Below, in pieces: positions 1 through 64,000 of a DNA stretch of 64,000 nt. Where the stretch lies: the IMG/VR virus record IMGVR_UViG_3300031248_000002; one strand, 5' to 3'. Each line of letters starts with the position of its first letter. The stretch's first letter is position 1. Made by a program: the position numbers and the translations under genes. The stretch comes from a virus. Below the pieces are notes generated by a model. The model did no database searches, was not told the DNA's origin, and worked only from the letters and a program-made list of their open reading frames with translations.

Positions 1-35
1 GAACCGGAATCAAGCGACTGCCGGGGTTCTGGTAA
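1..35 (+). CDS. 3' end of an upstream CDS (partial, starts before window)
   Basis: The frame is open from the window edge to TAA at 33-35. The stop overlaps the next ATG as TAATG. Confidence 0.25.
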   Translation, partial: TGIKRLPGFW

Positions 36-256
36 TGGACGACGAGTGGTTCTGGGTGTACGAAAGCGGCGTGTTGTGGCTGGCATATGCGTATGCAGAC
101 GATCAGCGGGCGGGCGCAGCGACGATGACGTCTACTGGTCAGTGGCAGTTCTCCGGGCAGCGCGGGGTATTTGAAGCGAATTTGGCCGTTATGAAGCAGC
201 GCGAAAAGATGCCGGATGTCAGCATATTCCCGGCGACGCAGACGGCGGATAAGTAA
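35..256 (+). CDS. hypothetical protein (73 aa), virion operon
   Basis: ORF-track ORF. It is coupled to both neighbours (TAATG upstream, 2-nt gap downstream). No motif was recognised. Confidence 0.45.
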   Translation: MDDEWFWVYESGVLWLAYAYADDQRAGAATMTSTGQWQFSGQRGVFEANLAVMKQREKMPDVSIFPATQTADK

Positions 257-258
257 CG

Positions 259-1011
259 ATGAAGACGTATACTTTTTTGGATGCTTGGAATCTGGCGCGT
301 AAACAAGTAACGTCGTCAACGGAAGCGGATCATTCTGCTGCTATTTGCAATCTCGCGCTTAACGAAATTTGGAACTCGTGGGATTGGCGCGAGTCGCTAG
401 CAGACCTGCCGCCGTTTTATCTAATCCCATCCGAGCAGGATCACGGGGCTCCGGCGGTTACTATCCCTGCGAATTTTATGGGGTTACGTGAGGCGTTTTT
501 AGTTTGCGTAAACTCGGAACCCGCGTACCGGCAGGAGCTAGAAGTGATTAAGGACTTACGGCTAATACACGGCCGTCAGATCCCGCACGCGATATCGTAC
601 GAGCCATCTAAAAACGCGTTTCGCTTATTCCCGCGCGTCCCGGATTCGTTCACCGCTCCGAACTATATGGTAGACGGGATTTACAAGAAACGCCCGACGA
701 AGATTACGGCCGCGAATATTCAGAACACTACGTTGCCATTTGACGACGTTTTCCTTTCCGTTATGCTGGAGAGCATCAAATGGGCGGCGATGCGGATCGG
801 CGGGGACCCGCGCGCCGGAGACCTTCAAATCCGGCAGAACGGGCAGCGCGTGTACACCGGGCAGTATGGGATTATGAAAGAACGAATCGAAGAGATGGCG
901 CAGACCGAGGCGGTAGACCTGGGTAACCCGGTTATCGCGCCGCGTGAAGCGTATCCGCGCGTCCGAGGAGCAGGCGGGTACACCGGAGCTACCGGGGTAT
1001 ATTGGTATTAA
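259..1011 (+). CDS. hypothetical virion-module protein (250 aa), paralogue of the partial ORF at 63764
   Basis: Long ORF in the operon frame. By eye its N-terminal ~80 aa share a pattern with the 63764 ORF (IW..(.)W(R).(.)LA..P ... QD ... P.(N/D)F). Confidence 0.6.
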   Translation: MKTYTFLDAWNLARKQVTSSTEADHSAAICNLALNEIWNSWDWRESLADLPPFYLIPSEQDHGAPAVTIPANFMGLREAFLVCVNSEPAYRQELEVIKDLRLIHGRQIPHAISYEPSKNAFRLFPRVPDSFTAPNYMVDGIYKKRPTKITAANIQNTTLPFDDVFLSVMLESIKWAAMRIGGDPRAGDLQIRQNGQRVYTGQYGIMKERIEEMAQTEAVDLGNPVIAPREAYPRVRGAGGYTGATGVYWY

Positions 1012-1022
1012 CGAGGTGATAC

Positions 1023-1268
1023 ATGCCGCATGGCGTATACGAGAGACCGAGGTTAGTAGAAACGTTTGACGGCAAATACGTTGACCTGGATGCTGAATGC
1101 CGCGAAGAACAAGCCGAGTGTGAGGCGAAACAGCGGAAGCACGGGTTGTGGGCGGGGGCCGAAGAAATCGAGTCGTATTATTACGACACTGTGAACCTGA
1201 TTTTTCCCGGCGACGACCCGGAAGATGGATACGAGAACGAGAATCCGCGCAAAGGACATCGGTATTAA
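1023..1268 (+). CDS. hypothetical acidic protein (81 aa)
   Basis: ORF with a GAGGTGA SD-like sequence upstream. No motif was recognised. Confidence 0.45.
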   Translation: MPHGVYERPRLVETFDGKYVDLDAECREEQAECEAKQRKHGLWAGAEEIESYYYDTVNLIFPGDDPEDGYENENPRKGHRY

Positions 1269-1407
1269 CCTGTGCCCGCGCGTGTGCTGAAAGCGTTCCG
1301 ACCGCCGAATAAACGGAGACCTGATATGCCGAAGAAAAACGATCTTCCGCTGCATAGCGAAGGTTTGAACGAGGGTAAGAAAACCCCGGTGAAGAAGGAG
1401 AAGTAAC

Positions 1408-1584
1408 GTGCCACTTAATAAGTATTTTCATGGACACGGTGACGAAGTAATGTCGCAGATGCAGAAGCAGTACGGGGAAAAGAAAGGTAAGTCTGTATTC
1501 TACGCGACCGCTAACAAAACTCACCAAACAGCAAAAGAAGACGCGGGCAGCAAAGAACTCGCGCGGCCCCGGAAAAAGAAGTAA
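1408..1584 (+). CDS. small basic protein (58 aa, GTG start)
   Basis: It is below the ORF-track cutoff. GTG at 1408 is preceded by GAAGGAGAAG, and the stop is TAA at 1582-1584. A 26-codon ORF (1326-1406) precedes it. Confidence 0.4.
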   Translation: MPLNKYFHGHGDEVMSQMQKQYGEKKGKSVFYATANKTHQTAKEDAGSKELARPRKKK

Positions 1585-1645
1585 CGCTTTGCACACGTGA
1601 CATCCGGCCCATCGGATGCGCGATAATACTTGTAGGGAGATAAAC

Positions 1646-2083
1646 GTGAATAACTTGAAAAACAAACTGCTTTGTGGCTTTGCGTCCGCCGTGATCGCAT
1701 TGACGCTTTTTGCCTTTCCCGCATTGTCGGCGGTCGGCCCGATTACTCCGGAAGACGTAGAGTACTTGCTGACTAAGAATGCTAAGGTTCTGCCGGATCA
1801 GGATGCCGGGATTGTTGCGGAACTGGGCAAAGCGCTGGGTAAGTTCGAGACCTGGGGCGTTAACGTTGACAAGGTTAAGATTCCCGACTTTGAAATCGTG
1901 TTTGCGGTTACAAAGGCGAATTTCGCCGGTCCGGTTGGCGTCCACGCCCGCGTGTACCTTGTTGCGAAGCATAAGGGTACGGGGAATCTGCAAGCGTTCG
2001 ACGTGGAGTACATTCAGCGCTTCGGGACGTATTCTACAGCGGTGGATTTGATTAATTTAGCAAAGCCGAAAGCCTCGGAGTAA
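1646..2083 (+). CDS. secreted/exported protein (145 aa from GTG 1646)
   Basis: GGGAGA SD lies before GTG 1646. The N-terminus VNNLKNKLLCGFASAVIALTLFAFPALSAVGP looks like a signal peptide. The ORF-track version starts at 1616. Confidence 0.55.
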   Translation: MNNLKNKLLCGFASAVIALTLFAFPALSAVGPITPEDVEYLLTKNAKVLPDQDAGIVAELGKALGKFETWGVNVDKVKIPDFEIVFAVTKANFAGPVGVHARVYLVAKHKGTGNLQAFDVEYIQRFGTYSTAVDLINLAKPKASE

Positions 2084-2086
2084 CGT

Positions 2087-2413
2087 ATGCCCGAAGAGAA
2101 ATCGGCGTTAGATAAACTATACGATATCTTGTTCTTCAAAAAGACGAACAAGACATTGCAGGATTCGGGTGGCGGAGTTGATAAAGCCGCGCCGTCGTAT
2201 TCTGCGGAAGACTGGAAAGCCGCGAAGAAACGGACTGACGAGTACATGGCGGAAAAGAAACGAGCCGAGGACGCAAAGAAAGCCGCTGCGCCCGCTGTGC
2301 CGGTTGCTCCGCCGCGCGCTCCGGCTTCCGGGTTGCAGGAGTTATCGACGCCACGGCCCAAAAAGAAAGCGGTGACTATCGGCAGGATTGTGCAGCAGAA
2401 AGACGAAGATTAA
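2087..2413 (+). CDS. hypothetical Lys/Ala-rich protein (108 aa)
   Basis: ORF in the operon, starting 3 nt after the previous stop. Confidence 0.5.
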   Translation: MPEEKSALDKLYDILFFKKTNKTLQDSGGGVDKAAPSYSAEDWKAAKKRTDEYMAEKKRAEDAKKAAAPAVPVAPPRAPASGLQELSTPRPKKKAVTIGRIVQQKDED

Positions 2414-2425
2414 AAGCGGGTATAC

Positions 2426-3853
2426 ATGCCAGATGCTAATGGATTTTGGACAGCCGGAGAACAGCAAGCGTATCGGAACGCCGGAGATCAAGGGGACGCT
2501 CCGGGTACTACGGACGAACAGCGACAGCAACAGCGCGCACAGACGTACGGCGATCTGACGTATACAGACCCGACTGGACGCGCCGTTCGTGGCTGGGAAG
2601 GTAGTTGGCAAGCAGACCCGCTGGCCGGAGCCGCCGGTGGTGCATTGTGGATGCCCGGAGAAGCCGGACGAGACTGGGGCGCGGGTTCTGCATCGCGCGC
2701 AAATCCGGCCGGGATGTCCACGTTTCTTCGTGATATCGCGCCGGATACATTCGGAACCGGGACTAATATTCTGAACACGATGCAAGGGCGTGGCTTGTAC
2801 GGCGCGCCGGGAGCCGATGGATCGCAGTATTTAGGCGGACCGGTTAGGGCTCTCCCAACGCTGCAAGGTGCGGACCCGTTAAGTCAAACTCGTTACATAA
2901 CGGACTTGCTGTCCCGTTTCAGTCAGCCTAAAGACATGAGCCAGTCGCCGAATACAACGATGAACTTACCGGCTCGGTCGCGTCAGGCAGCGGCGAATCC
3001 GGGCGGTCAGATTACGGCTATTAACCCCGGCGGACAGCAAGTCACTCCGTCCGCTAATACACAAGGAAATCCGTTCCAGGCGTTTATGAACTGGTTCAGC
3101 GGTGGGCAAAAATGGGAACCGGGTGCGGCGATGATGGATTTCACCGGGCGCGCGCCGTTCAATCCGACGACCGGACAGAATCTTGGCGGGCCAACCGATC
3201 TCGGCGCGTTCTATGGTGCGCAAGGGGTACAACCGCCGGTAGTCGGACGACACGGGCAGACGTTTTTGCCGGGTTACCAAAACCTCGGAACGTCCTATAA
3301 CACAAACCTAATGCAGAACAACCCCGGTTTGTTCATGGCCGAGTTGCAACAGCAGCAAATGCAGAACCCGCGCCAAACTGTCTCCGGAACGCCGTCCCCA
3401 TGGCTTCCGCCGCAGTTAACGGGCGGGCAACCGGCCCAGAACCCAGCTATGGCCGCGTACGCCCAGCAAGGGCTACATCAAGGGCCGGGGGCGTTCGGTC
3501 CTGGGGGTCTTGGACCTAACCCCGCTGGTCCGACCCTGGGTCCGGCTCAGCTAGGGCCTGGGCAGGGTCCAGGGGGTCCGATCGGCCCGCAGACCGGCCA
3601 GCCGGTTAACCCCCAGGTCGCTCAGTTGCTAGCTAGTCTGTTCGGGGGCGGAGGCGAGAATCTTATGAACCCGTTGGCCGGGGGCGGTGGGAACCTCGCG
3701 GGCGTGGCACAGTTGCTAGCCTTTATCCAGTCGTTACGCGGACAGTTCGGCGGCGTCGGTGGGTTCCAGCAGCGTCCGCCCGCGTTCGGCGGCAACGGAA
3801 TTTTCCGGGGCGGCAGTAGTTATCTATATCCTTCTGGGTACGGCCCCCGCTAA
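2426..3853 (+). CDS. low-complexity Gly/Pro/Gln/Asn-rich virion protein (475 aa)
   Basis: Long ORF. Composition is extremely biased (e.g. GPGGLGPNPAGPTLGPAQLGPGQGPGGPIGPQTGQP), and the C-terminus is G-rich. Confidence 0.6.
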   Translation: MPDANGFWTAGEQQAYRNAGDQGDAPGTTDEQRQQQRAQTYGDLTYTDPTGRAVRGWEGSWQADPLAGAAGGALWMPGEAGRDWGAGSASRANPAGMSTFLRDIAPDTFGTGTNILNTMQGRGLYGAPGADGSQYLGGPVRALPTLQGADPLSQTRYITDLLSRFSQPKDMSQSPNTTMNLPARSRQAAANPGGQITAINPGGQQVTPSANTQGNPFQAFMNWFSGGQKWEPGAAMMDFTGRAPFNPTTGQNLGGPTDLGAFYGAQGVQPPVVGRHGQTFLPGYQNLGTSYNTNLMQNNPGLFMAELQQQQMQNPRQTVSGTPSPWLPPQLTGGQPAQNPAMAAYAQQGLHQGPGAFGPGGLGPNPAGPTLGPAQLGPGQGPGGPIGPQTGQPVNPQVAQLLASLFGGGGENLMNPLAGGGGNLAGVAQLLAFIQSLRGQFGGVGGFQQRPPAFGGNGIFRGGSSYLYPSGYGPR

Positions 3854-3875
3854 TCTTAACGAAAGGAGCGGATAA

Positions 3876-6206
3876 GTGGCGTTCGTTACGCAACTCGATG
3901 CTCTAGAATTTACGTCTTTAGAGTTTCCGTACGACCGGATAACTAATGAGCTAGAAGATTCGCCGCCGCGTTTAGTAGCCGGGGAAAACGTGTACGTGAT
4001 GCTTGGCGGGAAATTGGCTAAGCGTCCGGGGACGTTGGAAATCGGCGATCTGAACGATACCGCTAACACGTCGCGGGTTGTACGAGTGTGGACAATCGAA
4101 ACGCTCGGTAACCCGCCGCATATTTTTCAGTTAGCGTCTGTGTACAACGCAGCGACGGCAAAATACCGAATGGAATGGATACAACTGGACGCCGCGTCGC
4201 CAGCCTGGACGTCGTTAGGGTCTTTGCGAGACATTGATGCCAGCGTATACCCGCATGAAGTCCGTATATCGCGCGGGTTAGCATATATCAAAGCGTTCCC
4301 GAATGCAGCGGGCGATAAATTAGGCAGTGTTGTGTTTGACGGCAGCACCGGGACACCGGTAGTCCGACCGTGGGGATTGTTACCGCCGACGGTCCCGGCT
4401 GCGGCGGTTGGTGCGATAACACGGTTATCGGCAGCGGTAGACGATGTCACTGGGACGTTGCCGGTTGTGTCTGACACCGGATTTCCGGCGGTCTCGTTTA
4501 TCGTTCAAGTTGAATTTGAGCAGATGTTGGTAACAGCCGGTCTGCCGGGGGTTTCGTGGACGGTGACTCGCGCGTATAACGGTACGACAGCGGCAGCGCA
4601 CGACAAAGACGTCCCGGTGTTCTGGCGTAACTGGTCGGCGTCCGATCACCAAGTAGACGTCGCGTTGTTCTGGCGGTATTCGTATTGCAAAAAGTCGGTC
4701 ACCGGGCAGTACTCGTCGCGCGCGCCGTTACAAACTAATCCGGACAAACTTCCGTCTCAAACCGGGCCGTTTTTCGATTTGATCCCGAAGTTCACGATAA
4801 CCGGGGACGCGGATACTACAAACGTTCCGTCTTTGGTCGTTATGCGCAGTGAAGACGGCGGCGGGGTGTTCTATGAACTTCGGACATACACAAACACCGG
4901 AGCCGGAGCGATTACGATAGAAGATAAATATTTGGAGTCCGGAACCGGAGGCGGGACGTTTAACGATCCGACTCCGGACGAAGCGTTGAACCGGGGGCTA
5001 CGGGCTCCAACTGAAACCGGGAACAACCCGCCGCCGACGGTTATCGCTCCGGAAGTAGTCGGGACGAACACGGTTCAACGCAGCACGCCGATTGCCGCGT
5101 ATTCAGGACGTTTGTGGTTCGCGATCGGTAACATCTTGTTTTTCTCCGGGCAGGAAGAGATTCTGCTTGGGATTCCAGAGGAAAGCTGGGATTATTCAGC
5201 AACCGGCCGGTTCTTTCGGTTCCCGACGCAGATAACGAATATCGAGGCGACTAATGACGCGCTGTACGTGTTCACGATTTCCGGTGCGACGTACCAAGTA
5301 ACCGGGACGAACCCGGCGACGTTTAACTACCGGCCGTTGTTTGATAACGTCGGCGCGCCGTACGGACAGCCCGCCGCAATTACGCGGTTCGGCAGCACGA
5401 TAGCAATGCTGACACACGATTTGCGCGTGGTGCTTATCGAGAACGATCAGTACGTGACGATCTCCGACCCGTTGTTCACCGATCTAGTCGATGCGGCGAA
5501 TGAAGGAAGCCGATTTGAAATCGCGTACTTCGGCGATCTCGAAAAAGAATGGCTGGTAGTCGCGGCGCATAACGACACAGACACAACGCTTAGTAAACAA
5601 TGGCTGTACGATATTAAGCTATCGGAGAAGAACAAACGGCACTTCTGGTCGCCGCCGTGGAAAATCCGTGCAACCGCGATGTTCTCGTACCGGATTACGG
5701 AAGGCTCGTCGCAACGACGGTTGTGTTTCTTTGTCTGGGACCCCGCTGCGGCTAAAGGCCGGTTAGTACGAATCGACCCGACCGGGCGGACCGGTTCTGA
5801 CTCGGACCCGGCGACCGGCGACGCAACCGGGTTCTTTGTGGACGCCCGGACGAATTTGTTCCGCGTCCCAGCCGGGAACCACGTGAACGAACTGCGCGTG
5901 CCGCCGACGGTCACCGTCGCGTACAACATTACTATGGACCGGATGCAGTTTACCGGCGTAGCTAATTTGCCGGATCGAGATCCGTTGGTTTATTATTACT
6001 GGGATGATTTCGGGAATGATCCGATACAGGTGAAACCCGCGGAAGATCCGGCTCGGCGCGTGAAGTCGGTTGGATACCGGACGCTAACCTACCCGATCTG
6101 GACCAGCGGACAACGTATATCGGTGCAGATTCGCAAACTCGCGAGTAAAGACCTGATGCAGATTTGCAATTTGGCGGTCACGTTCGCGCCGAACTCCGGG
6201 ACGTAA
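3876..6206 (+). CDS. large tail structural protein (776 aa; nozzle/tubular-B-like by size and position)
   Basis: GTG start after an AAAGGAG SD. The segment VTGTLPVVSDTGFPAVSFIVQVEFEQMLVTAG...VTRAYNGTTAAAHDKDVPV resembles the N-terminal domain of the tail fibre at 52067. The exact role is inferred only. Confidence 0.5.
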   Translation: MAFVTQLDALEFTSLEFPYDRITNELEDSPPRLVAGENVYVMLGGKLAKRPGTLEIGDLNDTANTSRVVRVWTIETLGNPPHIFQLASVYNAATAKYRMEWIQLDAASPAWTSLGSLRDIDASVYPHEVRISRGLAYIKAFPNAAGDKLGSVVFDGSTGTPVVRPWGLLPPTVPAAAVGAITRLSAAVDDVTGTLPVVSDTGFPAVSFIVQVEFEQMLVTAGLPGVSWTVTRAYNGTTAAAHDKDVPVFWRNWSASDHQVDVALFWRYSYCKKSVTGQYSSRAPLQTNPDKLPSQTGPFFDLIPKFTITGDADTTNVPSLVVMRSEDGGGVFYELRTYTNTGAGAITIEDKYLESGTGGGTFNDPTPDEALNRGLRAPTETGNNPPPTVIAPEVVGTNTVQRSTPIAAYSGRLWFAIGNILFFSGQEEILLGIPEESWDYSATGRFFRFPTQITNIEATNDALYVFTISGATYQVTGTNPATFNYRPLFDNVGAPYGQPAAITRFGSTIAMLTHDLRVVLIENDQYVTISDPLFTDLVDAANEGSRFEIAYFGDLEKEWLVVAAHNDTDTTLSKQWLYDIKLSEKNKRHFWSPPWKIRATAMFSYRITEGSSQRRLCFFVWDPAAAKGRLVRIDPTGRTGSDSDPATGDATGFFVDARTNLFRVPAGNHVNELRVPPTVTVAYNITMDRMQFTGVANLPDRDPLVYYYWDDFGNDPIQVKPAEDPARRVKSVGYRTLTYPIWTSGQRISVQIRKLASKDLMQICNLAVTFAPNSGT

Positions 6207-6208
6207 CC

Positions 6209-6484
6209 ATGCGGAAAATAATTCTACTTCTTGGGTTACTGATTCCGGCAGCCCCGCTGCGTGCTCCGGACGACGTGTTTACCAGTAAAGTCCTGCGTTT
6301 TGAGATAACCTGGGACAAATTTATACGACGGATGTTCGGGTGTCCGGAGGGTCGAGTGCTGACGGACCCGGCGTCCGAGTGTCATCCGGCGACCGGCCGA
6401 ATAGATTACAGCGTGTTCCGGCAAACATGTTTGCGCGCCGCCGATTTATATAACTTTCCTATGGACGTGTGCCGTGCAGAGTAG
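6209..6484 (+). CDS. small secreted Cys-containing protein (91 aa)
   Basis: ATG at 6209 follows the previous stop. MRKIILLLGLLIPAAPLRAP looks like a signal peptide. Confidence 0.5.
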   Translation: MRKIILLLGLLIPAAPLRAPDDVFTSKVLRFEITWDKFIRRMFGCPEGRVLTDPASECHPATGRIDYSVFRQTCLRAADLYNFPMDVCRAE

Positions 6485-7736
6485 TTACAAAGAGACCGCC
6501 GAGCAAAGAGCGCGGATAAGCCGTATCAATTCGGACAGCGTCTTTGTAACAGAAACTTCGGTCAATCAACTTGGTACGGCGGAAGGCGCGTTGCTGCCAC
6601 CGCCGCAGAAAGGCCAGTTCCGTGTTCCATTTGTGTACGGACTTCGCGTCGCGAAACGCCGGTCGTATCTTGGCGGCACTGAGTTCACGCTGACATGGTT
6701 GGAACCAGAAGGGTTAACTAACGTCTCGCATTATAACGTGTATGTAACCGGGCTACTGGATAACAACAAAACTCCGCAAGGTCCGAGCACGGTTCAGCGT
6801 TCCCCGGCTGTGATTCGATTAGTAAACGGCGACATATCGCGGATTTCGTTTATCGTCCAGACGCAGTTAAAAAACGGGATGGTTAGCGATTTGCTGGAAT
6901 CGCCAACGGTTTCTTCCGAGACCTTGGTGCAAGGATTTGTACCCAGTGATCTAAACGGCGTTGGCACGACAGGTCAATTGCTGACGTGGACCGGAGCCAC
7001 CGCGACACTAATCGGACCGGGCGCAACAAACGAAATTCTAACCGGTGACGGTGTCGCGATACCGGTGTTCCGCAGCCGCGCAACTTTGGATCTCGTGGAG
7101 GGCCGAAGCGCGCTGACAACCGCGAACCGCATTGTGCTTGTTGGATCAGCTGGGGTTGTTACTCAGTTAGGGAGTCTGGGAACAACGACGACGGTTCTGC
7201 ACGGGAACGCTGCCGGATCGCCGTCGTTCGGCGCGGTTTCGCTTACCACCGATATCACCGGGACGTTACCGATCGGGAACGGCGGGACGAATAAGACGTC
7301 ATGGACCGCCGGAAGCGTAGTATTCGCTGGGGCCGGAGGCACCGCTTTAGCAGAAGACAACGCGAATCTTTTCTATGATGATACAAATAACCGGTTGGGA
7401 GTCGCAACAACCGCCCCAAAATCCACCTTAGAAAGCGGCGGTACCTTCGGGCTCAAAGTCAAAAGCATTGTTGCTGGGGATTCTCCGTACACTGCCGCTG
7501 CCGAAACCGTTATCCTCGCAGACGCTACTGGCGGAAATATAATCGTTAATCTTCCAGTGTTAAGTGGAGTCTCCGGCCGAATTTATCACATAAAGAAAAC
7601 CGATTCGTCTGTGAACACAGTAACGTTAGATGGAGATAGTAGCGAGACTATTGATGGAGCTACGACTCAGATTTTAACCACTCAGTATCAAAGTCTCATG
7701 ATTTTCTCCGGACCGTCTGAATGGAGTATTTTGTAG
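6474..7736 (+). CDS. tail fibre protein (420 aa)
   Basis: It contains the motif TTVLHGNAAGSPSFGAVSLTTDITGTLPIGNGGT...LFYDDTNNRLGV, which I recognise as typical of phage tail-fibre repeats. The GTG start is uncertain. Confidence 0.6.
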   Translation: MQSSYKETAEQRARISRINSDSVFVTETSVNQLGTAEGALLPPPQKGQFRVPFVYGLRVAKRRSYLGGTEFTLTWLEPEGLTNVSHYNVYVTGLLDNNKTPQGPSTVQRSPAVIRLVNGDISRISFIVQTQLKNGMVSDLLESPTVSSETLVQGFVPSDLNGVGTTGQLLTWTGATATLIGPGATNEILTGDGVAIPVFRSRATLDLVEGRSALTTANRIVLVGSAGVVTQLGSLGTTTTVLHGNAAGSPSFGAVSLTTDITGTLPIGNGGTNKTSWTAGSVVFAGAGGTALAEDNANLFYDDTNNRLGVATTAPKSTLESGGTFGLKVKSIVAGDSPYTAAAETVILADATGGNIIVNLPVLSGVSGRIYHIKKTDSSVNTVTLDGDSSETIDGATTQILTTQYQSLMIFSGPSEWSIL

Positions 7737-8146
7737 TGAGTTATACCGACTTTACTAGAAGCTACGTACCGCAAGCGCTATCGACTTCGGTAGTATCGTT
7801 AACGGCTACTGGAATTACTAATATAGTAAATGAAACCGAAGCAGGTGTTTTAAATGAAATTGGGATCGCGATAAACACCGTTGTACTAGCGTCTGCTACA
7901 GCTAATCTGGAAATCCAGATAGACGGTGGGTCTACAATATCGTCTCCGATCTTTGCAGGAGCGGCTACGTTATCAGCGGCTTGGAAAGCGGTACCAGGTT
8001 CCGGTACATCCGCTGTTGGCGATTTCCGGGTTATATCCTTTCATGTTCCATATCTTACGTCCGTACGCGTCGGGATTAACGTAACCGGAGCAGCGGGAGT
8101 AACCGGGGAACTCCAAGTTACAGTTACCAGATCTAAACGGATTTGA
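7721..8146 (+). CDS. hypothetical protein downstream of tail fibre (141 aa)
   Basis: ORF overlapping the fibre stop. An alternative GTG at 7736 gives a TAGTG overlap. Confidence 0.5.
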   Translation: MEYFVVSYTDFTRSYVPQALSTSVVSLTATGITNIVNETEAGVLNEIGIAINTVVLASATANLEIQIDGGSTISSPIFAGAATLSAAWKAVPGSGTSAVGDFRVISFHVPYLTSVRVGINVTGAAGVTGELQVTVTRSKRI

Positions 8147-8210
8147 CAGGGTGCAAAGTATTTATTCTAAACCCGGCGCGATGCGGTAAAATAAAGAAGA
8201 AGAAGAGATT

Positions 8211-8564
8211 ATGACGATACGCCCCGCTACATCTGAAGACTACGAGAGAATCAGGGACCTTGGTGTGTTCCCATCCGGGATGTTTCCGGAAACCGGCTTA
8301 CCGGTTATCGCTGAGAACGATAACAAAGAGATCGTTGGTTTTCTATTTGGACAAGCTGTTGTACACACTGAACCCGTGTGGGTTCGAGAAGATACTCGTG
8401 GACAACGTGTACCTGAAAAGCTATTTGAGGTTCTTGCAAAGGAATTGAAGACGCTTGGAGCTAGAACTGTATACGCCTTTTCGTCTAGTGCGATCGTGGA
8501 TAAAATAGCGCGGAATTGTGGCTTCATAGAGAAACCCTGGAAGCTGTTTGAGAGGACGTTGTAA
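8211..8564 (+). CDS. GNAT-family N-acetyltransferase (117 aa)
   Basis: It has a GNAT motif-A-like segment, VREDTRGQRVPEKLFEVLAKELKTLG, and a typical small size. Confidence 0.6.
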   Translation: MTIRPATSEDYERIRDLGVFPSGMFPETGLPVIAENDNKEIVGFLFGQAVVHTEPVWVREDTRGQRVPEKLFEVLAKELKTLGARTVYAFSSSAIVDKIARNCGFIEKPWKLFERTL

Positions 8565-8565
8565 C

Positions 8566-10434
8566 ATGCCGTTTATCGTACCTTTACTTCCCGCTATCAT
8601 CGGTGCTGCCGGAGCTATCGGCGGAGGATTAGCGGCCCGACCATCTGGTAGCAGCGGATCGCAGCAACCGGGCGGATTGGCTGGCGCTGTGGGAGGCATT
8701 GACCAACAGAATCAGCAGCAATGGCAACAAGCAGCCGCGATAAATATGCTGAATTACGCGCGAGACTCCGGGCAAATCTCGCTCGACCGATACAATCAGC
8801 TTATTGGGCCGTTGATGGCCGGTTTGCAGCAGAACCAGGGAAGCGCTAATATATATCTGTGGGGCGGCGGTGACAACGGCGTTGGTCAAATCCCGCAGTT
8901 CGGCGGCGCGATGCAGGACTGGCAGGGCGGGATATTGGATCTGTTCCGGAATCTTGGCGAGTACACTACGCCGCAGATGCAGCAGGCGTACCAAGGGCTG
9001 TTCGGGTTGAACGAAGGTGCGGCGAATACTGGGAATCTTGCCGGACAGGTATTCGCGGGCGGCGGATGGTCCCCGTTCGGACAGCAAGTCCTGGACCGCG
9101 CGATGGAGATGGGGCAAGGGCAAGGGTGGCAGTTAGGCCAACTCGCGACGACCGGCGGTGAGTTACTCGGGCGGTACGGTGTGAACGGTATGACCGGTGG
9201 CGCGCAAGACGCAGCATTAGCTGCGTTAGCCGGACAAGGCCGGACGCCCGGTATAAACAATCTGTCGGCGGCGGGACAAAACGCGCTCGGCGGGTCGTTT
9301 GGTGTTGGCGGACTGACTCCGACCGGCGCAGTCGGTGAAGGCGTTGGGTTGCAGCAATTGCTGGAAGGCGGCCGGACGCCGCAGACTCAGGAACTAGCGA
9401 ACTTTGGGACGCAACAGGCGGCACAAGAACCGTTGCTGCCGATGGACGAAGCTCTGAACTTCGCGCGTCAGGAAGCAGCCCAGAATGTTGCCGGACAGCG
9501 CGAAGGCGCAATGCGACAGATTCTAGCGCGCGGGGGTGGTCCGGCCGCGTTGTCGCAAGGCGGGATGGGCGGGACACAAGCCCAAGGCGTCGCCGAGTTT
9601 GCCGACTATGCGTTGGAAGCCGAATCACAAGCGATCCGCGACGCGTTGATGAAACAGCAGGGTTTGCAGTTGCAGCGCCAAGAACAAGGCACCGGGATGG
9701 CGTTGAACGCGTTAGACCAAGAACGCGCGCGGCAGGCGGTATCCGCGTCGATGCTCGGGAATCTGGAGGACGTTGCGTCTCGCCGATTCCTGGCGGGCGG
9801 CGGGATGATGTCCGATGCCGAGAGGGTCGCTGCGCAACGCGAGTTAGGGCTAGGCGGTCTCGGGGTCAATGCGGGCGAACTTGAGAACCAACGGATGCAA
9901 ACCGGCGGGTCGCTGATGGATATTTACAACCGGTACCGATTAGGCGGTTTGTCGCTTGGTCAGCAAGGGCTGCAAGCGATGAACCAGTACGCGTTAGGCG
10001 CGGGCGGGTTACAGAACAGTATGATTGGGACGCAAGGCCAGAATTATAACAACATCTTGCAGAACATTTTGCAAGGCGGACAGCTTGGCGCGAATCGCGG
10101 CACGGCGATATCGAACGCGACGAATCAAGGATTCGGGAATCAGAATCAGTTTTACGGGAATCTGTTGCAAGCTCTGGCGGCGACGTACAACCCGCAAACG
10201 TCTATGGCTAATCAAGCTCTTAGCGTATTCGGTAATCTCGCGTCGTTCAATCCGTTTTCTCCGTACGGATCTGCACAAGCGGGGCAAGCGTCTCCGTGGG
10301 CGAGTATTCTTAGCGGCGTGGGACAGGTCGCGCAGGCCGGGGCTGCCGCAATAGGACATCCGAACATTTCGGGAATCCAAACTGGCCCGCCAGCTTACTT
10401 CCCATTCCCCGGCGGCGTTCCACCAATGTTATAA
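8566..10434 (+). CDS. Gly/Gln-rich internal virion (ejection/tape-measure-like) protein (622 aa)
   Basis: ATG is 1 nt after the GNAT stop. The N-terminus is hydrophobic (MPFIVPLLPAIIGAAGAIGGGLAA), and composition is repetitive and G/Q/A/L-rich. Confidence 0.55.
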   Translation: MPFIVPLLPAIIGAAGAIGGGLAARPSGSSGSQQPGGLAGAVGGIDQQNQQQWQQAAAINMLNYARDSGQISLDRYNQLIGPLMAGLQQNQGSANIYLWGGGDNGVGQIPQFGGAMQDWQGGILDLFRNLGEYTTPQMQQAYQGLFGLNEGAANTGNLAGQVFAGGGWSPFGQQVLDRAMEMGQGQGWQLGQLATTGGELLGRYGVNGMTGGAQDAALAALAGQGRTPGINNLSAAGQNALGGSFGVGGLTPTGAVGEGVGLQQLLEGGRTPQTQELANFGTQQAAQEPLLPMDEALNFARQEAAQNVAGQREGAMRQILARGGGPAALSQGGMGGTQAQGVAEFADYALEAESQAIRDALMKQQGLQLQRQEQGTGMALNALDQERARQAVSASMLGNLEDVASRRFLAGGGMMSDAERVAAQRELGLGGLGVNAGELENQRMQTGGSLMDIYNRYRLGGLSLGQQGLQAMNQYALGAGGLQNSMIGTQGQNYNNILQNILQGGQLGANRGTAISNATNQGFGNQNQFYGNLLQALAATYNPQTSMANQALSVFGNLASFNPFSPYGSAQAGQASPWASILSGVGQVAQAGAAAIGHPNISGIQTGPPAYFPFPGGVPPML

Positions 10435-10446
10435 ATTGGATTTCAC

Positions 10447-12057
10447 ATGGCTGATGAATTAGCAGATCAGGAACAAAGCGAGTTAGAGAAGTTCGTTCGC
10501 TCGTATATACAACGAACACCAAGCGTCACCGCTAAAGAGCGGATACAGGAGATGTTTGGGAAGAATTGGAATTCTGCATCTAAGAGTCAGAAGATAGGGT
10601 CTGTACTAAGCGGTTTGGGCGGATTGTTAACTGGGCGATCACAGTATGATCTAGAGCGAGAAAAAGCGTTGGAAGAGTACAAAACAGTCGCGCCGACTTT
10701 GCAGCGAGAATCCGCCGTTATCGCAGCGGAGCAAAAAGCGGCACAGGCTACGCGCGTTGCCGAGGAAAGAAACGATATTGCGCGGTTAACTGCGCAGTCT
10801 GTGCGGTATAAAAACGAGGCGCACGCGCAATACGAAGCCGCGCGGATTGCACTGGAATCCGGGAATCTAAAACTCGCACAGGATAAGTTCGCGGAAGCGA
10901 AACGGATAAACGATGAGGCAGGTCCGAAGTTAACATCTTTAGCGCAGAGTTCAGCGTATTATCAACGGTTGAAAGCAAAGGACCCCGACGCAGCCCAGGC
11001 ATGGCTGGAAGGCTTCGCGGATTTGAATGTAATCCAAGGCGCGGCGCGCGGCATGGGACAGGGACAAGGCGGGACTACGACTACGACCAGCGAACGGTTT
11101 TTACCGCCTGTTCAGGATCAGCAAGGCCGGTGGCAATTTTTTAGCGCTCCGGCAACAAGCCGGTCGCAGCGGACTCCGGGAGCGAACCAGGACGACGCGA
11201 TGAAACGGATACAGGATGTTTTGCAACGGTCTCGTGGCGCATCCGGAGCCGCGTTGCCACAACTGTCCCCGGACGTTGCGCCTGCTGCAACCCAACCGGC
11301 TGCGCCGCTCCCGGCGGCTCCGGTGCCTGCGCCGCAAGCTGCGTTGCAGAACATGATTCGGCCCCAGACTCCAGGCCCGGCATCCGGCGGCGCGAACCAA
11401 CCAGCGCTTCCTCCCGGTGTCCGGAACATTATGACGCTACCGGAAGAGTTCTCGCGGACTACTCCGGAAATGCAGGCGAAGCGGTTGACGGCGGACCGCG
11501 AAGCCCGAATCTCCGGTCTCGCGCGCGCGATGCCGGAATGGTGGGCTAGCGGGAATCTGGACGACGTGATCGGAACGCCGGAAGGCTGGATCGAAGGCGC
11601 GCGTAGGAAACTCGGAACCAGCAACGAGCAGATTCAGACTATCGACTGGGTGCTGCGTAAAGGTTTGCCGTCCGAAGTCAACGAGTCGTCGGGGTTGCAG
11701 TTCTCGACTAAAGAACTTGAGATCGCGGAAGCGAACTGGCCGAAGATTACGGATCACCCGCGTAGTATTATGCAGCGGATGAATATGATAAATATGACGG
11801 TCCAGGGATCGCGGTATATGCGCGAACTGGGGCTGACGCAGCGTCAGCGCGATTTGTTAGCCGGGTACTGGTTCAAGGAAATGGCGGACCGGTCTGCTAA
11901 GATCGTGCAGACAACCGAAGACGCAAAAGGCCGGAAGGACTGGCGTAACCGGTTGCCGAGCAACGTCGATATGGACCCGCGCGTACCCGTCGCGTTAGCG
12001 ATACGCAAAGCGCGCGCTGCGAATCCTAAAGACTTTCCGCTGCCCCGGAGTTTGTAA
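10447..12057 (+). CDS. internal virion protein candidate (536 aa)
   Basis: Long ORF with a coiled-coil-like N-terminal half and a Pro/Ala linker. The call rests on its position in a run of very large late proteins. Confidence 0.5.
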   Translation: MADELADQEQSELEKFVRSYIQRTPSVTAKERIQEMFGKNWNSASKSQKIGSVLSGLGGLLTGRSQYDLEREKALEEYKTVAPTLQRESAVIAAEQKAAQATRVAEERNDIARLTAQSVRYKNEAHAQYEAARIALESGNLKLAQDKFAEAKRINDEAGPKLTSLAQSSAYYQRLKAKDPDAAQAWLEGFADLNVIQGAARGMGQGQGGTTTTTSERFLPPVQDQQGRWQFFSAPATSRSQRTPGANQDDAMKRIQDVLQRSRGASGAALPQLSPDVAPAATQPAAPLPAAPVPAPQAALQNMIRPQTPGPASGGANQPALPPGVRNIMTLPEEFSRTTPEMQAKRLTADREARISGLARAMPEWWASGNLDDVIGTPEGWIEGARRKLGTSNEQIQTIDWVLRKGLPSEVNESSGLQFSTKELEIAEANWPKITDHPRSIMQRMNMINMTVQGSRYMRELGLTQRQRDLLAGYWFKEMADRSAKIVQTTEDAKGRKDWRNRLPSNVDMDPRVPVALAIRKARAANPKDFPLPRSL

Positions 12058-14081
12058 TGCCACAAGCGACTAATAAACGCGAACCTGACGAGTTAGATTT
12101 GCTGCTGGACAAACTAGGTGCGTCGGACGATCCCCGAGACAGGGACGCGGTTCGCCGGATGTACAAAGAAGAAGCGGCTCCGGCAGTCGAGACGCCGACT
12201 GTATTTCGGCGTCCTGGGACGGAAGATACCGAAGGGTCTCCGGAGCAAGGCCGTAAACGTGCGGGCGTAGCGGAGGATGTTCTGAAGCAATTATTTTCTA
12301 CCGGACTAGACGTAGCAGCGGCCGCGCCGGGCGGCGGGACGTCTATGGCCGCATCGGTCGCTATCCCGGCTCTTATGCGGATGATCTTCCCGAATCAAAA
12401 ACCGCCGGAGTACATGTCGCCGGAGAACGCCGCGTCCGGAGCGTCCCTGCTGACTAACCTCGCGACCAAGGCGTCGCCGTTAGGTAAAGCGACTAAATAC
12501 GGCCCGTTAGTCCTGAAAGGACTATTGGAAGGCGCGGTACCGGGGGCCGCGTACGTTGGCGAGTCCGCGCGGGAGGGGGATACGTTAACCGGGCCTAGCA
12601 AAGCCTTCGCAGTCGGGTTGCCCGGTTTGCTTGGCGCGCTCGGCGGCGTCCACGCGACAAACACGTACCGTCGGGCGACGCAAGGACCGGCGGCTATGGC
12701 CGCGCGCGCCCCAGGACAAGTGACGTCCGGCGAAATAACGGGCGCTCCGTTACCGGATATCGACGTGGCGCGCGCCGATCTGGAAGCGCTGCAAAAACGC
12801 GCTGGGATTGGCGCAGGGGCTCTTACAGACTTGGAACAGCTACCCGGTAACCTGCCGCCGTCGCAGAATGCGGATCTAGTTAGACAAAACGCTTCCAGAT
12901 CGGCTCAGTTAGCGTCCGACCGGTTACGAGACGCACAGCAAGCGCGCAGTCTGCTTAAAGCGTCGCTTACCGATGTCGGTCGCGATTTGTCGCTGATTTC
13001 GGTTCGCGAAAAGCAAATCCAACGGAATATTGGCGCGTTGCTGAAGAACCCGGACATCGGCGATCTGGCGAAAAACAAACAAATAAATGCGTTACGCGAG
13101 GAAATGGGGCAGTTACCGGATCGCAAGGAAAGTCTGCTTATGCGCCAAGCGGAGTTAAGAAAGAACATCGACGCGTCCGAATCGCAGATCGCTCAGTTTG
13201 AGGAACTGGCGCGTAGCACGGAAACAACCTCTCAGGTCGCATTAAAACAATGGGACACTGTGAAGACTAGTGAGGTTGCGCGGAAAAACATCGTTAACGA
13301 TTTTGATAAACGAACCGGTTGGAAGTTCGGACAGTTGAATCCGGACGATAAAGAGCTTATCCGACGGCTGGCTAAGGAAGCGCCGAACGAAATGGTAGAC
13401 AAAACTATCGGTCAAGCGATGTCCGGCGCGGTAGAGAAAGCGCAGGAGCACGCGTATAATTGGGCAAAAACGCTATTCGATCCGAATAGCAAGATTCTGA
13501 ACGAGGAAGAACGGAATGCTATGCGGACGCTTGTCGCGCGACGCATTGTTGCTGAATCACGGGACCCTGCGACCGGCACGATGCGACAGTTCCTTCGGAC
13601 GAAAGGCGGCGAGACGGGGTTCACGCATAGCGGATTAAGCAAAATTGGGGAAGACGCGATTAATACTATCTTTGATTCCCCGAGCGCGTATACGAACCTG
13701 ACTAAGCTAGCGGATGATCTCAATACCGCTAACAAACCGGGTCTGAGGCTTATCGCGCTAGGCGGCGGGTCCGTCGCGGGTGGAATGGCAATGTTCTTCT
13801 GGGGCGCGCGGTTCGCGCAGCAGCACGAAGCGTTGGGCGCGGCTGGTATCGGCACCGGCGTTATTATTGCCGGTAAAATCGGATGGGATAAATTTGTCGA
13901 TTACGTAGTTAGCCGGGCGCATAAGGATACAGACGCATCGCAAGCGTTGTTCAAAGCTATGGAAAACCGTATGTTGCTACCCGCGAAAGGCGTCGCGTCG
14001 TCTACAGCGGGACAAGCTATCGCGGAACCGGCGGTCCGGGCTAAGAATCGCCGGAGGGCCGATATTCCACAGCAGCCTTAA
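12057..14081 (+). CDS. internal virion protein candidate (674 aa)
   Basis: TAATG coupling to the previous gene. It has a coiled-coil middle and hydrophobic C-terminal segments (GGGSVAGGMAMFFWG, AAGIGTGVIIAG). Confidence 0.5.
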   Translation: MPQATNKREPDELDLLLDKLGASDDPRDRDAVRRMYKEEAAPAVETPTVFRRPGTEDTEGSPEQGRKRAGVAEDVLKQLFSTGLDVAAAAPGGGTSMAASVAIPALMRMIFPNQKPPEYMSPENAASGASLLTNLATKASPLGKATKYGPLVLKGLLEGAVPGAAYVGESAREGDTLTGPSKAFAVGLPGLLGALGGVHATNTYRRATQGPAAMAARAPGQVTSGEITGAPLPDIDVARADLEALQKRAGIGAGALTDLEQLPGNLPPSQNADLVRQNASRSAQLASDRLRDAQQARSLLKASLTDVGRDLSLISVREKQIQRNIGALLKNPDIGDLAKNKQINALREEMGQLPDRKESLLMRQAELRKNIDASESQIAQFEELARSTETTSQVALKQWDTVKTSEVARKNIVNDFDKRTGWKFGQLNPDDKELIRRLAKEAPNEMVDKTIGQAMSGAVEKAQEHAYNWAKTLFDPNSKILNEEERNAMRTLVARRIVAESRDPATGTMRQFLRTKGGETGFTHSGLSKIGEDAINTIFDSPSAYTNLTKLADDLNTANKPGLRLIALGGGSVAGGMAMFFWGARFAQQHEALGAAGIGTGVIIAGKIGWDKFVDYVVSRAHKDTDASQALFKAMENRMLLPAKGVASSTAGQAIAEPAVRAKNRRRADIPQQP

Positions 14082-14920
14082 CCGACTACTACGCCTATGT
14101 CAACCTCGCGTTCAAACCGTACGCGCAGGTCGTCGCGTTGATTTACCGAAAAGATCAATTCCTTCACCGGAGCCTCTCCATGCCGTGAGATCCATCGCGA
14201 CCGAAGTCGCCACGCTTCGTGTTTGCATCCGGCGATCTGCGGCAAACGTGCAACCGTCCCTAACGTATCCATGTCGCCGTACCAATTCGACGAGCCACGA
14301 AAGTTATATGGGTCCAGCGGATCGGCGAGGAAACGCGGATCGCGGACCGGCTTGCCGAAGTGATGCGAGATAATCACGGAGAGTTCTAGGTCGCGGTATT
14401 CGGCTATCAACCTGTCGATGCTAAGCAGCACCCGCGCGATTTCGGTGTTCGAGTTCTCTTCTGCCGTATGGAACTTCGAGATCGGGTCTAGAATCAGCAC
14501 ATTCGGCCGGACTTGTTCGACGAGGTCAGAGATTATACGACGTCCTTCTGGGGAGTCCAGCTTCATCTCCGGGTTCTTCGACACCCACCAAAGATTTTCG
14601 GCGAGGCAATCAGCGTGCAGATCCGAGAAGATTTTACGCGAACGTTTCTGCAAGCCATACGTTCCTAGCTCTTGTTCCAGGTACAGAACGCGGGCGGGAT
14701 CGCGCACCCAGAAACCCGGATATCCGAACGGGACGTCGGCGGACGCAAGCGCACGGGCAAGTTCCATCGCTACCAACGACTTCCCGGCCTTAGCGTTCCC
14801 ACCGAACATCAGCTTACCGCCGCGTGGAAGAACGGCCGGGTATATCCAGGACGGAGTTTCCGGAACTGGAGCGGCGAGTAGTTCGGCGATAGTTCTAGCT
14901 TCCGGTTGGGTTTCCGTCAC
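14078..14920 (-). CDS. RepA/DnaB-like P-loop ATPase (AAA_25-like; putative replicative helicase)
   Basis: Walker A is GGNAKAGKS and Walker B-like is VLILDPISKFH. The architecture is RecA-fold-like. Confidence 0.65.
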   Translation of the reverse strand: MTETQPEARTIAELLAAPVPETPSWIYPAVLPRGGKLMFGGNAKAGKSLVAMELARALASADVPFGYPGFWVRDPARVLYLEQELGTYGLQKRSRKIFSDLHADCLAENLWWVSKNPEMKLDSPEGRRIISDLVEQVRPNVLILDPISKFHTAEENSNTEIARVLLSIDRLIAEYRDLELSVIISHHFGKPVRDPRFLADPLDPYNFRGSSNWYGDMDTLGTVARLPQIAGCKHEAWRLRSRWISRHGEAPVKELIFSVNQRDDLRVRFEREVDIGVVVG

Positions 14921-15257
14921 TCTGCGCCGCTCCCAGAACTAACGGGGTTCCCCGTGGACGGAACAGATTGGTTAGGAAATCTTTCGCTTTGTTTAGCTTG
15001 GTCTGTTCTGGCACAGACTCCGAGGTAATTGGAATTTCGGTCTCAGTCGGAAACGAAGCAAACGCGCGATCCGCTGCGGTCATCGCCAGTGCGGACAGAT
15101 ATACCCAGTCGTCAAACGTTGGTGTGTTAGTCACAAAAACCTCGTGGACGAAGGTATTGAAATCAACCGGCGTATCGTTCTTGACGAAAATCGCATGGTC
15201 TTCGGTAATACGTGCCAGAACCTCTGGCTTCAAAAGATCGTAATCAGGTATCGGCAT
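14895..15257 (-). CDS. hypothetical protein (120 aa)
   Basis: ORF in the early operon. No motif was recognised. Confidence 0.45.
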   Translation of the reverse strand: MPIPDYDLLKPEVLARITEDHAIFVKNDTPVDFNTFVHEVFVTNTPTFDDWVYLSALAMTAADRAFASFPTETEIPITSESVPEQTKLNKAKDFLTNLFRPRGTPLVLGAAQSDGNPTGS

Positions 15258-15262
15258 ATCGG

Positions 15263-15679
15263 TTACTTCTTTCCTTTCCGTTTACGCGTTCGGCGGAACT
15301 TGACGCCCGCGAGATCCATAGTCTTCTCCCAGAGTTCAGGTGGGATGCCGCGAACTTCCAAATCCTCGCCGTCTCCGAACCAGAACTCCGTACAGTCCGC
15401 CAGCAGATTACGCGCTTTGACGAGGTGCTCGACTTCACCGAGTTTCATCCAGCACAAACGGCCGTCGTCAAAGTATAGATGTCCATTCGTGCCGGGTATG
15501 ATCGGGTCGCCGACTTCGTCCAGCGACAGCTTTGTTTTATACTTCGCAGCGAACTCTTGTTCAGACCGGGGTAACTTATCAGCCGGTTCAATCCGACGCT
15601 TCCTAGGACGTGAAATCACGGCCGTACCGACGACGTTTTCTGCCTTACTTGCTGATAACAAAGCAGTTATGGATTTCAT
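15263..15679 (-). CDS. hypothetical basic-tailed protein (138 aa from ATG 15679)
   Basis: The ORF-track ORF extends to 15865 but overlaps the C2H2 ORF there. The internal ATG at 15679 avoids the overlap. The start is uncertain because there is no clear SD. Confidence 0.4.
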   Translation of the reverse strand: MKSITALLSASKAENVVGTAVISRPRKRRIEPADKLPRSEQEFAAKYKTKLSLDEVGDPIIPGTNGHLYFDDGRLCWMKLGEVEHLVKARNLLADCTEFWFGDGEDLEVRGIPPELWEKTMDLAGVKFRRTRKRKGKK

Positions 15680-15711
15680 AAGGGTTTTGTTTGTTTTCAA
15701 CAACTTACGAG

Positions 15712-15915
15712 CTATTCGGACTCCGGCCCTACACCGTCTTCGTATCGCCGCCACGGAGCCTTCCCGCGATCCGCGAAATGCGCATCTTGGCACCGGCTGT
15801 GGTTTAGATGCACTTCTAACGACGCGAGATTGTGAAAACCTTCCGAGCAGAACTTGCAGACCCAATTGGCGTACCGGGTGTCCGGTACCGCGTTGTCGTC
15901 GAAGTCAGCGGGCAT
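15712..15915 (-). CDS. C2H2-like zinc-finger mini-protein (67 aa)
   Basis: It contains the pattern CKFCSEGFHNLASLEVHLNHSRC. Confidence 0.45.
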   Translation of the reverse strand: MPADFDDNAVPDTRYANWVCKFCSEGFHNLASLEVHLNHSRCQDAHFADRGKAPWRRYEDGVGPESE

Positions 15916-16432
15916 TAGACGCCTCCTTAGCTTTCAGGACCTCGTGCAAATACCCCATTGCGTTGAACATCGTTGCGCAGATGCTTTCTTCTAGATCGGC
16001 TGGGTCCGCGATTCCACGATGCAGCTTCCACCACGCGAACAAATGCCGCAACGCCGACTTCATGTATACCGACAACGGCATCCCTTTCTGCCAGTTGTCG
16101 CCGTCCCGCAGCGTTCCGTCCGCTTGTACGCGGTGCTTGTTCAAGTACTGCGCGTACCGTTCCAGGACCGCTGGCGACAGGAACGCTTCATAGTCCAGCT
16201 TATTCGCGTCGGTGTCGCGAGTTGCGCCCGTGTCGAATTTGCGAATTGGTATGTCCAGCTTTGGAAGCTGGAGATCCTGAATACCTCGGTACTGCGAAGT
16301 CGTTGGTTCCTTCATTTGTAATTCCTCTTTAGGAGAAATATTAAGCGGGTTCGCAGTACAAATCGGACAAAGCGGGTTATTGCAACCTTTCCAAACTAGC
16401 CCTTCAAACATATTTACCCTTTCGTCGGACAT
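15905..16432 (-). CDS. dATP/dGTP diphosphohydrolase-like (DUF5664/MazG-like all-alpha NTP-PPase) protein
   Basis: The segment FDTGATRD..KLDYE..SP.VLERYAQYL..HR...DG..R.GDNWQKG.P...YMKS.LRH matches the phage dGTP_diPhyd_N-type pattern as I remember it. An N-terminal CNNPLCPIC cluster is present. Confidence 0.5.
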   Translation of the reverse strand: MSDERVNMFEGLVWKGCNNPLCPICTANPLNISPKEELQMKEPTTSQYRGIQDLQLPKLDIPIRKFDTGATRDTDANKLDYEAFLSPAVLERYAQYLNKHRVQADGTLRDGDNWQKGMPLSVYMKSALRHLFAWWKLHRGIADPADLEESICATMFNAMGYLHEVLKAKEASNAR

Positions 16433-16435
16433 CGG

Positions 16436-17284
16436 TTACTTCTCCTTCCCATACCGTTTTCCATTCACTGTAAACTGGCCACGGTTAATCACGACGATAT
16501 TGTCCGTAAACTCGCCGTCCGGCCAGAACCAGCCGTACTCGAAACCGTGCATAAAGTTCGACGGCGCGGATTTGACGTAGTACGGGTCGCGCGACGCCAG
16601 CGCGGGAACGATCACGCCGGAATGGTAATCCTGCTTGTCGATCGGCGATTTCTTTGTGTACGCGTCGTATGTGTGGACATGGCCCGCGCGGATGTTCCGG
16701 TTGTACGCTTCGACAAGGGCGCGGGCCGGACTCCGGTACTGGCGGGCTTGAAGAACGGAGTCGCCATGCACAAAGTACAGTTTGGCTTTGCGCGCGCCGT
16801 GCGCGAGTTGGTACATTTCGCCTTGTGAGACGATATGCTTCCACACACCGGAACCCCCGAGGTACGAATGCGCCTCAACCATCCCTTCCAGACCCGGCTG
16901 TTCATCTACAAGCTGGTGTATCCAGGCTTCGTGGTTACCGTCCAGCCATACATTCTCTGCGCCGCCACATAAGACATCGTGGAACAAAGTTTGGAACTTA
17001 TCGAATTCCGTCTTCAACCGGAAGCCTTCAACAAGCCGGGGTTTTCCTTTCAGCCAATGTGATACGGGGCCGCAGTTAATCTGGTCGCCGCCGAAGATCA
17101 GGACGTCCGGCGCAAAGTCCTGAACGAAATCTAACGTCGCGCGGATCGCGGGTTCGTTATGCGTCGGCCGGACTACGCGCTTCCCGCCGGTCTGCGCCCA
17201 CTCCCAGCCAACGTGCACGTCAAACAACGCGACGAATTTGCTGGCCGTTGCGGACAACGGCTCCTTACGGACTTTCTTAGTCAT
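16436..17284 (-). CDS. calcineurin-like metallophosphoesterase (282 aa)
   Basis: Motifs seen are DVHVG, GGDQ, DGNHE, HGD and GHVHT. Confidence 0.75.
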   Translation of the reverse strand: MTKKVRKEPLSATASKFVALFDVHVGWEWAQTGGKRVVRPTHNEPAIRATLDFVQDFAPDVLIFGGDQINCGPVSHWLKGKPRLVEGFRLKTEFDKFQTLFHDVLCGGAENVWLDGNHEAWIHQLVDEQPGLEGMVEAHSYLGGSGVWKHIVSQGEMYQLAHGARKAKLYFVHGDSVLQARQYRSPARALVEAYNRNIRAGHVHTYDAYTKKSPIDKQDYHSGVIVPALASRDPYYVKSAPSNFMHGFEYGWFWPDGEFTDNIVVINRGQFTVNGKRYGKEK

Positions 17285-17292
17285 GTATCTCC

Positions 17293-17862
17293 TTAACGTT
17301 GTACGCGTGCCGGAACCTCGACCACAGACGCAAACCAGTCCGTGATACTAGCGGCGATGCGGAAAAGCAACTGCATGTACCCAACGGCGACGCGGGACTG
17401 TGGTTCGGTCAACGGGACGGTTCGGTCGCCGGGACACACCGCAGTTTCCGGCGTTAAAGACAACAGGTTTTTGCCCGATGTATCTGCGACCAAGAACTCC
17501 GCGCGGCTAGCGGACATCGTGAACACGCGGTTTTCCGTGGTCAGCGGCATTGTCCCACACGCTTTAGCTGCGACGGTTGTTAGCTCTCGAACAGCAGACC
17601 ACAACCGCGCTTGAGTCGAGATCTGCGTCTTTGCGTATATTGATTTCGTCGATACCGCGCGATCGTTACGCGTCACGGTTTCTTTGTCAAAATCCAGCGT
17701 CCACTTGGCGTCTTCCGATACTATACGCTCGTCCGCGTCGTGCACTACGCTGGTCCAGACGAACAACTGCGATGCGGCTTCCGATAACTCGACGCGTTCC
17801 AGACCGAGATGATTCTGCGCGCTTAGTGCGGCGGTAATAAGCAGAGTTAGAAATAAACGCAT
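17293..17862 (-). CDS. secreted protein (189 aa)
   Basis: MRLFLTLLITAALSAQN looks like a signal peptide. There is no other motif. Confidence 0.55.
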   Translation of the reverse strand: MRLFLTLLITAALSAQNHLGLERVELSEAASQLFVWTSVVHDADERIVSEDAKWTLDFDKETVTRNDRAVSTKSIYAKTQISTQARLWSAVRELTTVAAKACGTMPLTTENRVFTMSASRAEFLVADTSGKNLLSLTPETAVCPGDRTVPLTEPQSRVAVGYMQLLFRIAASITDWFASVVEVPARVQR

Positions 17863-17865
17863 AAC

Positions 17866-18369
17866 TTATTTCTCCTTTGGATCTGTTAACTTAAGATCCT
17901 CTAACACTTGACGCGCGAGATCCGACGCTCCGGCTAACTGGTTCGCATCGTCGCCGCCGACTTCTTTGATTTGATCTTGCACCGCGAGGGCAGACGCGAG
18001 AAATATTAGAACGAGTTCTTCGGGTCGTAACAAACCTTCCTCGACGTGCTCATTGACTTCGCCAACGAGAGCGGTGACGTAACCGGAGAGGCGGAATAAA
18101 CGCTTCCTAGGCATTTCTGCGCCGAGTGTCGCCGGACGCAACGCCGCAATCACTGCGTTGTTAAGATACGTTTTAATCTCTCGCGTCGCAAATAAATCGT
18201 TCGCTTTCTTCTTAACCGGCATAGTATCCGTTCCCAGCGGGAGCCCTTCCTCGATCTCAATTGTCTGTAGTAAATGCGGCCGGATGTCGCGGCGTTCCCG
18301 TTCTGCACCCCACAACTGCGTGCGGGGAAAACGCGGCCAGCGAAGATAGTAACGACGATAACACGGCAC
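17866..18369 (-). CDS. hypothetical protein (167 aa; may start at ATG 18222)
   Basis: The Arg-rich first 49 aa look non-native, and the internal start MPVKKKANDLF is plausible. Confidence 0.4.
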   Translation of the reverse strand: MPCYRRYYLRWPRFPRTQLWGAERERRDIRPHLLQTIEIEEGLPLGTDTMPVKKKANDLFATREIKTYLNNAVIAALRPATLGAEMPRKRLFRLSGYVTALVGEVNEHVEEGLLRPEELVLIFLASALAVQDQIKEVGGDDANQLAGASDLARQVLEDLKLTDPKEK

Positions 18370-18696
18370 CTATAGTATAGACGCGGCGTCGTCGGGTTCG
18401 GTTACCGGGGTTAGTCGGACAACTGTTTTAATTAGTACTTTTGGGATACCGATCGTCCGCCGGTACCCCGCGATGTCATTAGGCATCGTATCGTACCGCT
18501 CTTGCGCGAGTATCACCCAGTCGTCGGTTTCGGCCGCGAGGTACCCGACGTCGTAATTCACCATACCGGTTTGTCGTTTCTCGTCTACGCGCGCGTAACC
18601 GGACTGGGACTCGGCGTCGATCCAGGCGACGACGATAACGTCCGGGAGTTCGGCGGGTTCCGGGATAATGATGGATTCGATATCAAGAGTCACCAA
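18370..18696 (-). CDS. hypothetical acidic protein (108 aa)
   Basis: ORF in the operon. Confidence 0.45.
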   Translation of the reverse strand: MVTLDIESIIIPEPAELPDVIVVAWIDAESQSGYARVDEKRQTGMVNYDVGYLAAETDDWVILAQERYDTMPNDIAGYRRTIGIPKVLIKTVVRLTPVTEPDDAASIL

Positions 18697-18898
18697 ACAC
18701 CTCTGCCGCTGCGGCTTTGTACGCCGGAAGTTCGCGCGCCACCGGGTTAGCCTCGCAATCCAGAACGAACAGGAACGACTGGACTAGGTTGATCGCGATT
18801 AAAACTTTCTCCGCTGGCTCAGGCCTAGTTGTGAAATCGCGGCGCGTCCAAGCCGCTAGTTTCTCTTTTAACTCTTGCAGTTGTAATCCGAGTGACAC
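18683..18898 (-). CDS. hypothetical protein (71 aa)
   Basis: ORF in the operon, immediately downstream of the polymerase. Confidence 0.4.
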   Translation of the reverse strand: MSLGLQLQELKEKLAAWTRRDFTTRPEPAEKVLIAINLVQSFLFVLDCEANPVARELPAYKAAAAEVFGDS

Positions 18899-18907
18899 GT
18901 TTGCCTC

Positions 18908-20995
18908 CTAATTCAATACTAATGGATGCTTGTCTGCGTTCGTCATCGCGTCCAACCAATTCTCGCCGATCCCGGCGTCCACCGGGCAACTGAACCCAGG
19001 CAACCGCCACGTCTCCTGTTGCATAAGACTAATGAACTCGCCAGCTTGCTTATCGGTCCATTCGCGCGGGATCTCGTTCACAAGTTCGTCGTGAACTTGC
19101 AGGATCGGGACGGCTCCAAGTTCTCGTTTATACCGCAGCATGATTGCCTGAACGTGGTCCGCTGAAACGCCTTGTCCGTACGCCGCCAGCACGATCTTGC
19201 TGTCCTCTTCCATCGCACGTGTTAACGCGTTGTCTTCTCGAAACGGTCCGATAAGCCGGATGAAACGGCCGGTCGGGTATTTGACGTACCGCCGCGCTTC
19301 AAATTCGGCGAGGACACGGCGTTGCCACGCCCGGATTTGCGGGTACGCCGCGAAGTACACGTCTTCTTGTATCTCAAGAGCCAGACGTCGGGAGTCAAAA
19401 GACTCGTTCCCGAACAGCATATTAGCGAGGTGTTTTCCGGTAAACGCAACAACTCCGCCCGCATACTCCCAGTCTCTATGAACTCGGAGCGCGCCTGCGT
19501 TAATAGCTTGCTTAACATATGACGTGTCCAAATCTTGCGATGTTAGGACTTTTAGTCCCATACCGTAATTCGATCCGTGCGACGTGATTTTAGCCATGTC
19601 GCGAGGCTTCCGGCCGCCTAGCTCCGCTGCTTTGTCGAACTTCCCATCGGAGTTCTGGACAAGCCAAGTAAACAAGTCCTTCGGGAAATCTCGAATATCG
19701 AAGCCAGCAAGATACATAATCATCCTAGCTTCTAGCTGCTTGTAATCCGCGCGGATAAGTTTTAGCGCCGGATCGCGCGGGATAATCGCCGCGCGCGCTT
19801 GCTTGCCGAGTCCATACTTCTGAAAGTTATGAGCGTTCGGTCCGGACGACGACAAACGTCCTAGCGACGAGCCCGTGGTATTAAACCGCGAGTGTAAGTA
19901 TACGCCCGCCGCGCCTTCGTCCGACAAATGCTTCTCGCCGAACCACGAGTCGATGCCTTTGCCGCCGTCTTTGGTTTTCCACAGGTCAACGACACCAGAT
20001 TCCACTTCCGTTAGTGTTACCTCGCTTAACTGCTCGGCGACTTCTACAGGCTTGGAATCAAAGATATCGTGACGTTTACCGATCTTTAATAGCTCGTCGC
20101 GTAAAGTATCCTTGCGTGAATTCGCCAGCCGAACCCCGCGTTCGGCGAACCATTCGCGGACTTGCTTCGACGACTTGGGATTGAACCGTCGGCCGACTTC
20201 GGGGAAAAGAGTGTCCTGAATGTTGGAAATCCTCGCGTCTAGCTCTCTAACGCGATCCGTGTCCACGCGCATCCCGCGTTCGCGCATCGTCTCGCAGAGT
20301 TCACTTAGCTCCAGGACCTCACGGCGGAATTGAACCGGGACTTTCATTCGGTCTAGCTCTGCGCCGTTCTCGACGTGGACTTTAAGTCCGGCCCACGAAT
20401 CCACGCCGTTGTATCCAAATACGTCGTGCGTTGGGCAAGGATACTGGCCGGAACAATACTGCCGCCAGCAGGATTTCCAGTTCTGGACGTCGGCGACTAA
20501 CGACGTCGCGGTCCATAGATTCATAAACCCAAGCGATCCGGGATCATCGTCTTCGTCGCGGTTCGCGATCTTGCACAAATGCTGGTTGTTCAAGTAATGC
20601 GTAATCGCGCCGTCTTCCCACAGGTCCAGCGGACTCGCGCACCCCCAGCCGTCCATGACTTTTTTGTCAGCGGATGCCGAGAAGTATCCTACAATCTTGA
20701 TGTCACGTTTTCTCGCTTCGTCGATTGTCCATTGTGCCAGCCGCGAGTCCCAAGGAATCGACGCGGCTTCACGGAGCGTACTAATACCTAATATCGACGG
20801 GCGTCCGGTGTCCGTTGAGAATTCGAGATCTAACCCCAAACCCACACGGTCCGCCGATTCAACAACGCGTTGGTAGTCACGTTGCGTCCGGTGGACTGGC
20901 GGATAGTCAGCGGACGTGTCCGGAGACGAACCGGCAAACAACCCGAACTGAAGACGTTCGTCAGGTAGAACTATCTGCGATTTTCGACGGGACAC
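18908..20995 (-). CDS. family A DNA polymerase with 3'-5' exonuclease domain (695 aa, GTG start)
   Basis: Exo I is LDLEF, motif A is ADYKQLEARM, motif B is RDMAKITSHGSNYGMG and motif C is QVHDELV. An AAAGAGG SD lies upstream. Confidence 0.92.
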   Translation of the reverse strand: MSRRKSQIVLPDERLQFGLFAGSSPDTSADYPPVHRTQRDYQRVVESADRVGLGLDLEFSTDTGRPSILGISTLREAASIPWDSRLAQWTIDEARKRDIKIVGYFSASADKKVMDGWGCASPLDLWEDGAITHYLNNQHLCKIANRDEDDDPGSLGFMNLWTATSLVADVQNWKSCWRQYCSGQYPCPTHDVFGYNGVDSWAGLKVHVENGAELDRMKVPVQFRREVLELSELCETMRERGMRVDTDRVRELDARISNIQDTLFPEVGRRFNPKSSKQVREWFAERGVRLANSRKDTLRDELLKIGKRHDIFDSKPVEVAEQLSEVTLTEVESGVVDLWKTKDGGKGIDSWFGEKHLSDEGAAGVYLHSRFNTTGSSLGRLSSSGPNAHNFQKYGLGKQARAAIIPRDPALKLIRADYKQLEARMIMYLAGFDIRDFPKDLFTWLVQNSDGKFDKAAELGGRKPRDMAKITSHGSNYGMGLKVLTSQDLDTSYVKQAINAGALRVHRDWEYAGGVVAFTGKHLANMLFGNESFDSRRLALEIQEDVYFAAYPQIRAWQRRVLAEFEARRYVKYPTGRFIRLIGPFREDNALTRAMEEDSKIVLAAYGQGVSADHVQAIMLRYKRELGAVPILQVHDELVNEIPREWTDKQAGEFISLMQQETWRLPGFSCPVDAGIGENWLDAMTNADKHPLVLN

Positions 20996-21212
20996 TTAAC
21001 CTCTTTCGTAACTCTTCGCATTTGTCATCAGACCAACCGTATATTTCTTGTAGCCCGGACTTTACTACCGGCCACGGTGCGACGAAGTGATAGCCTACAG
21101 TCCCATTCGTCTTCAAGGCGTGCTCTAACGCTACCTGCCGCGCGGCTTTCATGTCTGCAACAGTTATAAAATAACCGTCAGGTAGAACGATTTGTGATTT
21201 ACGCCGAGACAT
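20961..21212 (-). CDS. hypothetical protein (83 aa) sharing its first 12 aa with the DNA polymerase
   Basis: MSRRKSQIVLPD is identical to the polymerase N-terminus but encoded with 6 synonymous changes. The ORF overlaps the MTase 3' end and the polymerase 5' end. Confidence 0.5.
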   Translation of the reverse strand: MSRRKSQIVLPDGYFITVADMKAARQVALEHALKTNGTVGYHFVAPWPVVKSGLQEIYGWSDDKCEELRKRLSVPSKIADSST

Positions 21213-21852
21213 TTACTATCCGGATTACTTGTTGACCTAAATACAAACTGTACGCGGGGGGTATCGCTTCTGCTATCTCACGCGTACTCGCCCAAGGCAT
21301 TTCCATAACATCACGACGCGGTTGTAGCGTCGAGATCTGGAATCCGCGTTTATCCCGCATCGGTTTTGACTCGCCGTGTCCGTACACGCCGATGACTGGT
21401 AGTTTGTGTTGACACTCGACTCCAACCAGAGGTAGATTAGATTCAAATAGCCGGTGACGTCGCAACTCGTATCTAGTACCATAAACTTTCACAGATAAAC
21501 CGAACGCCGTGCCGCATAGTTGCACAGGTTCCAACAACGGCGCACCCGGAACGTTTTCGATTATGTACGGGATACCAGTCGCCCGCAACGCAACACGAAC
21601 CGGCTCGATCAGCTTCGGGTGCTCGCGCTTGTGTAAACTCTTCGCGCGAGTGTACGCTTGACATGGCGGCGATGCCCAGATCAAAGCGTAACCGGTAACA
21701 AGGAGTACGTCGAACGCGTCGGCTTGATGAAACGCGTCGCCGATATATCGAGGCTGCGGGCGGATATCGACGCCGGTCACGTGGAAGCCCGCTAGTTGCA
21801 ACCCACGTGTAGCGCCGCCCGCACCACAGAACAGATCTAGCGCTTTTAGCAT
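21199..21852 (-). CDS. DNA (cytosine-5)-methyltransferase, short form (217 aa)
   Basis: Motif I is LDLFCGAGG, motif IV is PPCQ, motif VI is ENV and motif X-like is EAIPPAY. There is an ATGA overlap with the upstream gene. Confidence 0.85.
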   Translation of the reverse strand: MLKALDLFCGAGGATRGLQLAGFHVTGVDIRPQPRYIGDAFHQADAFDVLLVTGYALIWASPPCQAYTRAKSLHKREHPKLIEPVRVALRATGIPYIIENVPGAPLLEPVQLCGTAFGLSVKVYGTRYELRRHRLFESNLPLVGVECQHKLPVIGVYGHGESKPMRDKRGFQISTLQPRRDVMEMPWASTREIAEAIPPAYSLYLGQQVIRIVNVSA

Positions 21853-22619
21853 CAGACGATCACCATTAAACCTTCCGGCTGGAAGTCTCGGCACTCGAAC
21901 TTCCCATCACCCGCCGGATACCCGCGTTGGTTTGTCACGACGCGCGTCCGACGGATCGTCTGGTCGTCGTTCTCATGGGTATGTCCGTAGATCCACAGAT
22001 CGGGTTGCCGTGTTTCTATTACCGGAACCATGTCTAATGAATTAAATGCAGGCTCCAACGGCCCGTTACGGTACTTGGTCTTCGAGTATCTAACCGGCGC
22101 GTGATGCGAGATAACTACGCGCGGTCCGGCTAACGGCTCGTCAAACCAGTCGTGAAGTCTCGCGACGAACTTTTCGTGTAACTCGACGCTTCGGTGTGGC
22201 GTGAACTTTGTTCCGTCCGCGTTCCGGATTAGCTGGAAATCGGACATCGCGTACTTTGCGTCGTGCATTGCGTTCCAGTCCGAATCTGCGAACCACGTCC
22301 ACATCGTACCGCCGAAGAAATTGACGCCGTCTAGACTAATTGGTTTATCCGACAATAACGAGACGTTCGGGCAGTTTACGTTTAGCCAAAAGGCAAAACT
22401 TGCCTCTGAGGTATCCATCGGCAATTTAGTGTAGTATTCGTGGTTACCCGCAACATACAACACAGGTTTAGCCCAGTCGTAAAGGAAACGGCGAAGCGGC
22501 GAGAAATTCACGAATGAAATTATATCTCCAGCTAACACTAATACATCCGCATCTGCGTCAGCCGGTAGCGTCCAGTCGCCGAATTCCAAATGCAGGTCGC
22601 TGTAGATAAGCAGCTTCAT
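21852..22619 (-). CDS. calcineurin-like metallophosphoesterase (255 aa)
   Basis: Motifs seen are YSDLHLEF, AGDI, GNHEYY, SHHAP and YGHTHE. Confidence 0.8.
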   Translation of the reverse strand: MKLLIYSDLHLEFGDWTLPADADADVLVLAGDIISFVNFSPLRRFLYDWAKPVLYVAGNHEYYTKLPMDTSEASFAFWLNVNCPNVSLLSDKPISLDGVNFFGGTMWTWFADSDWNAMHDAKYAMSDFQLIRNADGTKFTPHRSVELHEKFVARLHDWFDEPLAGPRVVISHHAPVRYSKTKYRNGPLEPAFNSLDMVPVIETRQPDLWIYGHTHENDDQTIRRTRVVTNQRGYPAGDGKFECRDFQPEGLMVIV

Positions 22620-24355
22620 TAGAACAAGTCTCCCGGCAAAATTAACGTCGGCTTCTTCGACTTCTTACGCCGCCACGACGTGGCGGTAACGGGCCGAAAC
22701 GCGCGGGTGACACTCGACGTGTCCAGCAACTTCCGTTCCGTCCGCAACGAGGCTTTGAAATAATGCCCGCGCCAGTAGCTTACGCCCCCAGTACCTTCGA
22801 TAGCAGGTAAAACCAACGCGGCCGCTTTATCGCCGCACAGAACACAAACGCGGTAACCTTGTTCCATAAACCGCGCGGCTTTCTCAAAGTCGCGGCGGAC
22901 AAGGAAGAAATAGGCGTTTTCGCGAAGAACCGCAGCCGGGTGTAGCGTAATGACGAAGAGATTCGGGTCCCAGTCGGCGATTCCGGATGCGGCAAGGTTA
23001 CCTCTGGAGTCCCCGTGGTACCAGTCGTACTGACGACAAATCTGTTCGGCTTTCTTCCGGGTCTGGCCGTCCGGATACTCGTTAGCTTCGCCGCGACAGT
23101 TATGGTTGACCAAACCTTGCGCCACATAACTTTCATCTTCTTCTACAGACAATGAATAAATACCCCGGTTCCACTTTTGCTCCGCAATTTCGACTACCTC
23201 CGATTCCATAAACAAGTACTCATGTTCATCGTTATCCAACAACGACAGGATCGAATCGGGTGCAGTACATGGAACGTGTATAACAGAGTACCCGGCTTCA
23301 GCAGCCAGTTTTCTTTTTAAGCTGTTTCTTTCGGTAACACGGGCTTGATTATTATTTGTTCCCGGACCATCAATCTCGATCAGAACATTGCCTACCTTGA
23401 AATCAAAGTTGAACGGACCTAAAGAAAACTGTGATACCGGATCACGTCCCGCAGCTAATAAAACAGCATGAACTTCCGGCTCCCCCAATCCGATCCAAGG
23501 AAAATCTCCTACTCCTAGCAACTCACGTGTCTTAGCCGTTGCAAGACGGCTTTTAGCGTGCGCTTCTGCACTTAGGTTTTGAAGATTGTGTTTACCTTCT
23601 CTAATCAAATCGCGAGTAGCTGCATTCGCAGCTTTTGTTATTAGGTACGGATCTCTTGTTCCATTCCGGTAATTTTCCTTTAGCTTTCTAGAGATGGCTT
23701 CGGAATCATAGGGAGCAAATTTGCCTTGACACTCACGTGAACAAAACGCGAGAGTATGAAACTGATTTTTGTGCCCTCTATTAAAGACCTTTCCACAGCC
23801 CAAACAACGCTCGGCCACAACTGTTATTGTGTCTCCGGCTCTTAAGTCCGAGGCTCGTTTCCAACCAACGGCTGTCATGAACAAGTGATCTAGACTAACT
23901 GTATAATGTGACTTATGCCCTCTGGAGTCCACTCGGACTATTTTTATCACCGAAGACTCTGAAGCTATTCTAACCTTGTTTAGAACGGACCTGAATCTTC
24001 CAAGGTGAGTCAGAACTAAATCCCCCGGCTGTACTCGGAGCATTTGTCGATATCCAGTTGATGTCAATACTTCCGTCTTTGAGGAAGCAAAGCAACGCAA
24101 TGTATTCGCGATTATGACGTCCGCACGTTCTAAACCTAACGGACGCAGAAACGCATGGAACGTAATGTCACCGGAAGCGCCGACTAGCGGGGTACGTTTC
24201 AGGGCTTCGTTTTCGCCGGGGCCTTCCAGCAAAAGAGCAAACTTCGGAGACGCCGGAACCCAGTCCGGAACGAACGAATGGGAATCGGCGGACCATGGGC
24301 ATAACGCGCATAACGAGGGTTTGCTACGAACGCCGAGGATCGGAAAAGTAGACAT
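22619..24355 (-). CDS. family-4 uracil-DNA glycosylase-like protein (phage polymerase-associated type) interrupted by an intein
   Basis: The exteins carry CALCPW, LEGPGENEA, PLVGASG, ANTLR|C|RGE (matching the UDG4 N.vKCRP motif) and HPAAVLR. ATG at 24355 was chosen because the ORF-track TTG at 24370 overlaps the tRNA. The spliced product is about 246 aa. Confidence 0.8.
   Translation of the reverse strand: MSTFPILGVRSKPSLCALCPWSADSHSFVPDWVPASPKFALLLEGPGENEALKRTPLVGASGDITFHAFLRPLGLERADVIIANTLRCFASSKTEVLTSTGYRQMLRVQPGDLVLTHLGRFRSVLNKVRIASESSVIKIVRVDSRGHKSHYTVSLDHLFMTAVGWKRASDLRAGDTITVVAERCLGCGKVFNRGHKNQFHTLAFCSRECQGKFAPYDSEAISRKLKENYRNGTRDPYLITKAANAATRDLIREGKHNLQNLSAEAHAKSRLATAKTRELLGVGDFPWIGLGEPEVHAVLLAAGRDPVSQFSLGPFNFDFKVGNVLIEIDGPGTNNNQARVTERNSLKRKLAAEAGYSVIHVPCTAPDSILSLLDNDEHEYLFMESEVVEIAEQKWNRGIYSLSVEEDESYVAQGLVNHNCRGEANEYPDGQTRKKAEQICRQYDWYHGDSRGNLAASGIADWDPNLFVITLHPAAVLRENAYFFLVRRDFEKAARFMEQGYRVCVLCGDKAAALVLPAIEGTGGVSYWRGHYFKASLRTERKLLDTSSVTRAFRPVTATSWRRKKSKKPTLILPGDLF
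23099..24094 (-). mobile_element. intein (332 aa) with Zn-ribbon and Vsr/DUF559-like endonuclease insert
   Basis: It starts CFASSKTEVL (Cys1), has block B SLDH and block F IYSLSVEEDESYVA, and ends LVNHN followed by +1 Cys. The insert contains CLGCG...CSREC and FDFKVGNVLIEIDG....R..LAAEAGYSVIHV. Confidence 0.8.
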
Positions 24356-24360
24356 CAATT

Positions 24361-24450
24361 TGGTGGGCAAGGAAGGAGTCGAACCTTCAATCCCCTAAGG
24401 GGAGCCGGGGTTACAGCCCGGTGCGGTTCGCCAGTCTCCGCAGCTTGCCC
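24361..24450 (-). tRNA. tRNA-Tyr (GTA), long variable arm, CCA encoded
   Basis: Hand-folded. Acceptor GGGCAAG/CTTGCCC, D stem GCGG/CCGC, anticodon stem CCGGG/CCCGG with loop CTGTAAC, a variable arm with CCCC/GGGG, and T arm GAAGG-TTCGACT-CCTTC. Confidence 0.9.
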
Positions 24451-24635
24451 AGAAAAATTGGGGAGTGAGACGTTGGAAGAAGCCCGAAACCAGCAAAGGA
24501 GCCTCCCCGTTTATTCCCCCGATATTCACGGTGTCTCACCGACGTTTGTAAGCTGACAAACGAACAAACAGAGTAGTTGCGACCCCAACTACTAAGTCGC
24601 CCGTATTGGCACTGCGCTCCGACGGGCAGCGGATT

Positions 24636-24711
24636 TGGTGGACCCCGCTGGATTCAAACCAGCAACCTGTCCGGTGCAAGCGGACTGCTCTGTCAATTGA
24701 GCTAGGAGCCC
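24636..24711 (-). tRNA. tRNA-Ala (TGC), CCA encoded
   Basis: Hand-folded cloverleaf with anticodon loop CTTGCAC, the G3:U70 alanine identity pair, and T arm GCTGG-TTTGAAT-CCAGC. Confidence 0.93.
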
Positions 24712-25006
24712 ATAAATTTTCGCGGTCGGATGGTCGTCCAGTTTAACCCTCGTAGCAGTAGCGGCTCAGCGTTACTGGCCTTATCCTGTAGGGCACCGCG
24801 TATCGGTGGCCGGGTTTATACACCACCCGTTTAACTCCGCCCAGCCGAGCACCACTTCGGAGCCTCCCACTCCTTCGAGGGTTTCCTAATCACCCCTAGG
24901 CTAGTCGGCTGATGTTTAAGGCCATCATTTACGTCTCTCTTATCCCCGCCGTTGTTTCTTGGAAACTACGACTGATTGCGAGAGCACCGCACCGATCTAG
25001 ATTTCG

Positions 25007-25582
25007 CTACGTCTCGAACGTCATCACGTACCGTCCGGGATCGGAAGCCGCTTTCCGCGCGAATCGGTCCGCGTCTTCCTTCGTCGCCGGGAAGAAATAC
25101 CCGACGTCGTAGAACCGCGTCAACGCTCCGGTGTCCTTGTCCTTCTTCTGCTGCATCACGTACCCGAAGATCGCCCCGGATTCAGCAGCCGCCAGCCAGC
25201 GATCGGCCAGCAGTTTTTCAACCTGCTCCGGCGACTTGTCGGCGAGAGAAATCAACTCGTCGGACAACGTCAGGTACCGTTCCTCAGCGGCCGCGTCGGA
25301 CCCGCAGAACGCCCGAAGCGCAGGGGTTTGATCGGACGCGATGTTCTTTGAGAACACGAACATCGGGCCTTTTTCCAGTCCGTTCGGATTGAAGTTCTCA
25401 ACCAGCCAGTCTGGTCGATACATAAAGTTGTACTTCGTCGATTTCCCAGCTTGAATCCCTTGGATCTGAACGTTCGTCATCACGTAACCGGCGGGCGACA
25501 GCTTCGTCCCGCTTACAGACGCGACACGACCGATGCAGACCAGATCGGGAAGCTCGGGAACATCAGGGGCTTTAAACGGCAT
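25007..25582 (-). CDS. hypothetical protein (191 aa); possible ssDNA-binding or recombination accessory protein by position
   Basis: ORF downstream of the AAA_24 ATPase module. The functional suggestion is positional only. Confidence 0.45.
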   Translation of the reverse strand: MPFKAPDVPELPDLVCIGRVASVSGTKLSPAGYVMTNVQIQGIQAGKSTKYNFMYRPDWLVENFNPNGLEKGPMFVFSKNIASDQTPALRAFCGSDAAAEERYLTLSDELISLADKSPEQVEKLLADRWLAAAESGAIFGYVMQQKKDKDTGALTRFYDVGYFFPATKEDADRFARKAASDPGRYVMTFET

Positions 25583-25626
25583 TTTGTTTCTTCTCCTTTG
25601 TATACTAGTTTCCTAGTAGTCTAAAT

Positions 25627-25995
25627 CTAGTGAACAATAAGCGGTTTCAACGCATCTTTCTGGCCATCAAGTACCGCTCGGACTTGTTTAACCATATCCG
25701 CGCCCATAACAACCATTACACCGACTTGCTCGGGCCGGAGCATCTCGGGAGTTTTGAATTCCGACGCGACGAAAATAATATCGTTCGGCGATTTTATCCA
25801 CCCGTATTGGGGGTTACCGGCGAGGAATGCGACGACACCGCCGACCGTTACGTACATTTCGCGCATTACGGATGCCCAGATTTCTTCCGGCGACGACGGC
25901 GCGACCGGTTCGCCAACGCTTCCTTCTGTTGTCGGCGCGTCTTCCGCTTTGGCTTCCGTTGCGGGGTCTGAAACCTCGGTTTTCGTATCGTCCAT
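25627..25995 (-). CDS. hypothetical acidic protein (122 aa)
   Basis: ORF in the operon. Confidence 0.45.
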   Translation of the reverse strand: MDDTKTEVSDPATEAKAEDAPTTEGSVGEPVAPSSPEEIWASVMREMYVTVGGVVAFLAGNPQYGWIKSPNDIIFVASEFKTPEMLRPEQVGVMVVMGADMVKQVRAVLDGQKDALKPLIVH

Positions 25996-25996
25996 A

Positions 25997-26158
25997 TTAA
26001 TCCTTTCTGGAGACGTTTACATAAATCGCGAACATTATGAGGTACGTTGCTTCCGACCAGTGTGTCCGCCAGGCGCTAGACATTGCAAGCGCTAATGCTA
26101 CAAACTCACAGAGACAAGAAAGTACATACGTTACTTTACCCTTCTTCGCGCTTTCCAT
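25997..26158 (-). CDS. small membrane protein (53 aa)
   Basis: It is below the ORF-track cutoff. ATG at 26158 follows an AAAAGGAGAAAC SD, and hydrophobic segments are present. The start overlaps the upstream stop as TAATG; its own stop lies 1 nt before the ATG of the 25627 gene. Confidence 0.45.
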   Translation of the reverse strand: MESAKKGKVTYVLSCLCEFVALALAMSSAWRTHWSEATYLIMFAIYVNVSRKD

Positions 26159-26283
26159 TAGTTTCTCCTTTTATAGGACAGCCATCCTATCCAGAAACAG
26201 AGTATTATCGTAGACCATTTTTGGCCCAGATTTGTCGTCTGTTCCGCCCACAATATCAGGAGCAGAGAAATAAATATCCGCAT
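26158..26283 (-). CDS. small membrane protein (41 aa)
   Basis: Sequence MRIFISLLLILW...IILCFWIGWL. TAATG overlaps with both the upstream and the downstream gene. Confidence 0.4.
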   Translation of the reverse strand: MRIFISLLLILWAEQTTNLGQKWSTIILCFWIGWLSYKRRN

Positions 26284-27212
26284 TACTTATTCCTTTTTCT
26301 CGCCAACATCCCCCACAACTTCTCCATGTCAGCGGGCATTTCAGCCGGTAACTTTACGCCCCGAGCCTTCGCGGTTTGTGAATCGCTTGGAAGCGTACAG
26401 TACAAGAACTCCGATGTCTTCTCGATCGCGTTTGTCTTCACGCGCGTCCGGATAATAAAGTCAAACGCGCCTTCGACCAGTTTTTTCGCCGCGCCGTGAA
26501 TCAGCATAGAATTCTTCTGCCGGTATTTTGGCTTCGAGTCGCCGCCCGCAAGATCCTCGACGCGTTCTTTTTCGGTTTCTTTGAACGTCAGGATTTTGTG
26601 CCAGCGTTTGCCGGTCCGGACATTGTACATGTTCAGGTAGTCTTTTACCATCCGGACGGTTCCGTTCAACACCATGCTCCAGTCACGGGTTTCCAGTTGC
26701 AAACCGCTACGACGAGCGTCCGAAATCTCGCGTTCATTCTTCGGCAGGATGTTTTCGCCGATGTATTCCTCAAGCTGGACAAGCTGCGCCTCGCTGCCGC
26801 CGTCCCAGAACACGAGGTCAATCGGCACGTCGTATACTTCTGGCCACAGTTTTTCTGGCGTCTTCAGAAACGTCGTCAGCGTGTTGTAATCGGTTAATCC
26901 TTCTACCTCGTACAAATGCGACAACATATCGGGCGTCGCATCTTCTTTCACCGTCCGCAAGCCGCTTCCCCCTAGCTCGGTTGAGAAATACAACACGTCC
27001 AAACCGATACGCAGGAGATCCCGGATTACAAACGTCTTGCCGGTCCCGGTATCGCCGTAAATCATTGTCTTAACGGGATCGTCGTCGCGTTCGTCCGCCC
27101 GGTAAACGCGGACTTTGCTAACCGGCGTTGGTTTTATCGCCGAATCGGTTTTCACTGACACTTTAGGCCCCGCTGCCGCCGGTTTAGCAGTTAGGTTCAA
27201 CGCTTCTGGCAT
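26283..27212 (-). CDS. AAA_24/Sak4-like P-loop ATPase (309 aa)
   Basis: Walker A is MIYGDTGTGKTF and Walker B-like is LVFWDGGSE. It is a RecA-like phage recombination ATPase type. Confidence 0.65.
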   Translation of the reverse strand: MPEALNLTAKPAAAGPKVSVKTDSAIKPTPVSKVRVYRADERDDDPVKTMIYGDTGTGKTFVIRDLLRIGLDVLYFSTELGGSGLRTVKEDATPDMLSHLYEVEGLTDYNTLTTFLKTPEKLWPEVYDVPIDLVFWDGGSEAQLVQLEEYIGENILPKNEREISDARRSGLQLETRDWSMVLNGTVRMVKDYLNMYNVRTGKRWHKILTFKETEKERVEDLAGGDSKPKYRQKNSMLIHGAAKKLVEGAFDFIIRTRVKTNAIEKTSEFLYCTLPSDSQTAKARGVKLPAEMPADMEKLWGMLARKRNK

Positions 27213-28128
27213 CCGCTTCTCCTATCTGTTCGTTAAGTAACTGCGCTTTGTAAAACTCCGGCAGACCGCGTCGTAACCCACGTTCTATCTGCGGCCACGC
27301 GAATTTCCACAACGCGGACGCGATGTAATCCTTTTCTTCACGAAGCGTATCGGCGGACAATTCTTCCAGTAACACTGGGATATCGCGCATTGAACCTTGC
27401 AAAGTACCGTCGTCTCGCAAATGCTGGATGACTTTGCGCCACCGCGCCTCGGTTCGTAACGCGACGATTAACTTTGCGATCACATCGTTCTTCGACGGGT
27501 TCGCTTCGCCCCATTCTTTCGCGTGCCGTTCGCGGAACTCCGCACGGACGATTTTGGCGATCAAAAGTTTTCCGTCCACGCCGAACACGTTGCCGTCCCG
27601 AGGCTTCAGCACTATACCTTCAATCGGACCGCCGAGACAAGATTCGCGTTTCAGCAACTCGTTGAGAGTATTGGTGAAGTCAGGAGCGGAAATCTGGAAC
27701 TCGCCATACGACGGGACTGGCGTGAAGTCTAGACGCTGCGCGACTTCTCGTTTCTCTTTCGGCGGCAGGAATCGGGATGGTTCGGTTTCGATATCGAAAA
27801 GCACAATGTTACCGGACGGTAGCATCGAATACGCCATTACGTTATGTTTCGGCTTCGACAGGTACTCGCCGCGATATGTCCAGCCGGGGATAAGTGCTTC
27901 GCGACGTTTCAAAATTTCCTCGACGCCGACGCGAAACATGTGTCCGGCCGGGGCCGGAACCGGGATGTCCGCGCCTTTGCTCCGAACGATCACGTCGTCA
28001 CCGACTCGGCCAAACGATATCTGCGACCCGTCGATCTTTTCTTCCGCGACGACCGGGACGGTCAACAACGGGTCTAACGCCCGGTGCCCCAGGTTCAGCA
28101 CATGGGAGTAGCTTGACAGTCTCTCCAT
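27184..28128 (-). CDS. ATP-dependent RNA-ligase-like nucleotidyltransferase (314 aa; RNA versus DNA ligase not resolved)
   Basis: Motif I is EEKIDGSQ, III is YRGEYL, IIIa is IVLFDI, IV is EGIVLKP and V is LLIAKIVRAEF. Confidence 0.7.
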   Translation of the reverse strand: MERLSSYSHVLNLGHRALDPLLTVPVVAEEKIDGSQISFGRVGDDVIVRSKGADIPVPAPAGHMFRVGVEEILKRREALIPGWTYRGEYLSKPKHNVMAYSMLPSGNIVLFDIETEPSRFLPPKEKREVAQRLDFTPVPSYGEFQISAPDFTNTLNELLKRESCLGGPIEGIVLKPRDGNVFGVDGKLLIAKIVRAEFRERHAKEWGEANPSKNDVIAKLIVALRTEARWRKVIQHLRDDGTLQGSMRDIPVLLEELSADTLREEKDYIASALWKFAWPQIERGLRRGLPEFYKAQLLNEQIGEADARSVEPNC

Positions 28129-28167
28129 TATCCCCTCTCTATATAGACGTTCGCTCCGGCCAACAGG

Positions 28168-28266
28168 TTACACATATCCGGACGGCGGCGGTCCAAGGTT
28201 CGATATATCACGGATGACTAGGACGATTACGATAAAGAAAAGTACTATGTATAACACAGCCTCCAT
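28168..28266 (-). CDS. small membrane peptide (32 aa)
   Basis: MEAVLYIVLFFIVIVLVIRD..., preceded by an AGGGGG SD. It is below the ORF-track cutoff. Confidence 0.35.
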   Translation of the reverse strand: MEAVLYIVLFFIVIVLVIRDISNLGPPPSGYV

Positions 28267-28269
28267 TGG

Positions 28270-28689
28270 TTACCCCCTAGCGACCAATAGTTCCTTAGCC
28301 CGGCAAGTGGCGTCCGCTTCCGCAATGTCCTGACTAACCGACGCTTGTTCGGCAGCGGACTCTGGCCACGGTCCGGAGCCGTCTCGGTACCCAAGTCCCG
28401 AGCACGCGGTACAGTTCCGGGAGTCCAGGTTCCGACCGCCGTTACAAACCGGGCAGGCCGTTCGTTCCAGTAACCGGTCGGCGGATGCCGCTAATGCAGA
28501 GTACTCTAGCAGTTCGGGGGTTTCCCCGATTACAGCTTCCGAGATAGTGCCTACAAACGCAAAAGTATTGTTATTTATCTTTGAGTATTCAATGCGACCC
28601 TTTACCTTACGTTTCGCCAAGGTCTCGGCGACCCATTCCGGTTCACCAACATATTCGAGGACACGCAAAACCCGACACACTTTGCCCAT
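28270..28689 (-). CDS. hypothetical protein with DnaJ-type CxxCxG zinc motif (139 aa)
   Basis: It contains CPVCNGGRNLDSRNCTACSGLG. Confidence 0.5.
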   Translation of the reverse strand: MGKVCRVLRVLEYVGEPEWVAETLAKRKVKGRIEYSKINNNTFAFVGTISEAVIGETPELLEYSALAASADRLLERTACPVCNGGRNLDSRNCTACSGLGYRDGSGPWPESAAEQASVSQDIAEADATCRAKELLVARG

Positions 28690-28698
28690 AGTTTCTCC

Positions 28699-28848
28699 TT
28701 ACTTACCTTTGCAATCCGCTTCTAATTCGTCTAGCGTTTGGTAACAGGACGGTTCGACGTAGTACGCGATACCGGCGACGCGCAGAAATTCTTTTAGTTT
28801 TTCGTATTTCGACCAGTTTACCTCGACTCCGATTTCAACTATGAACAT
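28699..28848 (-). CDS. small hypothetical protein (49 aa)
   Basis: ATG at 28848 follows AAAGGAC. It is below the ORF-track cutoff. Confidence 0.35.
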   Translation of the reverse strand: MFIVEIGVEVNWSKYEKLKEFLRVAGIAYYVEPSCYQTLDELEADCKGK

Positions 28849-28862
28849 GTTTTTGTCCTTTC

Positions 28863-28937
28863 TGGTTCCGAGACTACGACTCGAACGTAGATTAGCGGCT
28901 TCAAAGACCGCCGTCCTACCAATTAGACGATCTCGGA
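28863..28937 (-). tRNA. tRNA-Gln (TTG), CCA encoded
   Basis: Hand-folded. Acceptor TCCGAGA/TCTCGGA, anticodon stem GCGGT/GCCGC with loop CTTTGAA, and T arm CTACG-TTCGAGT-CGTAG. Confidence 0.88.
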
Positions 28938-28963
28938 AAACTAGCAGGCAGGGTTCGCCGAGG

Positions 28964-29215
28964 TTACCTAGCGTTCTGAATCTGTACCAGGATCTCGGGA
29001 GATAACTCGTAGTCCGGGCATCGCAACGCAGTCAGAATACATTTTCGGTATTCATCTTCGCTTGAATACTGTGTCCAAGTCCAATGTCCTTTTAGTAAAC
29101 AATACATATCAAACTCCGAGCCCGGAGTCCATTCCGAATATCCGGGAGATCCGGTATGCAGAGCGAAATGTTTGCACCATAAACACAAAGGTTCTGGTTC
29201 ATGCTTTTTAGGCAT
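28964..29215 (-). CDS. hypothetical Cys/Trp-rich protein (83 aa)
   Basis: ORF in the operon, with CLWCKH...C...C. Confidence 0.45.
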   Translation of the reverse strand: MPKKHEPEPLCLWCKHFALHTGSPGYSEWTPGSEFDMYCLLKGHWTWTQYSSEDEYRKCILTALRCPDYELSPEILVQIQNAR

Positions 29216-29218
29216 ATA

Positions 29219-29797
29219 TTACTCCAGAAATTTCTTTAAGTCTCCTAGATTCACGTTGATATTGGTATCGCTAACGCCGCCGTCCGCCGCGATTTGTTTA
29301 CTCGCTTCCAGCCCTAGCTTCTTCGTCATCGGATCGTCGCTAACCGCGCCTTCCAGCATCAACTTGTTCAAGAAACCGGCCCGCGACTTGGCCCGAACGT
29401 CCGGTTCCAGATGAAACGTGTCCATCAACGCCTGCACGCATTCGACGACGTCGCGTCGGCCTTTGAATATCGCGTACGGTAAACCGACCGCTTGCAACGC
29501 CGCTTCTTCACGAACCGTCCCGTTACGGACTAAGTCGATAAACCGCTCGGCGACCACGGCGTTCGCGGATGGTTTCTCTCGGATCTCAGGGCCTTGCCGA
29601 GAAGGGCCGGTGACGCCGGACTCCCGGAGAACAACAAACTTCTCTCCGCTCGGCGCGCGGGGCGGCGCTACTTCTACGGCCGGTTCGTCTGCGTCGTCCG
29701 CGATAACGAATCCGACGGGCGGGCGGTCGTCGGAGTCCGCTTCGTCTGGGATGTCCAGGAGCGGGATGTCGGAAAACTCTTTGTATCGCTTCTTCAT
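29219..29797 (-). CDS. hypothetical protein (192 aa), possible HTH/DNA-binding
   Basis: ORF with an acidic N-terminus. The middle segment RFIDLVRNGTVREEAALQAVGLPY is HTH-like. Confidence 0.45.
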   Translation of the reverse strand: MKKRYKEFSDIPLLDIPDEADSDDRPPVGFVIADDADEPAVEVAPPRAPSGEKFVVLRESGVTGPSRQGPEIREKPSANAVVAERFIDLVRNGTVREEAALQAVGLPYAIFKGRRDVVECVQALMDTFHLEPDVRAKSRAGFLNKLMLEGAVSDDPMTKKLGLEASKQIAADGGVSDTNINVNLGDLKKFLE

Positions 29798-29798
29798 A

Positions 29799-30257
29799 CT
29801 ATAAGAATCTCACGTCTTCCGGACCAACTTGCCCGCCGAAGTTCGCAATAAGAAAGCGTAACAAATACTGGTAGTAATCCGGGAAAACTAACGAATTGTG
29901 AATCGTCCTACGGCCACGCCGGACTACCGGCGGCGTCCAGCGGTACACACCAGACGCAAGACGCATAAACAAACACCCGTCTTCGGCTTTCCCGAGCAGA
30001 CCCAGGCGCTCGTGGCGTAGCGCCCAGGTCAGCGTGAACCGCAACATCCGGCCGATACCGGCGTTGACGGAGCGAAGGATAAACGGATTCGCGATTTCGA
30101 CCCGGAATTCGCCGACCGCCATGTCGGTTAAATATCCGGGCGTTTCCGCTGCGATTTCGGCGATCTCGTGTTCGAGCAACGGCGGCGCGGGAGGCTTGCG
30201 AAGATGGATTTCCGGCCACGGCCGTTCGCCGTCTGACGATAAAGTAACGTCGTCCAC
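29799..30257 (-). CDS. hypothetical protein (152 aa)
   Basis: ORF in the operon. Confidence 0.45.
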   Translation of the reverse strand: MDDVTLSSDGERPWPEIHLRKPPAPPLLEHEIAEIAAETPGYLTDMAVGEFRVEIANPFILRSVNAGIGRMLRFTLTWALRHERLGLLGKAEDGCLFMRLASGVYRWTPPVVRRGRRTIHNSLVFPDYYQYLLRFLIANFGGQVGPEDVRFL

Positions 30258-30258
30258 C

Positions 30259-30654
30259 TTAAAACACCGCTGTTATCTGCACAGTTCCGCCGGGCGTCGG
30301 CGCGGTTTTGGTAAACGTCACAGTCCGTTTGTCCGCCGACACCGTATAATCCTCGCCTTCCACCAGCACTACGGCGTACGTGACCAGCAACCAACGCGGG
30401 TTACTTGGCTCCGATGCCGGAATCGCGTACGTGGTTTGCCCGGCGACTACCGGGAAAGTGTACGTAACCGGCGCGCGCGGGACGGACGGTGGCACTACGC
30501 ATTCTAACGTCGGATACGGCACAGTCGCGTTAACGGCAACCGTGCTGCCCAATTTCGCCCAAGTTACTTTGCCGTTCGTACCCAGAAAAACTACGTGCTG
30601 GGCAAACAATCCGGCGGCGAGAACTAATCCGCCAATACTGATTTTCTTACGCAT
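30259..30654 (-). CDS. secreted beta-rich protein (131 aa)
   Basis: MRKKISIGGLVLAAGLFAQ looks like a signal peptide. The remainder has an Ig-like, beta-strand-rich composition. Confidence 0.55.
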   Translation of the reverse strand: MRKKISIGGLVLAAGLFAQHVVFLGTNGKVTWAKLGSTVAVNATVPYPTLECVVPPSVPRAPVTYTFPVVAGQTTYAIPASEPSNPRWLLVTYAVVLVEGEDYTVSADKRTVTFTKTAPTPGGTVQITAVF

Positions 30655-30793
30655 CGTCGTTTATCTCCTCTTTCGTAACGTTCTTTTTGCGCGGGCGGCA
30701 CGGGGCGCAGAACACAGCCGTAGACCACGGCACGGTTACCCGGAAGCGCTCGGCGCACTCCGGACACCGGCGGGTTAGCTGCCGACGCCGCAT
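30647..30793 (-). CDS. zinc-ribbon mini-protein (48 aa from ATG 30793)
   Basis: It contains CPEC...CAPC. The ORF-track version (to 30904) overlaps the upstream gene by 83 nt. Confidence 0.4.
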   Translation of the reverse strand: MRRRQLTRRCPECAERFRVTVPWSTAVFCAPCRPRKKNVTKEEINDDA

Positions 30794-30821
30794 CCAGATC
30801 TGCCCGCCAACAAGATCCGCT

Positions 30822-31112
30822 TTAGCCGGTCTCGTATCCACGTTTCCCTCGTAACCGATGACTATAGCCCATACGCGGGCCTTCCAGCAGCGTCCACGTA
30901 CCAATCGAGCGGCCGTTCAGAAAAGTAATCGTGCCGTATTCGTCAAAGTCGATTTTGTCGCGCGGCAAATCGCCGACTACCGCGTTAACTGCGCAGTATA
31001 GTTTATTCACTGTTAACGGCCCGGAAAACGTCTGAGTCCAAGCGCAAACCTTAGGCGTGCGATGGTCAAAGATCTGAAACCGGACGACGGATTTGCGTAG
31101 CGGTGGTTTCAT
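30822..31112 (-). CDS. hypothetical protein (96 aa)
   Basis: ATGA overlap with the nuclease gene stop at 31109-31112. Confidence 0.45.
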   Translation of the reverse strand: MKPPLRKSVVRFQIFDHRTPKVCAWTQTFSGPLTVNKLYCAVNAVVGDLPRDKIDFDEYGTITFLNGRSIGTWTLLEGPRMGYSHRLRGKRGYETG

Positions 31113-31882
31113 AACGCGACAACGAGTTTGTCCAAACCATACGCTTGCCGATAAACTTCCGCGATCCCGGCGTGCACCAGATTCCCGAACGCCGTTTCCT
31201 CGCTGTCCGTACGCGCGGACATATGCTGCCGACGCCATTTTTCGTTACACAACATAAACGTCGTCGCCCCAGAATACGAGAACGCCGGAAGCGGGCTTAG
31301 AATACTTACCAACGGCTCAGCGCCATTCCGGCAGTCCGAATCAAACGCGCAGATCCGATTGTACGCTTTGCACGCGAACGGTTTGTTCTGGGGCCAAATT
31401 CCGTAATCCTTTACAGCTTCCCGCGATAAGTACAACGCTTCCAAAAACTCGGCTACGCGCGCTCGGTTATCCGTTGGAACCTCGATCTCGATTTCGCGAA
31501 CTTTGTGCTCCAGGCGCGATACGCCGCGATATACGAACTTCTGTAGATCCAGTGCGTCCGCTGTAATCCGCCATTGCCACGACTCGACTTGCCGGTTCTG
31601 CCACTCGACGTCAAGCGAACCTGTGACGCGCGTTTTCCAATCTATCGCAACATTATCGTTTTCAGCTAATACGTCGCAGATACCACGTGAGTAAAGCGTT
31701 TCAAACCCCAGTTCTACATGGGACACTCGTAGTCCCGCTAGGTCACGCGCTAGAAATCTGTCCGCAAGCACGCGGACAAGGTCTTTCGCGTCCTCGTAGT
31801 CGAAGTCTGGAATAAACGCAGATTTTTCCGCGTCAAGGATTTCGGCGTCCACGCGTGTCCAGTCGATTTCCGGAGTAGACAT
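31109..31882 (-). CDS. PD-(D/E)XK nuclease, Cas4/RecB-like (257 aa)
   Basis: It has the core GICDVLAENDNVAIDWKT and a C-terminal Cys triad, CKAYNRICAFDSDC, which may bind an Fe-S cluster. Confidence 0.65.
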   Translation of the reverse strand: MSTPEIDWTRVDAEILDAEKSAFIPDFDYEDAKDLVRVLADRFLARDLAGLRVSHVELGFETLYSRGICDVLAENDNVAIDWKTRVTGSLDVEWQNRQVESWQWRITADALDLQKFVYRGVSRLEHKVREIEIEVPTDNRARVAEFLEALYLSREAVKDYGIWPQNKPFACKAYNRICAFDSDCRNGAEPLVSILSPLPAFSYSGATTFMLCNEKWRRQHMSARTDSEETAFGNLVHAGIAEVYRQAYGLDKLVVAL

Positions 31883-32053
31883 TTATGCTCCAGTCACCAG
31901 ATACTTGTCTAGCGTTGCGTTCAATGCTTCCGTCAACACCGCCACACGGCATCTCTTCATGTGATCGAGGATTTGGTTACGGCCCCACGACGTCCGATCC
32001 GCTAACTCGTTTTCCAGCAAGTCAATGAATCGGTCTAGCAGTTTTGTGTTCAT
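31883..32053 (-). CDS. small hypothetical protein (56 aa)
   Basis: It is below the ORF-track cutoff. ATG is at 32053, and the stop directly abuts the next ATG. Confidence 0.4.
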   Translation of the reverse strand: MNTKLLDRFIDLLENELADRTSWGRNQILDHMKRCRVAVLTEALNATLDKYLVTGA

Positions 32054-32123
32054 CGTTCAATCTCCCCGCACTTGCAACAGCGTTTTAACGCGTTACCTTG
32101 CCGGTGCCAGCAATGATAATGCT

Positions 32124-32651
32124 TCATTCGACGCCCCGTAGTTTTCTAAGAATCTTAACTGCCGTTGTTGCCCCGTTTATCGCGCGATGCGGGAGCGGTT
32201 CTTCCGGAACACCAAGAAAGGGAGCAATATTCTTCATAGACAAACTCGGGATGTTAGGGAAGGCTTGTAGCGCCATACTGCATAAATCAAGATAATGATA
32301 ATCAACACCAAGCGGCCCGAGCAATCGTTCAGCTTCGTGCAAGAAGCCTCGATCTAACGTGACGTTCTGAGCGAGAATTGACGTCTTACTACCGCCGAGA
32401 AAAGTTATTAGTGTTGGCCAGATATCCCGCAAGTTAGGCGCGTTAACCCATTCGATTGGGTCATATCCATTCACGGCTGCCGCACCCGGAGTACAAACTG
32501 CTATCGGCGACGGTTTCACTTTTGTCTCGTAGGTCCGGTGAATCTCAATACCCGGCCAGCCAACAATGACTATGCCAACCTCGATTATTTCATCTTTGCT
32601 CGGATTCAGACCTGTCGTTTCTAGGTCCAGAACAGCAAGTTTGTCGATCAT
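32124..32651 (-). CDS. DnaQ-like DEDDh 3'-5' exonuclease (175 aa)
   Basis: Exo I is VLDLETTGL, Exo II is AQNVTLDRGFL and Exo III is HRAINGATTA. ATG at 32651 is 1 nt after the upstream stop. Confidence 0.8.
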   Translation of the reverse strand: MIDKLAVLDLETTGLNPSKDEIIEVGIVIVGWPGIEIHRTYETKVKPSPIAVCTPGAAAVNGYDPIEWVNAPNLRDIWPTLITFLGGSKTSILAQNVTLDRGFLHEAERLLGPLGVDYHYLDLCSMALQAFPNIPSLSMKNIAPFLGVPEEPLPHRAINGATTAVKILRKLRGVE

Positions 32652-32652
32652 A

Positions 32653-32943
32653 TCACTTCTCCATCGTTGCTCTCCGCACCACCGCGCTCCACGGTAACCG
32701 CATAACGGGACGTCTGGTAGCGGCGTCGCGTATCGGCCGCACCGCGTCCACAATCCGCCACCACGCGCCGCGATCCGGTAACGCGATGACTTCGATTTTA
32801 CCGCACACAACGCACCGCAACGTCCCGCTTCCGGCGTCCGGGACCGGCGTTACCGCTAACATCGACTCTTTAACCGGCCCGGCGAACGCAACCGGGCGGA
32901 ACGCATGGTCGCAGACAGAAGTCAGCTTACCGTCCTTACTCAT
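32653..32943 (-). CDS. hypothetical protein (96 aa)
   Basis: ORF in the operon, with a Cys pair (CVVCG). Confidence 0.4.
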   Translation of the reverse strand: MSKDGKLTSVCDHAFRPVAFAGPVKESMLAVTPVPDAGSGTLRCVVCGKIEVIALPDRGAWWRIVDAVRPIRDAATRRPVMRLPWSAVVRRATMEK

Positions 32944-33385
32944 TCTGTCCGCCGTGCATCAACACAATCTTCGCGCATTCTATTCCTTCGTCCAGCGTCC
33001 GGCAAATAAACCCGCAGCACGTGTTAAGAATCGGGTGCGAGTGCAGGTTATCTTCTTCCATCACGAGAACAATCGGTTTCCGGAACGCGTCTGCCCAACC
33101 GATTTCAATCATCGTGCCGATTGTGATTTTCGTCGCTCCGAGCAGATTCACTAACATCAAATCGCACGTCCGGACGTCGTTCCGGTCGCGCGTCGTGATC
33201 CCTTTCGCAGTCGCGAACGGATGATTCTCGTACGACTGATTGATGACGCCGACTGATTTAAGGAATTCCTTGCCGCGTAAAGGCGACACGCTACCGGGCA
33301 ACCTCGCGGCGACGTACTCGCGCCAGTCCGTGCACTCGCCGAACGTCAGCCCGGAGATCGGGCCGGATAAATAGATTTTTGGCAT
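32936..33385 (-). CDS. nucleoside 2-deoxyribosyltransferase / DNPH1-like protein (149 aa)
   Basis: The N-terminal KIYLSGPISG and the later MIEIGWADAFRKPIVLV match the NDT-family pattern. Confidence 0.65.
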   Translation of the reverse strand: MPKIYLSGPISGLTFGECTDWREYVAARLPGSVSPLRGKEFLKSVGVINQSYENHPFATAKGITTRDRNDVRTCDLMLVNLLGATKITIGTMIEIGWADAFRKPIVLVMEEDNLHSHPILNTCCGFICRTLDEGIECAKIVLMHGGQNE

Positions 33386-33430
33386 ATTCGCGCGGCTCCT
33401 TACCGCAAGTTTTCTAGAACCGGTGGATCA

Positions 33431-33655
33431 TCAACGTGTGAGAAACAAACGCGCTACTATCACAGTTGCGGCAGTAATAACTCCTAACAGGCTAAGTAGT
33501 GTCACTATCAGCCATGCAACTCTTTCTACATCGCTAAACGTCAGCATATATACCCGTTTCCGGCGAACTTCGGAATCTCGTCCGGACGCCACACAAGCGA
33601 ATCCGGCGCGTACGACCCGTCCGCGTACGGAAACAAGCCCAAACGTTTCGCCCAA
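33431..33655 (-). CDS. possible small membrane protein (start uncertain)
   Basis: A C-terminal TM segment WLIVTLLSLLGVITAATVIVA is present. The start could be TTG 33655 or ATG 33547. The SD is weak. Confidence 0.3.
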   Translation of the reverse strand: MGETFGLVSVRGRVVRAGFACVASGRDSEVRRKRVYMLTFSDVERVAWLIVTLLSLLGVITAATVIVARLFLTR

Positions 33656-33673
33656 CGAATCGCGTCCAGCAAA

Positions 33674-33964
33674 CTAGCGGGTGACGTCATCCAATAACTG
33701 TTCAACTCGTTCTTCATCGGGCTCCTCCAGCAATTTTTTCTTCGCTTCCGCTAGCATCCCGGCAATCGCTGGTAGCAACGTCGGGTCCTTAGCGACCAGC
33801 CGCGAAGTCTCCGGCGTCAGCGCGTGCGCGGAGGCCGTACTCCCGAACTTCTCTTTCCAGAACTGGAAAGGTTGGAAGTGCAAGGCGGGATCTTCCGGTC
33901 CGGGGGGTAAATAGGTAACAGTGACGCCGTTGTGGGCGTGCGACTTCTGCGGCTGGTCCGACAT
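33674..33964 (-). CDS. hypothetical protein (96 aa from ATG 33964)
   Basis: A GGAGAC SD precedes the internal ATG. Confidence 0.45.
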   Translation of the reverse strand: MSDQPQKSHAHNGVTVTYLPPGPEDPALHFQPFQFWKEKFGSTASAHALTPETSRLVAKDPTLLPAIAGMLAEAKKKLLEEPDEERVEQLLDDVTR

Positions 33965-34056
33965 AGTGTACAGTCTCCGGTCCTTTTCGGACTCTATATA
34001 TAAGACGCGGCCCAACGGCCGCAGGTTACAGCGTAATCCTGACTTCGTAATAGAAG

Positions 34057-34302
34057 TTACACGTCCGCCGGGTCCGAGGTCAAATCGGCAGCGGTGAACG
34101 ACCCAATGTACTTTTGCTTACGTACCCCACCGCTCCCAGACGTTAACCATACGATACACGTATCCTCGCCGTTCTCCTCGATTAGCTGGACATCTACCCC
34201 AATCCCCCAGCCGTTAGCGCTCGTCCGAAGCCCGGAGTATTTACTACCTAACCGGGATGCCAATCCGCTCATCCCGCGAACGGTTCCATAAAAATGTGCC
34301 AT
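34057..34302 (-). CDS. hypothetical protein (81 aa)
   Basis: ORF with an AAAGGAG SD. Confidence 0.5.
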   Translation of the reverse strand: MAHFYGTVRGMSGLASRLGSKYSGLRTSANGWGIGVDVQLIEENGEDTCIVWLTSGSGGVRKQKYIGSFTAADLTSDPADV

Positions 34303-34513
34303 ACCGTACTCCTTTTTGGGATCAAATTGTAATCTTGACTACATAATAGAACTAAGACGTAGTAACCCAGCGCCGCTGGGGAACGTCTATCGAGTGTAGC
34401 TCGAAAGCGAAACGGAGAGCGCGGACCTTACTCTGCGAAGGAAGTTTAGCTTCACTTATGCTTCCAAACGGTCATGTCTTAACGATTTCCCAGAGTTTCA
34501 TACTGTCTCCTCT

Positions 34514-35083
34514 TTAACACGCGCACGAGAAAAAGTGCCCGTACATGTCGTCCGGTTTGTGCACGCCGGTAACACGTTCATAATGTTTCCAGAACTCGAC
34601 GGTGTTAAACGAAAAGCCCTCCCATTTGCCTTCGTCGATCAAGTATTCTTCGTTCTCCAGGTACGCTTTCGCACCGTCCATAAGCTCTTGATATGAGATC
34701 CCAGCTTCGCATTCGGCGAAGACGCGCAGCCAGCTTTCGCTCAGCGACGCTGACGGTTTTAGTCCAAGTGGAATGTCGAGAAACGCCGGATGCGTCCAGT
34801 CGTGCCGCAGCGATGAAATCGAACCGGGGAGTAAGTACAGCCAGAATTTCTGGCCGGACTTAATCGCTTTGAGAGGTAAAAACGGATCGGCGATGCCGAC
34901 GACATCGGCTGCGATGTTGGTTTGTTCTACGCGGTCCGTTGTACCCGTGACGAGTTTCAAACGCGTTCCTGGCCACAAATCTGTGTCGGCGGACACGGGC
35001 GCGATAGCAATGTGCACTGCGTCACGCGGTCGATACTCAGAATCGAGAATAATCTTACCGAGTCCTAATTTTTCTTGGTCCAT
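34514..35083 (-). CDS. hypothetical protein (189 aa)
   Basis: ATG at 35083 follows an AAAAGGAG SD. The block VGIADPFL...GQKFWLYLLPGSISSLRHDWTHPAF looks conserved. The function is unknown. Confidence 0.55.
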   Translation of the reverse strand: MDQEKLGLGKIILDSEYRPRDAVHIAIAPVSADTDLWPGTRLKLVTGTTDRVEQTNIAADVVGIADPFLPLKAIKSGQKFWLYLLPGSISSLRHDWTHPAFLDIPLGLKPSASLSESWLRVFAECEAGISYQELMDGAKAYLENEEYLIDEGKWEGFSFNTVEFWKHYERVTGVHKPDDMYGHFFSCAC

Positions 35084-35111
35084 AAACGGCGGCTCCTTTT
35101 TCCGCCTTGGT

Positions 35112-35405
35112 TCATTCCTTCTCCAGCGCAGCGAGTTCGGCGCGAAGCTGCTCGCGGTCACGGGCTACCCACTGCCTCGTATTGACAAACATCTGTCCGA
35201 ACTCCGTGATGGCTTCTATGTCTTTACTTACCTGTTTGATCTGGCCCTTCAGCCGCGCCGTTTTCTCGCGGCGCTCGGCGAAGGCGATGAGGGCATCGGC
35301 CATTCTGGTGCGGCGCTCTCTACAGCCTGCACAATCGCATCTCGGCACTCCTGGCCGCTTGTCAACGGTTTCGGCCACCTTCTCCGCCTCGGCCCGCAGC
35401 ATCAT
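35112..35405 (-). CDS. coiled-coil protein (97 aa)
   Basis: ORF with heptad-like composition and an ATGA overlap upstream. Confidence 0.45.
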   Translation of the reverse strand: MMLRAEAEKVAETVDKRPGVPRCDCAGCRERRTRMADALIAFAERREKTARLKGQIKQVSKDIEAITEFGQMFVNTRQWVARDREQLRAELAALEKE

Positions 35406-35677
35406 CGCTTCTTCTCCTGACGAGTCTTTTTGCTTCGTGTCAACGGCGATACGTCGGGTAAGAAAACTAACTCGCCGAACGGCATGTAGGACTCAAGTAT
35501 CTTCTGTGCGTCTTTGCGCGTCATGCGCACTGGCGTTGGTGACGCCACCAGATTTTTTAGCTGCAACCAATGCGGTCTAACCGCGCACCGGCATCTAACC
35601 GCCCAAACGCGCGCGTCGTCCGCGATACGCAGGAACGGCGCGAACGCTGTGGAGAAAAACTCTCGTCGTCCGATCAT
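35402..35677 (-). CDS. hypothetical protein (91 aa)
   Basis: ORF with ATGA overlaps at both ends. Confidence 0.45.
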   Translation of the reverse strand: MIGRREFFSTAFAPFLRIADDARVWAVRCRCAVRPHWLQLKNLVASPTPVRMTRKDAQKILESYMPFGELVFLPDVSPLTRSKKTRQEKKR

Positions 35678-35925
35678 TTTGTCGTTGTCTCCTTTTTGCG
35701 CGCACGCGGCCTCGGGTTGCGCATGGTATCTGGCACAAACTCGTAGCAGGGTTTGTTCCGAGAGGCATTCATTGCGTAATGCACATCGCTGTGAAATCCA
35801 CAGTTCTTACAAAATACTAACTCTGCATGGCACCAGCAGGGACAGTCCATTCGGCAATTAGCAACAATTACATTCTGTCTACCAGTGCGTCCACAATTAT
35901 GTGCGTGCAATTGGTTTTTTGTCAT
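35674..35925 (-). CDS. Cys/His-rich mini-protein (83 aa)
   Basis: ATG at 35925 forms an ATGA overlap with the upstream stop, with a GGAGG SD. It contains HAHNC...CRMDCPCWCH...CKNC. Confidence 0.45.
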   Translation of the reverse strand: MTKNQLHAHNCGRTGRQNVIVANCRMDCPCWCHAELVFCKNCGFHSDVHYAMNASRNKPCYEFVPDTMRNPRPRARKKETTTK

Positions 35926-36248
35926 CCGTTGCATCCTCCGCGCCACGGAAGTTCGTCCGGTAACAAATCCCACAACCGATTCTGGCGTGTCCGAAGCCAC
36001 CGGCCTCCTTTCGGGCAGCAACAAATATCGCAGGTACAAAGGTACCCGACAATACGAGCGATTTTATCCGTCGGAACGTTTAACCGTATCAATAACCATT
36101 CCAGCCAGTCTAAACGGCCGTAGCCGTACCATGCTTCTCGGAACTTTTTGTTCCCAGTAGCGAGGAGGCCAGACTCACACGCGTTGTGTAGTTTTAACCA
36201 CCGTCGATACGTTGGTTTACGCCGACGCACTGTCGGTTCTTTCTTCAT
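35922..36248 (-). CDS. hypothetical protein (108 aa)
   Basis: ORF with a WLKLHNACESGL...AWYGYGRLDWLEWLL block and a C-terminal CTCDICCC cluster. Confidence 0.45.
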   Translation of the reverse strand: MKKEPTVRRRKPTYRRWLKLHNACESGLLATGNKKFREAWYGYGRLDWLEWLLIRLNVPTDKIARIVGYLCTCDICCCPKGGRWLRTRQNRLWDLLPDELPWRGGCNG

Positions 36249-36292
36249 ATGCTGTTTTATCTCCTTTACTCCAAAGACAAGATTTTCGCGAT

Positions 36293-36493
36293 TTATTGTA
36301 CGTCCGGACCTTGGTACACTTTATCAGACCTCGTCCATTCCGGCGATTCGCACCGGCATTGTGCATAATGCTTACCGCATCGTTTGCACATCCGGAATAC
36401 AAAATGTTTGCTGCGTCCTAATGCCGCGAGTCGTTCGGCGATGTCCGGACACGCGCATTCGGACAAATCGTGGTTACAGTTCATACACCACAT
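36293..36493 (-). CDS. Cys-rich zinc-binding mini-protein (66 aa)
   Basis: It contains CMNC...CAC...CKRC...CRC. Confidence 0.45.
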   Translation of the reverse strand: MWCMNCNHDLSECACPDIAERLAALGRSKHFVFRMCKRCGKHYAQCRCESPEWTRSDKVYQGPDVQ

Positions 36494-36939
36494 AAGGAGT
36501 AATTCCAGGATTTTAACTTCTTGCCGGTACTGTCGTAAACCGCCACCGGCCGGATCTTACTGCAAACCGCTTGTCGAACCGTATCATTCCCGTTCCCGTC
36601 TCCGTAGCCAATCGTAACCGCGCCATCTAGAACTTCGCTACAGAGGATAAACTTTTGCGGTGGGGACTCAAGATACTTAGATCTCTTTGCATCCGATAGC
36701 GTTAAATATCCGTGAAAGCCAGATTCGTAAACACCCCCCTCTCCTGGGTATAGCGCTACTGGAGTGGCGGTTTCTATCCGGCCTAACTGGAATTTTGCGG
36801 TTTTTACTGACGAATAATAAGTATTAGGTACCTTACCGGACCGTCGGTATTTGCGCAATTCCGTAACCGATACGTACACGATCTTCCAAATCTTTTTAGG
36901 CCGCCGACGTTTAGTTTCGTCAATGCTGTACAAACACAT
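36481..36939 (-). CDS. hypothetical protein (152 aa)
   Basis: ORF in the operon. Confidence 0.45.
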   Translation of the reverse strand: MCLYSIDETKRRRPKKIWKIVYVSVTELRKYRRSGKVPNTYYSSVKTAKFQLGRIETATPVALYPGEGGVYESGFHGYLTLSDAKRSKYLESPPQKFILCSEVLDGAVTIGYGDGNGNDTVRQAVCSKIRPVAVYDSTGKKLKSWNYSLCGV

Positions 36940-36942
36940 AAG

Positions 36943-37173
36943 TTACGTCCTTTCGTCGGCGGATTCTTCAGGAACCGCGAATTCTTTAACCTTACCGTAG
37001 TGTCCGCAAGCGCAACACGTAATCAGCGATTCATCGTCCCATACGCTATCGCCGCCCGGCTCCGTTCCGTCGTCCCAAACCTGTACGGTCATCTGTACAA
37101 CTATGAAGAACGGTTCTTGGCTTTTGCACTCCGGACACGCGATACCTTCTAGGCAATTAGAATTCGTAGCCAC
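36943..37173 (-). CDS. zinc-ribbon mini-protein (76 aa)
   Basis: It contains CPEC...CCACGH. Confidence 0.5.
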   Translation of the reverse strand: MATNSNCLEGIACPECKSQEPFFIVVQMTVQVWDDGTEPGGDSVWDDESLITCCACGHYGKVKEFAVPEESADERT

Positions 37174-37193
37174 GGCTTCTCCCCCGCCTTGTT

Positions 37194-38426
37194 TCAGTTA
37201 ACAATCAACTTCGGAACTTTCTGCTTCTGCTCACATGCCGAGGAGCAGAAAACGTCTTCTGCGCAAGACTCGTCTGCCGCGATCCAATGCGTCCAGCGTA
37301 ACGAACACTCCGGACATTCGTGTTCACAGCGTTTCATGCTGCCGCCGTTACAATACTCCGGTGTCAGACATTTCGAGCAAAGATCGCGATTCGCCAGCGG
37401 AAAAATACACGATTTGTTATCCACACTCTGCAAATGCGACCAGCGAACTCCACACGGACAAGTGTGGTGACATATCACGCCGTCTTGATCGGGCCAATCT
37501 TCGTCCACAATCTGCGCAGTCGGGTCAGTCCCGACGACGGCGGATTTCTTTTTCATCCCGGTCTGAAAACAAACCACGCAAAGATCGCGGTCTTCTTTGG
37601 CAAACGAACACTCCGCCGCGTTCTGCGCTATATCGTGCGACCAGTTTTCGCCGCACGGACAAACGTGCGCGCATACACGGGTTCCCCCCGTGCTCGTCCC
37701 GGTAGACGGGTTCCATGTTTGTGCGCGGACTTTGCTAAAACATTTCGTGCACAGATCGCGGTCTTTTTCCGGGAACTCGCACGCCGTGGCTGTCGCGTTT
37801 ATCGAATGCTTCCAGGCCGTCTGGCATTGCGGACAAACATGATCGCAATCTTTTCTAGCCCAGCCAGCGGTGGACGCAACTACCGCGTATTTCTCCGGCA
37901 GATCCCTGCCAAGGATTTCGTAAATCGCTTTCCGCTGCGCCAATGATTCTACCGCGTTATCGCAATACCGTTCGCGTATCGCCGCTATCGGGTCGTCGAT
38001 CTCCGGTTCCAGAAACGCAATTAACGACGCCAGCATAGTCCCGGTGCGGCCGTGACCGCCGGTGCAGAAAAACAAAACCCGTTTCCCAGTTTTAACCACG
38101 TCTGCGAAGTATTCGACCAGCACGCGCCACATTTCCGCTTTCGGCGCGTTGTAGTCTTGCATCTCGCAGTCGATTATCGTCAACGGCTGAAGATAGCTGC
38201 CTCCAGGAAGATTACCGTTCAGCGTCACCACCCAGTCGATCTCGCTCAGGTTCTCTTTGGTTATCGCGTATTCGCTTCCGGCCCAAACCGTATACTCGCC
38301 GATTTTTACGGGCGTCGCAGCATGACGGCATTTTCCACCTTGGATTACAGTCACGGCGGTTTTATCGACGTCAGCGTTCGCGTTACCGCCGAATACGAAA
38401 CTGCCGAGATGTCGGTCTTGTCCCAT
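37194..38426 (-). CDS. Cys-based (PTP/dual-specificity-type) phosphatase fused to four Zn-ribbon repeats (410 aa)
   Basis: The signature FFCTGGHGRTG (CX5R(S/T); Cys codon 38064-38066) lies about 30 aa after MQDYNAP, which is general-acid-like. ATG at 38426 follows a GAGGAG SD. Confidence 0.7.
   Translation of the reverse strand: MGQDRHLGSFVFGGNANADVDKTAVTVIQGGKCRHAATPVKIGEYTVWAGSEYAITKENLSEIDWVVTLNGNLPGGSYLQPLTIIDCEMQDYNAPKAEMWRVLVEYFADVVKTGKRVLFFCTGGHGRTGTMLASLIAFLEPEIDDPIAAIRERYCDNAVESLAQRKAIYEILGRDLPEKYAVVASTAGWARKDCDHVCPQCQTAWKHSINATATACEFPEKDRDLCTKCFSKVRAQTWNPSTGTSTGGTRVCAHVCPCGENWSHDIAQNAAECSFAKEDRDLCVVCFQTGMKKKSAVVGTDPTAQIVDEDWPDQDGVICHHTCPCGVRWSHLQSVDNKSCIFPLANRDLCSKCLTPEYCNGGSMKRCEHECPECSLRWTHWIAADESCAEDVFCSSACEQKQKVPKLIVN
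37236..37847 (-). repeat. four tandem ~35-aa Cys/His modules (C.H.CP.C..W.H......C.F....RDLC..C)
   Basis: The modules are CDHVCPQCQTAWKH..CEFPEKDRDLCTKC, CAHVCPCGENWSH..CSFAKEDRDLCVVC, CHHTCPCGVRWSH..CIFPLANRDLCSKC and CEHECPECSLRWTH..C...FCSSAC. Confidence 0.75.
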
Positions 38427-38454
38427 GTTTGTCTCCTCGTTTCCAGCGAACCAG

Positions 38455-40824
38455 CTAAGCACGCTCTGGCGAATGTTGCGGTGCTGGCGAATCTTGCGGT
38501 GTTTCCGCGATTTTTTCATCTGTCGCCTCCGACGCCGACGACTCCTCGTTTACCGGGATCGTCGTTGGATAACTGGAAAAACTATACGTTTCGTCTACAC
38601 AGTTTCCGGACCCCGCGCCGTTATTTGTTTCGGCGGGTTCGGGGACACTATCGTCGTCTTCGACGTCTTCAAGAATCTGCGGCGGAGCCTCTTCCGGCGG
38701 CTGTTCTTCATCGTCTTCTACCGGGTCGTCCACGACTAGCTTAAGCTCCGATGCGGGAAACCCGGCCCGCAACTTTTCTCGGTTAGAATTTCTGAACGCG
38801 GCGTTTATGAAAGGCCAGTACGCTTGTACCGGTTTGTTAGCTTGGTGACGACCTAACGCATCTGGATCTGACCAGATCGGACAAAACGCTTCGTTAACCA
38901 ACTGGACGATACGAAGCGGATCGGCGATAAAAGTTAACCCACACGATTGTTTCAAATCCAGTAACGCCATTAACCCTTCGTCACCTCTGCTCAAACCAAT
39001 CGTAAGATTCGTCAGCTTGTTGAAAACCAAACAAGAGTTGTGCTTCAGATTGAAAACACCGTCCAGGAACAACGCATCCGATAACCGCCCGGTCATCCAG
39101 CGCAGCAAATGCGTCGCGATAACCGCCCACTTTTTTCCGCCGTACGACCCGTACCAGCTCATTTTGGTAAAGTACCCGATGGATAACGAAACCACATGGC
39201 ATTTCTTCTCCGGCGGAAGCTCCGGAAGAAAACTTGAAATAAACTTATCGCGAGCTTTAATGCCGAAACCTGCGACTATCTGCGGAGAGATTTTCTTCAT
39301 CGCAGAGGTTAATTTCCAATACGCGTCTCCATCCGCGCGAGTACGCACATGCCGTAGTTCTGCTACGACGCAAAGATACAAATACCCCGCGATCACTTCT
39401 GCGTACTCTCGGACCCGGCCTTTGTCTCCGTTCTCCCAGGAACGGTAAAAGTCGATCATTAACGGCGCTATGGAGACGAAGCTGGACACGAATCGTTCTG
39501 TGTTCGGGTTGTTAATTCGTCTCGGCGGTTTCGGCTTTTCCTCGACGACTAACGCGGGTACGAAGTCCGGCGGAACACGATATACCGCGCCAGACGAACC
39601 GTTGACTAACAGCTTTTCGCCGCTTTTTGTCGCTTTGTATATCGTTGCAGAAACGATTTCGGGTAACAAAAACGCGGGTTTTCCAAGTTCCCGCGCTATA
39701 ATCGCTGCATGACAAGTGGCCGATCCGTTCCGGACAAATATCGCGGCTGCTTTTTGCATCCGAGTATACTCGGACGGCGAGAAGTTCGTTAAGTAGAAAA
39801 ACGTCTCGCTGTCGATAACCGCCGTACTCGACGCGCCTATCGGCATCAAATCTGCGAGTTTTTCGGCGCCATCTGGAATCGCTGTGTCCGACTCCGGAAT
39901 CTTAGAGAACTTCAAAGCGCGGTGCTGCAAGAACCAAAATTTCAAACCGCCCGGTTCATCCGGAGCGTTTTCTGCGCACCATTCTACGTCGCTAGGCCCT
40001 AGATTCTGATGAATCTTTATTAACGCTTTGAACAACGTCGCGAAACGCGGGTCAGACAAAGAAATCTCTACACCTTTTTTCTCGCCGCCTACCAGCGCCG
40101 TCCCTAAGCCTTCGACGGCTTCCACAATCGGGAAGAACGACGTTCCGTGCGTATGATTCGGGTCAGAAGTAAACGCGACTCCAGAATACACAATATTCTT
40201 GGGCACGACTTGTATCACTACGGCCGTGCCGGTATCGGCAATTCCGTTTGCCTCTCGGTACGCCACTGCTTCCGGCGCATTCCACGATTCGTAAACTTCC
40301 AGCGCCGCCGCTATTATCCTGTCAGGTCCGCGAACGGGGATTTTCGTTTTCAGCATTCCGGGCATAGAAGTCGGCGCGCCGGAACGCACAGATACCACAC
40401 GACGATGCAAAATTGGCGCGCTAGGGGAGACACAAATTCTAACTGGCGGAACCGCGACCGGAAGCACCGCGTATTCTGGGACTGAAAGATCGCAAGTATG
40501 GGAAAGACGATACAATCCGGCTGCTTTGCCGCCGATTCGGTCGGCGTTTAAATACTGCTCGACAAACGAAACTTCAGTAACGCCATTCGGCGACGGAGTT
40601 TTTTCTACGGGCGCTTCGTCTTTGTTTTCTGCGCCGGCAACATCCGCAAACACGTTTGTTGACCAGATCAGGTAACAATCGTACAATGTGTGTGCGTGAT
40701 GAGGCCCGGAGTGTCCCGCTTCATTCGTGCAGTAGTATCTAAACTCATTCTCGACCACATTACATTGCCCCGGTGCGCCGGGGTCTTGTGCGGTTTTGAG
40801 AAAATCCCAGATTTTGCACTTCAT
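38455..40824 (-). CDS. PEP-synthase/PPDK-like His-swivel phosphotransferase (dikinase-like) with unrecognised C-terminal domain (789 aa)
   Basis: PPDK_N/ATP-grasp-like features are GGKAAGLYRL, VSVRSGAPTSMPGM and AVVIQVV...GVAFTSDP. The PEP-utiliser mobile domain is NGSATCHAAIIARELGKPAF (His codon 39709-39711). The last ~330 aa match nothing I recognise. ATG at 40824 was chosen. Confidence 0.7.
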   Translation of the reverse strand: MKCKIWDFLKTAQDPGAPGQCNVVENEFRYYCTNEAGHSGPHHAHTLYDCYLIWSTNVFADVAGAENKDEAPVEKTPSPNGVTEVSFVEQYLNADRIGGKAAGLYRLSHTCDLSVPEYAVLPVAVPPVRICVSPSAPILHRRVVSVRSGAPTSMPGMLKTKIPVRGPDRIIAAALEVYESWNAPEAVAYREANGIADTGTAVVIQVVPKNIVYSGVAFTSDPNHTHGTSFFPIVEAVEGLGTALVGGEKKGVEISLSDPRFATLFKALIKIHQNLGPSDVEWCAENAPDEPGGLKFWFLQHRALKFSKIPESDTAIPDGAEKLADLMPIGASSTAVIDSETFFYLTNFSPSEYTRMQKAAAIFVRNGSATCHAAIIARELGKPAFLLPEIVSATIYKATKSGEKLLVNGSSGAVYRVPPDFVPALVVEEKPKPPRRINNPNTERFVSSFVSIAPLMIDFYRSWENGDKGRVREYAEVIAGYLYLCVVAELRHVRTRADGDAYWKLTSAMKKISPQIVAGFGIKARDKFISSFLPELPPEKKCHVVSLSIGYFTKMSWYGSYGGKKWAVIATHLLRWMTGRLSDALFLDGVFNLKHNSCLVFNKLTNLTIGLSRGDEGLMALLDLKQSCGLTFIADPLRIVQLVNEAFCPIWSDPDALGRHQANKPVQAYWPFINAAFRNSNREKLRAGFPASELKLVVDDPVEDDEEQPPEEAPPQILEDVEDDDSVPEPAETNNGAGSGNCVDETYSFSSYPTTIPVNEESSASEATDEKIAETPQDSPAPQHSPERA

Positions 40825-41097
40825 GCAGTTTCTCCCGGTGTCCTTTCTTCTATTTCGTTGTGGAAAACCACAACGGGATAGAGCAAATGACAACAACTGC
40901 GATTAGTATTACTAAAATACACAACAATTCAGCAGCCCTTTCGGGTAAGTCGCGTGGCGCGCGATAAGAAGTTAAACGCCCGGCAGAAGTCGCTTGCCCG
41001 TTAACATCGGGACTAAACGCTTCTGCCGGGGCAGGTTGGCCGGTATGTCCGGCAGCAAAAGTTTCGGTGAACGGTAGCGAAAAGATCCACGGCGGAT

Positions 41098-41358
41098 CTA
41101 GACGCGCGTGATGGTCACACTTCCGGCGGCAATAGCGCTCGCTAACTCGCTAACGTCGTCAACTACAAGCGAGAAGCGGTTTTGTCCGCCGTTACCGGGG
41201 CGCTTCCAGAGGGAAGACGCGAATTCCGGGGTTTGCAGACCCGAAATTTTCGGTTCGATACGAACCCGGAAACGGGTGTTTCCAATCTGTCGATATCCCA
41301 ACACTCCCAGCGGAGTGCTGAGAATTTCGACGTACTGTGTTCCTTCGGTACCAGTCAT
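41098..41358 (-). CDS. hypothetical protein (86 aa)
   Basis: ORF with a strong AAAGGAGG SD. Confidence 0.5.
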   Translation of the reverse strand: MTGTEGTQYVEILSTPLGVLGYRQIGNTRFRVRIEPKISGLQTPEFASSLWKRPGNGGQNRFSLVVDDVSELASAIAAGSVTITRV

Positions 41359-41719
41359 TTTTTAACCTCCTTTCTTAGACTCGTAATGCAAAGACTAACG
41401 GAACCGCCAAACCCTGACGGATTAGACCGTCCAAGAGAGATTAGTATCCCGTTTTTACTCTCTTTCTAGTATGCCTAGGCCTGATACACAGGGTATCTAG
41501 TGTTCTGCATTTGGCGGTTCCATTCGGTGCCGTAAAGGTTTTAGTTACGATACCTAGGTGAAACAAGTCACCAAATAAATTAGCAATGTTGCCCGTCCAG
41601 CAAACAAAGCAGCACCGCGATCCAGCCAACCGTCGCGCCGCCAATTCGGGTACAGAGTTTTTGCATGAATTCCATAATCTCATCCTCGCGTTCTAAGCGA
41701 TAAATCTCGCGGTCTCGCG

Positions 41720-41911
41720 TCATTCGTGCCACCCGTTATCGGTTATGTAGCCGTCTTCGCCGACAACTACGCACTCGCTCTGTGTCAGTTCACGCACGAA
41801 GCCAAATTCTTTAGCGCCAAATTTTCGAGTCACCAATCTTTTAGCTTCGTCCTGGTTATACGCCATTATAACGATTAGGCTTGTGGCGTAGTTAACAATA
41901 TAGGTTCTCAT
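41720..41911 (-). CDS. hypothetical protein (63 aa from ATG 41911)
   Basis: An AGGAGG SD precedes the internal ATG. Confidence 0.45.
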   Translation of the reverse strand: MRTYIVNYATSLIVIMAYNQDEAKRLVTRKFGAKEFGFVRELTQSECVVVGEDGYITDNGWHE

Positions 41912-41922
41912 TATTGATCCTC

Positions 41923-42228
41923 CTAATCTGTCGTCGTTGCAGCACGTATTTTTTCTATTTTGGCCCAATCGCGCCCTTTGCCGCCGACAAACGAAGCAGA
42001 GATAAGACCGGCTCTCGCCTGCTCTATGGTGTCTATTGGACCGCCTTTACCGAAAGCGCCGGGTATGTCATACACCAAATGCGATTCAAATTCGTCGAAA
42101 GAAAGGTCGTCTGGGTCTTCGCACCAATCCAGATAATCTGATATTATCTCGTTGTTTGCGGCTAGCAAAAGCCTGTCTTCTATACGCCACGGCAACGGAT
42201 ATTCTTCGTGCAAAGTCATGTCACTCAA
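41923..42228 (-). CDS. hypothetical acidic protein (101 aa)
   Basis: ORF in the operon. Confidence 0.45.
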   Translation of the reverse strand: MSDMTLHEEYPLPWRIEDRLLLAANNEIISDYLDWCEDPDDLSFDEFESHLVYDIPGAFGKGGPIDTIEQARAGLISASFVGGKGRDWAKIEKIRAATTTD

Positions 42229-42234
42229 TTCCTT

Positions 42235-42444
42235 TCATAACGCCCTTGCTAACTCGCGCAAATGCTGGTCGATCATTGCGAACTCGACGTGCGCAAAAGT
42301 TTTAGCCGGTAAATTCGCGTGCACCGCTGGCATTGTATTGTTCGCGTCTGGTTCGCGTAGCCTACGCCGCTGGGCGTCTATGGACTCCAGTAATGCGACT
42401 TCCGCAACTAGACGTTCTTTCAGTGACGAATATGTGTGTGGCAC
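42235..42444 (-). CDS. hypothetical protein (69 aa)
   Basis: ORF in the operon. Confidence 0.4.
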   Translation of the reverse strand: MPHTYSSLKERLVAEVALLESIDAQRRRLREPDANNTMPAVHANLPAKTFAHVEFAMIDQHLRELARAL

Positions 42445-42445
42445 G

Positions 42446-42673
42446 TTACTCTCCTCCTACTGCGCCCAGATGCGCGTCGTGCGCACGTTTATGCGTGGTT
42501 AGCCAGATCGGACGACAATCTGGGTGTTCAGCAACTACACGCGCGTCGTTCGTCCGGCAGTTGCGCGAGTAATGCGAAACCAGCCCGCCGCACAGCGCGC
42601 ATTCGTGGCGACAATACGTCTTTTCGGGCCAGTTCCACAGACGGCGGATTGCGTAGAGGATTTTCGTTTTCAT
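42446..42673 (-). CDS. Cys/His-rich mini-protein (75 aa)
   Basis: It contains CRHECALCGG...C...HPDC. ATGA overlap upstream. Confidence 0.4.
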   Translation of the reverse strand: MKTKILYAIRRLWNWPEKTYCRHECALCGGLVSHYSRNCRTNDARVVAEHPDCRPIWLTTHKRAHDAHLGAVGGE

Positions 42674-42894
42674 CGGTCGTCACCTAAAATATTGTTGATA
42701 GCTTGAAAAATCTCTTCCAATACAAACGGTGTCACATCGACATTGTGCCAACTAACCCCGCCTAGAGCGTCGTGCTTTTTCACCTCAATTCTATGCTGCG
42801 GTACTCGCTGGGTTGAGTTCGGGCTTGGAAACAAGATGACGGCGTTCATTACGACGCGGTAGTTATCGGTGACGACAAGAACGAACGGTTTCAT
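42670..42894 (-). CDS. hypothetical protein (74 aa)
   Basis: ATG at 42894 forms an ATGA overlap with the upstream stop. Confidence 0.4.
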   Translation of the reverse strand: MKPFVLVVTDNYRVVMNAVILFPSPNSTQRVPQHRIEVKKHDALGGVSWHNVDVTPFVLEEIFQAINNILGDDR

Positions 42895-43265
42895 TCCGCA
42901 CCTTCCCACGCCGTCCAGAACGTCAACCGCGCGTCGCGGTCTTCGCCGTGAATCTTGCGAATAGCGCGCGCCAGCGATAACGACTCGCCGCGTGATTCGC
43001 TGAAATCGTCAAGAATAGAGCAGTTCGCGGTGGCGAGTACCGACGTTTTACGGTTCTCGCGCAGTTTCTTCCGCCATTTGGCGCGCGGCGTAAAAATCAC
43101 GTGGCAAGTCGTCGATCCGCCTGTTTTATGTGGAATTGAGGTCACGGGCTCCCAGTTTGCTTCGCCTTCCCGTGCTATGTCCCGCAACGGTTTCTTCGAC
43201 AGCACCAACCGGAGATGAAAAAACTCCACTTCGTACTGGCCGTGTTTTGTTTCTATTGTCCGCAT
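42891..43265 (-). CDS. hypothetical protein (124 aa)
   Basis: ORF with the block ATANCSILDDFSESRGESLSLARAI, which resembles a recurrent phage family of unknown function. Confidence 0.5.
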   Translation of the reverse strand: MRTIETKHGQYEVEFFHLRLVLSKKPLRDIAREGEANWEPVTSIPHKTGGSTTCHVIFTPRAKWRKKLRENRKTSVLATANCSILDDFSESRGESLSLARAIRKIHGEDRDARLTFWTAWEGAE

Positions 43266-43425
43266 TGGTTTGCTATCCTTTCTCTTGTTTTAAGTAATTT
43301 CGGTGTGCGACTGTTTCAAGCGCGTAGGGATTTCTAGGCGTCCCATTCCCTTTTCACGGAAGGCGCCGTACGACGCTTCCGCTATAGCTACGCAATCGCA
43401 CACCGAAATTACTTAACCTGTAATG

Positions 43426-43653
43426 TTACGCTACTCCCAAGCAAGTCCACGCACCTGGAAACAACGGCCGTCCGCCGTTCGTTTTTATTAGCTCGGTGTT
43501 AGCGCGCATTTTCACGATCTTGTCGCACGCCGGTCGCCCGCAAGACGTACACCGCGCGGTGTCGGTCTGCGTCGAGTTGTGAACGCGCAATCCAATACCA
43601 TACCTCGCGTCTTGGTACGCCGAAATACAGCCGCAGTATTTAATACTCGTCAT
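43426..43653 (-). CDS. Cys-rich mini-protein (75 aa)
   Basis: GAGGAG SD. It contains CGC...CTSCGRPAC. Confidence 0.45.
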   Translation of the reverse strand: MTSIKYCGCISAYQDARYGIGLRVHNSTQTDTARCTSCGRPACDKIVKMRANTELIKTNGGRPLFPGAWTCLGVA

Positions 43654-43754
43654 TTTCGTTTTCTCCTCACGCGCTTAACGCGCAATCGTCCATTCGGTGA
43701 AAACAAAATACAGCGCGACCCAAAACCACGCCGCGATTACTAAATGCCGTAGCG

Positions 43755-44048
43755 TCATTGTACCCGGCCTTTCGGCGGCGCGGTAAGCTCCGTGCCGTGC
43801 TGTACCCCGAGCACAAACATTACGACAAACGCTGCTTCAAATACCGACGATACGCCTCTGGCAAGGAAGACTAATAACATTAGCTGGTCAACTAACTTGG
43901 CCAGCGGCTTCAGTTTCTCGTCGCTCAGTTCGTTGTAGAGTTGCTGCCGATTGTCGTCGAACTTTCTTCCGGCTAACTCCGCAATGCTGTTTTCGGCGTC
44001 TGGCGGCAAAGCCGCTCGAATCGCGTCAATCGTTTCTTTCAGTGTCAT
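43755..44048 (-). CDS. hypothetical protein with C-terminal hydrophobic segments (97 aa)
   Basis: AGGAGAG SD. It contains LMLLVFLARGVSSVFEAAFVVMFVLGV. Confidence 0.5.
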   Translation of the reverse strand: MTLKETIDAIRAALPPDAENSIAELAGRKFDDNRQQLYNELSDEKLKPLAKLVDQLMLLVFLARGVSSVFEAAFVVMFVLGVQHGTELTAPPKGRVQ

Positions 44049-44072
44049 GTTGCGCTCTCCTGTCTTGTCGGT

Positions 44073-44225
44073 TTAGTGAAACAACAATTGCCACAACGAC
44101 CAAAGAATCAGCGGTGTGGCGATGAAAAGACAGATTAGGAATCTTTGTCTGTTTTCCGTGGACATTCGGTACGATTCTCTGAATCTGTCTTCCTCAGTCA
44201 AAAAAAACACTTCTTTCGGTTTCAT
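44073..44225 (-). CDS. small tail-anchored membrane protein (50 aa)
   Basis: It is below the ORF-track cutoff. Sequence MKPKEVFF...FLICLFIATPLILWSLWQLLFH. Confidence 0.35.
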   Translation of the reverse strand: MKPKEVFFLTEEDRFRESYRMSTENRQRFLICLFIATPLILWSLWQLLFH

Positions 44226-44352
44226 ACAATTCTCCATCGGTTTCTAGCTGCGAGTAAGTAATAAAAAGCACGACGAAGCAGCGTGCAACGCGCATAGCGA
44301 TTTGTTTTTCGCCTTCGTCGGCGCATCTCCCCGCGCCGCTTTGCGCGGTAAA

Positions 44353-45015
44353 TCACTTCGCGGGCAAAAGCTCAAACCAAAAATCGGTGTACGCGGGACC
44401 AAACGCCCGCATTGCGTACGCGGCTCGTTTTTCGTCCGCCCGCGCGTCGGCTAAACGCGCTAGTGTTGCGCGTCGATGGTCTGCGGCAAGGTTTGCGCGG
44501 TGTTCAGCGACCGCACGTTCTTGCGCGGGCGTCGGGCGGCCGTCTGCAAGCGTTGTGTCCGAGTCATGCAGGTAACGCGGCGCGGCGCTGGGGGCGTCGG
44601 GGGTAACGCGCACTTCACGTCCGACTTGGACGGCAGGGACACCTGCGGCAATAACGCGGCGCAGCAAACCGAGGTCAAACGGTTTCGCGCCCACGACGCG
44701 CGTCGTATCGGTGACCCAGTCGTCTTGTGCGAGGTCGCGGCGTCGTAAGACCGGGGTGGCCCGCGCTTGTGCGATTTCCGCAAGCCGCTTGTCCCGTTGT
44801 TTGTCCCCGGTGGCCGGACGCGCGTGCGCCCGTGGCGCGTCTAGAATCGCTACGATACTGGACGCATGGCGTGCGGGGATAACCGGGTCGCCGCGTTTTG
44901 GGCGCGGTCGGACGCTACGACGCGCAATTTCAGCTACCTCGGCTTCCCGTTGCGCGCGCGCAAGGCGTTCGATGATGCTGTACCGCGTGCGCGGAAGAGG
45001 TTTTACGCTACGCAT
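44353..45015 (-). CDS. Arg/Ala-rich hypothetical protein (220 aa) in a GC-rich patch
   Basis: ORF with an AGGAG SD. Local GC is visibly higher than in neighbours, and several shadow ORFs fall in the other frames. Confidence 0.5.
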   Translation of the reverse strand: MRSVKPLPRTRYSIIERLARAQREAEVAEIARRSVRPRPKRGDPVIPARHASSIVAILDAPRAHARPATGDKQRDKRLAEIAQARATPVLRRRDLAQDDWVTDTTRVVGAKPFDLGLLRRVIAAGVPAVQVGREVRVTPDAPSAAPRYLHDSDTTLADGRPTPAQERAVAEHRANLAADHRRATLARLADARADEKRAAYAMRAFGPAYTDFWFELLPAK

Positions 45016-45108
45016 TCTGGTTGCTCCTAGTCAACCCGCGCGCCATACGCGAAACAGCGCCGTAGCGTCTTACGTGTCGCGGACGCGCAGCTTCTAGGAA
45101 CGTGGGGT

Positions 45109-45489
45109 TTACTTCGCAGTCGCCGTTGCGGGCTTCGCGGTCGCCGGGACTTCGGCAAACGTCGATTCCAACGCTGTCAAGCTGACCGCGCCAACCGTCG
45201 CCGTGAGAACGATTTCCAGCACCTTGCCCCGTACTTCCGGCTCTGGCCAGTCGTTCGGCACGGTGTATTGAAAGCGGACGGGCAAACCACGCGTTGACAT
45301 GCAGAGCGGTTTTCCCTTCAGCTTGTTCGCGCCCTCACTGAGGGACGCTTCAAACGCGACGCCGACCGGAATCGCATGCACGATTTCGAGAACGCCATTG
45401 TTAACGCGCATACCAGCCGTCATGCGCGTTGCAGACGCCGCTTGTGCGCTGCCGCTCAGTGCACTTGCGATTGATTTCAATTTCGCCAC
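45109..45489 (-). CDS. hypothetical protein (126 aa, GTG start)
   Basis: An AGGAGG SD precedes the GTG. This is the first gene downstream of the repeat-rich control region. Confidence 0.5.
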   Translation of the reverse strand: MAKLKSIASALSGSAQAASATRMTAGMRVNNGVLEIVHAIPVGVAFEASLSEGANKLKGKPLCMSTRGLPVRFQYTVPNDWPEPEVRGKVLEIVLTATVGAVSLTALESTFAEVPATAKPATATAK

Positions 45490-45550
45490 GTGAAAACCTC
45501 CTGTCTTGCAAAATTCCGTCGCAAGAGAAACGCGCTGCGACGAGTCGCGA

Positions 45551-45623
45551 AGTGACCTTGTGCGGCGCAGGTGAGGACGGGCGCAAACCCAGGTCCGTCA
45601 GCTTCTGGCCGCACAAGGTCACT
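45551..45623. promoter_or_regulatory. 16-bp perfect inverted repeat (AGTGACCTTGTGCGGC / GCCGCACAAGGTCACT) with a 41-nt loop containing a nested GACGG/CCGTC hairpin
   Basis: Read directly from the sequence. The arms are 45551-45566 and 45608-45623. Confidence 0.8.
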
Positions 45624-45714
45624 CTCAGAGTATCACAGCGCGCCTGGCGATACAAGAACTTTTTGCAGCCTGCGCGGGGCGAACGGTGACGGGGAGTACA
45701 CAAGGCTAATACCC

Positions 45715-45830
45715 GTGCACTATTGCACTACGACTAACGCGCTACGACCTACGCACTACCAATACCGCGCACTACGCACTATCGCTACCTACGCGCTACT
45801 ACCTACCGCCTACTACCTACGTATCACAAA
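45715..45830. repeat. iteron-like array: seven GCRCTAY heptamers, three extended to CTACGCRCTAY, plus CTAC-rich tail
   Basis: Heptamers start at 45717, 45725, 45739, 45753, 45769, 45776 and 45793. The 11-mers start at 45749, 45772 and 45789. Confidence 0.8.
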
Positions 45831-46105
45831 TACCTAGTATTCCCAATACCCAGCGACCGCTTGCCGCGCGAGGTCGCAAGTATTCCCAAGAAGGTTCCAA
45901 GTGACCGGGGCCGGGGGTACAGACCCCCGAGGGGGCCGGGCGGAGAGCGGAAGCCAAGAAAGGCGACGAAGGAGCCTTTGACGCCCCGCGTATTCGCGGA
46001 GAAAAATTTCTGGCAATTTGCGCGGACACATTGCACGTTACGTCTCCAGACGTCTGCGGCGCGCGCGGCTTTACGCCTCCGGCTCCGGAAGCAGTAGAAT
46101 TAGGT

Positions 46106-47050
46106 ATGGGAGAAAACGCGTTTCTTGACGACATCGAATCCTTCGGGACGCCGGAGCGCGCGTTGCGCGAAACGATGCGTCGCGAGAAATCGGCGGTCGC
46201 GGGAAGCGGCATAGACAAAATCAAAGACTTACTCCGGTCGTGGTACGAGTCTGGTGACATCGGTGTCGGCCCGGAAGCGATGGGCGTCGGCGGTATGGTT
46301 AGTATGGCCCGCCCCGGAAGTCGCGCGTGGCCCAAGATACAAGAGCTATTCGGCGACTTCATAAACACGTATCCGAAAGTTAATCTGCAACGGTTCCAGA
46401 ACGAAAAGGCGGGAGAAGAAGTATACCGACGTGGCGGTGAATATTATCTTGGATTAGATCCGGATTCGCTTGTCGCGCCGCAGTACAAGAAACCCGCCAC
46501 GTATGGAGAAGGTGAGGGCGGCGAACTTCTGAAACTTCGTCAACTGGAATTTGAAAATCCGACATTCGTTTCGTCTAAAGGTTACACTCGGTCTTTTCTA
46601 GATCATTTCTTGGGTGAGAATATGGGGCGAGAATTAAAAACCGAGTTTTACAACGCTGTTGAATTACAAAAGGGCGAGATGGCAGAAACTGTTCGCCGTA
46701 AGGGTCGTCCGACTGACCCGGTCGCATATTTGCAGTCTGGTTTGCTTGGTAAAATCGGCGCGAAGCCAGAAGAGATTCGGCAAGCACTCTCGGCTCGTGA
46801 GACTCGGGATGCTCTGTACGATCTGTACAAAACTAAACTTCTGAAACGCGAAGGAATTGATGCAATAGTGCGGAAGCGTTTGAGCAGCATTAGCGAACCA
46901 GAAGTTTTCGTTGTCAATCCGCGAACGCCCAAATTACAACCGATAGGCCCGAACGAGTTAACTGAATTACCAGGAAATAGCTACAACCGAAAAGATACTC
47001 TGTATAAACTTCTCGAACGAACCGGATTGCTCGGTAAGCTTACGGAATAA
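46106..47050 (+). CDS. hypothetical protein (314 aa; could start at TTG 46031)
   Basis: It is the only + strand gene inside the early block. It diverges from the 45109 gene across the repeat region and converges on the 47053 gene. Confidence 0.5.
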   Translation: MGENAFLDDIESFGTPERALRETMRREKSAVAGSGIDKIKDLLRSWYESGDIGVGPEAMGVGGMVSMARPGSRAWPKIQELFGDFINTYPKVNLQRFQNEKAGEEVYRRGGEYYLGLDPDSLVAPQYKKPATYGEGEGGELLKLRQLEFENPTFVSSKGYTRSFLDHFLGENMGRELKTEFYNAVELQKGEMAETVRRKGRPTDPVAYLQSGLLGKIGAKPEEIRQALSARETRDALYDLYKTKLLKREGIDAIVRKRLSSISEPEVFVVNPRTPKLQPIGPNELTELPGNSYNRKDTLYKLLERTGLLGKLTE

Positions 47051-47052
47051 TG

Positions 47053-47253
47053 TCACGGCACGATCTTCCACAACCGTAACCACGCGCGGTACGCCGCGAG
47101 GTTTAGCTTGTCAAACTCGTCTAGGTTTTCTTTCGACATTGTCTCGCGAACGACCCCGGCGTAATCGAACGCCGCCGCCAGCACGGTTTCTCCCGGCAAA
47201 ACACCGCCCACGGCTAACTTGAACTCGCTAGGTAATTTTATTTCTTCCGGCAT
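47053..47253 (-). CDS. hypothetical protein (66 aa)
   Basis: ATG at 47253 follows a GAGGAG SD, 1 nt after the upstream stop. Confidence 0.45.
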   Translation of the reverse strand: MPEEIKLPSEFKLAVGGVLPGETVLAAAFDYAGVVRETMSKENLDEFDKLNLAAYRAWLRLWKIVP

Positions 47254-47254
47254 C

Positions 47255-47458
47255 TTAATTCTCCTCGTCTTCCGGGCGCATCGTCGCGCCAACCTCCACC
47301 AACGCTTTAACAGACCACTCGCCGCCGTCCTTCCATCCGCGCTCGTATCCGCGCTCCCAACCATGCCAGAACGCGCCGATTAGTCCGGCAACGGTAACTA
47401 CCGTCACCAAGCCTATCGCGGCTTGAACCTGCGTCAACGTCCACGTGTACGTTTCCAT
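47255..47458 (-). CDS. small membrane protein (67 aa)
   Basis: ATG at 47458 follows GAGGAGAGG. A TM segment AAIGLVTVVTVAGLIGAFW is present. Confidence 0.45.
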   Translation of the reverse strand: METYTWTLTQVQAAIGLVTVVTVAGLIGAFWHGWERGYERGWKDGGEWSVKALVEVGATMRPEDEEN

Positions 47459-47838
47459 ACGAATCCTCTCCTCGCCGCCCGCAATCGGGCAAAAGCTAAC
47501 CTTTGGCGCGGCGACCGTTCGCGTCGCGACTTCGCGCGGTGACATCGGATACACAACGTCTGCATATTCGCCAGATCGGTTTCCAAGTCCGGAAACTGGT
47601 ACCGGGGTTTAACATGGTCGGCGTCCCACCAAGTCCGGCGGGCCATTTGCTTAAGTGTAAGATTCAATACCTTCCGCTTCGGCCACCCGATCCGTCGGCC
47701 GGTTTCCGCCCGCCACGCTTCGTATTCGGCTTTCAACGCATCGGTATCAACAAAGCACACGGCGCAAACCCCGTGGTCTCTACGACTTAGAAAGTCCTTG
47801 GCGCGGGCTTGGAACTCAGTATCCCGTTTCGGTAACAT
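47434..47838 (-). CDS. HNH endonuclease (134 aa)
   Basis: It contains CAVC...WDADHVKP...NMQTLCIRCHRAKS. This is the first gene of the leftward block. Confidence 0.8.
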   Translation of the reverse strand: MLPKRDTEFQARAKDFLSRRDHGVCAVCFVDTDALKAEYEAWRAETGRRIGWPKRKVLNLTLKQMARRTWWDADHVKPRYQFPDLETDLANMQTLCIRCHRAKSRRERSPRQRLAFARLRAARRGFVWKRTRGR

Positions 47839-47977
47839 GAGAACACTTCTGGGCCTCTCTTCGTATAGACGTATAAAAGTTACTGTGGGTTACATTTATT
47901 TTCCGTCCCGCCTGTTTCCGTCTAACACACGACATCGCGGGGACTTATCGTGTATCATGTAATTAAGGAGAACGACG

Positions 47978-48589
47978 ATGGCGAAGCTACCCGGTGCGAC
48001 GATTCAAGCGAGTGTGTACGGTATCACGGATTCGGTGTTTAACGACCACATGCGTTTGGAGACTGTCAAGGACAACAAACAGGTGAAGTTGAATGCCCGC
48101 GATTTCTCGCAGACCTCGGGCGACTCCATCGCGTTTATAGCGCAGCCGAATCAGATCGCGACGACTACGGGCGAAGTGTTCGGCGGCCAGATCAAGCCGC
48201 GTCTCGCGTCCGGACTTTCCGCTGCGACCGTCAACGGACTTGGCATCGACTCTGAGCTAAAAGGCACCGGCGCGACCACTGTTACCTCGGACCTGCGCGG
48301 ATTGAACCTGTACATGGGCGCGGCGTCCGCCAACCACGTGATCGGCGGCGACGTTGTTGTGTTCCGGTCTCGCGCGGAGATCTCCACTAACCCAACTGGG
48401 CATATTGTTCTTCACAAAGTCGTGAACCACGAAGGGTCTCAGGGCTGGGACGGGTTTGTCAAGTTCGCGGAAGCGCTCGGGACGCATTCGATGACTACGA
48501 ACTCGGACAAAACCGGGAACGCAAAATCCGGAACGATCAAAGTCATCGCGAACAACACGTTGTATCATATTCAACTCTTCGCTGACTAA
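47978..48589 (+). CDS. virion structural protein candidate (203 aa)
   Basis: It is the first gene of the rightward late block, with an AAGGAG SD. No motif was recognised. Confidence 0.5.
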   Translation: MAKLPGATIQASVYGITDSVFNDHMRLETVKDNKQVKLNARDFSQTSGDSIAFIAQPNQIATTTGEVFGGQIKPRLASGLSAATVNGLGIDSELKGTGATTVTSDLRGLNLYMGAASANHVIGGDVVVFRSRAEISTNPTGHIVLHKVVNHEGSQGWDGFVKFAEALGTHSMTTNSDKTGNAKSGTIKVIANNTLYHIQLFAD

Positions 48590-48600
48590 GGAGCGACGAC

Positions 48601-49212
48601 GTGCCACATATTGATGGAATTCCGGTTCCTGAACAATTCGTTCGAGTTCGCGTGAACGCTCCTACGTTGGCGGCGACGAAAGCGATCACTGGCGCAACCA
48701 ACGCGTCGCCGATTGTTATCACGTCGAACGGCCACGGATACTCGAACGGTGACTTGATCTTGGTCGCAGGAGTCGAAGGCAATACGGCGGCTAACGGCTG
48801 GCGATTGGTAGCTAACAAAACTGCTAATACTTATGAGATCACAACGCTAGCCGGGATAAACGTAGCTGGGAACGGCGCATACACTCAGAACGGAACGTCC
48901 GCCAAAGCATCATCGGCGACTGCCGGTCTTGTCTCCTCACGTAGTATCCATTTGGTAAAGGTCCGATTGAACAACACAACCGGCGGTGCAATTACCTTTA
49001 ACCTCACAGATAATCTAAGCGGATCAACTTCCGTTTCTGGACCGAACTATCGGTACCAAGGTTTCTCTGTCGCCGCTAATACCGCGCCGAGTCCGAATCC
49101 GCCCGAAGGCTTCCATCCACCTGAACTCTGTGAGGAAGGAGCGGTATTTTACGCGTCTGCAACTGGGCTCGAAGTAACCGTCGAAGGATGGCGGCGACCG
49201 AACTTCACTTAA
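48601..49212 (+). CDS. virion structural protein candidate (203 aa, GTG start)
   Basis: It contains ITGATNASPIVITSNGHGYSNGDLILVAGVEGNTAANG, a small beta-domain motif common in phage head and tail accessory proteins. Confidence 0.5.
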   Translation: MPHIDGIPVPEQFVRVRVNAPTLAATKAITGATNASPIVITSNGHGYSNGDLILVAGVEGNTAANGWRLVANKTANTYEITTLAGINVAGNGAYTQNGTSAKASSATAGLVSSRSIHLVKVRLNNTTGGAITFNLTDNLSGSTSVSGPNYRYQGFSVAANTAPSPNPPEGFHPPELCEEGAVFYASATGLEVTVEGWRRPNFT

Positions 49213-49216
49213 CTTT

Positions 49217-49501
49217 ATGAAAATCACAACGTCCGTTCTGAATCAACGCGTTCAGGACATCGAGTCGCGACTCGAACAACTTCGCGCGGATTACAACGCT
49301 TACTTCGGTGCGTTGCAGGAAGTTAAATCGTGGCTGGCGTATCTGGACCGAGACGATCCGCCGCCGCCGGAACCACTGGAACTTCCGGTTCTGAACTTGG
49401 ATCAGCTTCAAGCGGCGCTAAATCCTCCGGCCGCACCTTCGGGTCCGGAAGATGCTTCCAATCCTTCCGCGCAACAATCCGCCAAATCTGTTGACGCGTA
49501 A
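49217..49501 (+). CDS. coiled-coil protein with Pro-rich tail (94 aa)
   Basis: ORF whose 3' half overlaps the convergent ORF 49323-49730. Confidence 0.4.
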   Translation: MKITTSVLNQRVQDIESRLEQLRADYNAYFGALQEVKSWLAYLDRDDPPPPEPLELPVLNLDQLQAALNPPAAPSGPEDASNPSAQQSAKSVDA

Positions 49502-49730
49502 TCATCACATCGCGGCTGTGCCGTAGGGTAAGCAGCGACGAGAAGTTCCGCGATAACTCGGCGGTCGAAAAACCGAGCATATACCCGGCGCGGATACCAC
49601 TCACGTCGTCGGCCGTCAGCTTCGCTGTCTGCACGCGTTCTCCGCGCCGCGTCGCTGGTAACCGGCGTAACTTAGTCTTCTTTTTCATTGAATCGAGCAG
49701 TTGATCCAGTTTGTGTTTTGGTCTGGGCAT
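49323..49730 (-). CDS. HTH DNA-binding protein (135 aa), antisense to the late operon
   Basis: LTADDVSGIRAGYMLGFSTAELSRNF...ITRQQIWRIVARKDWKHL resembles the HTH found in phage regulators and HNH-associated domains. Confidence 0.5.
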   Translation of the reverse strand: MPRPKHKLDQLLDSMKKKTKLRRLPATRRGERVQTAKLTADDVSGIRAGYMLGFSTAELSRNFSSLLTLRHSRDVMITRQQIWRIVARKDWKHLPDPKVRPEDLAPLEADPSSEPEVPVVPAAADRLGPDTPATI

Positions 49731-49805
49731 ACATCTCCTCTATCACAACTATACCACTTGGCACTTGCTTCCTCGCGCGCGGTATCTTTAACTTAGGAGA
49801 TAAAC

Positions 49806-50048
49806 ATGGCAGGAATCGGGTATTGTCTTAATCTGGTATTGGCTACTGGGAAGTACACCCCCACGGCGTTTCGCTCTACCGCGAACGACTTGACTCTCGC
49901 TTCCGGCGGGACTGCGATCACGATCCCGTGGGTGACTAACAACATGGAATCGACTCCGGCTACTGCCTCTGCGAATTTGAAGGTCGCGATTCAGGCTGGC
50001 GTCGCTGCGATTCTGAACGCTCTGGCGATCAACGGCGCGCCAGCGTAA
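49806..50048 (+). CDS. hypothetical small structural protein (80 aa)
   Basis: ORF with a TAGGAGA SD. Confidence 0.45.
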   Translation: MAGIGYCLNLVLATGKYTPTAFRSTANDLTLASGGTAITIPWVTNNMESTPATASANLKVAIQAGVAAILNALAINGAPA

Positions 50049-50426
50049 GTATGGTATATTTAGGTGTGGGATAGACGAGGCCATTGGCCGATGACTCTTC
50101 CCGCTTGTGCGGTCCTTTAGTGGCGTCCCGAGATAGCTTCTCACAGTGGCGTCAGGGGCCGCGTCGTCCGGCGACGGCCGGACTTTCCGCGCGCGTGACC
50201 GCTTCGTCTGCGGACGGGCGGTTTGGGACCGGCGGGTGAGTTGATGACTGCATCCGAGTACTCCGCGTTCCGTGGACGGCTTCGGCTCGTTGCTTGCCTT
50301 AGTAGTGGAACGGGCGTCTTTTCTCTGGTAGTTAAACAGCAAAGCCTCTGGCTGTAAACCAGATCGTCGAAGGTTCAAGCTATTCTTTTCAAAACCCGCG
50401 CTATTATTAAATAGAGGAATACAGCA

Positions 50427-51311
50427 ATGAGTGTGACACCGATTTATTCGGGCGGTACTATCGTCAACGACACCCATGCAGGCGATGCGACCAAGCAAGG
50501 GATCGCCAACTGGATCGAAGCGTCGTTACTAGCTGCTGGCTGGACTACCGTCTCGGGAAGCGGGACGGACGATCTACTTATGCAGAGCGCAACAACTCCA
50601 GTCGGCGAAGGCGGTATGGCAATGCGCGCTCGTATCCGAGGTGACCTGACGAACACGGTTACCTGCCGCTTGAAGAAGACGGATAACACACTGGAGACCG
50701 CTGCTTTCGGCCATTTGTTGCCCGATGCCGGTCGCGAATATCGGATCAACGCTCATAAGTACGGTTTCACCATCGCGTGTATCACACCGACGCAGTTCAC
50801 AGCGAATCGCTCTTTTATGTGGGCGCAGCTTCCTTCGCTACCAGCCTTTGAGGTACCAGACGCAAATCTACGAGCTTGTGGAGGGGGTATTGCTCTTAGT
50901 GATACAGATGCGAGTTTTCATACTTCGTTTAGAAACCAACCGAACTTTTCCAACGGCGGCGTCTGCGTCAAAATCGGCAACGGGCAGATCATGTCGATCG
51001 GCAATACAGGAGCAGGTGCGGATATCGGCGGCGTTCAATTTGAGATTCTAGAACCCTCTGTTGGCTCGGGTGGGCGCACCACTCTACGCTGGAATAGCGC
51101 AGACCGCTACGCTATGATTACGCCAGTCATAGCTTTTAGTCCGGACGGTAGCGGTCTAACCCGCGCTCGTAAACAAGGGTATCATTATAACGCTCTAATA
51201 TTACTAAAACCAAGTGTTGCTGCCGAACAGACCTTCTCTTATGATGGTAGGACATGGCGTTCCTGGTCAGATTCGGATGTTACTGGGTGCTTACTACTAG
51301 CGGAAACATAA
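50427..51311 (+). CDS. hypothetical structural protein (294 aa)
   Basis: ORF with an AGAGGAA SD. Confidence 0.55.
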   Translation: MSVTPIYSGGTIVNDTHAGDATKQGIANWIEASLLAAGWTTVSGSGTDDLLMQSATTPVGEGGMAMRARIRGDLTNTVTCRLKKTDNTLETAAFGHLLPDAGREYRINAHKYGFTIACITPTQFTANRSFMWAQLPSLPAFEVPDANLRACGGGIALSDTDASFHTSFRNQPNFSNGGVCVKIGNGQIMSIGNTGAGADIGGVQFEILEPSVGSGGRTTLRWNSADRYAMITPVIAFSPDGSGLTRARKQGYHYNALILLKPSVAAEQTFSYDGRTWRSWSDSDVTGCLLLAET

Positions 51312-51332
51312 GAAGACAAATGGCGGTGCCTC

Positions 51333-52067
51333 TTGTCAGCCAATGTAGCTATTCAACTGGAGATAATCAACGATCAGGCTGCGATAACTCCTGCCGCGAC
51401 TTCTATTGAGTATTTAGACTCGGCATTTACTTTACTGGATGTTCCAAGCGGTACTTTTCTGGTCGGCGGCTCCACTATAGGCGGCGAAGGACCTTTTTTG
51501 GACGGTAACTTCGGCCCGGATAATCAATTAGGCCCTTCTTATTTTGTCTTTGAACAACCGATTTTTAATGTTTACCTGCGGCAAACTTTGGATGCGGACA
51601 GTATTTGTACGCCCTGTCCTATACCGCCTCCGAACACAGATCCACCTTTACCTCCGATCTGGCCTTATCCAGTCGGTAACGTATATCAAAGGGAGCATTG
51701 GAGTATGGATATCCGAATGATTCGTTTAGACACCAAAGTAATCGAGTTCCTCGCGTTCAACGGCGACGGAACCGTTATGGATCTTACCGGGTGCGCCGTT
51801 CGATTCACCGTTAAATGGGATTACTTCGATGCCGATGCGAATGCGGTAATTAAACTGGATAACACGGCGCTGACGGGAGTAACAGTAGACTCTCCGGCGG
51901 CACTAGGTACCGGCCGGGTTACTATTCCAAAAACCGCGACCGCGTCGTTACCCGTGCATCGGTCCGACTTAGTGTACGATATAAAAGTGAAGAAACCGGA
52001 TACCTCGGAGCACACAGTAGCGCGCGGCGCGTTTATAGTGCTCCCTAACGCCACGGAGACGATCTAA
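51333..52067 (+). CDS. hypothetical structural protein (244 aa, TTG start uncertain)
   Basis: ORF with a TAATG overlap onto the fibre gene. Confidence 0.5.
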   Translation: MSANVAIQLEIINDQAAITPAATSIEYLDSAFTLLDVPSGTFLVGGSTIGGEGPFLDGNFGPDNQLGPSYFVFEQPIFNVYLRQTLDADSICTPCPIPPPNTDPPLPPIWPYPVGNVYQREHWSMDIRMIRLDTKVIEFLAFNGDGTVMDLTGCAVRFTVKWDYFDADANAVIKLDNTALTGVTVDSPAALGTGRVTIPKTATASLPVHRSDLVYDIKVKKPDTSEHTVARGAFIVLPNATETI

Positions 52068-53545
52068 TGGCTGAGAAATGGTCTAATAACGCGCAGACGA
52101 CTTTATCCGCGCCGATATCAAGTGGCATAACAACGCTAGACGTAACATCGGCTGCAAGTTTTCCGGCGTCCGGAAATTTCAGAATCCTCATTGACGACGA
52201 ACTGATACTTGTCGGCGCAGTTGCGGGTGCTACTTTCTCGTCTTTAACACGCGGGATAGAAGGGACTGTCCCGGCGTCGCATATTTCGGGAAGTAAAGTC
52301 TGGGGGATTTTAACCGCCGGGTCTTTAGATACTCTTCTGCAAACCGGAAGCGCCGTTACCGCTGTAACTGGAACCGCGCCTATCGCGTCGTCAGGCGGAA
52401 TAACCCCGGCTATTTCCTTAAACGACACAGCGGTTACACCTGGTAGCTATACGAATACGGCGTTAACTGTGGACTCGAAAGGCCGTTTGACTGCGGCTTC
52501 TTCTGGAACCGCGCCAGTAACTTCTGTTACCGGTACTTCCCCAATCGCGTCATCCGGCGGCGCGACTCCAGCTATTTCTCTTAACGATACAGCAGTAACA
52601 CCCGGTTCGTATACTAATACCAGTCTTACCGTAGACGCAAAAGGAAGGATTACGGCGGCGTCAAGCGGGTCGTCTAGCGTTACTTCGGTCACCGGAACGT
52701 CGCCGATTGCTAGTTCGGGCGGTTCAACGCCCGCTATTTCACTAAATGACACCGCTGTTACGCCGGGATCGTACACTAACACGAATTTGACAGTGGACGC
52801 TAAAGGCCGCATAACGGCAGCGGCGTCGGGAAGCGCTGGAGGTAGCGGGAATATTACATCTACCGGAGCTTTCGGAAGTGAACCTGGGGGTCCAGCCGGT
52901 GGCGATCTGTATTTTCCAAACAATGGATTTCAGTTAGAACGATACTCTGGAAGCCTTTGGGTTCCTTGGGGACCTGTATACCCTATGACACAACCCATAT
53001 CCGGAGATTTTGCATGGGTTAATCAAGGCGGCGCATCGGTAACCACAACTTACGGCGGTATTTTTCTTAATGCGCCTGCTGGAGCCGGTAACAATCTGCG
53101 CATCCGAAAAAAAGCGGCTCCTTCTACTCCGTATGTAATAATAATAGCATTCATACCTTTATTTCCAGAGAAAACCGCGAATTCCGACTGTGGGTTTTGC
53201 TGGCGTCAATCTTCGGACGGCAAACTTATCACGTTAGGTTACACAATCGGGGGTTCCGATACAGTAATAACTTCCGCAGACTGGACAAATCCTACAACTT
53301 ATAACGCTGGAAACTTTGATCGCTTAAGAGGCTACGCGATCCAGGACAGCCTATGGTGGCTCTGGGCGGAAGACAATGGCACTAACCGCATAACCAAATT
53401 CAGTAAAGATGGGCAGAACTGGTATCAAACATCTTCAGAATCTCGCACCACGTTTCTGACCGCTGATGAAGTTGGGTTTTACTGTAACGCTAATAACGCA
53501 ACGTATCCCTCGGGAATGACATTGTTATCTTGGAAAGCGATGTAA
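52067..53545 (+). CDS. tail fibre protein with three tandem 54-aa repeats (492 aa)
   Basis: The N-terminal domain ...FPASGNFRILIDDELILVG...LTRGIEGTVPASH is common to phage fibres. It is followed by 3x VT.VTGT.PIASSGG.TPAISLNDTAVTPGSYTNT.LTVD.KGR.TAA.SG. Confidence 0.7.
   Translation: MAEKWSNNAQTTLSAPISSGITTLDVTSAASFPASGNFRILIDDELILVGAVAGATFSSLTRGIEGTVPASHISGSKVWGILTAGSLDTLLQTGSAVTAVTGTAPIASSGGITPAISLNDTAVTPGSYTNTALTVDSKGRLTAASSGTAPVTSVTGTSPIASSGGATPAISLNDTAVTPGSYTNTSLTVDAKGRITAASSGSSSVTSVTGTSPIASSGGSTPAISLNDTAVTPGSYTNTNLTVDAKGRITAAASGSAGGSGNITSTGAFGSEPGGPAGGDLYFPNNGFQLERYSGSLWVPWGPVYPMTQPISGDFAWVNQGGASVTTTYGGIFLNAPAGAGNNLRIRKKAAPSTPYVIIIAFIPLFPEKTANSDCGFCWRQSSDGKLITLGYTIGGSDTVITSADWTNPTTYNAGNFDRLRGYAIQDSLWWLWAEDNGTNRITKFSKDGQNWYQTSSESRTTFLTADEVGFYCNANNATYPSGMTLLSWKAM
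52355..52840 (+). repeat. 3 x 162-nt tandem repeat inside the tail-fibre CDS
   Basis: The repeat units are aa 97-150, 151-204 and 205-258 of the CDS. They are near-identical at the protein level. Confidence 0.85.
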
Positions 53546-53548
53546 AAG

Positions 53549-53758
53549 ATGTCGGTTCCAAAATCTGCATTATTGGGTTCGTCATCCGCGCTCTTAGGAC
53601 TGTTGCTTCTAGGTTCTTCAAGTTTTAGTGCAGACGAATCCGCTATTTGCGCGCGGTTTGATATTAACGTTTTGGATGCGTCGAGTGCTTTGCGGCACCC
53701 GGACCCGATTTTCCTGATAACCCCGGACGACCCGGACGCCAGTTTGGAGATATGTTAA
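53549..53758 (+). CDS. small secreted protein (69 aa)
   Basis: MSVPKSALLGSSSALLGLLLLGSSSFSA is signal-peptide-like. Confidence 0.45.
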   Translation: MSVPKSALLGSSSALLGLLLLGSSSFSADESAICARFDINVLDASSALRHPDPIFLITPDDPDASLEIC

Positions 53759-53852
53759 GGTTATGTCATGGTCATATGCGGAATTGTTGAAGACGATTAC
53801 GACGCGGACGAAGTCGGCGAGATCGCGTTAACGTTGGAATGTTACCACCGAT

Positions 53853-56447
53853 ATGCCGATATTGACAAAAATCGCGATAGACCGATGGCGGCAGAACCGC
53901 TGGCGCGCGCGGACCGACCTAGTCTGGCTCTGCAACGAAGTTCTTAACTATCCAGACGTCTCCTGGGACGTTCAAGGACCGTTTATTAACCGGTTACAGA
54001 AGTTCCCGGTTCCGGCGAGTTATGACGAAGCGGCGCAGCACGACGCGTTCACCGGTACGGCGTGGACATATCGGCCGATTACACCGATGTATGAGTTACC
54101 CGGTGGACGTCGTGTGTTGATTCTGGACCCGCGTTCGTTCCTCAAGACAACGTCTAATGTTATCGCGCACACGATACAGTGGATTTTGAATTACCCGGAC
54201 GTCAGTATTCTCGTCGTGCAGTCCACGACAAAGAAAGCGTACGATTTTTTGCGCGAAGTCAAGAAGCACTTTCAGATCAATCCGTCGCTCCGCGCGTTGT
54301 TTCCAGAACACTGCCCGACCGAACATGTTTTCGACTGGGGAACGCAGTCTGAATTCACAACAGAAGCCCGTACGCCGGGTTTCATCCGGAAAGAAAGCAC
54401 TGTTATGGCGTCGTCGATAGACGCTGGAACCGCCGGATATCACTTTGACGTAATGAAGTTCTCGGATATCGTTGAGCAGAATAACTCGCTGACCGTGGAC
54501 CAGAACATGACTGTCATCCGGTCGTTTTACATGATGGAAAATTTGTTGGTCCGGCCGGATAGCTGGATGGACGTCGAAGGGACGACATATCATTACTGCC
54601 TGACTGGCGAGAATCGTATTTTGATGTCCGACTGGGCGCATAAACCGATTAAGGATATCGAGGTTGGTGACGAAGTTGTAGGCTGGGAGTTGAAGAAAGG
54701 TAAGCGCAGACGTCTACGGCCAAGCAAAGTACTTGCGTGCGGAAGTCTTATCGCACAAACCAACGCGTACACTACGGCATCGGGTAGAACGATTACTTGT
54801 ACTCCAGAACATAAATGGTGGCGGGGAAAACAGTGGGCGAAAGGACCTTTAAGTCAGGAGTTCGGAACACTAGGAAAAGGCGGTCCGAATAACGTATCTG
54901 GATTACAACGACTTTTAACTCCCGTTGACAAACTTGAATCCGCTGACGCCGGTTGGCTAACCGGAATCTTTGATGGCGAAGGTACGGTTTGGACAAACAA
55001 AGGCTTTCCAAGTGGTGAGATATCTATTTGTCAAACGACACACAATCCCGAAGTCCTTGAGCGGATTCGACAGACATTGACCGCTTTGGGTTTCCGATAT
55101 TCCGAGAACTGGACTAAACCTTCGGAATCTGAGGGCGGTAGTGAGAATTGGTCCGACCGCTGCATTTTTAAAATACAAGGAGGTTGGCGTGAGCGTTACC
55201 GGTTTTTAGCTATGCTGCGTCCTGCGAGGTCACAGAAAATATCTGGTACGTTGTACGGAGCATTAATGACGGATCGAGATGAAATTGTCAAGATCGAAGA
55301 TGCAGGAGTACAAACTGTTTATTGGTTCCAGACGGAGACGGGAAATTATATAGCGGAAGGTTATTGCTCCAAAAACTCAGATTTGTACACTGATCTCATG
55401 GAATCGGAGCAGAAAAAGGCCGCCGGAGACCGAAAATGGGCAATTCACGTCAGAAGTTGCTACAAACGCGTCGATCCGGCGTCCGGAGACGTCCAAAAAG
55501 ACTTCTACCCGGAGACTTTGGACTGGCCGTACCTGTTGGACACGTCAAAACCGGCTCCGAAGAACGAAGAAGACCCGGATTTTCGCCGCCAGTCCTGGTG
55601 GCCGGAGCGATTTCCGACAGACGTGCTGGAACTTCGCCGGTTACACCCAGTTCAATCGTTAACTTTCGCTTCGCAGATGCTTAACAAACCAAAAGAAGCG
55701 GTGCACTCACCTTTCCCGTGGGACCCAGCTAAGAATTATCCGAAAATTCTGCCGCGCGATATTTTTACCCGCAACGTCCGTATCGCGCACTACGATGTAG
55801 CTGTGGACACCGCCGATACCACCAGCGACCGTTCGGATTACACCGCAATGGTAGTCGGCGGCTGGTCCGACAGCGGCGTCCTGTACATTGTTGAGATCAT
55901 CCGAGCGCGTTTGGATCAGGATCAGATGATCGACGAGATTATTCGTTTAAACCGCAAGTACCGGCCGGACAAGATCAAAATCGAGAAGACCGCGTATGTT
56001 CGGGGAATGGAGCCAGCGTTACGTCGGATCATAGACTTGCTTGGCGAATACGTCCCGGTAGACTTGATTCCAATCAGCACGCAGATCTCTAAGGAAGAAC
56101 GGATACTGCGGACTTTGTCACCGTGGTACAAACGAAAAGAAATCGTGTTTGTAGCGGACTGCGGGAACCTAGATGAAGTCGAGGACGAGATGACGAAGTT
56201 TCCGAATTCGCGGTTCGACGACGTCCTGGACGCTATGTCCGATCTGTTTCAGGGAAAAGAGTGGTTTGGCCGCGAAGTTGCCCGGCGCGGCGTTGGCGGA
56301 AAATATCCGGAAGACTGGTTAAAGACCAAATGGGACAAAGCGATAGATGCGGCCACGAAGCGGATGTTAGGTATCGAGGACGACGCGGCGGCTCGGCGCG
56401 GCGTCCCGGACTCGCCGTATTACCGCAACGTGACAGGCTATAATTAA
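53853..56447 (+). CDS. terL: terminase large subunit interrupted by an intein (864 aa precursor, ~604 aa spliced)
   Basis: ATPase region features are ILDPRSFLKTT and DVEGTTYHY|intein|SDLYTDLM. Nuclease region features are HYDVAVDTADTTSDRSDYTAMVVGG and DDVLDAMSD. Confidence 0.9.
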   Translation: MPILTKIAIDRWRQNRWRARTDLVWLCNEVLNYPDVSWDVQGPFINRLQKFPVPASYDEAAQHDAFTGTAWTYRPITPMYELPGGRRVLILDPRSFLKTTSNVIAHTIQWILNYPDVSILVVQSTTKKAYDFLREVKKHFQINPSLRALFPEHCPTEHVFDWGTQSEFTTEARTPGFIRKESTVMASSIDAGTAGYHFDVMKFSDIVEQNNSLTVDQNMTVIRSFYMMENLLVRPDSWMDVEGTTYHYCLTGENRILMSDWAHKPIKDIEVGDEVVGWELKKGKRRRLRPSKVLACGSLIAQTNAYTTASGRTITCTPEHKWWRGKQWAKGPLSQEFGTLGKGGPNNVSGLQRLLTPVDKLESADAGWLTGIFDGEGTVWTNKGFPSGEISICQTTHNPEVLERIRQTLTALGFRYSENWTKPSESEGGSENWSDRCIFKIQGGWRERYRFLAMLRPARSQKISGTLYGALMTDRDEIVKIEDAGVQTVYWFQTETGNYIAEGYCSKNSDLYTDLMESEQKKAAGDRKWAIHVRSCYKRVDPASGDVQKDFYPETLDWPYLLDTSKPAPKNEEDPDFRRQSWWPERFPTDVLELRRLHPVQSLTFASQMLNKPKEAVHSPFPWDPAKNYPKILPRDIFTRNVRIAHYDVAVDTADTTSDRSDYTAMVVGGWSDSGVLYIVEIIRARLDQDQMIDEIIRLNRKYRPDKIKIEKTAYVRGMEPALRRIIDLLGEYVPVDLIPISTQISKEERILRTLSPWYKRKEIVFVADCGNLDEVEDEMTKFPNSRFDDVLDAMSDLFQGKEWFGREVARRGVGGKYPEDWLKTKWDKAIDAATKRMLGIEDDAAARRGVPDSPYYRNVTGYN
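54597..55376 (+). mobile_element. intein (260 aa) with LAGLIDADG-type endonuclease domain
   Basis: It starts CLTGENRILM (Cys1), has block B CTPEH, the LAGLIDADG motif AGWLTGIFDGEGTV and block F VYWFQTETGNYIAEG, and ends YCSKN followed by +1 Ser. Confidence 0.8.
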
Positions 56448-56461
56448 CGTAGGGGAAGACC

Positions 56462-58765
56462 GTGGTCGAACAGACTCCGCCAAATCTGCCAGAAGCGAAT
56501 TTAGAAGCCGACGACATCCGGATGCTTGAGGAAGCAGTAAACAACTCTCAAGCGCTGGCGATGGTCAATCAGTCATTCTATTCGTACGAACAATACCGGT
56601 CCAATAACCACGACCGGCGCTGGACGAACGCGGATGGGCTGTTTACCGCCTGGGTCCCGCCGAAACTCTGGGAAGGGACAAACGTGCCGCGTGCCGCGTT
56701 GCCGGTACCGATGACGTTCTCGCATATCGAGACCGTTCTGCCGAACGTTCTGTCCGCTATCTTCGCGAACGGTAATGACGATTGGTTCCAGACGGAAGCG
56801 CCGGAAGGAGTAGATCCGGCGTCCGCGCGCGCTCAGAAAGGCGTTCTTCGATACGCGGTTGAAGAAGCCAACATTGAATCCGGCCGGTCCGGACAGACCG
56901 AAATCGGATTGGCGGTTCAGAATATCTTGCAGTACGGGAACGGATTTATCCACTTAGAGTACGACGAGTCGTTAGGCGTCCCAACTCCAGCGTGGCTGGA
57001 TATCCGCGACGTGTACGTAGACCCGACGTGTTCGACGCCAAACATCGACAATTGCCGAAGCGTTATCGTCCGGCGGACCGTGCCGATAGAAGACTTGGAT
57101 TCTATGCGCAGCGCAGAGGTGAATATTCCGTCCCGTAGTATCCTGGCGTATTTGTCCCGGAACGCACCGACTACCCTCGGCGACATGACGAAGCAAGTGC
57201 AGGAAGCGGTTCGTGGCGTGCAGTACTCTCCGGCGCAGTACCGGCATTCTCCGGTTCCGTCACAGCGCGAAGTCGAGATTCTGATCTATTACACAAAATC
57301 GCGGATTATCTGGGTGCTTAACCGCGTATGGGTGGCGGTTAACCGAGAAAACCCGTACGGGTTTATCCCGGTGTCATCTGCGCCGTGCTATATTTACCCC
57401 GGCCGGTTTTACGCGTTGGGTATGCCGGATGTCTTGGAAGGATACCAACGGTACACCGAAGACCTGTTGAATAAACGTCTAGACCATCTTAGTCTGACCG
57501 TTAACCCCCCGCGCGCTTTCAAACGCAGCGCGTATCTGACACCGTCGCAACAACGATGGTACCCGTCCGCGACGTATCCGGTCGAGAATCCGGATACCGA
57601 CGTGGCGTTACTGACGCCGCAAGGGTCCACGGACGACGTGTATCGCGATATTCAGTTCATCGAGATTTTATCCGAGAAAACCGATGGACTTAACTCGATG
57701 ACTATGGGCGTTCCGCGCGGCGGTAACGTTAATCGTACCAAAGGCGGCGTGCAAGCACAGCTTGGTTCGTCGTCGGATCGGACGTCGTATATCATCGACA
57801 ACATTGAAAAGTACATGATCGTCCCAATGTTGTACAAGATGCAGAAGATGATTCAGATTCATTCTGCGTCCGAGCGGCAGCTTCCGGCGCGGTCTCCGGA
57901 AGGTCCGATGGCAACTCCGGCGTCGCACTTTCAAGCGCCGGTGCGGTTCCGAATGCTGGCGGCGTCACGCGTCAGGTCTCGACAGGAGATCGGCGCGATG
58001 TTTCCGTTTATCGCGCAATACTTACTCTCCGGGCCGTTTGTTTCCGATCTTAACCGGACCGGACAAACCATTGATTTCGGCGAACTGATTCAGATGATGC
58101 AGGACGCGACTGGTCTGGGCCGGATGTATCGCCTTATACGGCCGCTTAGCGATCAAGAGAAACAAGCGTTGAATCAACCGCCGCCGGAAGTGCAAGCGAC
58201 CCAGATAAAAGCGCAGCAGGAAGCGCAAGTCCGGATTCAAATGGGCCAGATGAAAGCGCAGACGGAATCCGAAAAAGTTCGCGGCGATATTCAGCGCGAG
58301 TTGATTAAGAAGTCTCCGGACCCAGCAGAACAGCAAGCGCAACAGATGAAACTGGAAACAGAGGCGCAACTAGCGCAGCTAAAAATGGCGATGGAAGCGC
58401 AAAAGCTGGATATCGCTAAACAGAAAGCGGCATTGGATGCCGAGTCCAGCCGGACTAAGCTGCAACATGAGCAGATCCTAGCACAGATGAAAATGTTCAA
58501 CACGCAACGTTCTGCGGAGCAAGAGTTTTCTCTGGAAGGGCTTCGTGGACAGATGGAAGCGCAGCGTAAAGCTGAAGAAGTCCGGACGTCTCAGATCCAA
58601 TCGCAGCACGATCTGGCTGTTAACGCCGTTAAATCGCAGCAGGAGCTTCAGGCTACGCGCGACCGGCATCAAATTGAGAACGAAAACTTACGCGCGGCAG
58701 GCAGGGCAAAAGCGTCTGCTGGAATGAATAAAACGCGCGCCGCATCGCGGACCAAGAAGGATTAA
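56462..58765 (+). CDS. portal protein with long C-terminal coiled-coil (767 aa, GTG start)
   Basis: It lies immediately downstream of terL and is large. The Q/E/K/A-rich heptad-like C-terminal ~200 aa are reminiscent of a P22-type portal barrel. The call is positional and compositional. Confidence 0.7.
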   Translation: MVEQTPPNLPEANLEADDIRMLEEAVNNSQALAMVNQSFYSYEQYRSNNHDRRWTNADGLFTAWVPPKLWEGTNVPRAALPVPMTFSHIETVLPNVLSAIFANGNDDWFQTEAPEGVDPASARAQKGVLRYAVEEANIESGRSGQTEIGLAVQNILQYGNGFIHLEYDESLGVPTPAWLDIRDVYVDPTCSTPNIDNCRSVIVRRTVPIEDLDSMRSAEVNIPSRSILAYLSRNAPTTLGDMTKQVQEAVRGVQYSPAQYRHSPVPSQREVEILIYYTKSRIIWVLNRVWVAVNRENPYGFIPVSSAPCYIYPGRFYALGMPDVLEGYQRYTEDLLNKRLDHLSLTVNPPRAFKRSAYLTPSQQRWYPSATYPVENPDTDVALLTPQGSTDDVYRDIQFIEILSEKTDGLNSMTMGVPRGGNVNRTKGGVQAQLGSSSDRTSYIIDNIEKYMIVPMLYKMQKMIQIHSASERQLPARSPEGPMATPASHFQAPVRFRMLAASRVRSRQEIGAMFPFIAQYLLSGPFVSDLNRTGQTIDFGELIQMMQDATGLGRMYRLIRPLSDQEKQALNQPPPEVQATQIKAQQEAQVRIQMGQMKAQTESEKVRGDIQRELIKKSPDPAEQQAQQMKLETEAQLAQLKMAMEAQKLDIAKQKAALDAESSRTKLQHEQILAQMKMFNTQRSAEQEFSLEGLRGQMEAQRKAEEVRTSQIQSQHDLAVNAVKSQQELQATRDRHQIENENLRAAGRAKASAGMNKTRAASRTKKD

Positions 58766-58774
58766 CGAGGGGTT

Positions 58775-59104
58775 ATGTTACCGGACGTATCGAAAGAAGA
58801 TCTGCAACGGATTGGCGGTTTAACTGGAGATCGCGGATACACGTTACTAATGGATTATATCCAAGCGGTTTTGGACGGGTATTTAACCCGGTTGTCGGAA
58901 CCGACGCTGCCAGATGCGGAATCTCTAAAACTTCTGCAACACTGGCGCGGGTTACGCGAGATACACGCGGTTTTGATGACTACGCCACAGTTTTATGCGC
59001 AGCAAGCGTCGGTGACCCCAGACTCGCCAGACGAAACCGCTGTGCCTCCAACGTTCCCTAAGCATTTTGACGGTACTGGCCCGGAGTACAAAGTCCGCTG
59101 GTAA
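58775..59104 (+). CDS. hypothetical protein (109 aa)
   Basis: ORF between the portal and the scaffold candidate. Confidence 0.5.
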   Translation: MLPDVSKEDLQRIGGLTGDRGYTLLMDYIQAVLDGYLTRLSEPTLPDAESLKLLQHWRGLREIHAVLMTTPQFYAQQASVTPDSPDETAVPPTFPKHFDGTGPEYKVRW

Positions 59105-59130
59105 CATGTATACTGTAATTAGGAGATTAT

Positions 59131-59943
59131 ATGAGCACAACGCCGAATCCATTGAACGGTAATGGAGGGGTAACAGAAGACGAGTTTTACACGTATCTGC
59201 GAGAGCAAGCCGCTAAAGCTCTGGCCGAGGAAGCGCGCGTTAAGGCTGCGGCGGACGCCGCGCGGACCGGAGCGCCTCCAATAATCGATGAACCCGCCGA
59301 ACCGCTGAAGCTAAAGATTTTCGGGCAGGAACGCGAGTTCAAAGACGCGAATGAAATTTCTTCAGCGGTAGAACGTTTAGTCAACGAGTACCAGACGAAT
59401 CTTGCCGCTGCGCAGCAAGCGCTTGCAGCGAAGCAAGGTACCGAAAAAACGGTTGTCGAAGAACCGAAAGTAGATCTGGACGAATTCGTCAACCGTATTC
59501 AAAAAGATCCGACGGACGCTATTGATTACGCGTTCAAGCAAAAGTACGGTGTCGGTATGGATTACTTATTGAACCAAGCGCGCCGGACCGAAGAAATCGA
59601 AGGCGCGTTGGTCGCGATTCAATTCAAGGAAATGAACGAAGACTTCGTGCCGAATCAGAACAACACGAATATGCTGAACGGTATTCGCGCTAACCTTGGT
59701 TTGCCGTTTAACGTACAAGGGCTGAACGCGGCGTACGCGGTAGGTAAGCAGTACGGGGTGTTTGCTAATACTGCCGCCGCACAGCCGCAACAGCAATCCG
59801 TTGACAACCGGGTGACGCCGCCGCCAAGTATCAACATGCGCAACGCGTCGATTCCGTCTCAGTCTGAAGACCTAATCGAGATGGTAGAACGGATGTCACC
59901 TGACAAAGCCGCCGAGTTCGTCCAGCGAATGTCCGGAAGGTAA
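59131..59943 (+). CDS. scaffolding protein candidate (270 aa)
   Basis: Its composition is Ala/Glu/Gln-rich and helical, and it sits between the portal and the capsid gene. Confidence 0.5.
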   Translation: MSTTPNPLNGNGGVTEDEFYTYLREQAAKALAEEARVKAAADAARTGAPPIIDEPAEPLKLKIFGQEREFKDANEISSAVERLVNEYQTNLAAAQQALAAKQGTEKTVVEEPKVDLDEFVNRIQKDPTDAIDYAFKQKYGVGMDYLLNQARRTEEIEGALVAIQFKEMNEDFVPNQNNTNMLNGIRANLGLPFNVQGLNAAYAVGKQYGVFANTAAAQPQQQSVDNRVTPPPSINMRNASIPSQSEDLIEMVERMSPDKAAEFVQRMSGR

Positions 59944-60106
59944 GCACTTTGCACAGTAACCTCCAGTTACGACCCGCCGCAGCTAACGAGCCTGTGGTTC
60001 ACCGAGTACTACCCCTCCTCGGGAAAGGCGTTAATCTCTGACTTATGAGCCCCAGACTTAACGCCTTGGCGTCGTCGTATGTTAATATTCAGGTAGGGAA
60101 ATAAGT

Positions 60107-60586
60107 ATGGTAACGGACTTTGAACTCGGCTGGCTAGCGGGGATCTTCGAGGGCGAAGGTTCGGCGCGAATCTATAAACGAAACACTCGTAGTGTTGGTT
60201 ATTGGGTCCAGATACAGGCAGCCACCAGTACGGATTTCACAATTATAGAGCGTGCATGTAGCATACTCACTAGACTTGGAATTACCTTTTCCCTACGAAA
60301 GAGCAACGGAAACTCTAAGCGTAAGACTCATTGGGCACCTTGCGCTGATATTCGGATTCTTCGTGTTGAGGACTGCCGGAAATTCTTGGAAGTTTTGCTG
60401 CCCATGCTGGGTGGATTCAAGAAGCAACAGGCGGACCTAATTTTGTCGTTCTTTGCTTTGGATAATCGAACGCGTAGAAAAGGGCGAGGTCACAAGACGC
60501 CCAAAGAATTTTTGGATGTAGAAGCTGCATTGTATGCCGGACAGAACTTTAGACCTAAAGCTGTTGTGGCGACCGCAGTTAACTAA
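60107..60586 (+). CDS. free-standing single-motif LAGLIDADG homing endonuclease (159 aa)
   Basis: It has LGWLAGIFEGEGS near the N-terminus, with an I-CreI-like size. By eye it aligns with the endonuclease part of the terL intein. Confidence 0.8.
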   Translation: MVTDFELGWLAGIFEGEGSARIYKRNTRSVGYWVQIQAATSTDFTIIERACSILTRLGITFSLRKSNGNSKRKTHWAPCADIRILRVEDCRKFLEVLLPMLGGFKKQQADLILSFFALDNRTRRKGRGHKTPKEFLDVEAALYAGQNFRPKAVVATAVN

Positions 60587-60597
60587 GGAGACTTACA

Positions 60598-61599
60598 ATG
60601 AGTTATTCCCCCGCAGCAAATTTGACCACTTCGGCGACACTTCCGCATCTTCAGGCGATTGTGTATCGCAAGAAAGGTCTTGACCGCCTTCAGAAAAAGT
60701 TTCTGTTCGACATGTTCTGCATGAAGGATATTCTGGAGCGGCAGAGTGGACTCACTGTTCAGTGGTTCCGGTACTCGAACCTGACGACTATTCAATCGCC
60801 GACTACGGAAGGGACCGTTGGGACTTCTCTCTCGCCGTCTTCGCGTATCGTGCAGGCGACAATGTCGCAGTTTTCTAACTATATCAACTTCTCCGATTTG
60901 CTTTCTGATACCGGTATCGACCCGGTCGCGCAATCGTACTCGGAGTTGCTTGGATACCAAGGCGGGTTGCTGGTGGACACGGTGACGCGGAACGTGCTGG
61001 ACGCCGAGGTCGCTTCGGTAACGCAGGCGTTGCTGTCCGGTACCACGATCAAAGGCGCGGACGTTAAAGCGTCGCGTCACGTTCTTCAGTCTAACGACGT
61101 GAAGCCTATGGACGACGGGTATTTCTGGATGGTTATGCACCCGTTTGTGTCCTTCGACTTCCTGAACGACCCGACGGCAGTCGGTGTTGCCGATGTTTAC
61201 AAATACAACACAAACGTTTTGAACTCGCCGTTCGTGAAGTTGGAAGATCGCGGCGAGGTTATCAATTACGGCGGCGTCAAGATCTTTGAGAGCACTAACG
61301 TCAAAACTACTTCTGGTCCGAACGTGTACTACACGTACGTCGCTGGAAAGAACGGTATCGGCAGCGTGGATCTGGAAGGACGCGGCCCGACTCGCGTTAA
61401 GGACCCAACGAAGCAGCGGTTTAACATCCGCGTGGTTCCGGGCGGACAGGACGCGTTGACTATCGCAGATCCGGAAGGCGTGATCGGTGGGGCGGTTAGC
61501 TACAACGTTAAGTTCGCCGTGGTGATTCTGGAAGGCCCGGCGGGTATCGGCGGGTCGTATCGCTTCAGAATTCTTTTACCTCAGAGCACGCTTGGGTAA
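60598..61599 (+). CDS. major capsid protein, HK97 fold (N4-gp56-like family) (333 aa)
   Basis: AAGGAG SD. The pattern G.TV.W.RYS.L.....TEGT.G.......V.AT..Q...YI.FSDL and the overall length match this capsid family as I recall it. Confidence 0.8.
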   Translation: MSYSPAANLTTSATLPHLQAIVYRKKGLDRLQKKFLFDMFCMKDILERQSGLTVQWFRYSNLTTIQSPTTEGTVGTSLSPSSRIVQATMSQFSNYINFSDLLSDTGIDPVAQSYSELLGYQGGLLVDTVTRNVLDAEVASVTQALLSGTTIKGADVKASRHVLQSNDVKPMDDGYFWMVMHPFVSFDFLNDPTAVGVADVYKYNTNVLNSPFVKLEDRGEVINYGGVKIFESTNVKTTSGPNVYYTYVAGKNGIGSVDLEGRGPTRVKDPTKQRFNIRVVPGGQDALTIADPEGVIGGAVSYNVKFAVVILEGPAGIGGSYRFRILLPQSTLG

Positions 61600-61605
61600 G
61601 ATTAT

Positions 61606-61682
61606 TGCGGGGTATATCAGCCCGGCAGATTGCAAGGTTCATGACCTTGAGGACGTTGGTTCAAATCCAACCCCCGCTACCA
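61606..61682 (+). tRNA. tRNA with CAT anticodon (Met, or Ile2/initiator-like), CCA encoded
   Basis: Hand-folded. Anticodon stem CAAGG/CCTTG with loop TTCATGA, and T arm GTTGG-TTCAAAT-CCAAC. The acceptor has 6 bp (GCGGGG/CCCCGC) plus a U1xU72 mismatch, and the D stem is weak. Confidence 0.75.
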
Positions 61683-61695
61683 ATAAAGGTGACCT

Positions 61696-62097
61696 ATGAG
61701 TTTACCGAGGGTCGGGAAATTCTCGCAGGACGTGACCCTCACTTGGTCCGACGCTAGTTTATTTGACGGATTTATTCTAGTCGGACTTGTTCCTCCTACT
61801 TCGGGCACAGACTGGTCGTCGATCGCTTTGTCCGGATACTACCCGACCCAACGGGTTCCGGTGTTTGCTCGGGTGCCGATTAAAGCCGGTAAGTATAACT
61901 CGGTCGCGGGGTTGTTTTTTACCGCCGACCTGGAACCGCCGTCAACTCGGTACATCGCTTGGTGGTACGACGCGACCGGCCGACAAATTACCGGCCCGTC
62001 CGCGCAGTTCCAGGTAACCTCAGACCCGTTCACCCCGCCGACTCCGACGTTAACCGCGCCGTCAGTCGGTTCCACTAACCCAACTCCGGACACATAA
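61696..62097 (+). CDS. hypothetical beta-rich protein (133 aa), head-decoration candidate
   Basis: ORF downstream of the capsid gene with a Pro/Thr tail. The role is positional only. Confidence 0.45.
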   Translation: MSLPRVGKFSQDVTLTWSDASLFDGFILVGLVPPTSGTDWSSIALSGYYPTQRVPVFARVPIKAGKYNSVAGLFFTADLEPPSTRYIAWWYDATGRQITGPSAQFQVTSDPFTPPTPTLTAPSVGSTNPTPDT

Positions 62098-62099
62098 TC

Positions 62100-62321
62100 A
62101 TGCTGGCGATTCTATTACAAGACCCGATCACACCGAACAGTTGGGCGGCGCTAGGCGTTGGCGGTGTTCTTGCGCTTATTACGTTTCTGTTCTATCGCGA
62201 AGATAGAAAAGCGGACGCGGTTAGGTGGCAGAATATAGCGAATGATTTCAAATCTATAATTATCAACAACACGGAGGCGATGACCGAATTGGTCACGTTG
62301 GTACGAAATGCTCCTCGTTAA
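62100..62321 (+). CDS. single-TM small protein (73 aa), holin-like candidate
   Basis: One TM segment, WAALGVGGVLALITFLF, is followed by a charged tail. Confidence 0.4.
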   Translation: MLAILLQDPITPNSWAALGVGGVLALITFLFYREDRKADAVRWQNIANDFKSIIINNTEAMTELVTLVRNAPR

Positions 62322-62955
62322 AGATTCTGCGGCGGTCGAAGCTGCGCGGAAACGCGCGGCGCTAGACGCGTACCGTGAAACAGTCGCTAACTGGGCTAAA
62401 CTGGAATCCGCTAATTGCCAGTTCATGCTGGACCCGAAGACGGATTGTACCAATATCCCGTCCCGGTTAGGTTCGCCGATGACATCTGAGACCTTGGAAC
62501 GCCGGATCAAGAAACTCGTTCCCCGAATGCAGTTTCTCTCCGGACCGCTGTCCGATATCAAAGGGACTAAGAAAATGGTGTTGCCGGATGCGAACGGAGT
62601 TGAAATCTGGTCGTGTGTATACAACACCGGGTTACTGCCTGAGCGGTCGATTCGCGCGCGCGTGACGAAAGACGTAATCGATCCGGACGCGAAGTCTGTT
62701 CGGCGCGCGGATCTGCCGAAGTACGAGTTTATACCGGGCGAAGGGTATCGCTGGGACGAGACGCAGCCTGCGCCCGGTTTCAAGCGCGTGGAGTTGCCGT
62801 CCCATGAGATCCGCCGAGGTTGGCGTACTGTGCTGCTGATGATGATTGTCGGAGGTGTCGCATCTGTGGACGCGGTGGAGCGGGAGTTTTATTCCGACGA
62901 CACCCCAAGTTGGCAGCAGCATACGGGAAAGAAGAACCACGGGATACCGTGGTAA
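62308..62955 (+). CDS. hypothetical protein with C-terminal TM segment (215 aa)
   Basis: ORF with WRTVLLMMIVGGVASV near the C-terminus. Confidence 0.45.
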   Translation: MLLVKDSAAVEAARKRAALDAYRETVANWAKLESANCQFMLDPKTDCTNIPSRLGSPMTSETLERRIKKLVPRMQFLSGPLSDIKGTKKMVLPDANGVEIWSCVYNTGLLPERSIRARVTKDVIDPDAKSVRRADLPKYEFIPGEGYRWDETQPAPGFKRVELPSHEIRRGWRTVLLMMIVGGVASVDAVEREFYSDDTPSWQQHTGKKNHGIPW

Positions 62956-62983
62956 CGCGGTAGAATTTAATTGAGGAGATAAG

Positions 62984-63346
62984 ATGCCTAAAGGTATGGA
63001 AGGATTGACACCGGACGAACCGAGCGATTCGGTCGCGCGCCGGTTAGCCGAGTTGCAACTGCGGAAGCTGGAGAAAGAGCTTTCCGACGAAACAGCTACG
63101 CAGGAACAGATGAAGAAGTTCCGCATGATGAATGCGCTGGAAGCTAAGCGTAAGACGGAAGAACTCGCTATGACCCAGGCGATCTGTAATCATCGGAAAC
63201 CGAACAATGCGTCCGCTGTCGTCGGGTATCGGTCGCACCAGCACGTTGAGCAGTTTATTTGTCAAAACTGTTTCAAGGAATGGTTCGGGGCAGACGTACC
63301 GAACGGTCTACGGCCGAGCCGGGATCAGGTTGGCGGGCCGCTGTAA
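62984..63346 (+). CDS. hypothetical protein (120 aa)
   Basis: ORF with a GAGGAGA SD, a coiled-coil N-terminus, and CNH...H..CQNC. Confidence 0.45.
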   Translation: MPKGMEGLTPDEPSDSVARRLAELQLRKLEKELSDETATQEQMKKFRMMNALEAKRKTEELAMTQAICNHRKPNNASAVVGYRSHQHVEQFICQNCFKEWFGADVPNGLRPSRDQVGGPL

Positions 63347-63759
63347 TGTCTTACCAACTTACTGAGGACTCGACAAGCCCCGGCTTAAAAGCCCTTAACG
63401 ATAGAATTGCAGCTAGGAGCAAAGGAGAGATTATGATACACACGACAGGATACATGCAAGTATCCCCCGAGTCCAAAGAGAACGCAGAGGCGGTAAAGAA
63501 GCTAAAGGCGTTCGCAGATTGTTCCGACCGGAACAAAAATAACACCGCGTCATCCAATCAACTCGGCGTGTACACACGTCCTCACGGCGACGTTTGTCCA
63601 ACGTGTGGACATTGTCCGCATTGTGGACGCGGCGGGTATCAGACGCATCCGTTTTATCCACCGTACACAACGCCGTATTGGGGACAACCCTATTTAGGCG
63701 GAACCAGCGGTTTAATGCAGACGTCTGACAACATCTCGTGGAGTAAGTCTAGCGAGTAA
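63346..63759 (+). CDS. hypothetical protein with CPTCGHCPHCG motif (137 aa)
   Basis: ATG at 63346 overlaps the upstream stop (TAATG). The ORF-track version starts at 63259. Confidence 0.45.
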   Translation: MSYQLTEDSTSPGLKALNDRIAARSKGEIMIHTTGYMQVSPESKENAEAVKKLKAFADCSDRNKNNTASSNQLGVYTRPHGDVCPTCGHCPHCGRGGYQTHPFYPPYTTPYWGQPYLGGTSGLMQTSDNISWSKSSE

Positions 63760-63763
63760 CCAA

Positions 63764-64000
63764 TGGCCTCAAACTACAGACCGATCGCTGCATCTGATTT
63801 TGTCAAGACAATGGTCAAGAATCTGCCGATTGAAGACGTCGGACCGGCGATTCTCGATCGGGTCAGCAAAATAATCTGGATGGCGGCTCCGTGGCGTTGG
63901 ACGTTAGCGTCGTTTCCTGAAATCACGTTGGCGTCGAACACGCAGGATTATACGGTGGCGTTGCCAAACGACTTTCTATACGTCGTCACCGCGTCGATAA
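63764..64000 (+). CDS. 5' part of a paralogue of the 259-1011 protein (partial, runs off window)
   Basis: The frame stays open to the window end, and the N-terminal pattern is shared with the 259 ORF. Confidence 0.5.

Follow-up and report, generated by a model that had tools for sequence, protein, structure and literature searches.

The analysed stretch of phage DNA (IMG/VR record IMGVR_UViG_3300031248_000002, 64,000 nucleotides, referred to here as the window) carries on its minus strand a gene for a family-4 UDG-like precursor that is interrupted by an intein (Table 1). The minus-strand ORF 22619..24370 was the sole long ORF in the ORF listing at this locus, and its listed TTG start overlaps tRNA-Tyr (24361..24450). 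Since, in addition, the homolog on a related phage contig (L001) starts at a Met equivalent to the ATG at 24355, translation almost certainly begins at this ATG. Database protein P0001 is identical to the 578-aa product. A total of 9 contigs encode this protein, and the two listed locations come from two different samples, so that an assembly artefact or chimera was ruled out.

The N-extein aligns to residues 14-100 of the Thermotoga maritima UDG4 TM0511, including EGPGEEE and N..KCRPP, and the C-extein is colinear without gaps with the intein-less homolog in L001 (2633..3373). The N-terminal half of the spliced extein matched TM0511 (1L9G/1VK2) with E=5e-8 and the TIGR00758 and NF040953 models with E-values of about 1e-11 to 1e-12, with scores under the curated cutoffs (43.7 against 125 for TIGR00758 and 47 against 250 for NF040953; 22.7 against 24.3 for Pfam UDG). 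The UDG4 motifs present are E-G-P-G-E-N-E, L-H-P-A-A-V-L-R, the C-x2-C pair, the +1 Cys and the Cys of E-Q-I-C, and the C-terminal half of the protein is divergent from the UDG4 models. We therefore describe the host protein as UDG4-like, with a putative glycosylase activity.

Table 1. Features of the interrupted UDG-like gene in the window; a slash marks a splice junction
Feature	Position	Strand	Details
Host gene, family-4 UDG-like precursor	22619..24355	minus	578 aa; ATG at 24355, stop 22619-22621
N-extein	24095..24355	minus	87 aa; C-x2-C, EGPGENE motif, ends ...IIANTLR
C-extein	22622..23098	minus	159 aa; +1 Cys (23096-23098) of C-R-G-E-A-N-E-Y-P; HPAAVLR motif
Spliced junction of host gene			...AATACATTGCGT/TGTCGCGGCGAA...
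Intein, class 1	23099..24094	minus	332 aa, CFASSK...GLVNHN; Cys1 ... His-Asn, then +1 Cys
N-terminal splicing (HINT) half	23813..24094	minus	intein aa 1-94; Cys1 24092-24094; block B S67-L-D-H70 23885-23896
Four-cysteine zinc finger	23720..23812	minus	intein aa 95-125; C97-x2-C100 ... F-C118-S-x2-C122; FCS/MYM/YacG-like
Helical region	23495..23719	minus	intein aa 126-200; conserved Y142-x2-G145-x-R147-D ... ITKAAN
Nuclease core	23219..23494	minus	intein aa 201-292; Vsr/DUF559/EDxHD-type PD-(D/E)XK fold
Conserved residues of nuclease core	D231 23402-23404; E240 23375-23377; D242 23369-23371	minus	E205, Q222, D231, E240, D242, K260
C-terminal splicing part	23099..23218	minus	intein aa 293-332; block F IYSLSVEEDESYVA; block G GLVNHN; His-Asn 23099-23104

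An intein at a conserved UDG4 cysteine

All of the splicing blocks named in the original prediction (Cys1, SLDH, block F, the terminal His-Asn and the +1 Cys) were present, and the 332-aa insert mapped exactly to the boundaries proposed for it. The insert scored above the curated cutoffs of Pfam Intein_splicing (37.0 bits against 35.8, E=3.7e-9) and of TIGR01443 intein_Cterm (19.1 against 15.6, spanning aa 312-332), and phmmer aligned residues 1-332 to homologous inteins with E-values down to 2e-86. Block F is EEDESYVA, the C-terminal end reads ...VEEDESYVAQGLVNHN/C, and H331-N332 is followed by the +1 Cys in ANTLR/C/RGE. In an alignment of 32 inteins (A1) the invariant residues were C1, F2, T11, G14, G24, L28, R33 and H70 in the N-terminal half and D320, S322, G327, H331 and N332 in the C-terminal part; at position 67 of block B the window intein has Ser where at least 90% of the homologs have Thr. 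These results confirm by sequence that the insert is a class-1 intein with every class-1 splicing element, and splicing is predicted. An intein-like or Hint domain of another kind was rejected on the basis of the His-Asn plus +1 Cys and of the colinear intein-less homolog.

The A1 profile matched the gp41-1 intein (6RIZ) with E=1.1e-9. The AF2 model of the intein had a pLDDT of 85.7 overall and above 90 over the splicing halves, and its top Foldseek matches were inteins, namely gp41-1 (6QAZ), DnaB and RecA (probability 1.0), so that a HINT fold is confidently predicted for the insert.

The intein is followed immediately by the conserved Cys of the 'KCRPP' motif of UDG4, a site that aligns to N-V-V-K-C-R-P-P of TM0511. 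This agrees with the placement first proposed, before the Cys of 'N.vKCRP', and the identical 'N..x/C-R-P-P' site is occupied in 24 UDG or UDG-PolA hosts. We take the Cys at the insertion point to be a 4Fe-4S ligand in UDG4 structures.

Zinc finger and nuclease core of the central region

The central 200 residues of the intein consist of a four-Cys zinc finger, a helical region and a nuclease core of predicted alpha-beta-beta-beta-alpha-beta topology, which was folded with high confidence by AF2. Both segments on which the original assignment of this domain was based, CLGCG...CSREC and FNFDFKVGNVLIEIDG...AGYSVIHV, are found in the intein. The expected zinc ribbon corresponds to the four-Cys finger, whose cysteines are all invariant (4/4) in the 32 inteins; profile matches to FCS/MYM fingers and YacG were weak (E 0.06-0.8), and one member of the intein family matched Pfam YacG with E=9.5e-4. 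In the helical region AF2 placed helices at 131-144, 149-165 and 176-193, with low confidence over 186-197, and this region is presumed to act as a DNA-binding tether. No LAGLIDADG or HNH family was matched by the intein in Pfam and NCBIfam scans, as had been anticipated. PHROG matches to HNH endonucleases were weak (best E=0.0025) and lay mostly over the zinc finger (aa 90-126), and an HNH endonuclease was accordingly rejected.

The suggestion that the domain resembles Vsr/DUF559 nucleases was upheld by family and clade profiles and by structure comparison. The query alone gave no significant match to nuclease families in Pfam (RAP, E=0.04; MTES_1575, PF18741, E=0.22 and 12 bits against a curated threshold of 38.2; DUF559, PF04480, not reported), and the central 201 aa alone matched nothing significantly in Pfam, PHROGs or NCBIfam. 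A phmmer search of the PDB sequences returned nothing but a designed repeat protein (E=0.34), and a word-indexed search with the central domain found no homolog. On the other hand, the A1 family profile matched the structure of I-Bth0305I (3R3P) with E=1.4e-12, followed by 3HRL (3.5e-5) and PvuRts1I (0.02). Profiles restricted to the UDG clade and to its near subclade matched 3R3P with E=1.1e-8 and 1.8e-6, respectively (E-values for a search space of PDB size, with an 83-aa fragment as target), and a profile of the MuF clade only matched the window ORF at 6.4e-17. Profiles made without the clade of the window intein and profiles made solely from it yield one and the same Vsr-like link.

Searches with other members of the family gave the same picture. 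Single members matched MTES_1575 in 19 of 32 cases, DUF559 in 14 of 32 (E at most 0.01) and Vsr in 4 of 32. One UDG-clade member (P0039) reached 30.9 bits on DUF559 against a cutoff of 20.6, and a MuF-clade intein matched I-Bth0305I directly in tblastn (E=3e-6). Little was gained from a word-indexed search with alignment A3, among whose listed matches were six DUF559 proteins. In Foldseek, the PDB entry that best matched the model, inteins aside, was again 3R3P (probability 1.0, TM 0.61-0.66, E only about 3e-3), followed by RAP-domain-like mitoribosomal proteins, TnsA and 3HRL. In BFVD the matches were phage proteins named 'very-short-patch-repair endonuclease', DUF559 or 'homing endonuclease', aligned over at least 200 columns. 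Sequence profiles and the predicted structure thus support the view that the central domain is a nuclease of the Vsr/DUF559 type, with a restriction-endonuclease fold, placed after a zinc finger.

The EDxHD/Vsr-like family is typified by the intron-encoded I-Bth0305I (PMC3239194), and the His and Asp of its motif are described as catalytic in I-Bth0305I and Vsr (PMC3239194, PMC2677866). Of this motif the window intein retains E240 and D242 but has Asn in place of both the His (Asn247) and the last Asp (Asn257). His was absent from position 247 in 24/24 UDG-clade inteins and position 257 was variable in this clade, whereas all four motif residues were found in 8/8 MuF-clade sequences. The nearest free-standing relative (P0040) keeps E-x-D-G-x2-T-H...R-R-D, which confines the loss to the intein clade. 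The window copy thus counts as a derived relative rather than a typical EDxHD member, and the term endonuclease denotes fold and ancestry for a clade that lacks the His and, in the window copy, the last Asp as well. Vsr proper has an F-W-H motif for DNA intercalation and general-base function and an intradomain zinc site (PMC2677866). The segment of the window intein aligned to it, D-G-P-G-T-N-N, contains neither the aromatic pair nor the His, and the zinc finger is a separate N-terminal module; by sequence, the intein is related to Vsr proper by fold only.

Other parts of the core are well conserved. E205, D231, F232 and E240 occur in 24/24 UDG-clade sequences, and conservation of the core in the near subclade equals or exceeds that of the splicing halves (identity 0.46-0.48 against 0.37-0.42). 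Because Asp231, Glu240, Asp/Glu242 and Lys/Arg260 are kept in the UDG clade, nuclease activity of the window intein is plausible but unproven. If this clade, which lacks the general-base His, is still catalytically active, it must rely on a metal-activated water or on some other residue; one candidate is His273, conserved in half of the UDG clade.

Distribution, composition and an intein-less allele

The intein family comprised 35 clusters among 1.84 billion representatives and occupies two sites in phages, one in UDG or UDG-PolA genes and the other in MuF genes. Inteins of the UDG clade were found in stand-alone UDGs, in UDG-PolA fusions and on diverse contigs. The cassette of zinc finger, helices and nuclease also exists in an apparently free-standing protein (P0045) and, in Pseudomonas phage MR14, as a nested out-of-frame ORF within a helicase intein (L003 1705..2430). 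A blastn search of GenBank phages with the host gene gave no match, a tblastn search of phages with the intein matched the N-terminal splicing region of other inteins and nothing further, and an intein scan of IMG/VR revealed no close relative.

No 996-bp stretch of the window has a lower GC content than the intein (0.446, against 0.564 for the exteins), whose GC3 is 0.389 against 0.628 for flanks and exteins. A UDG-clade member in another phage (P0002) showed the same contrast (intein GC3 0.314 against 0.513). The intein-less homolog in L001 encodes 246 aa, shares 82% amino acid identity with the exteins and is uninterrupted at ...R/CRGE.... Presence and absence are reciprocal in these two phages, as the PolA of L001 carries an intein at a place where the PolA of the window has none. 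These sequence features suggest recent mobility of the intein. The IMG/VR scan yielded no closer intein-plus/intein-minus pair and, since the L001 allele is only 73% identical in DNA, gain or loss long ago, instead of ongoing homing, could explain the presence/absence pattern. A MAFFT alignment of the DNA at both junctions was uninformative, and a codon-level comparison was used in its place; identity to L001 drops to 0.58-0.64 around the junction, a dip that was rejected as a sign of a co-conversion tract because it is not interpretable at 73% overall identity.

A proposed homing intein and its relatives

The reading that we consider probable is that the locus holds a mobile class-1 intein in a phage UDG-like gene of replication/repair, with a homing module of the EDxHD/Vsr-like branch of PD-(D/E)XK nucleases fused in frame. 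Once the precursor has been translated, the intein would remove itself in three steps (N-S acyl shift at Cys1, transesterification to the +1 Cys, cyclisation of Asn332) and leave a restored UDG-like protein. Either the excised intein or the precursor would next recognise, by its zinc finger and helices, intein-less alleles in co-infecting relatives. Cleavage would rely on a metal site made up of Asp231, Glu240 and Asp242, with help from Lys260, and recombinational repair would place a copy of the intein in the broken allele. Most probably the cassette was a free-standing homing-endonuclease gene when it invaded a mini-intein, and its fusion in frame came afterwards.

Alternatively, the intein may be real and its nuclease dead, the element persisting vertically and the domain being kept for folding or splicing of the intein or for residual DNA binding. 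The catalytic residues of the family are taken to include (PMC3239194, PMC2677866) the His that every UDG-clade sequence lacks at position 247 and the residue at position 257, which varies in the clade and is Asn in the window; their retention in P0040 sets the intein clade apart, and the closest pair of occupied and empty alleles is the distant one described above. We nevertheless regard a dead nuclease as rather unlikely, as the core is conserved at least as well as the splicing halves in the near subclade, and D231, E240, D/E242 and K/R260 are kept, and indels are almost absent, in clusters that share a mere 30-45% identity. A homing-endonuclease domain in decay normally contracts until little more than a mini-intein is left. 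Long residence is also argued against by the strong GC3 deficit in two phage backgrounds, and purely vertical descent by the spread of the clade over stand-alone UDGs, UDG-PolA fusions and diverse contigs.

A domesticated intein, in which the zinc-finger and nuclease-fold module senses DNA or redox/metal state and makes maturation of the UDG-like protein conditional, for example by Zn- or Fe-S-gated splicing, appears very improbable. Homologous inteins occupy an unrelated MuF head-morphogenesis host with an intact EDxHD motif, as expected of a mobile element, the window intein stands out in composition from the genome that carries it, and the intein-less allele exists in a related phage contig; these facts weigh more with us than the insertion at a presumed 4Fe-4S ligand, the invariant four-Cys finger and the conservation of the domain despite loss of the canonical catalytic His. 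Hardly credible at all is a spurious similarity to Vsr/DUF559, with an unrelated zinc-finger/helical insert or coding on another frame or strand. Although single-sequence searches were non-significant and antisense and out-of-frame endonucleases occur in related inteins, no alternative-frame ORF of at least 60 aa exists within the insert, which led us to reject an arrangement like that of actinophage or MR14 inteins. Independent profiles tie the region to 3R3P and to EDxHD-bearing inteins (1e-6 to 1e-17), and the in-frame region folds confidently, with 3R3P as top non-intein match, so that this explanation is effectively refuted already by profile and structure evidence.

Intein mobility is ascribed to the invasion of already existing splicing domains by homing-endonuclease genes, and direct intermediates of such composites are scarce. 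If the in-frame homing module is accepted, the family of the window intein represents the end state of in-frame fusion for a nuclease family other than LAGLIDADG/HNH, whose earlier states are observable: apparently free-standing, between split halves, antisense and nested out of frame. With this series of states, phylogenies and experiments can put the 'splicing first, endonuclease later' model to the test. More tentatively, the UDG-site clade could be a third in-frame class of intein homing endonuclease beside LAGLIDADG and HNH, born from a free-standing EDxHD/Vsr-like gene that was nested in a mini-intein and then brought into frame, and still an active site-specific DNase without the His, its active site rebuilt as a more canonical PD-(D/E)XK site of an acidic triad plus Lys. 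If so, the free-standing, split-locus, antisense, out-of-frame and in-frame forms would make up a complete testable series. The UDG clade is in any case a natural active-site variant without the presumed general-base His and bears on catalysis by the Vsr-like fold. Compact new site-specific nucleases are possible tools, as are splicing tools, given a splicing domain close to the gp41-1 intein. For annotation, phage genes of this kind are now labelled merely 'intein' or 'very-short-patch-repair endonuclease'.

The combination had been suggested to be possibly rare or new. The nuclease class is already known, also together with inteins: Vsr-like homing-endonuclease genes stand free between split-intein halves (PMC2677866), and actinophage inteins contain Vsr-like endonucleases as antisense ORFs (bioRxiv 10.1101/2025.01.02.630785). 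The latter work names LAGLIDADG and HNH alone as in-frame types, and no published in-frame Vsr-like intein endonuclease was found in open-access papers, an absence that is no proof. What appears to be unreported is the in-frame fusion of a Vsr-like nuclease into one contiguous intein polypeptide.

I-Bth0305I, from the recA group I intron of Bacillus phage 0305phi8-36, has the same fold as aa 201-292 and is their best profile and structure match. It is likewise phage-borne, with replication/repair genes as targets, and tethers an N-terminal DNA-binding region to a C-terminal catalytic domain. It differs in being a free-standing intron-encoded polypeptide and not an in-frame fusion within an intein, in having NUMOD-like N-terminal motifs (PMC3239194) in place of the four-Cys FCS/YacG-like finger and helices, and in possessing the EDxHD His and last Asp. 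The 'fractured genes' with split inteins (Dassa et al. 2009, PMC2677866), which include gp41-1, the intein that the present splicing domain resembles most, also bring this nuclease family and inteins together in phage DNA-metabolism genes, but with a separate endonuclease gene and trans-splicing, whereas one contiguous ORF and predicted cis-splicing are found here. In the actinobacteriophage and MR14 cases a contiguous intein is paired with the same nuclease family, and the MR14 ORF even shares the whole cassette with the window intein; there, however, translation of the other strand or of a different frame yields the nuclease as a product of its own, and the part of the intein that lies in frame is unstructured filler.

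Canonical LAGLIDADG/HNH inteins such as PI-SceI and the TerL intein of the window (54597..55376) share with the UDG intein the HINT scaffold, an in-frame endonuclease inserted at the equivalent point of the topology and, presumably, the life cycle of a homing element, but their nucleases are unrelated in fold and ancestry. A further close system is that of the metagenomic inteins in MuF (SPP1 gp7-like) head-morphogenesis proteins (P0004-P0011), which are homologous over the whole length (E 1e-16 to 1e-37), in frame and equipped with the four-Cys finger. They differ from the window intein in host gene and site (H-P-N/C-R-C) and in their full E-x-D-G-x-Y-W-H...D-x2-R motif, are recognised directly by Pfam DUF559, MTES_1575 and Vsr, and in several cases carry an extra helical insertion.

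Intein and host gene

The ORF call placed the whole insert, CFASSK...GLVNHN, inside one ORF, and its ends were mapped exactly. The TTG start listed for this ORF overlaps the tRNA-Tyr gene; the ATG at 24355, which corresponds to the Met at which the closest homolog begins, yields a 578-aa precursor identical to database protein P0001. The identical protein occurs on 9 contigs, and the two locations shown are from two different samples, indicating that the insert is not an assembly artefact. The UDG-like gene is immediately preceded by two tRNA genes, and the matching place in the related IMG/VR phage contig L001 is occupied by an HNH-endonuclease-like ORF instead.

The original prediction of an intein with canonical splicing blocks was borne out. 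The insert passed the curated cutoffs of Pfam Intein_splicing (37.0 bits against 35.8) and of the NCBIfam model TIGR01443 (19.1 bits against 15.6), and its class-1 elements are complete: Cys1, block B (S-L-D-H), block F (...VEEDESYVA) and a terminal His-Asn followed by the +1 Cys. When 32 homologous inteins were aligned, residues C1, H70, D320, H331 and N332 never varied. AlphaFold2, run on this alignment, gave a model with a mean pLDDT of 85.7, exceeding 90 across both splicing halves, and the predicted fold matched inteins best among PDB entries (gp41-1, DnaB and RecA first).

The spliced extein (246 aa) aligned to the family-4 UDG of Thermotoga maritima (1L9G/1VK2, E=5e-8) across the motifs C-x2-C, E-G-P-G-E-x-E and N-x2-K-C-R-P-P. 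This alignment confirmed the expected position of the intein, immediately before the Cys of the last motif, between ...IIANTLR and CRGEANEYP...; this Cys is presumably one of the four 4Fe-4S ligands. Since the host protein scored below the curated UDG-model thresholds and its C-terminal half is divergent, it is called only UDG-like (UDG4-like). Its gene sits in the replication module of the window, a tailed-phage genome that also encodes a terminase, a portal protein and a family-A DNA polymerase. On the contig of the homolog P0002 the gene is likewise near PolA, and in many relatives the UDG-like domain is fused to an exonuclease-PolA protein. Many proteins that host this intein (metagenomic P0023-P0028, P0035 and P0039) are single polypeptides of 1200-1600 aa in which a UDG-like domain is joined to a 3'-5' exonuclease and a family-A DNA polymerase, with the intein always within the UDG domain.

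The window also carries a second, conventional intein of ~260 aa in its 864-aa large terminase subunit, with junctions T-T-Y-H-Y|C-L-T-G-E-N-R...Y-C-S-K-N|S-D-L-Y, an LAGLIDADG_3 match at aa 365-419 and a GC content of 0.474 against 0.531 in the exteins.

Coordinates of features in the window and in related phage sequences
Sequence	Feature	Position	Strand
Window	UDG-like host ORF	22619..24370	minus
Window	Intein insert, 332 aa	23099..24094	minus
Window	tRNA-Tyr	24361..24450	minus
Window	tRNA-Ala	24636..24711	minus
Window	PolA, 695 aa	18908..20995	minus
Window	Large terminase subunit	53853..56447	plus
Window	Terminase intein	about 54597..55376	
Window	DSP-PTPase-like phosphatase-domain protein	37194..38519	minus
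Window	813-aa protein	38455..40896	minus
Window	Low-GC stretch	7400..8600	
L001	HNH-endonuclease-like ORF	2064..2480	
L001	PolA	3542..6547	
Barsten (L002)	MuF 'head morphogenesis' gene	1119..4238	
Barsten (L002)	LAGLIDADG ORF	2112..2732	minus
MR14 (L003)	gp44, 'putative helicase'	1212..3785	
MR14 (L003)	Nested 241-aa ORF	1705..2430	

Family assignment of the central domain

Searched alone, the central 201 aa gave no significant Pfam match (the best, RAP at E=0.04 followed by MTES_1575 at E=0.22, are restriction-endonuclease-fold families), no PDB match by sequence search and nothing in a word-indexed protein search. Searches with the whole precursor recovered two UDG homologs whose intein occupies the same site (P0002 and P0003, 41-42% identical) and eight phage MuF (SPP1 gp7) head-morphogenesis proteins with a homologous intein (P0004-P0011). 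The in-frame central domain of the MuF-protein inteins has precomputed Pfam matches to DUF559, MTES_1575 and Vsr and the motif F-x-D-F ... I-E-V-D-G-x-Y-W-H ... D-x2-R ... G-W-x-V-L-R-F. An exhaustive HMMER pass over 1.84 billion representative proteins matched the central domain to only 35 clusters, about 30 of them intein-embedded and five apparently free-standing.

A profile of the 32 inteins matched 3R3P, the catalytic domain of I-Bth0305I and prototype of the EDxHD/Vsr-like homing endonucleases, at E=1.4e-12, followed by the DUF559 protein 3HRL (E=3.5e-5) and PvuRts1I (4OQ2/4OKY, E about 0.02). A profile restricted to the 24 central domains from the UDG site reached the 3R3P fragment at 1.1e-8, one of the 13 nearest relatives reached it at 1.8e-6, and a MuF-clade-only profile matched the window ORF at 6.4e-17; the nuclease link does not depend on mixing the clades. 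Searched singly, 19 of the 32 members matched MTES_1575, 14 DUF559 and 4 Vsr. The in-frame region was confidently predicted to form helices followed by an alpha-beta-beta-beta-alpha-beta arrangement, for which Foldseek ranked 3R3P first among non-intein PDB entries (probability 1.0, TM 0.61-0.66), ahead of RAP-like mitoribosomal proteins, TnsA and 3HRL. Among predicted viral structures the model best matched phage proteins named 'very-short-patch-repair endonuclease', 'DUF559 domain-containing' or 'homing endonuclease', in alignments of more than 200 columns that take in the whole cassette beyond the nuclease core.

Upstream of the nuclease, a four-Cys finger (C97-x2-C100 ... F-C118-S-x2-C122), invariant in 32/32 inteins, weakly resembles FCS/MYM/YacG fingers. 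The helical region that follows, with conserved Y-x2-G-x-R-D ... I-T-K-x-A-N, is presumably a DNA-binding tether. The predicted pairing of a Zn-ribbon with a Vsr/DUF559-like nuclease is supported.

Active site of the UDG-site clade

The E-D-x-H-D set is intact in all eight MuF-clade inteins. Among the UDG-site inteins, E205, D231, F232 and E240 occur in 24/24 sequences, Q222 in 23 and Asp or Glu at position 242 in 22, and position 260 is a conserved Lys/Arg (alignment inspected by eye). Position 247, that of the family His, is never His in the 24 sequences and position 257, that of the last Asp, is variable; the window copy has Asn at both. The closest free-standing relative, P0040, kept His and Asp, indicating that their loss is specific to the UDG-site intein clade.

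The domain is not decaying: among the near-subclade inteins conservation peaks in the nuclease core (identity 0.46-0.48, against 0.37-0.38 in the N-terminal and 0.42-0.48 in the C-terminal splicing half), and the alignment has few indels. A candidate substitute base lies at position 273, which is His in 12/24 UDG-clade sequences and Arg in the MuF clade. An active nuclease with a remodelled site thus appears moderately, and only moderately, likelier than a dead domain. The comparisons support the reading of the window element as an in-frame EDxHD/Vsr-like endonuclease, with a His-less active site, in a contiguous intein.

Apparent mobility, relatives and provisional novelty

No other 996-bp segment of the window has a GC content as low as that of the intein (GC 0.446 against 0.564 in the exteins; GC3 0.389 against 0.628), which is compositionally foreign; the P0002 intein shows the same contrast (GC3 0.314 against 0.513). 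L001 (64.6 kb) carries an uninterrupted 246-aa UDG-like allele (82% protein and 73% DNA identity), and its PolA has an insert of ~300 aa at K-I-T-S-H-G|...|S-N-Y-G-M-G (C-V-A-A-G-H-E-V-L-T...V-M-V-S-G-N|S) that looks like an intein, at a site uninterrupted in the window PolA. Such reciprocal presence and absence is consistent with a turnover of inteins in this group of phages; window and L001 have diverged too far for recent homing to be proved, and an IMG/VR scan with the intein found no closer intein-plus/intein-minus pair.

Vsr-like homing endonucleases were defined as genes that stand alone, located between the halves of split inteins and inside group I introns (Dassa et al. 2009, PMC2677866), and the EDxHD family was named with the characterisation of I-Bth0305I (Taylor et al. 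2011, PMC3239194). A 2025 preprint described antisense Vsr-like ORFs within contiguous actinophage inteins and named two types, LAGLIDADG and HNH, for in-frame endonucleases (10.1101/2025.01.02.630785). In contrast to both arrangements, the nuclease of the window is in-frame in a contiguous intein. In the open-access literature we found no description of an in-frame Vsr-like endonuclease or of a comparable UDG intein. The suggested novelty of the combination therefore holds provisionally for the in-frame fusion, whereas the nuclease itself belongs to a known homing-endonuclease family, with its catalytic motif incomplete in the UDG-site clade. Public databases already contain some members, under automatic labels such as 'very-short-patch-repair endonuclease'. 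We consider the finding of moderate relevance, for specialists in inteins and homing endonucleases.

The relatives show how the composite may have arisen. P0045 (232 aa) has the finger, helices and nuclease of the window intein in what looks like a free-standing gene. The helicase gp44 of Pseudomonas phage MR14 (MT104474.1) contains an unannotated intein (Q-D-E|C-F-P...V-V-H-N|C-H-H) whose in-frame middle is low-complexity filler; nested in it, on the same strand and out of frame, is an ORF encoding a zinc finger and a DUF559/EDxHD-like nuclease (V-A-I-E-A-D-G-A-S-H...D-R-K-K-D...G-W-T-V-L-R-F; 1.5e-11 with the MuF-clade profile). This nested arrangement is a likely intermediate on the way to the in-frame fusion. 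The MuF gene of Gordonia phage Barsten (NC_055856.1) has an intein at the site used in P0004-P0011 (H-x3-N|C-R-C) with an antisense LAGLIDADG ORF, so a single intein site hosts more than one kind of endonuclease. Combined with the split-locus and antisense cases in the literature, these relatives form a progression that runs from a free-standing gene to a nuclease fused in frame.

Besides the UDG-site intein, a single stretch of the window (7400..8600) drops below a GC of 0.47 over 996 bp; it may be another foreign insert. The phosphatase-domain protein and the 813-aa protein, which has PPDK_N and PEP-utilising mobile domains, are unusual phage cargo.

Follow-up and report, generated by a model that had tools for sequence, protein, structure and literature searches.

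A probable phage phosphotransfer module built on a dikinase-like protein with a predicted all-alpha domain and a linked CX5R phosphatase

The dikinase-like gene and the phosphatase gene found in the window (the whole 64,000-nt stretch of viral DNA that was analyzed) probably belong to a phage-specific phosphotransfer module in which a PEP-utilizing (dikinase) chassis is combined with a new acceptor domain; this reading was given a probability of roughly 0.75. The gene set is widespread among phages, where annotations routinely mistake it for a metabolic "PPDK" gene. Its split version has been sequenced and annotated in phages but never analyzed as a system.

The dikinase-like gene (38455..40824, minus strand) starts with an ATG at 40824, preceded at a distance of 8 nt by the ribosome-binding site GGGAGA, and encodes P0001, a protein of 789 aa that is also encoded, in identical form, by public contigs of 64,352 nt. 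The order in P0001 is a Cys/His-rich N-terminal stretch, an ATP-grasp domain, a His-swivel domain, a helical domain and an acidic tail, and the motifs GGKAAGLYRL, VRSGAPTSMPGM, GSATCHAAIIARELGKPAF, AELRH and SYGGKKWA are present. Every sequence feature listed in an earlier note on this DNA was recovered in place from the ORF list, and its recognition of ATP-grasp and His-swivel patterns was borne out by Pfam (PPDK_N, E=1.3e-22; PEP-utilizers, E=7e-11). The N-terminal extension (aa 1-90; 40555..40824, minus strand) gave nothing significant in a Pfam search and was common only to the closest homologue, P0002, in alignment A1. The ATP-grasp nucleotide-binding domain (aa ~91-320; 39865..40554, minus strand; GGKA, VRSGAPTSMPG) corresponds to the PPDK_N match, and the phospho-histidine swivel domain (aa 347-415; 39580..39786, minus strand) to the PEP-utilizers match; the top NCBIfam matches of the swivel stretch are PEP synthase models. 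In the same alignment, ATP-grasp residues G98, K100, R147-P151, S153-G156, E281, Q300 and R302 and swivel residues C371 and H372 (catalytic His, codon 39709-39711) were invariant across 23 homologues at 27-45% identity. The tail (aa 641-789; 38458..38904, minus strand) is acidic (pI 4.1), as had been noticed before, and variable: homologues bear different tails, often Cys-rich, with a bona fide zf-CCHC knuckle in P0003.

The domain at aa ~432-629 (38938..39531, minus strand), presumed to bind the acceptor and to be catalytic, was modelled by AF2 as all-alpha with 12 helices (pLDDT 93.3). Neither its sequence in the PDB nor a Pfam search gave a match, and BFVD returned only four matches, all unnamed phage proteins. 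It corresponds to phrog_20946, to which no function is assigned. A profile search retrieved 3,383 representative proteins at E<=1e-3 (>3,000 sequence clusters); among 48 sampled, 34 carried PEP-utilizers and 23 carried PPDK_N, and no other Pfam domain was found in these 48 except one SH3_15. The domain is basic (median pI 9.0) and is marked by the motifs E-x-R-H, S-x-G-G-x-K-W and D-x-x-F-N-L-x-H-N; the invariant polar/aromatic set comprises E489, R491, W557, G562-G563, W566, D588, H595, N596 and K603. As modelled, it is a previously undescribed fold that takes the place of the pyruvate-binding part. It could instead dock or regulate, or could itself be a phospho-carrier via the invariant His595.

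That P0001 is an ordinary PEP synthase or PPDK whose PEP/pyruvate domain has diverged, and its gene an auxiliary metabolic one, is extremely improbable. The PPDK label has been given in V-YDF132, RcZahn and DLP3, and RcZahn gp6, over its N-terminal two thirds, reaches 570 bits on the PPDK model. However, the PF02896 TIM barrel was absent from RcZahn gp6, from the V-YDF132 "PPDK" and from P0001, where Pfam gave no match to it even at E<=1, and the TIGR01828 match ends at model position 523 of 865. P0001 scored far under the cut-off on all NCBIfam PEP synthase/PPDK equivalogs (66 bits vs 598). Moreover, when the confidently all-alpha model of the C-terminal domain was compared by Foldseek with the PDB, which presumably includes PPDK and PEP synthase structures, nothing was found under E=1 (best E=1.7), in agreement with the view of the earlier note that this part lacks the PEP/pyruvate TIM barrel. 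ORF98 of phage J26 was annotated as PPDK, and the overlay with 1GGO in that paper is confined to residues 1-527 (PMC12038007). Judged from sequence and model together, P0001 is a dikinase-family protein of a new type and not PpsA/PPDK.

Isolated phages of Vibrio, Rhodobacter, Stenotrophomonas and Rhizobium carry the split version of the gene set (PMC12038007, PMC7326821), which corrects the earlier remark that no described phage system of such architecture was known. Its genes are annotated as "PPDK", "PTP" and sometimes "thymidylate synthase", and genome papers on related phages present a PPDK auxiliary metabolic gene plus a PTP (PMC12038007, PMC7326821). The split-type order is dikinase, PTP, separate helical-domain protein and second PTP, the two phosphatases being distinct DSPs (PTP-A and PTP-B). 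In RcZahn, gp10 carries the helical domain as a protein of its own (hhalign probability 98.8%), and the dikinase gp6 is without it. The occurrence of the helical domain either fused onto the dikinase core or as a separate gene within the same cluster indicates that domain and dikinase are functionally linked.

In two samples of dikinase-bearing loci, a PTP was present in 50/50 and 28/28 loci with the helical domain and in 0/86 and 0/52 loci without it. The PTP started within -20 to +40 nt of the stop of the helical-domain gene in 61 of 65 distinct loci, and wherever the context was checked, a homologous phosphatase gene came after that of the dikinase. An exception is L142, which has a fused dikinase and the small partner described below, 1.2 kb apart, with no recognizable phosphatase ORF in between. 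The approximately 40 split-type loci form one syntenic phage lineage and are therefore not independent observations of linkage. By gene order, the phosphatase is the apparent obligate genomic partner of the helical-domain dikinase. Neither of the genomic results that the earlier note had set against its own reading was obtained, since the C-terminal domain is not a PEP/pyruvate domain and the linkage with the phosphatase is conserved. Of two pattern scans run over 185,579 species genomes, one found nothing and the other a single match, a 48.6-kb metagenome-assembled-genome contig bearing the same gene pair; within what was sampled, the module is restricted to phage and viral contigs.

The phosphatase gene (37194..38426, minus strand) begins 28 nt past the dikinase stop, as first reported, and encodes 410 aa, a DUSP23/archaeal-PTP-like CX5R phosphatase followed by Cys/His repeats. 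Started from an alternative upstream ATG at 38519, the protein would have 441 aa and its gene would overlap that of the dikinase; the 410-aa start is the one in the public gene call. The catalytic PTP/DSP domain (aa ~30-180; 37887..38339, minus strand) carries the motif FFCTGGHGRTG with the P-loop C121-TGGHG-R127 (Cys121 codon 38064-38066), and D91 (general acid), C121 and R127 are invariant in alignment A2. CX5R is kept in 66 of 67 phosphatase sequences, and the signature C[IT]GGHGRT is common to the window phosphatase and the PTP-B clade. The nearest Pfam families are Tc-R-P (37.4 bits) and PTP-SAK (33.4 bits), both above the gathering score, and PTP-NADK. A regular expression located four tandem putative Zn-binding repeats (37233..37847, minus strand) at aa 194-229, 252-286, 319-353 and 367-398, each with 8 Cys/His ligands. 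All four modules reported before were thus found, but the fourth is without the RDLC block, and Pfam gave only a weak zf-UDP/RING-like match. L002 and L003 have the repeats, L004 has different ones and L005 none; the picture of the earlier note is corrected in that they are a lineage-specific accessory outside the conserved module.

In the proposed mechanism, ATP would be bound by the ATP-grasp domain and phosphate transferred to His372 of the swivel with release of AMP, the beta-phosphate being kept on the His and the gamma-phosphate passing to water or Pi, as in PEP synthase and PPDK. The swivel would then bring the phosphate to the all-alpha domain, which, via its invariant polar/aromatic set, would bind a non-pyruvate acceptor and catalyze its phosphorylation. 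The downstream phosphatase would work on the same substrate, either taking off the phosphate just added, in a reversible cycle, or taking off a different one, in a Pnkp-like two-end or two-site logic. In rough terms, a nucleic-acid end or nucleotide-derived molecule and, to the same degree, a protein are the leading candidates for the acceptor, neither of them likely by itself; a small metabolite is rather unlikely, and a glucan, like any other acceptor, is improbable.

A T4 Pnkp-like end-healing or nucleotide-directed module, in which the dikinase would phosphorylate the 5'-OH or another hydroxyl of broken RNA or DNA or of a nucleotide-derived molecule and the phosphatase would strip a 3'- or 2'-phosphate or a terminal phosphate, is a doubtful alternative; the separate target groups would then be different positions of one substrate. 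It is consistent with the kinase-phosphatase gene coupling, the basic helical domain with its invariant Trp, Tyr, Arg and Lys, and the zf-CCHC knuckle of P0003. The nearest phosphatase families, presumably conflict-system DSP clades, are not classical protein-PTP families; the PDB sequence matches, however, are to DSP, DUSP23/VHZ and archaeal PTPs, and the nearest solved structures are protein phosphatases. We know of no dikinase acting on nucleic acids. An RNA ligase is encoded in the window (27184-28128), but 9 kb from the module, and its homologues were not found in split-type phages. Further pointers to RNA are a TROVE/Ro60 protein encoded 7 kb upstream in L144 and a CsrA-like RNA-binding protein that, in Vibrio phage clusters, separates the dikinase from the first PTP (PMC12038007).

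A protein of 86 aa (41098..41358, minus strand), overlooked in the earlier note, adjoins the dikinase in 12 of 12 distinct fused-type contexts examined and, from its conservation there, is the third component of the fused-type module. It carries the motifs MTGTxGT, G-x-LG-x-R, FRVRxEP and R-F-S, and was modelled by AF2 as a beta-sheet with a C-terminal helix (pLDDT 86.6). A protein phospho-switch, modelled on partner-switching modules or on the PTS Enzyme I to HPr step, in which the dikinase would phosphorylate this partner or host proteins and the DSP would reset them, is doubtful as well. It would suit a partner essentially confined to module loci (14 homologues among 5.8 billion proteins), with invariant Ser63, Arg31 and Arg33 and no enzyme-like features, as well as the likeness of the phosphatase to DUSP23/VHZ and archaeal protein PTPs and the varied Zn-finger tails on either enzyme, which resemble macromolecule-targeting modules. 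However, no homologue of the partner was detectable in the approximately 40 split-type loci with dikinase, helical domain and PTPs, and it is therefore not a universal substrate; its fold had no significant match to HPr or STAS or in the search as a whole, the best being type III secretion chaperones (E~0.2). To our knowledge, no dikinase phosphorylates protein Ser, Thr or Tyr. A precedent is the T7 kinase, with its broad action on host proteins (PMC13645617). In the phosphotransfer module favored here, the partner and the Zn-binding repeats would, in this lineage, probably serve regulation or targeting.

A metabolite kinase does not usually have recurrent Zn-finger or knuckle tails, nor a small protein as its dedicated partner, which weakens another doubtful reading, that of a small-molecule kinase comparable with rifampicin phosphotransferase, phenylphosphate synthase or PEP synthase. 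There, the helical domain would bind a metabolite, antibiotic or immune signalling molecule for phosphorylation and the phosphatase would handle the product or a related intermediate; an obligate phosphatase partner would, however, turn this into a futile cycle if its target were not a different position. As far as we know, all characterized non-glucan members of the dikinase family use small molecules, and phenylphosphate synthase is a precedent for an enzyme split into subunits. The weak NCBIfam likeness of the ATP-grasp part to RPH and PigC/RedH, the invariant polar pocket residues, which suit a small anionic ligand, and the NARP1-like genes beside the module in L144 point the same way.

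Reversible phosphorylation of glucan (glycogen), mobilizing host storage carbohydrate in the manner of plant GWD/PWD with the DSP phosphatases SEX4/LSF2, is quite unlikely and would be an analogy only. The pairing of a dikinase with DSP phosphatases defines starch phosphorylation; the two DSPs of split-type clusters parallel SEX4 and LSF2 of plants, the CsrA homologue of the Vibrio phage cluster is a carbon-storage regulator, and the conserved Trp and Tyr might stack on sugars. In contrast, the domain search found no carbohydrate-binding module in any component, fused-type loci, the window included, are without CsrA, and bacterial glycogen is soluble, its breakdown not being known to need phosphorylation. 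P0001 has ATP-grasp followed by His, as in PEP synthase, unlike the order we take GWD to have, and the P-loop of the phosphatase (C-T-G-G-H-G-R) mismatches what is presumably the glucan-phosphatase signature, C-zeta-A-G-psi-G-R.

The module in the window is surrounded by small genes without a Pfam match, and replication genes lie downstream. Its position in a set of early small genes speaks for a possible role in takeover of the host or in counter-defence, as the earlier note proposed, and not in central carbon metabolism. The Zn-ribbon mini-protein (76 aa; 36943..37173, minus strand) and the Cys-rich ORF (66 aa; 36293-36493) previously noticed downstream are present, outside the conserved module; both are kept only in the closest relatives, at other positions, the mini-protein homologue of L003 and L006 lying upstream of the small-partner gene and not behind the phosphatase. 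In one relative (L144), the genes upstream of the module include Prs-like and NAMPT-like ones, and the module adjoins these NAD-reconstitution (NARP1-like) genes. The 273-nt spacer between the small partner and the dikinase in the window contains a long predicted stem-loop (40975..41032, minus strand), possibly a terminator or processing site; the 121-nt stretch folded had an RNA folding energy of -43.9 kcal/mol (z=-2.6 vs shuffles).

The dikinase-like protein, P0001, was found to comprise 789 aa (38455-40824, minus strand), and all module genes in the window lie on the minus strand. A GGGAGA ribosome-binding site lies 8 nt before its ATG (40824), and an in-frame TTG at 40896 is a possible alternative start. 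The motifs quoted in the earlier note were all present in the dikinase and phosphatase ORFs, and its codon coordinates for His372 and Cys121 were right. Pfam matches were obtained to PPDK_N (PF01326, ATP-grasp; E=1.3e-22, 81 bits compared to a cut-off of 27) and to the PEP-utilizers swivel domain (PF00391; E=7e-11, 42 bits compared to a cut-off of 23.1), whose H372 (domain at aa 347-415) was invariant among homologues. The PEP/pyruvate TIM barrel (PF02896) was absent from the Pfam results even at E<=1, and no NCBIfam model scored at or above its cut-off. PEP synthase models were the best NCBIfam matches over the swivel-domain stretch, where we take the TCHAAIIARELG motif to be similar to the PEP synthase His motif. 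The NCBIfam models of PEP synthase and pyruvate phosphate dikinase (PPDK) covered the ATP-grasp and swivel parts only, and the equivalog scores were approximately a tenth of the cut-offs (66 bits compared to 598 for NF005057 and 54 bits compared to 843 for TIGR01828). The missing TIM barrel and these sub-threshold scores rule out PEP synthase or PPDK as the identity of the protein. It belongs to the broader PEP-utilising/dikinase superfamily, with a new, presumed acceptor domain.

With PEP synthase (PpsA) and PPDK the protein shares an N-terminal ATP-grasp domain followed by the phospho-His swivel domain, in the same order. In contrast to those enzymes, an all-alpha domain of approximately 200 aa replaces the TIM barrel, the phosphatase is an obligate partner, and, within the sampled material, the helical-domain family was seen almost exclusively on contigs of phages or viruses. 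Rifampicin phosphotransferase (RPH), phenylphosphate synthase and PigC/RedH likewise have a non-TIM acceptor domain or subunit in place of the pyruvate site, but they show no similarity to the helical domain, and we know of none with a phosphatase partner. The order in RPH is ATP-grasp, acceptor domain and C-terminal His domain, whereas in P0001 the His domain comes before the acceptor domain; an RPH-type dikinase is ruled out by this order, and the NCBIfam RPH model gave 33.7 bits (cut-off 999). Two homologues, P0024 and P0061, have an RPH-like order.

The helical domain spans aa ~432-629, a stretch conserved in 23 homologues with 27-45% identity. Its invariant residues are P440, Y460, A475, Y481, E489, R491, R525, W557, G562, G563, W566, I569, D588, N592, H595, N596, F601, K603 and L622; they include an enzyme-like set of polar and aromatic residues. 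The AlphaFold2 model of this region (pLDDT 93.3, pTM 0.89) is all-alpha, with twelve helices and a few short hairpins, and is therefore not a TIM barrel. Foldseek against 350,542 PDB chains returned nothing below E=1.7, a profile search of PDB sequences gave no match, and four unnamed phage proteins of 326-478 aa were the only matches in BFVD. The earlier note had considered that the dikinase C-terminus might be a divergent but ordinary PEP/pyruvate-binding domain; the all-alpha model and the lack of a PDB match argue against this. The domain falls in phrog_20946, of unknown function (E=4.9e-14 over aa 471-624 in PHROGs). The helical-domain profile A3 scored P0001 at 195.8 bits, and the family motifs E-x-R-[HYW], G-G-x-x-W and D-x-x-[FWY]-[NDT]-x-x-H-N were all found in it. 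Helical domains are basic, with a median pI of 9.0.

When the profile was run against 1.84 billion representative proteins, 3,383 matches were found at E<=1e-3 and 1,860 at E<=1e-10. A Pfam scan of 48 diverse matches found PEP-utilizers in 34 and PPDK_N in 23; the only other domain was one SH3_15, and the remaining matches were short stand-alone proteins. Two giant proteins, P0144 (2,263 aa) and P0191 (1,926 aa), carry two or three stretches matching the profile, and no other Pfam domain was recognised in them.

The phosphatase ORF (410 aa; 37194-38426, minus strand) starts 28 nt past the dikinase stop. It scored above the Pfam gathering cut-off (27 bits each) for Tc-R-P (37.4 bits) and PTP-SAK (33.4 bits), families which we take to come from conflict systems and not from classical PTPs. 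In the phosphatase alignment (A2), C121 and R127 of the CX5R P-loop (FFCTGGHGRTG) and D91 were invariant. Alignment to DUSP23/VHZ and archaeal PTPs in the PDB covered the P-loop and the PxPDFxAP stretch, presumably the site of the general-acid Asp in these DSPs, matching D91. The enzyme shares with DUSP23/VHZ and the archaeal minimal PTPs (SsoPTP, 5z59) a minimal DSP fold, a P-x-D-[FY]-x-A-P-type general-acid loop and a C-x-x-G-x-G-R-[ST]-G P-loop. However, the similarity is weak (E 1e-6 to 1e-3), the best Pfam families of the window's enzyme are Tc-R-P and PTP-SAK, and it is fused to four Cys/His repeats. Split clusters, where the helical domain is a separate protein, have two phosphatases, PTP-A and PTP-B. 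The CX5R motif was kept in 53/54 PTP-A and 66/67 PTP-B sequences, and the P-loop C-[ITLM]-G-G-H-G-R-T was present in 57/67 of the PTP-B sequences. The window's phosphatase carries this signature and hence belongs to the PTP-B clade. A member of this clade in phages DLP3/DLP5, gp141 (MT110073 90756-91532), is labelled 'thymidylate synthase', as is phrog_17568; the label looks like a propagated mis-annotation of a PTP. A paper on the aRES/Adpp phage phosphatase was set aside as unrelated, that phosphatase being a Macro domain.

All four tandem Cys/His modules reported in the earlier note were found, with eight ligands each (phosphatase aa 194-229, 252-286, 319-353 and 367-398), although the fourth lacks the RDLC block. 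The repeats were present in the phosphatases of the two closest relatives; the phosphatase of locus L004 has a different Cys-rich tail instead, and that of L005 (189 aa) has none. Dikinase homologues also bear assorted Cys-rich C-terminal tails (P0003, P0005, P0008, P0009, P0022), including a zf-CCHC knuckle above the Pfam threshold in P0003 (aa ~666-681), a dense CxxC array in P0005, and only a weak, sub-threshold LIM match in P0022 (E=0.065). Swappable Zn modules on either enzyme suggest that they may serve in targeting to a macromolecule. The Zn-ribbon mini-protein and Cys-rich ORF (66 aa) described downstream of the phosphatase gene do occur elsewhere, but in close relatives only and at other positions there.

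A further component, absent from the earlier note, is a small partner of 86 aa encoded directly upstream of the dikinase gene (41098-41358, minus strand). A homologue adjoins the dikinase in each of the fused-type contexts that were examined (the window, L002, L003/L006, L004, L005, L140, L141, L142, L144, L145, L146 and L175), usually just after the phosphatase gene or within approximately 1 kb of it. Only 14 homologues were found among 5.8 billion proteins, with G3, G21, R31, V32, R33, P54 and S63 invariant. The model (pLDDT 86.6) consists of a small beta-sheet and a C-terminal helix, and no significant PDB match was found, type III secretion chaperones being the best (E~0.2). A CsrA-, HPr- or STAS-like identity had no backing from Pfam or Foldseek. 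No homologue was detected by hhalign in split-type clusters, which makes the small partner an accessory component of fused lineages and excludes it as a universal substrate. A long, stable stem-loop in the spacer between the small-partner and dikinase genes (40975-41032, minus strand; -43.9 kcal/mol for a 121-nt stretch, z=-2.6) may be a terminator or processing site.

Three architectures were distinguished: a short-N fused form, as in the window, with the helical domain at ~430-630; a long-N fused form with a PPDK-like N-terminus and the helical domain at ~500-750 (L141, L142, L146, L175); and the split form. The co-occurrence of dikinase and phosphatase genes that the earlier note had proposed to examine was borne out across phage and metagenome loci. 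Among 136 loci with a dikinase N-domain, from IMG/VR, isolates and metagenomes, a PTP was present in 50/50 with the helical domain and in 0/86 without it; in a second scan of 80 such IMG/VR loci the corresponding counts were 28/28 and 0/52, the two samples sharing a few contigs. Among the matches listed, the metagenome scan gave mostly ordinary dikinases, which were used as a negative control. Approximately 40 split loci form one syntenic lineage with terminase and polymerase also in common, and independent support for the phosphatase linkage comes from the fused lineages and the negative controls. The PTP start codon lay -20 to +40 nt from the stop of the helical-domain gene in 61/65 distinct loci, frequently with a 4-nt overlap. 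One exception was L142, where a fused dikinase and small partner had no PTP ORF in the intervening 1.2 kb. A tblastn search with the phosphatase domain against isolated phages returned 15 records; 11 were phages of Vibrio, Stenotrophomonas, Rhizobium or Rhodobacter, which are the host groups where the module is found. These findings show strict operon linkage of the phosphatase with both the helical domain and the dikinase core.

The split form was found in Vibrio phage V-YDF132 (L056, 67585-73227), Rhodobacter phage RcZahn (L057, gp6-gp12) and approximately 40 IMG/VR loci (L007-L055, L197-L225). The gene order is a 'PPDK' of 687-734 aa, a CsrA-like small protein, PTP-A, a hypothetical protein of 330-357 aa, PTP-B and an unknown protein of ~260 aa (phrog_25950). 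Next comes the DNA polymerase gene, immediately in V-YDF132 and separated by two more small genes in RcZahn. In RcZahn, hhalign assigned the helical domain to gp10 (probability 98.8%) rather than to the 'PPDK' gp6; PF02896 was absent also from gp6 and from the V-YDF132 'PPDK'. The fused form of the window thus unites a domain with a dikinase which are elsewhere encoded by separate, adjacent genes. Phenylphosphate synthase is divided into subunits in a comparable way. True homologues of all three functional parts, namely the dikinase core, the helical domain (phrog_20946) and a C-x-G-G-H-G-R-T-clade phosphatase, are carried by Vibrio J26 (vB_VneS_J26)/V-YDF132/SIO-2-like phages, RcZahn and Stenotrophomonas DLP3/DLP5. 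Unlike the window, the split phages have a separate helical-domain protein of ~320-380 aa, a dikinase whose C-terminal ~190 aa are different and of no assigned identity, two PTPs and a CsrA-like gene, and neither the Zn repeats nor the MTGT small partner.

The statement of the earlier note that no such phage system had been described holds in part: split genes were already annotated as PPDK and PTP in genome papers and read as carbon-metabolism auxiliary genes (PMC12038007, PMC7326821), but no paper recognising a system was found. Neither the helical domain nor the three-part linkage was recognised in the literature searched, and no characterised function was found there. The published overlay on PPDK structure 1GGO covers residues 1-527 only (PMC12038007). 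In dozens of genome papers on phages and of public annotations, the module genes are called a PPDK auxiliary metabolic gene boosting host glycolysis; on the evidence here, this label is wrong.

When 185,579 species genomes were scanned with two patterns, sensitive only to members with an FNLxHNGG-type motif, 0 and 1 match were found, the latter a helical-domain and PTP pair on a 48.6-kb contig of a metagenome-assembled genome. Within this limited sensitivity the helical-domain family looks phage-specific. With more than 3,000 clusters at 50% identity, seen almost exclusively on contigs of phages, and no relative of solved structure, it makes up a large enzyme family that is still unexplored. 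The observation is genuine, and the module is conserved and has yet to be characterised. Strict operon linkage makes it a defined, experimentally tractable system, and isolated phages with culturable hosts (Vibrio, Rhodobacter capsulatus, Stenotrophomonas) carry the module.

The ATP-grasp domain, the swivel His and the Cys phosphatase were all shown to be intact, as judged from sequence. By the chemistry of PEP-utilising enzymes, ATP would phosphorylate His372, on which the beta-phosphate would stay, and the swivel domain would then pass it to an acceptor held in the helical domain. The phosphatase would act on the same substrate, reversing the mark or removing another phosphate. To our knowledge, the only known pairing of a His-swivel dikinase with a DSP-type Cys phosphatase on the same substrate is that of GWD (plant glucan, water dikinase)/PWD with SEX4, LSF2 and laforin. 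The phage module resembles it in this pairing, and split clusters even have two different DSPs, but the domain order of the phage dikinase is reversed, the phosphatase P-loop signature differs and the phage genes are adjacent in an operon. No carbohydrate-binding module (CBM45, CBM20, CBM48) was found in Pfam scans of any module component, so the plant GWD/SEX4 analogy does not extend beyond the dikinase-DSP pairing; P0001 as a GWD is ruled out by the absent CBM and the domain order. Two further systems offer functional analogies only, with no sequence or fold relationship found. T4 Pnkp couples a P-loop kinase and a HAD phosphatase on one macromolecule; no Pfam, PHROG or NCBIfam match to a P-loop polynucleotide kinase or HAD/DxD phosphatase domain was found in the module. 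In PTS Enzyme I, the His-swivel domain hands phosphate, derived from PEP through a TIM barrel, to a small protein (HPr) docked on a helical subdomain.

As to the acceptor, we lean weakly toward a nucleic-acid or nucleotide-derived one because of the basic helical domain, the conflict-system phosphatase families, the CsrA-like neighbour in Vibrio phages, the CCHC knuckle, the RNA ligase of the window and the TROVE/Ro60 and NARP1-like genes of L144. The window's RNA ligase matched Bacillus phages only in tblastn, which gives no support for its co-occurrence with the module. The DUSP23-like phosphatase and the small partner make us lean also to a protein acceptor, and none of these clues is decisive. 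DNA hypermodification, with the dikinase as a kinase for 5-hydroxymethyl bases, was rejected for this phage because no thymidylate-synthase/hydroxymethylase homologue was present in gene lists covering most of the window. Our most far-reaching reading, to which we give a probability of roughly one in three, is that the module may be the first dikinase acting on a non-glucan macromolecule. An ATP-driven phospho-His relay through a new catalytic fold would modify a host or phage protein or an RNA/DNA end, a dedicated Cys phosphatase would act on the same target, and thousands of phages would use the module for host takeover or for undoing defence-inflicted damage. Identification of the acceptor would extend the short list of dikinase chemistries and may expose a new host-takeover or counter-defence strategy.

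The contig of a relative, L144, encodes a TROVE/Ro60-vWA protein and also, 2.5-9 kb upstream of its dikinase module, a Prs-like/NAMPT-like pair, which we take to be a NARP1-type NAD-reconstitution pair; these genes (1281-7533) suggest an anti-defence island. None of the four proteins compared with the PADLOC models of anti-phage defence (dikinase, phosphatase, small partner, Zn-ribbon protein) matched a family.

The window is nearly the whole of a 64,352-nt metagenomic phage contig with genes for an SU10-type portal and adaptor, large terminase, DNA polymerase A, RNA ligase and a MazZ-like enzyme. No nucleotide match was obtained when the locus was compared by blastn with 50,697 phage records. 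The early/middle arm that holds the module also encodes functions of the nucleotide and RNA-repair type, namely the MazZ-like dGTP_diPhyd_N protein (15905-16432), the RNA ligase (PF09414; 27184-28128), which adjoins an AAA_24 ATPase, and a nucleoside 2-deoxyribosyltransferase-like protein (32936-33385), all on the minus strand. The only Rfam matches in the window were four tRNAs, none inside the module: Tyr-GTA (24361-24450), Ala-TGC (24636-24711) and Gln-TTG (28863-28937) on the minus strand and Met-CAT (61606-61682) on the plus strand. Promoter and terminator scans gave chance-level results. A protein of ~580 aa in the replication block (22619-24370, minus strand) has a Pfam Intein_splicing match, and an intein is thus possible. 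An HNH endonuclease ORF (47434-47838, minus strand) and an ORF among the structural genes with a weak LAGLIDADG_3 match (60107-60586, plus strand) are probably homing endonucleases.
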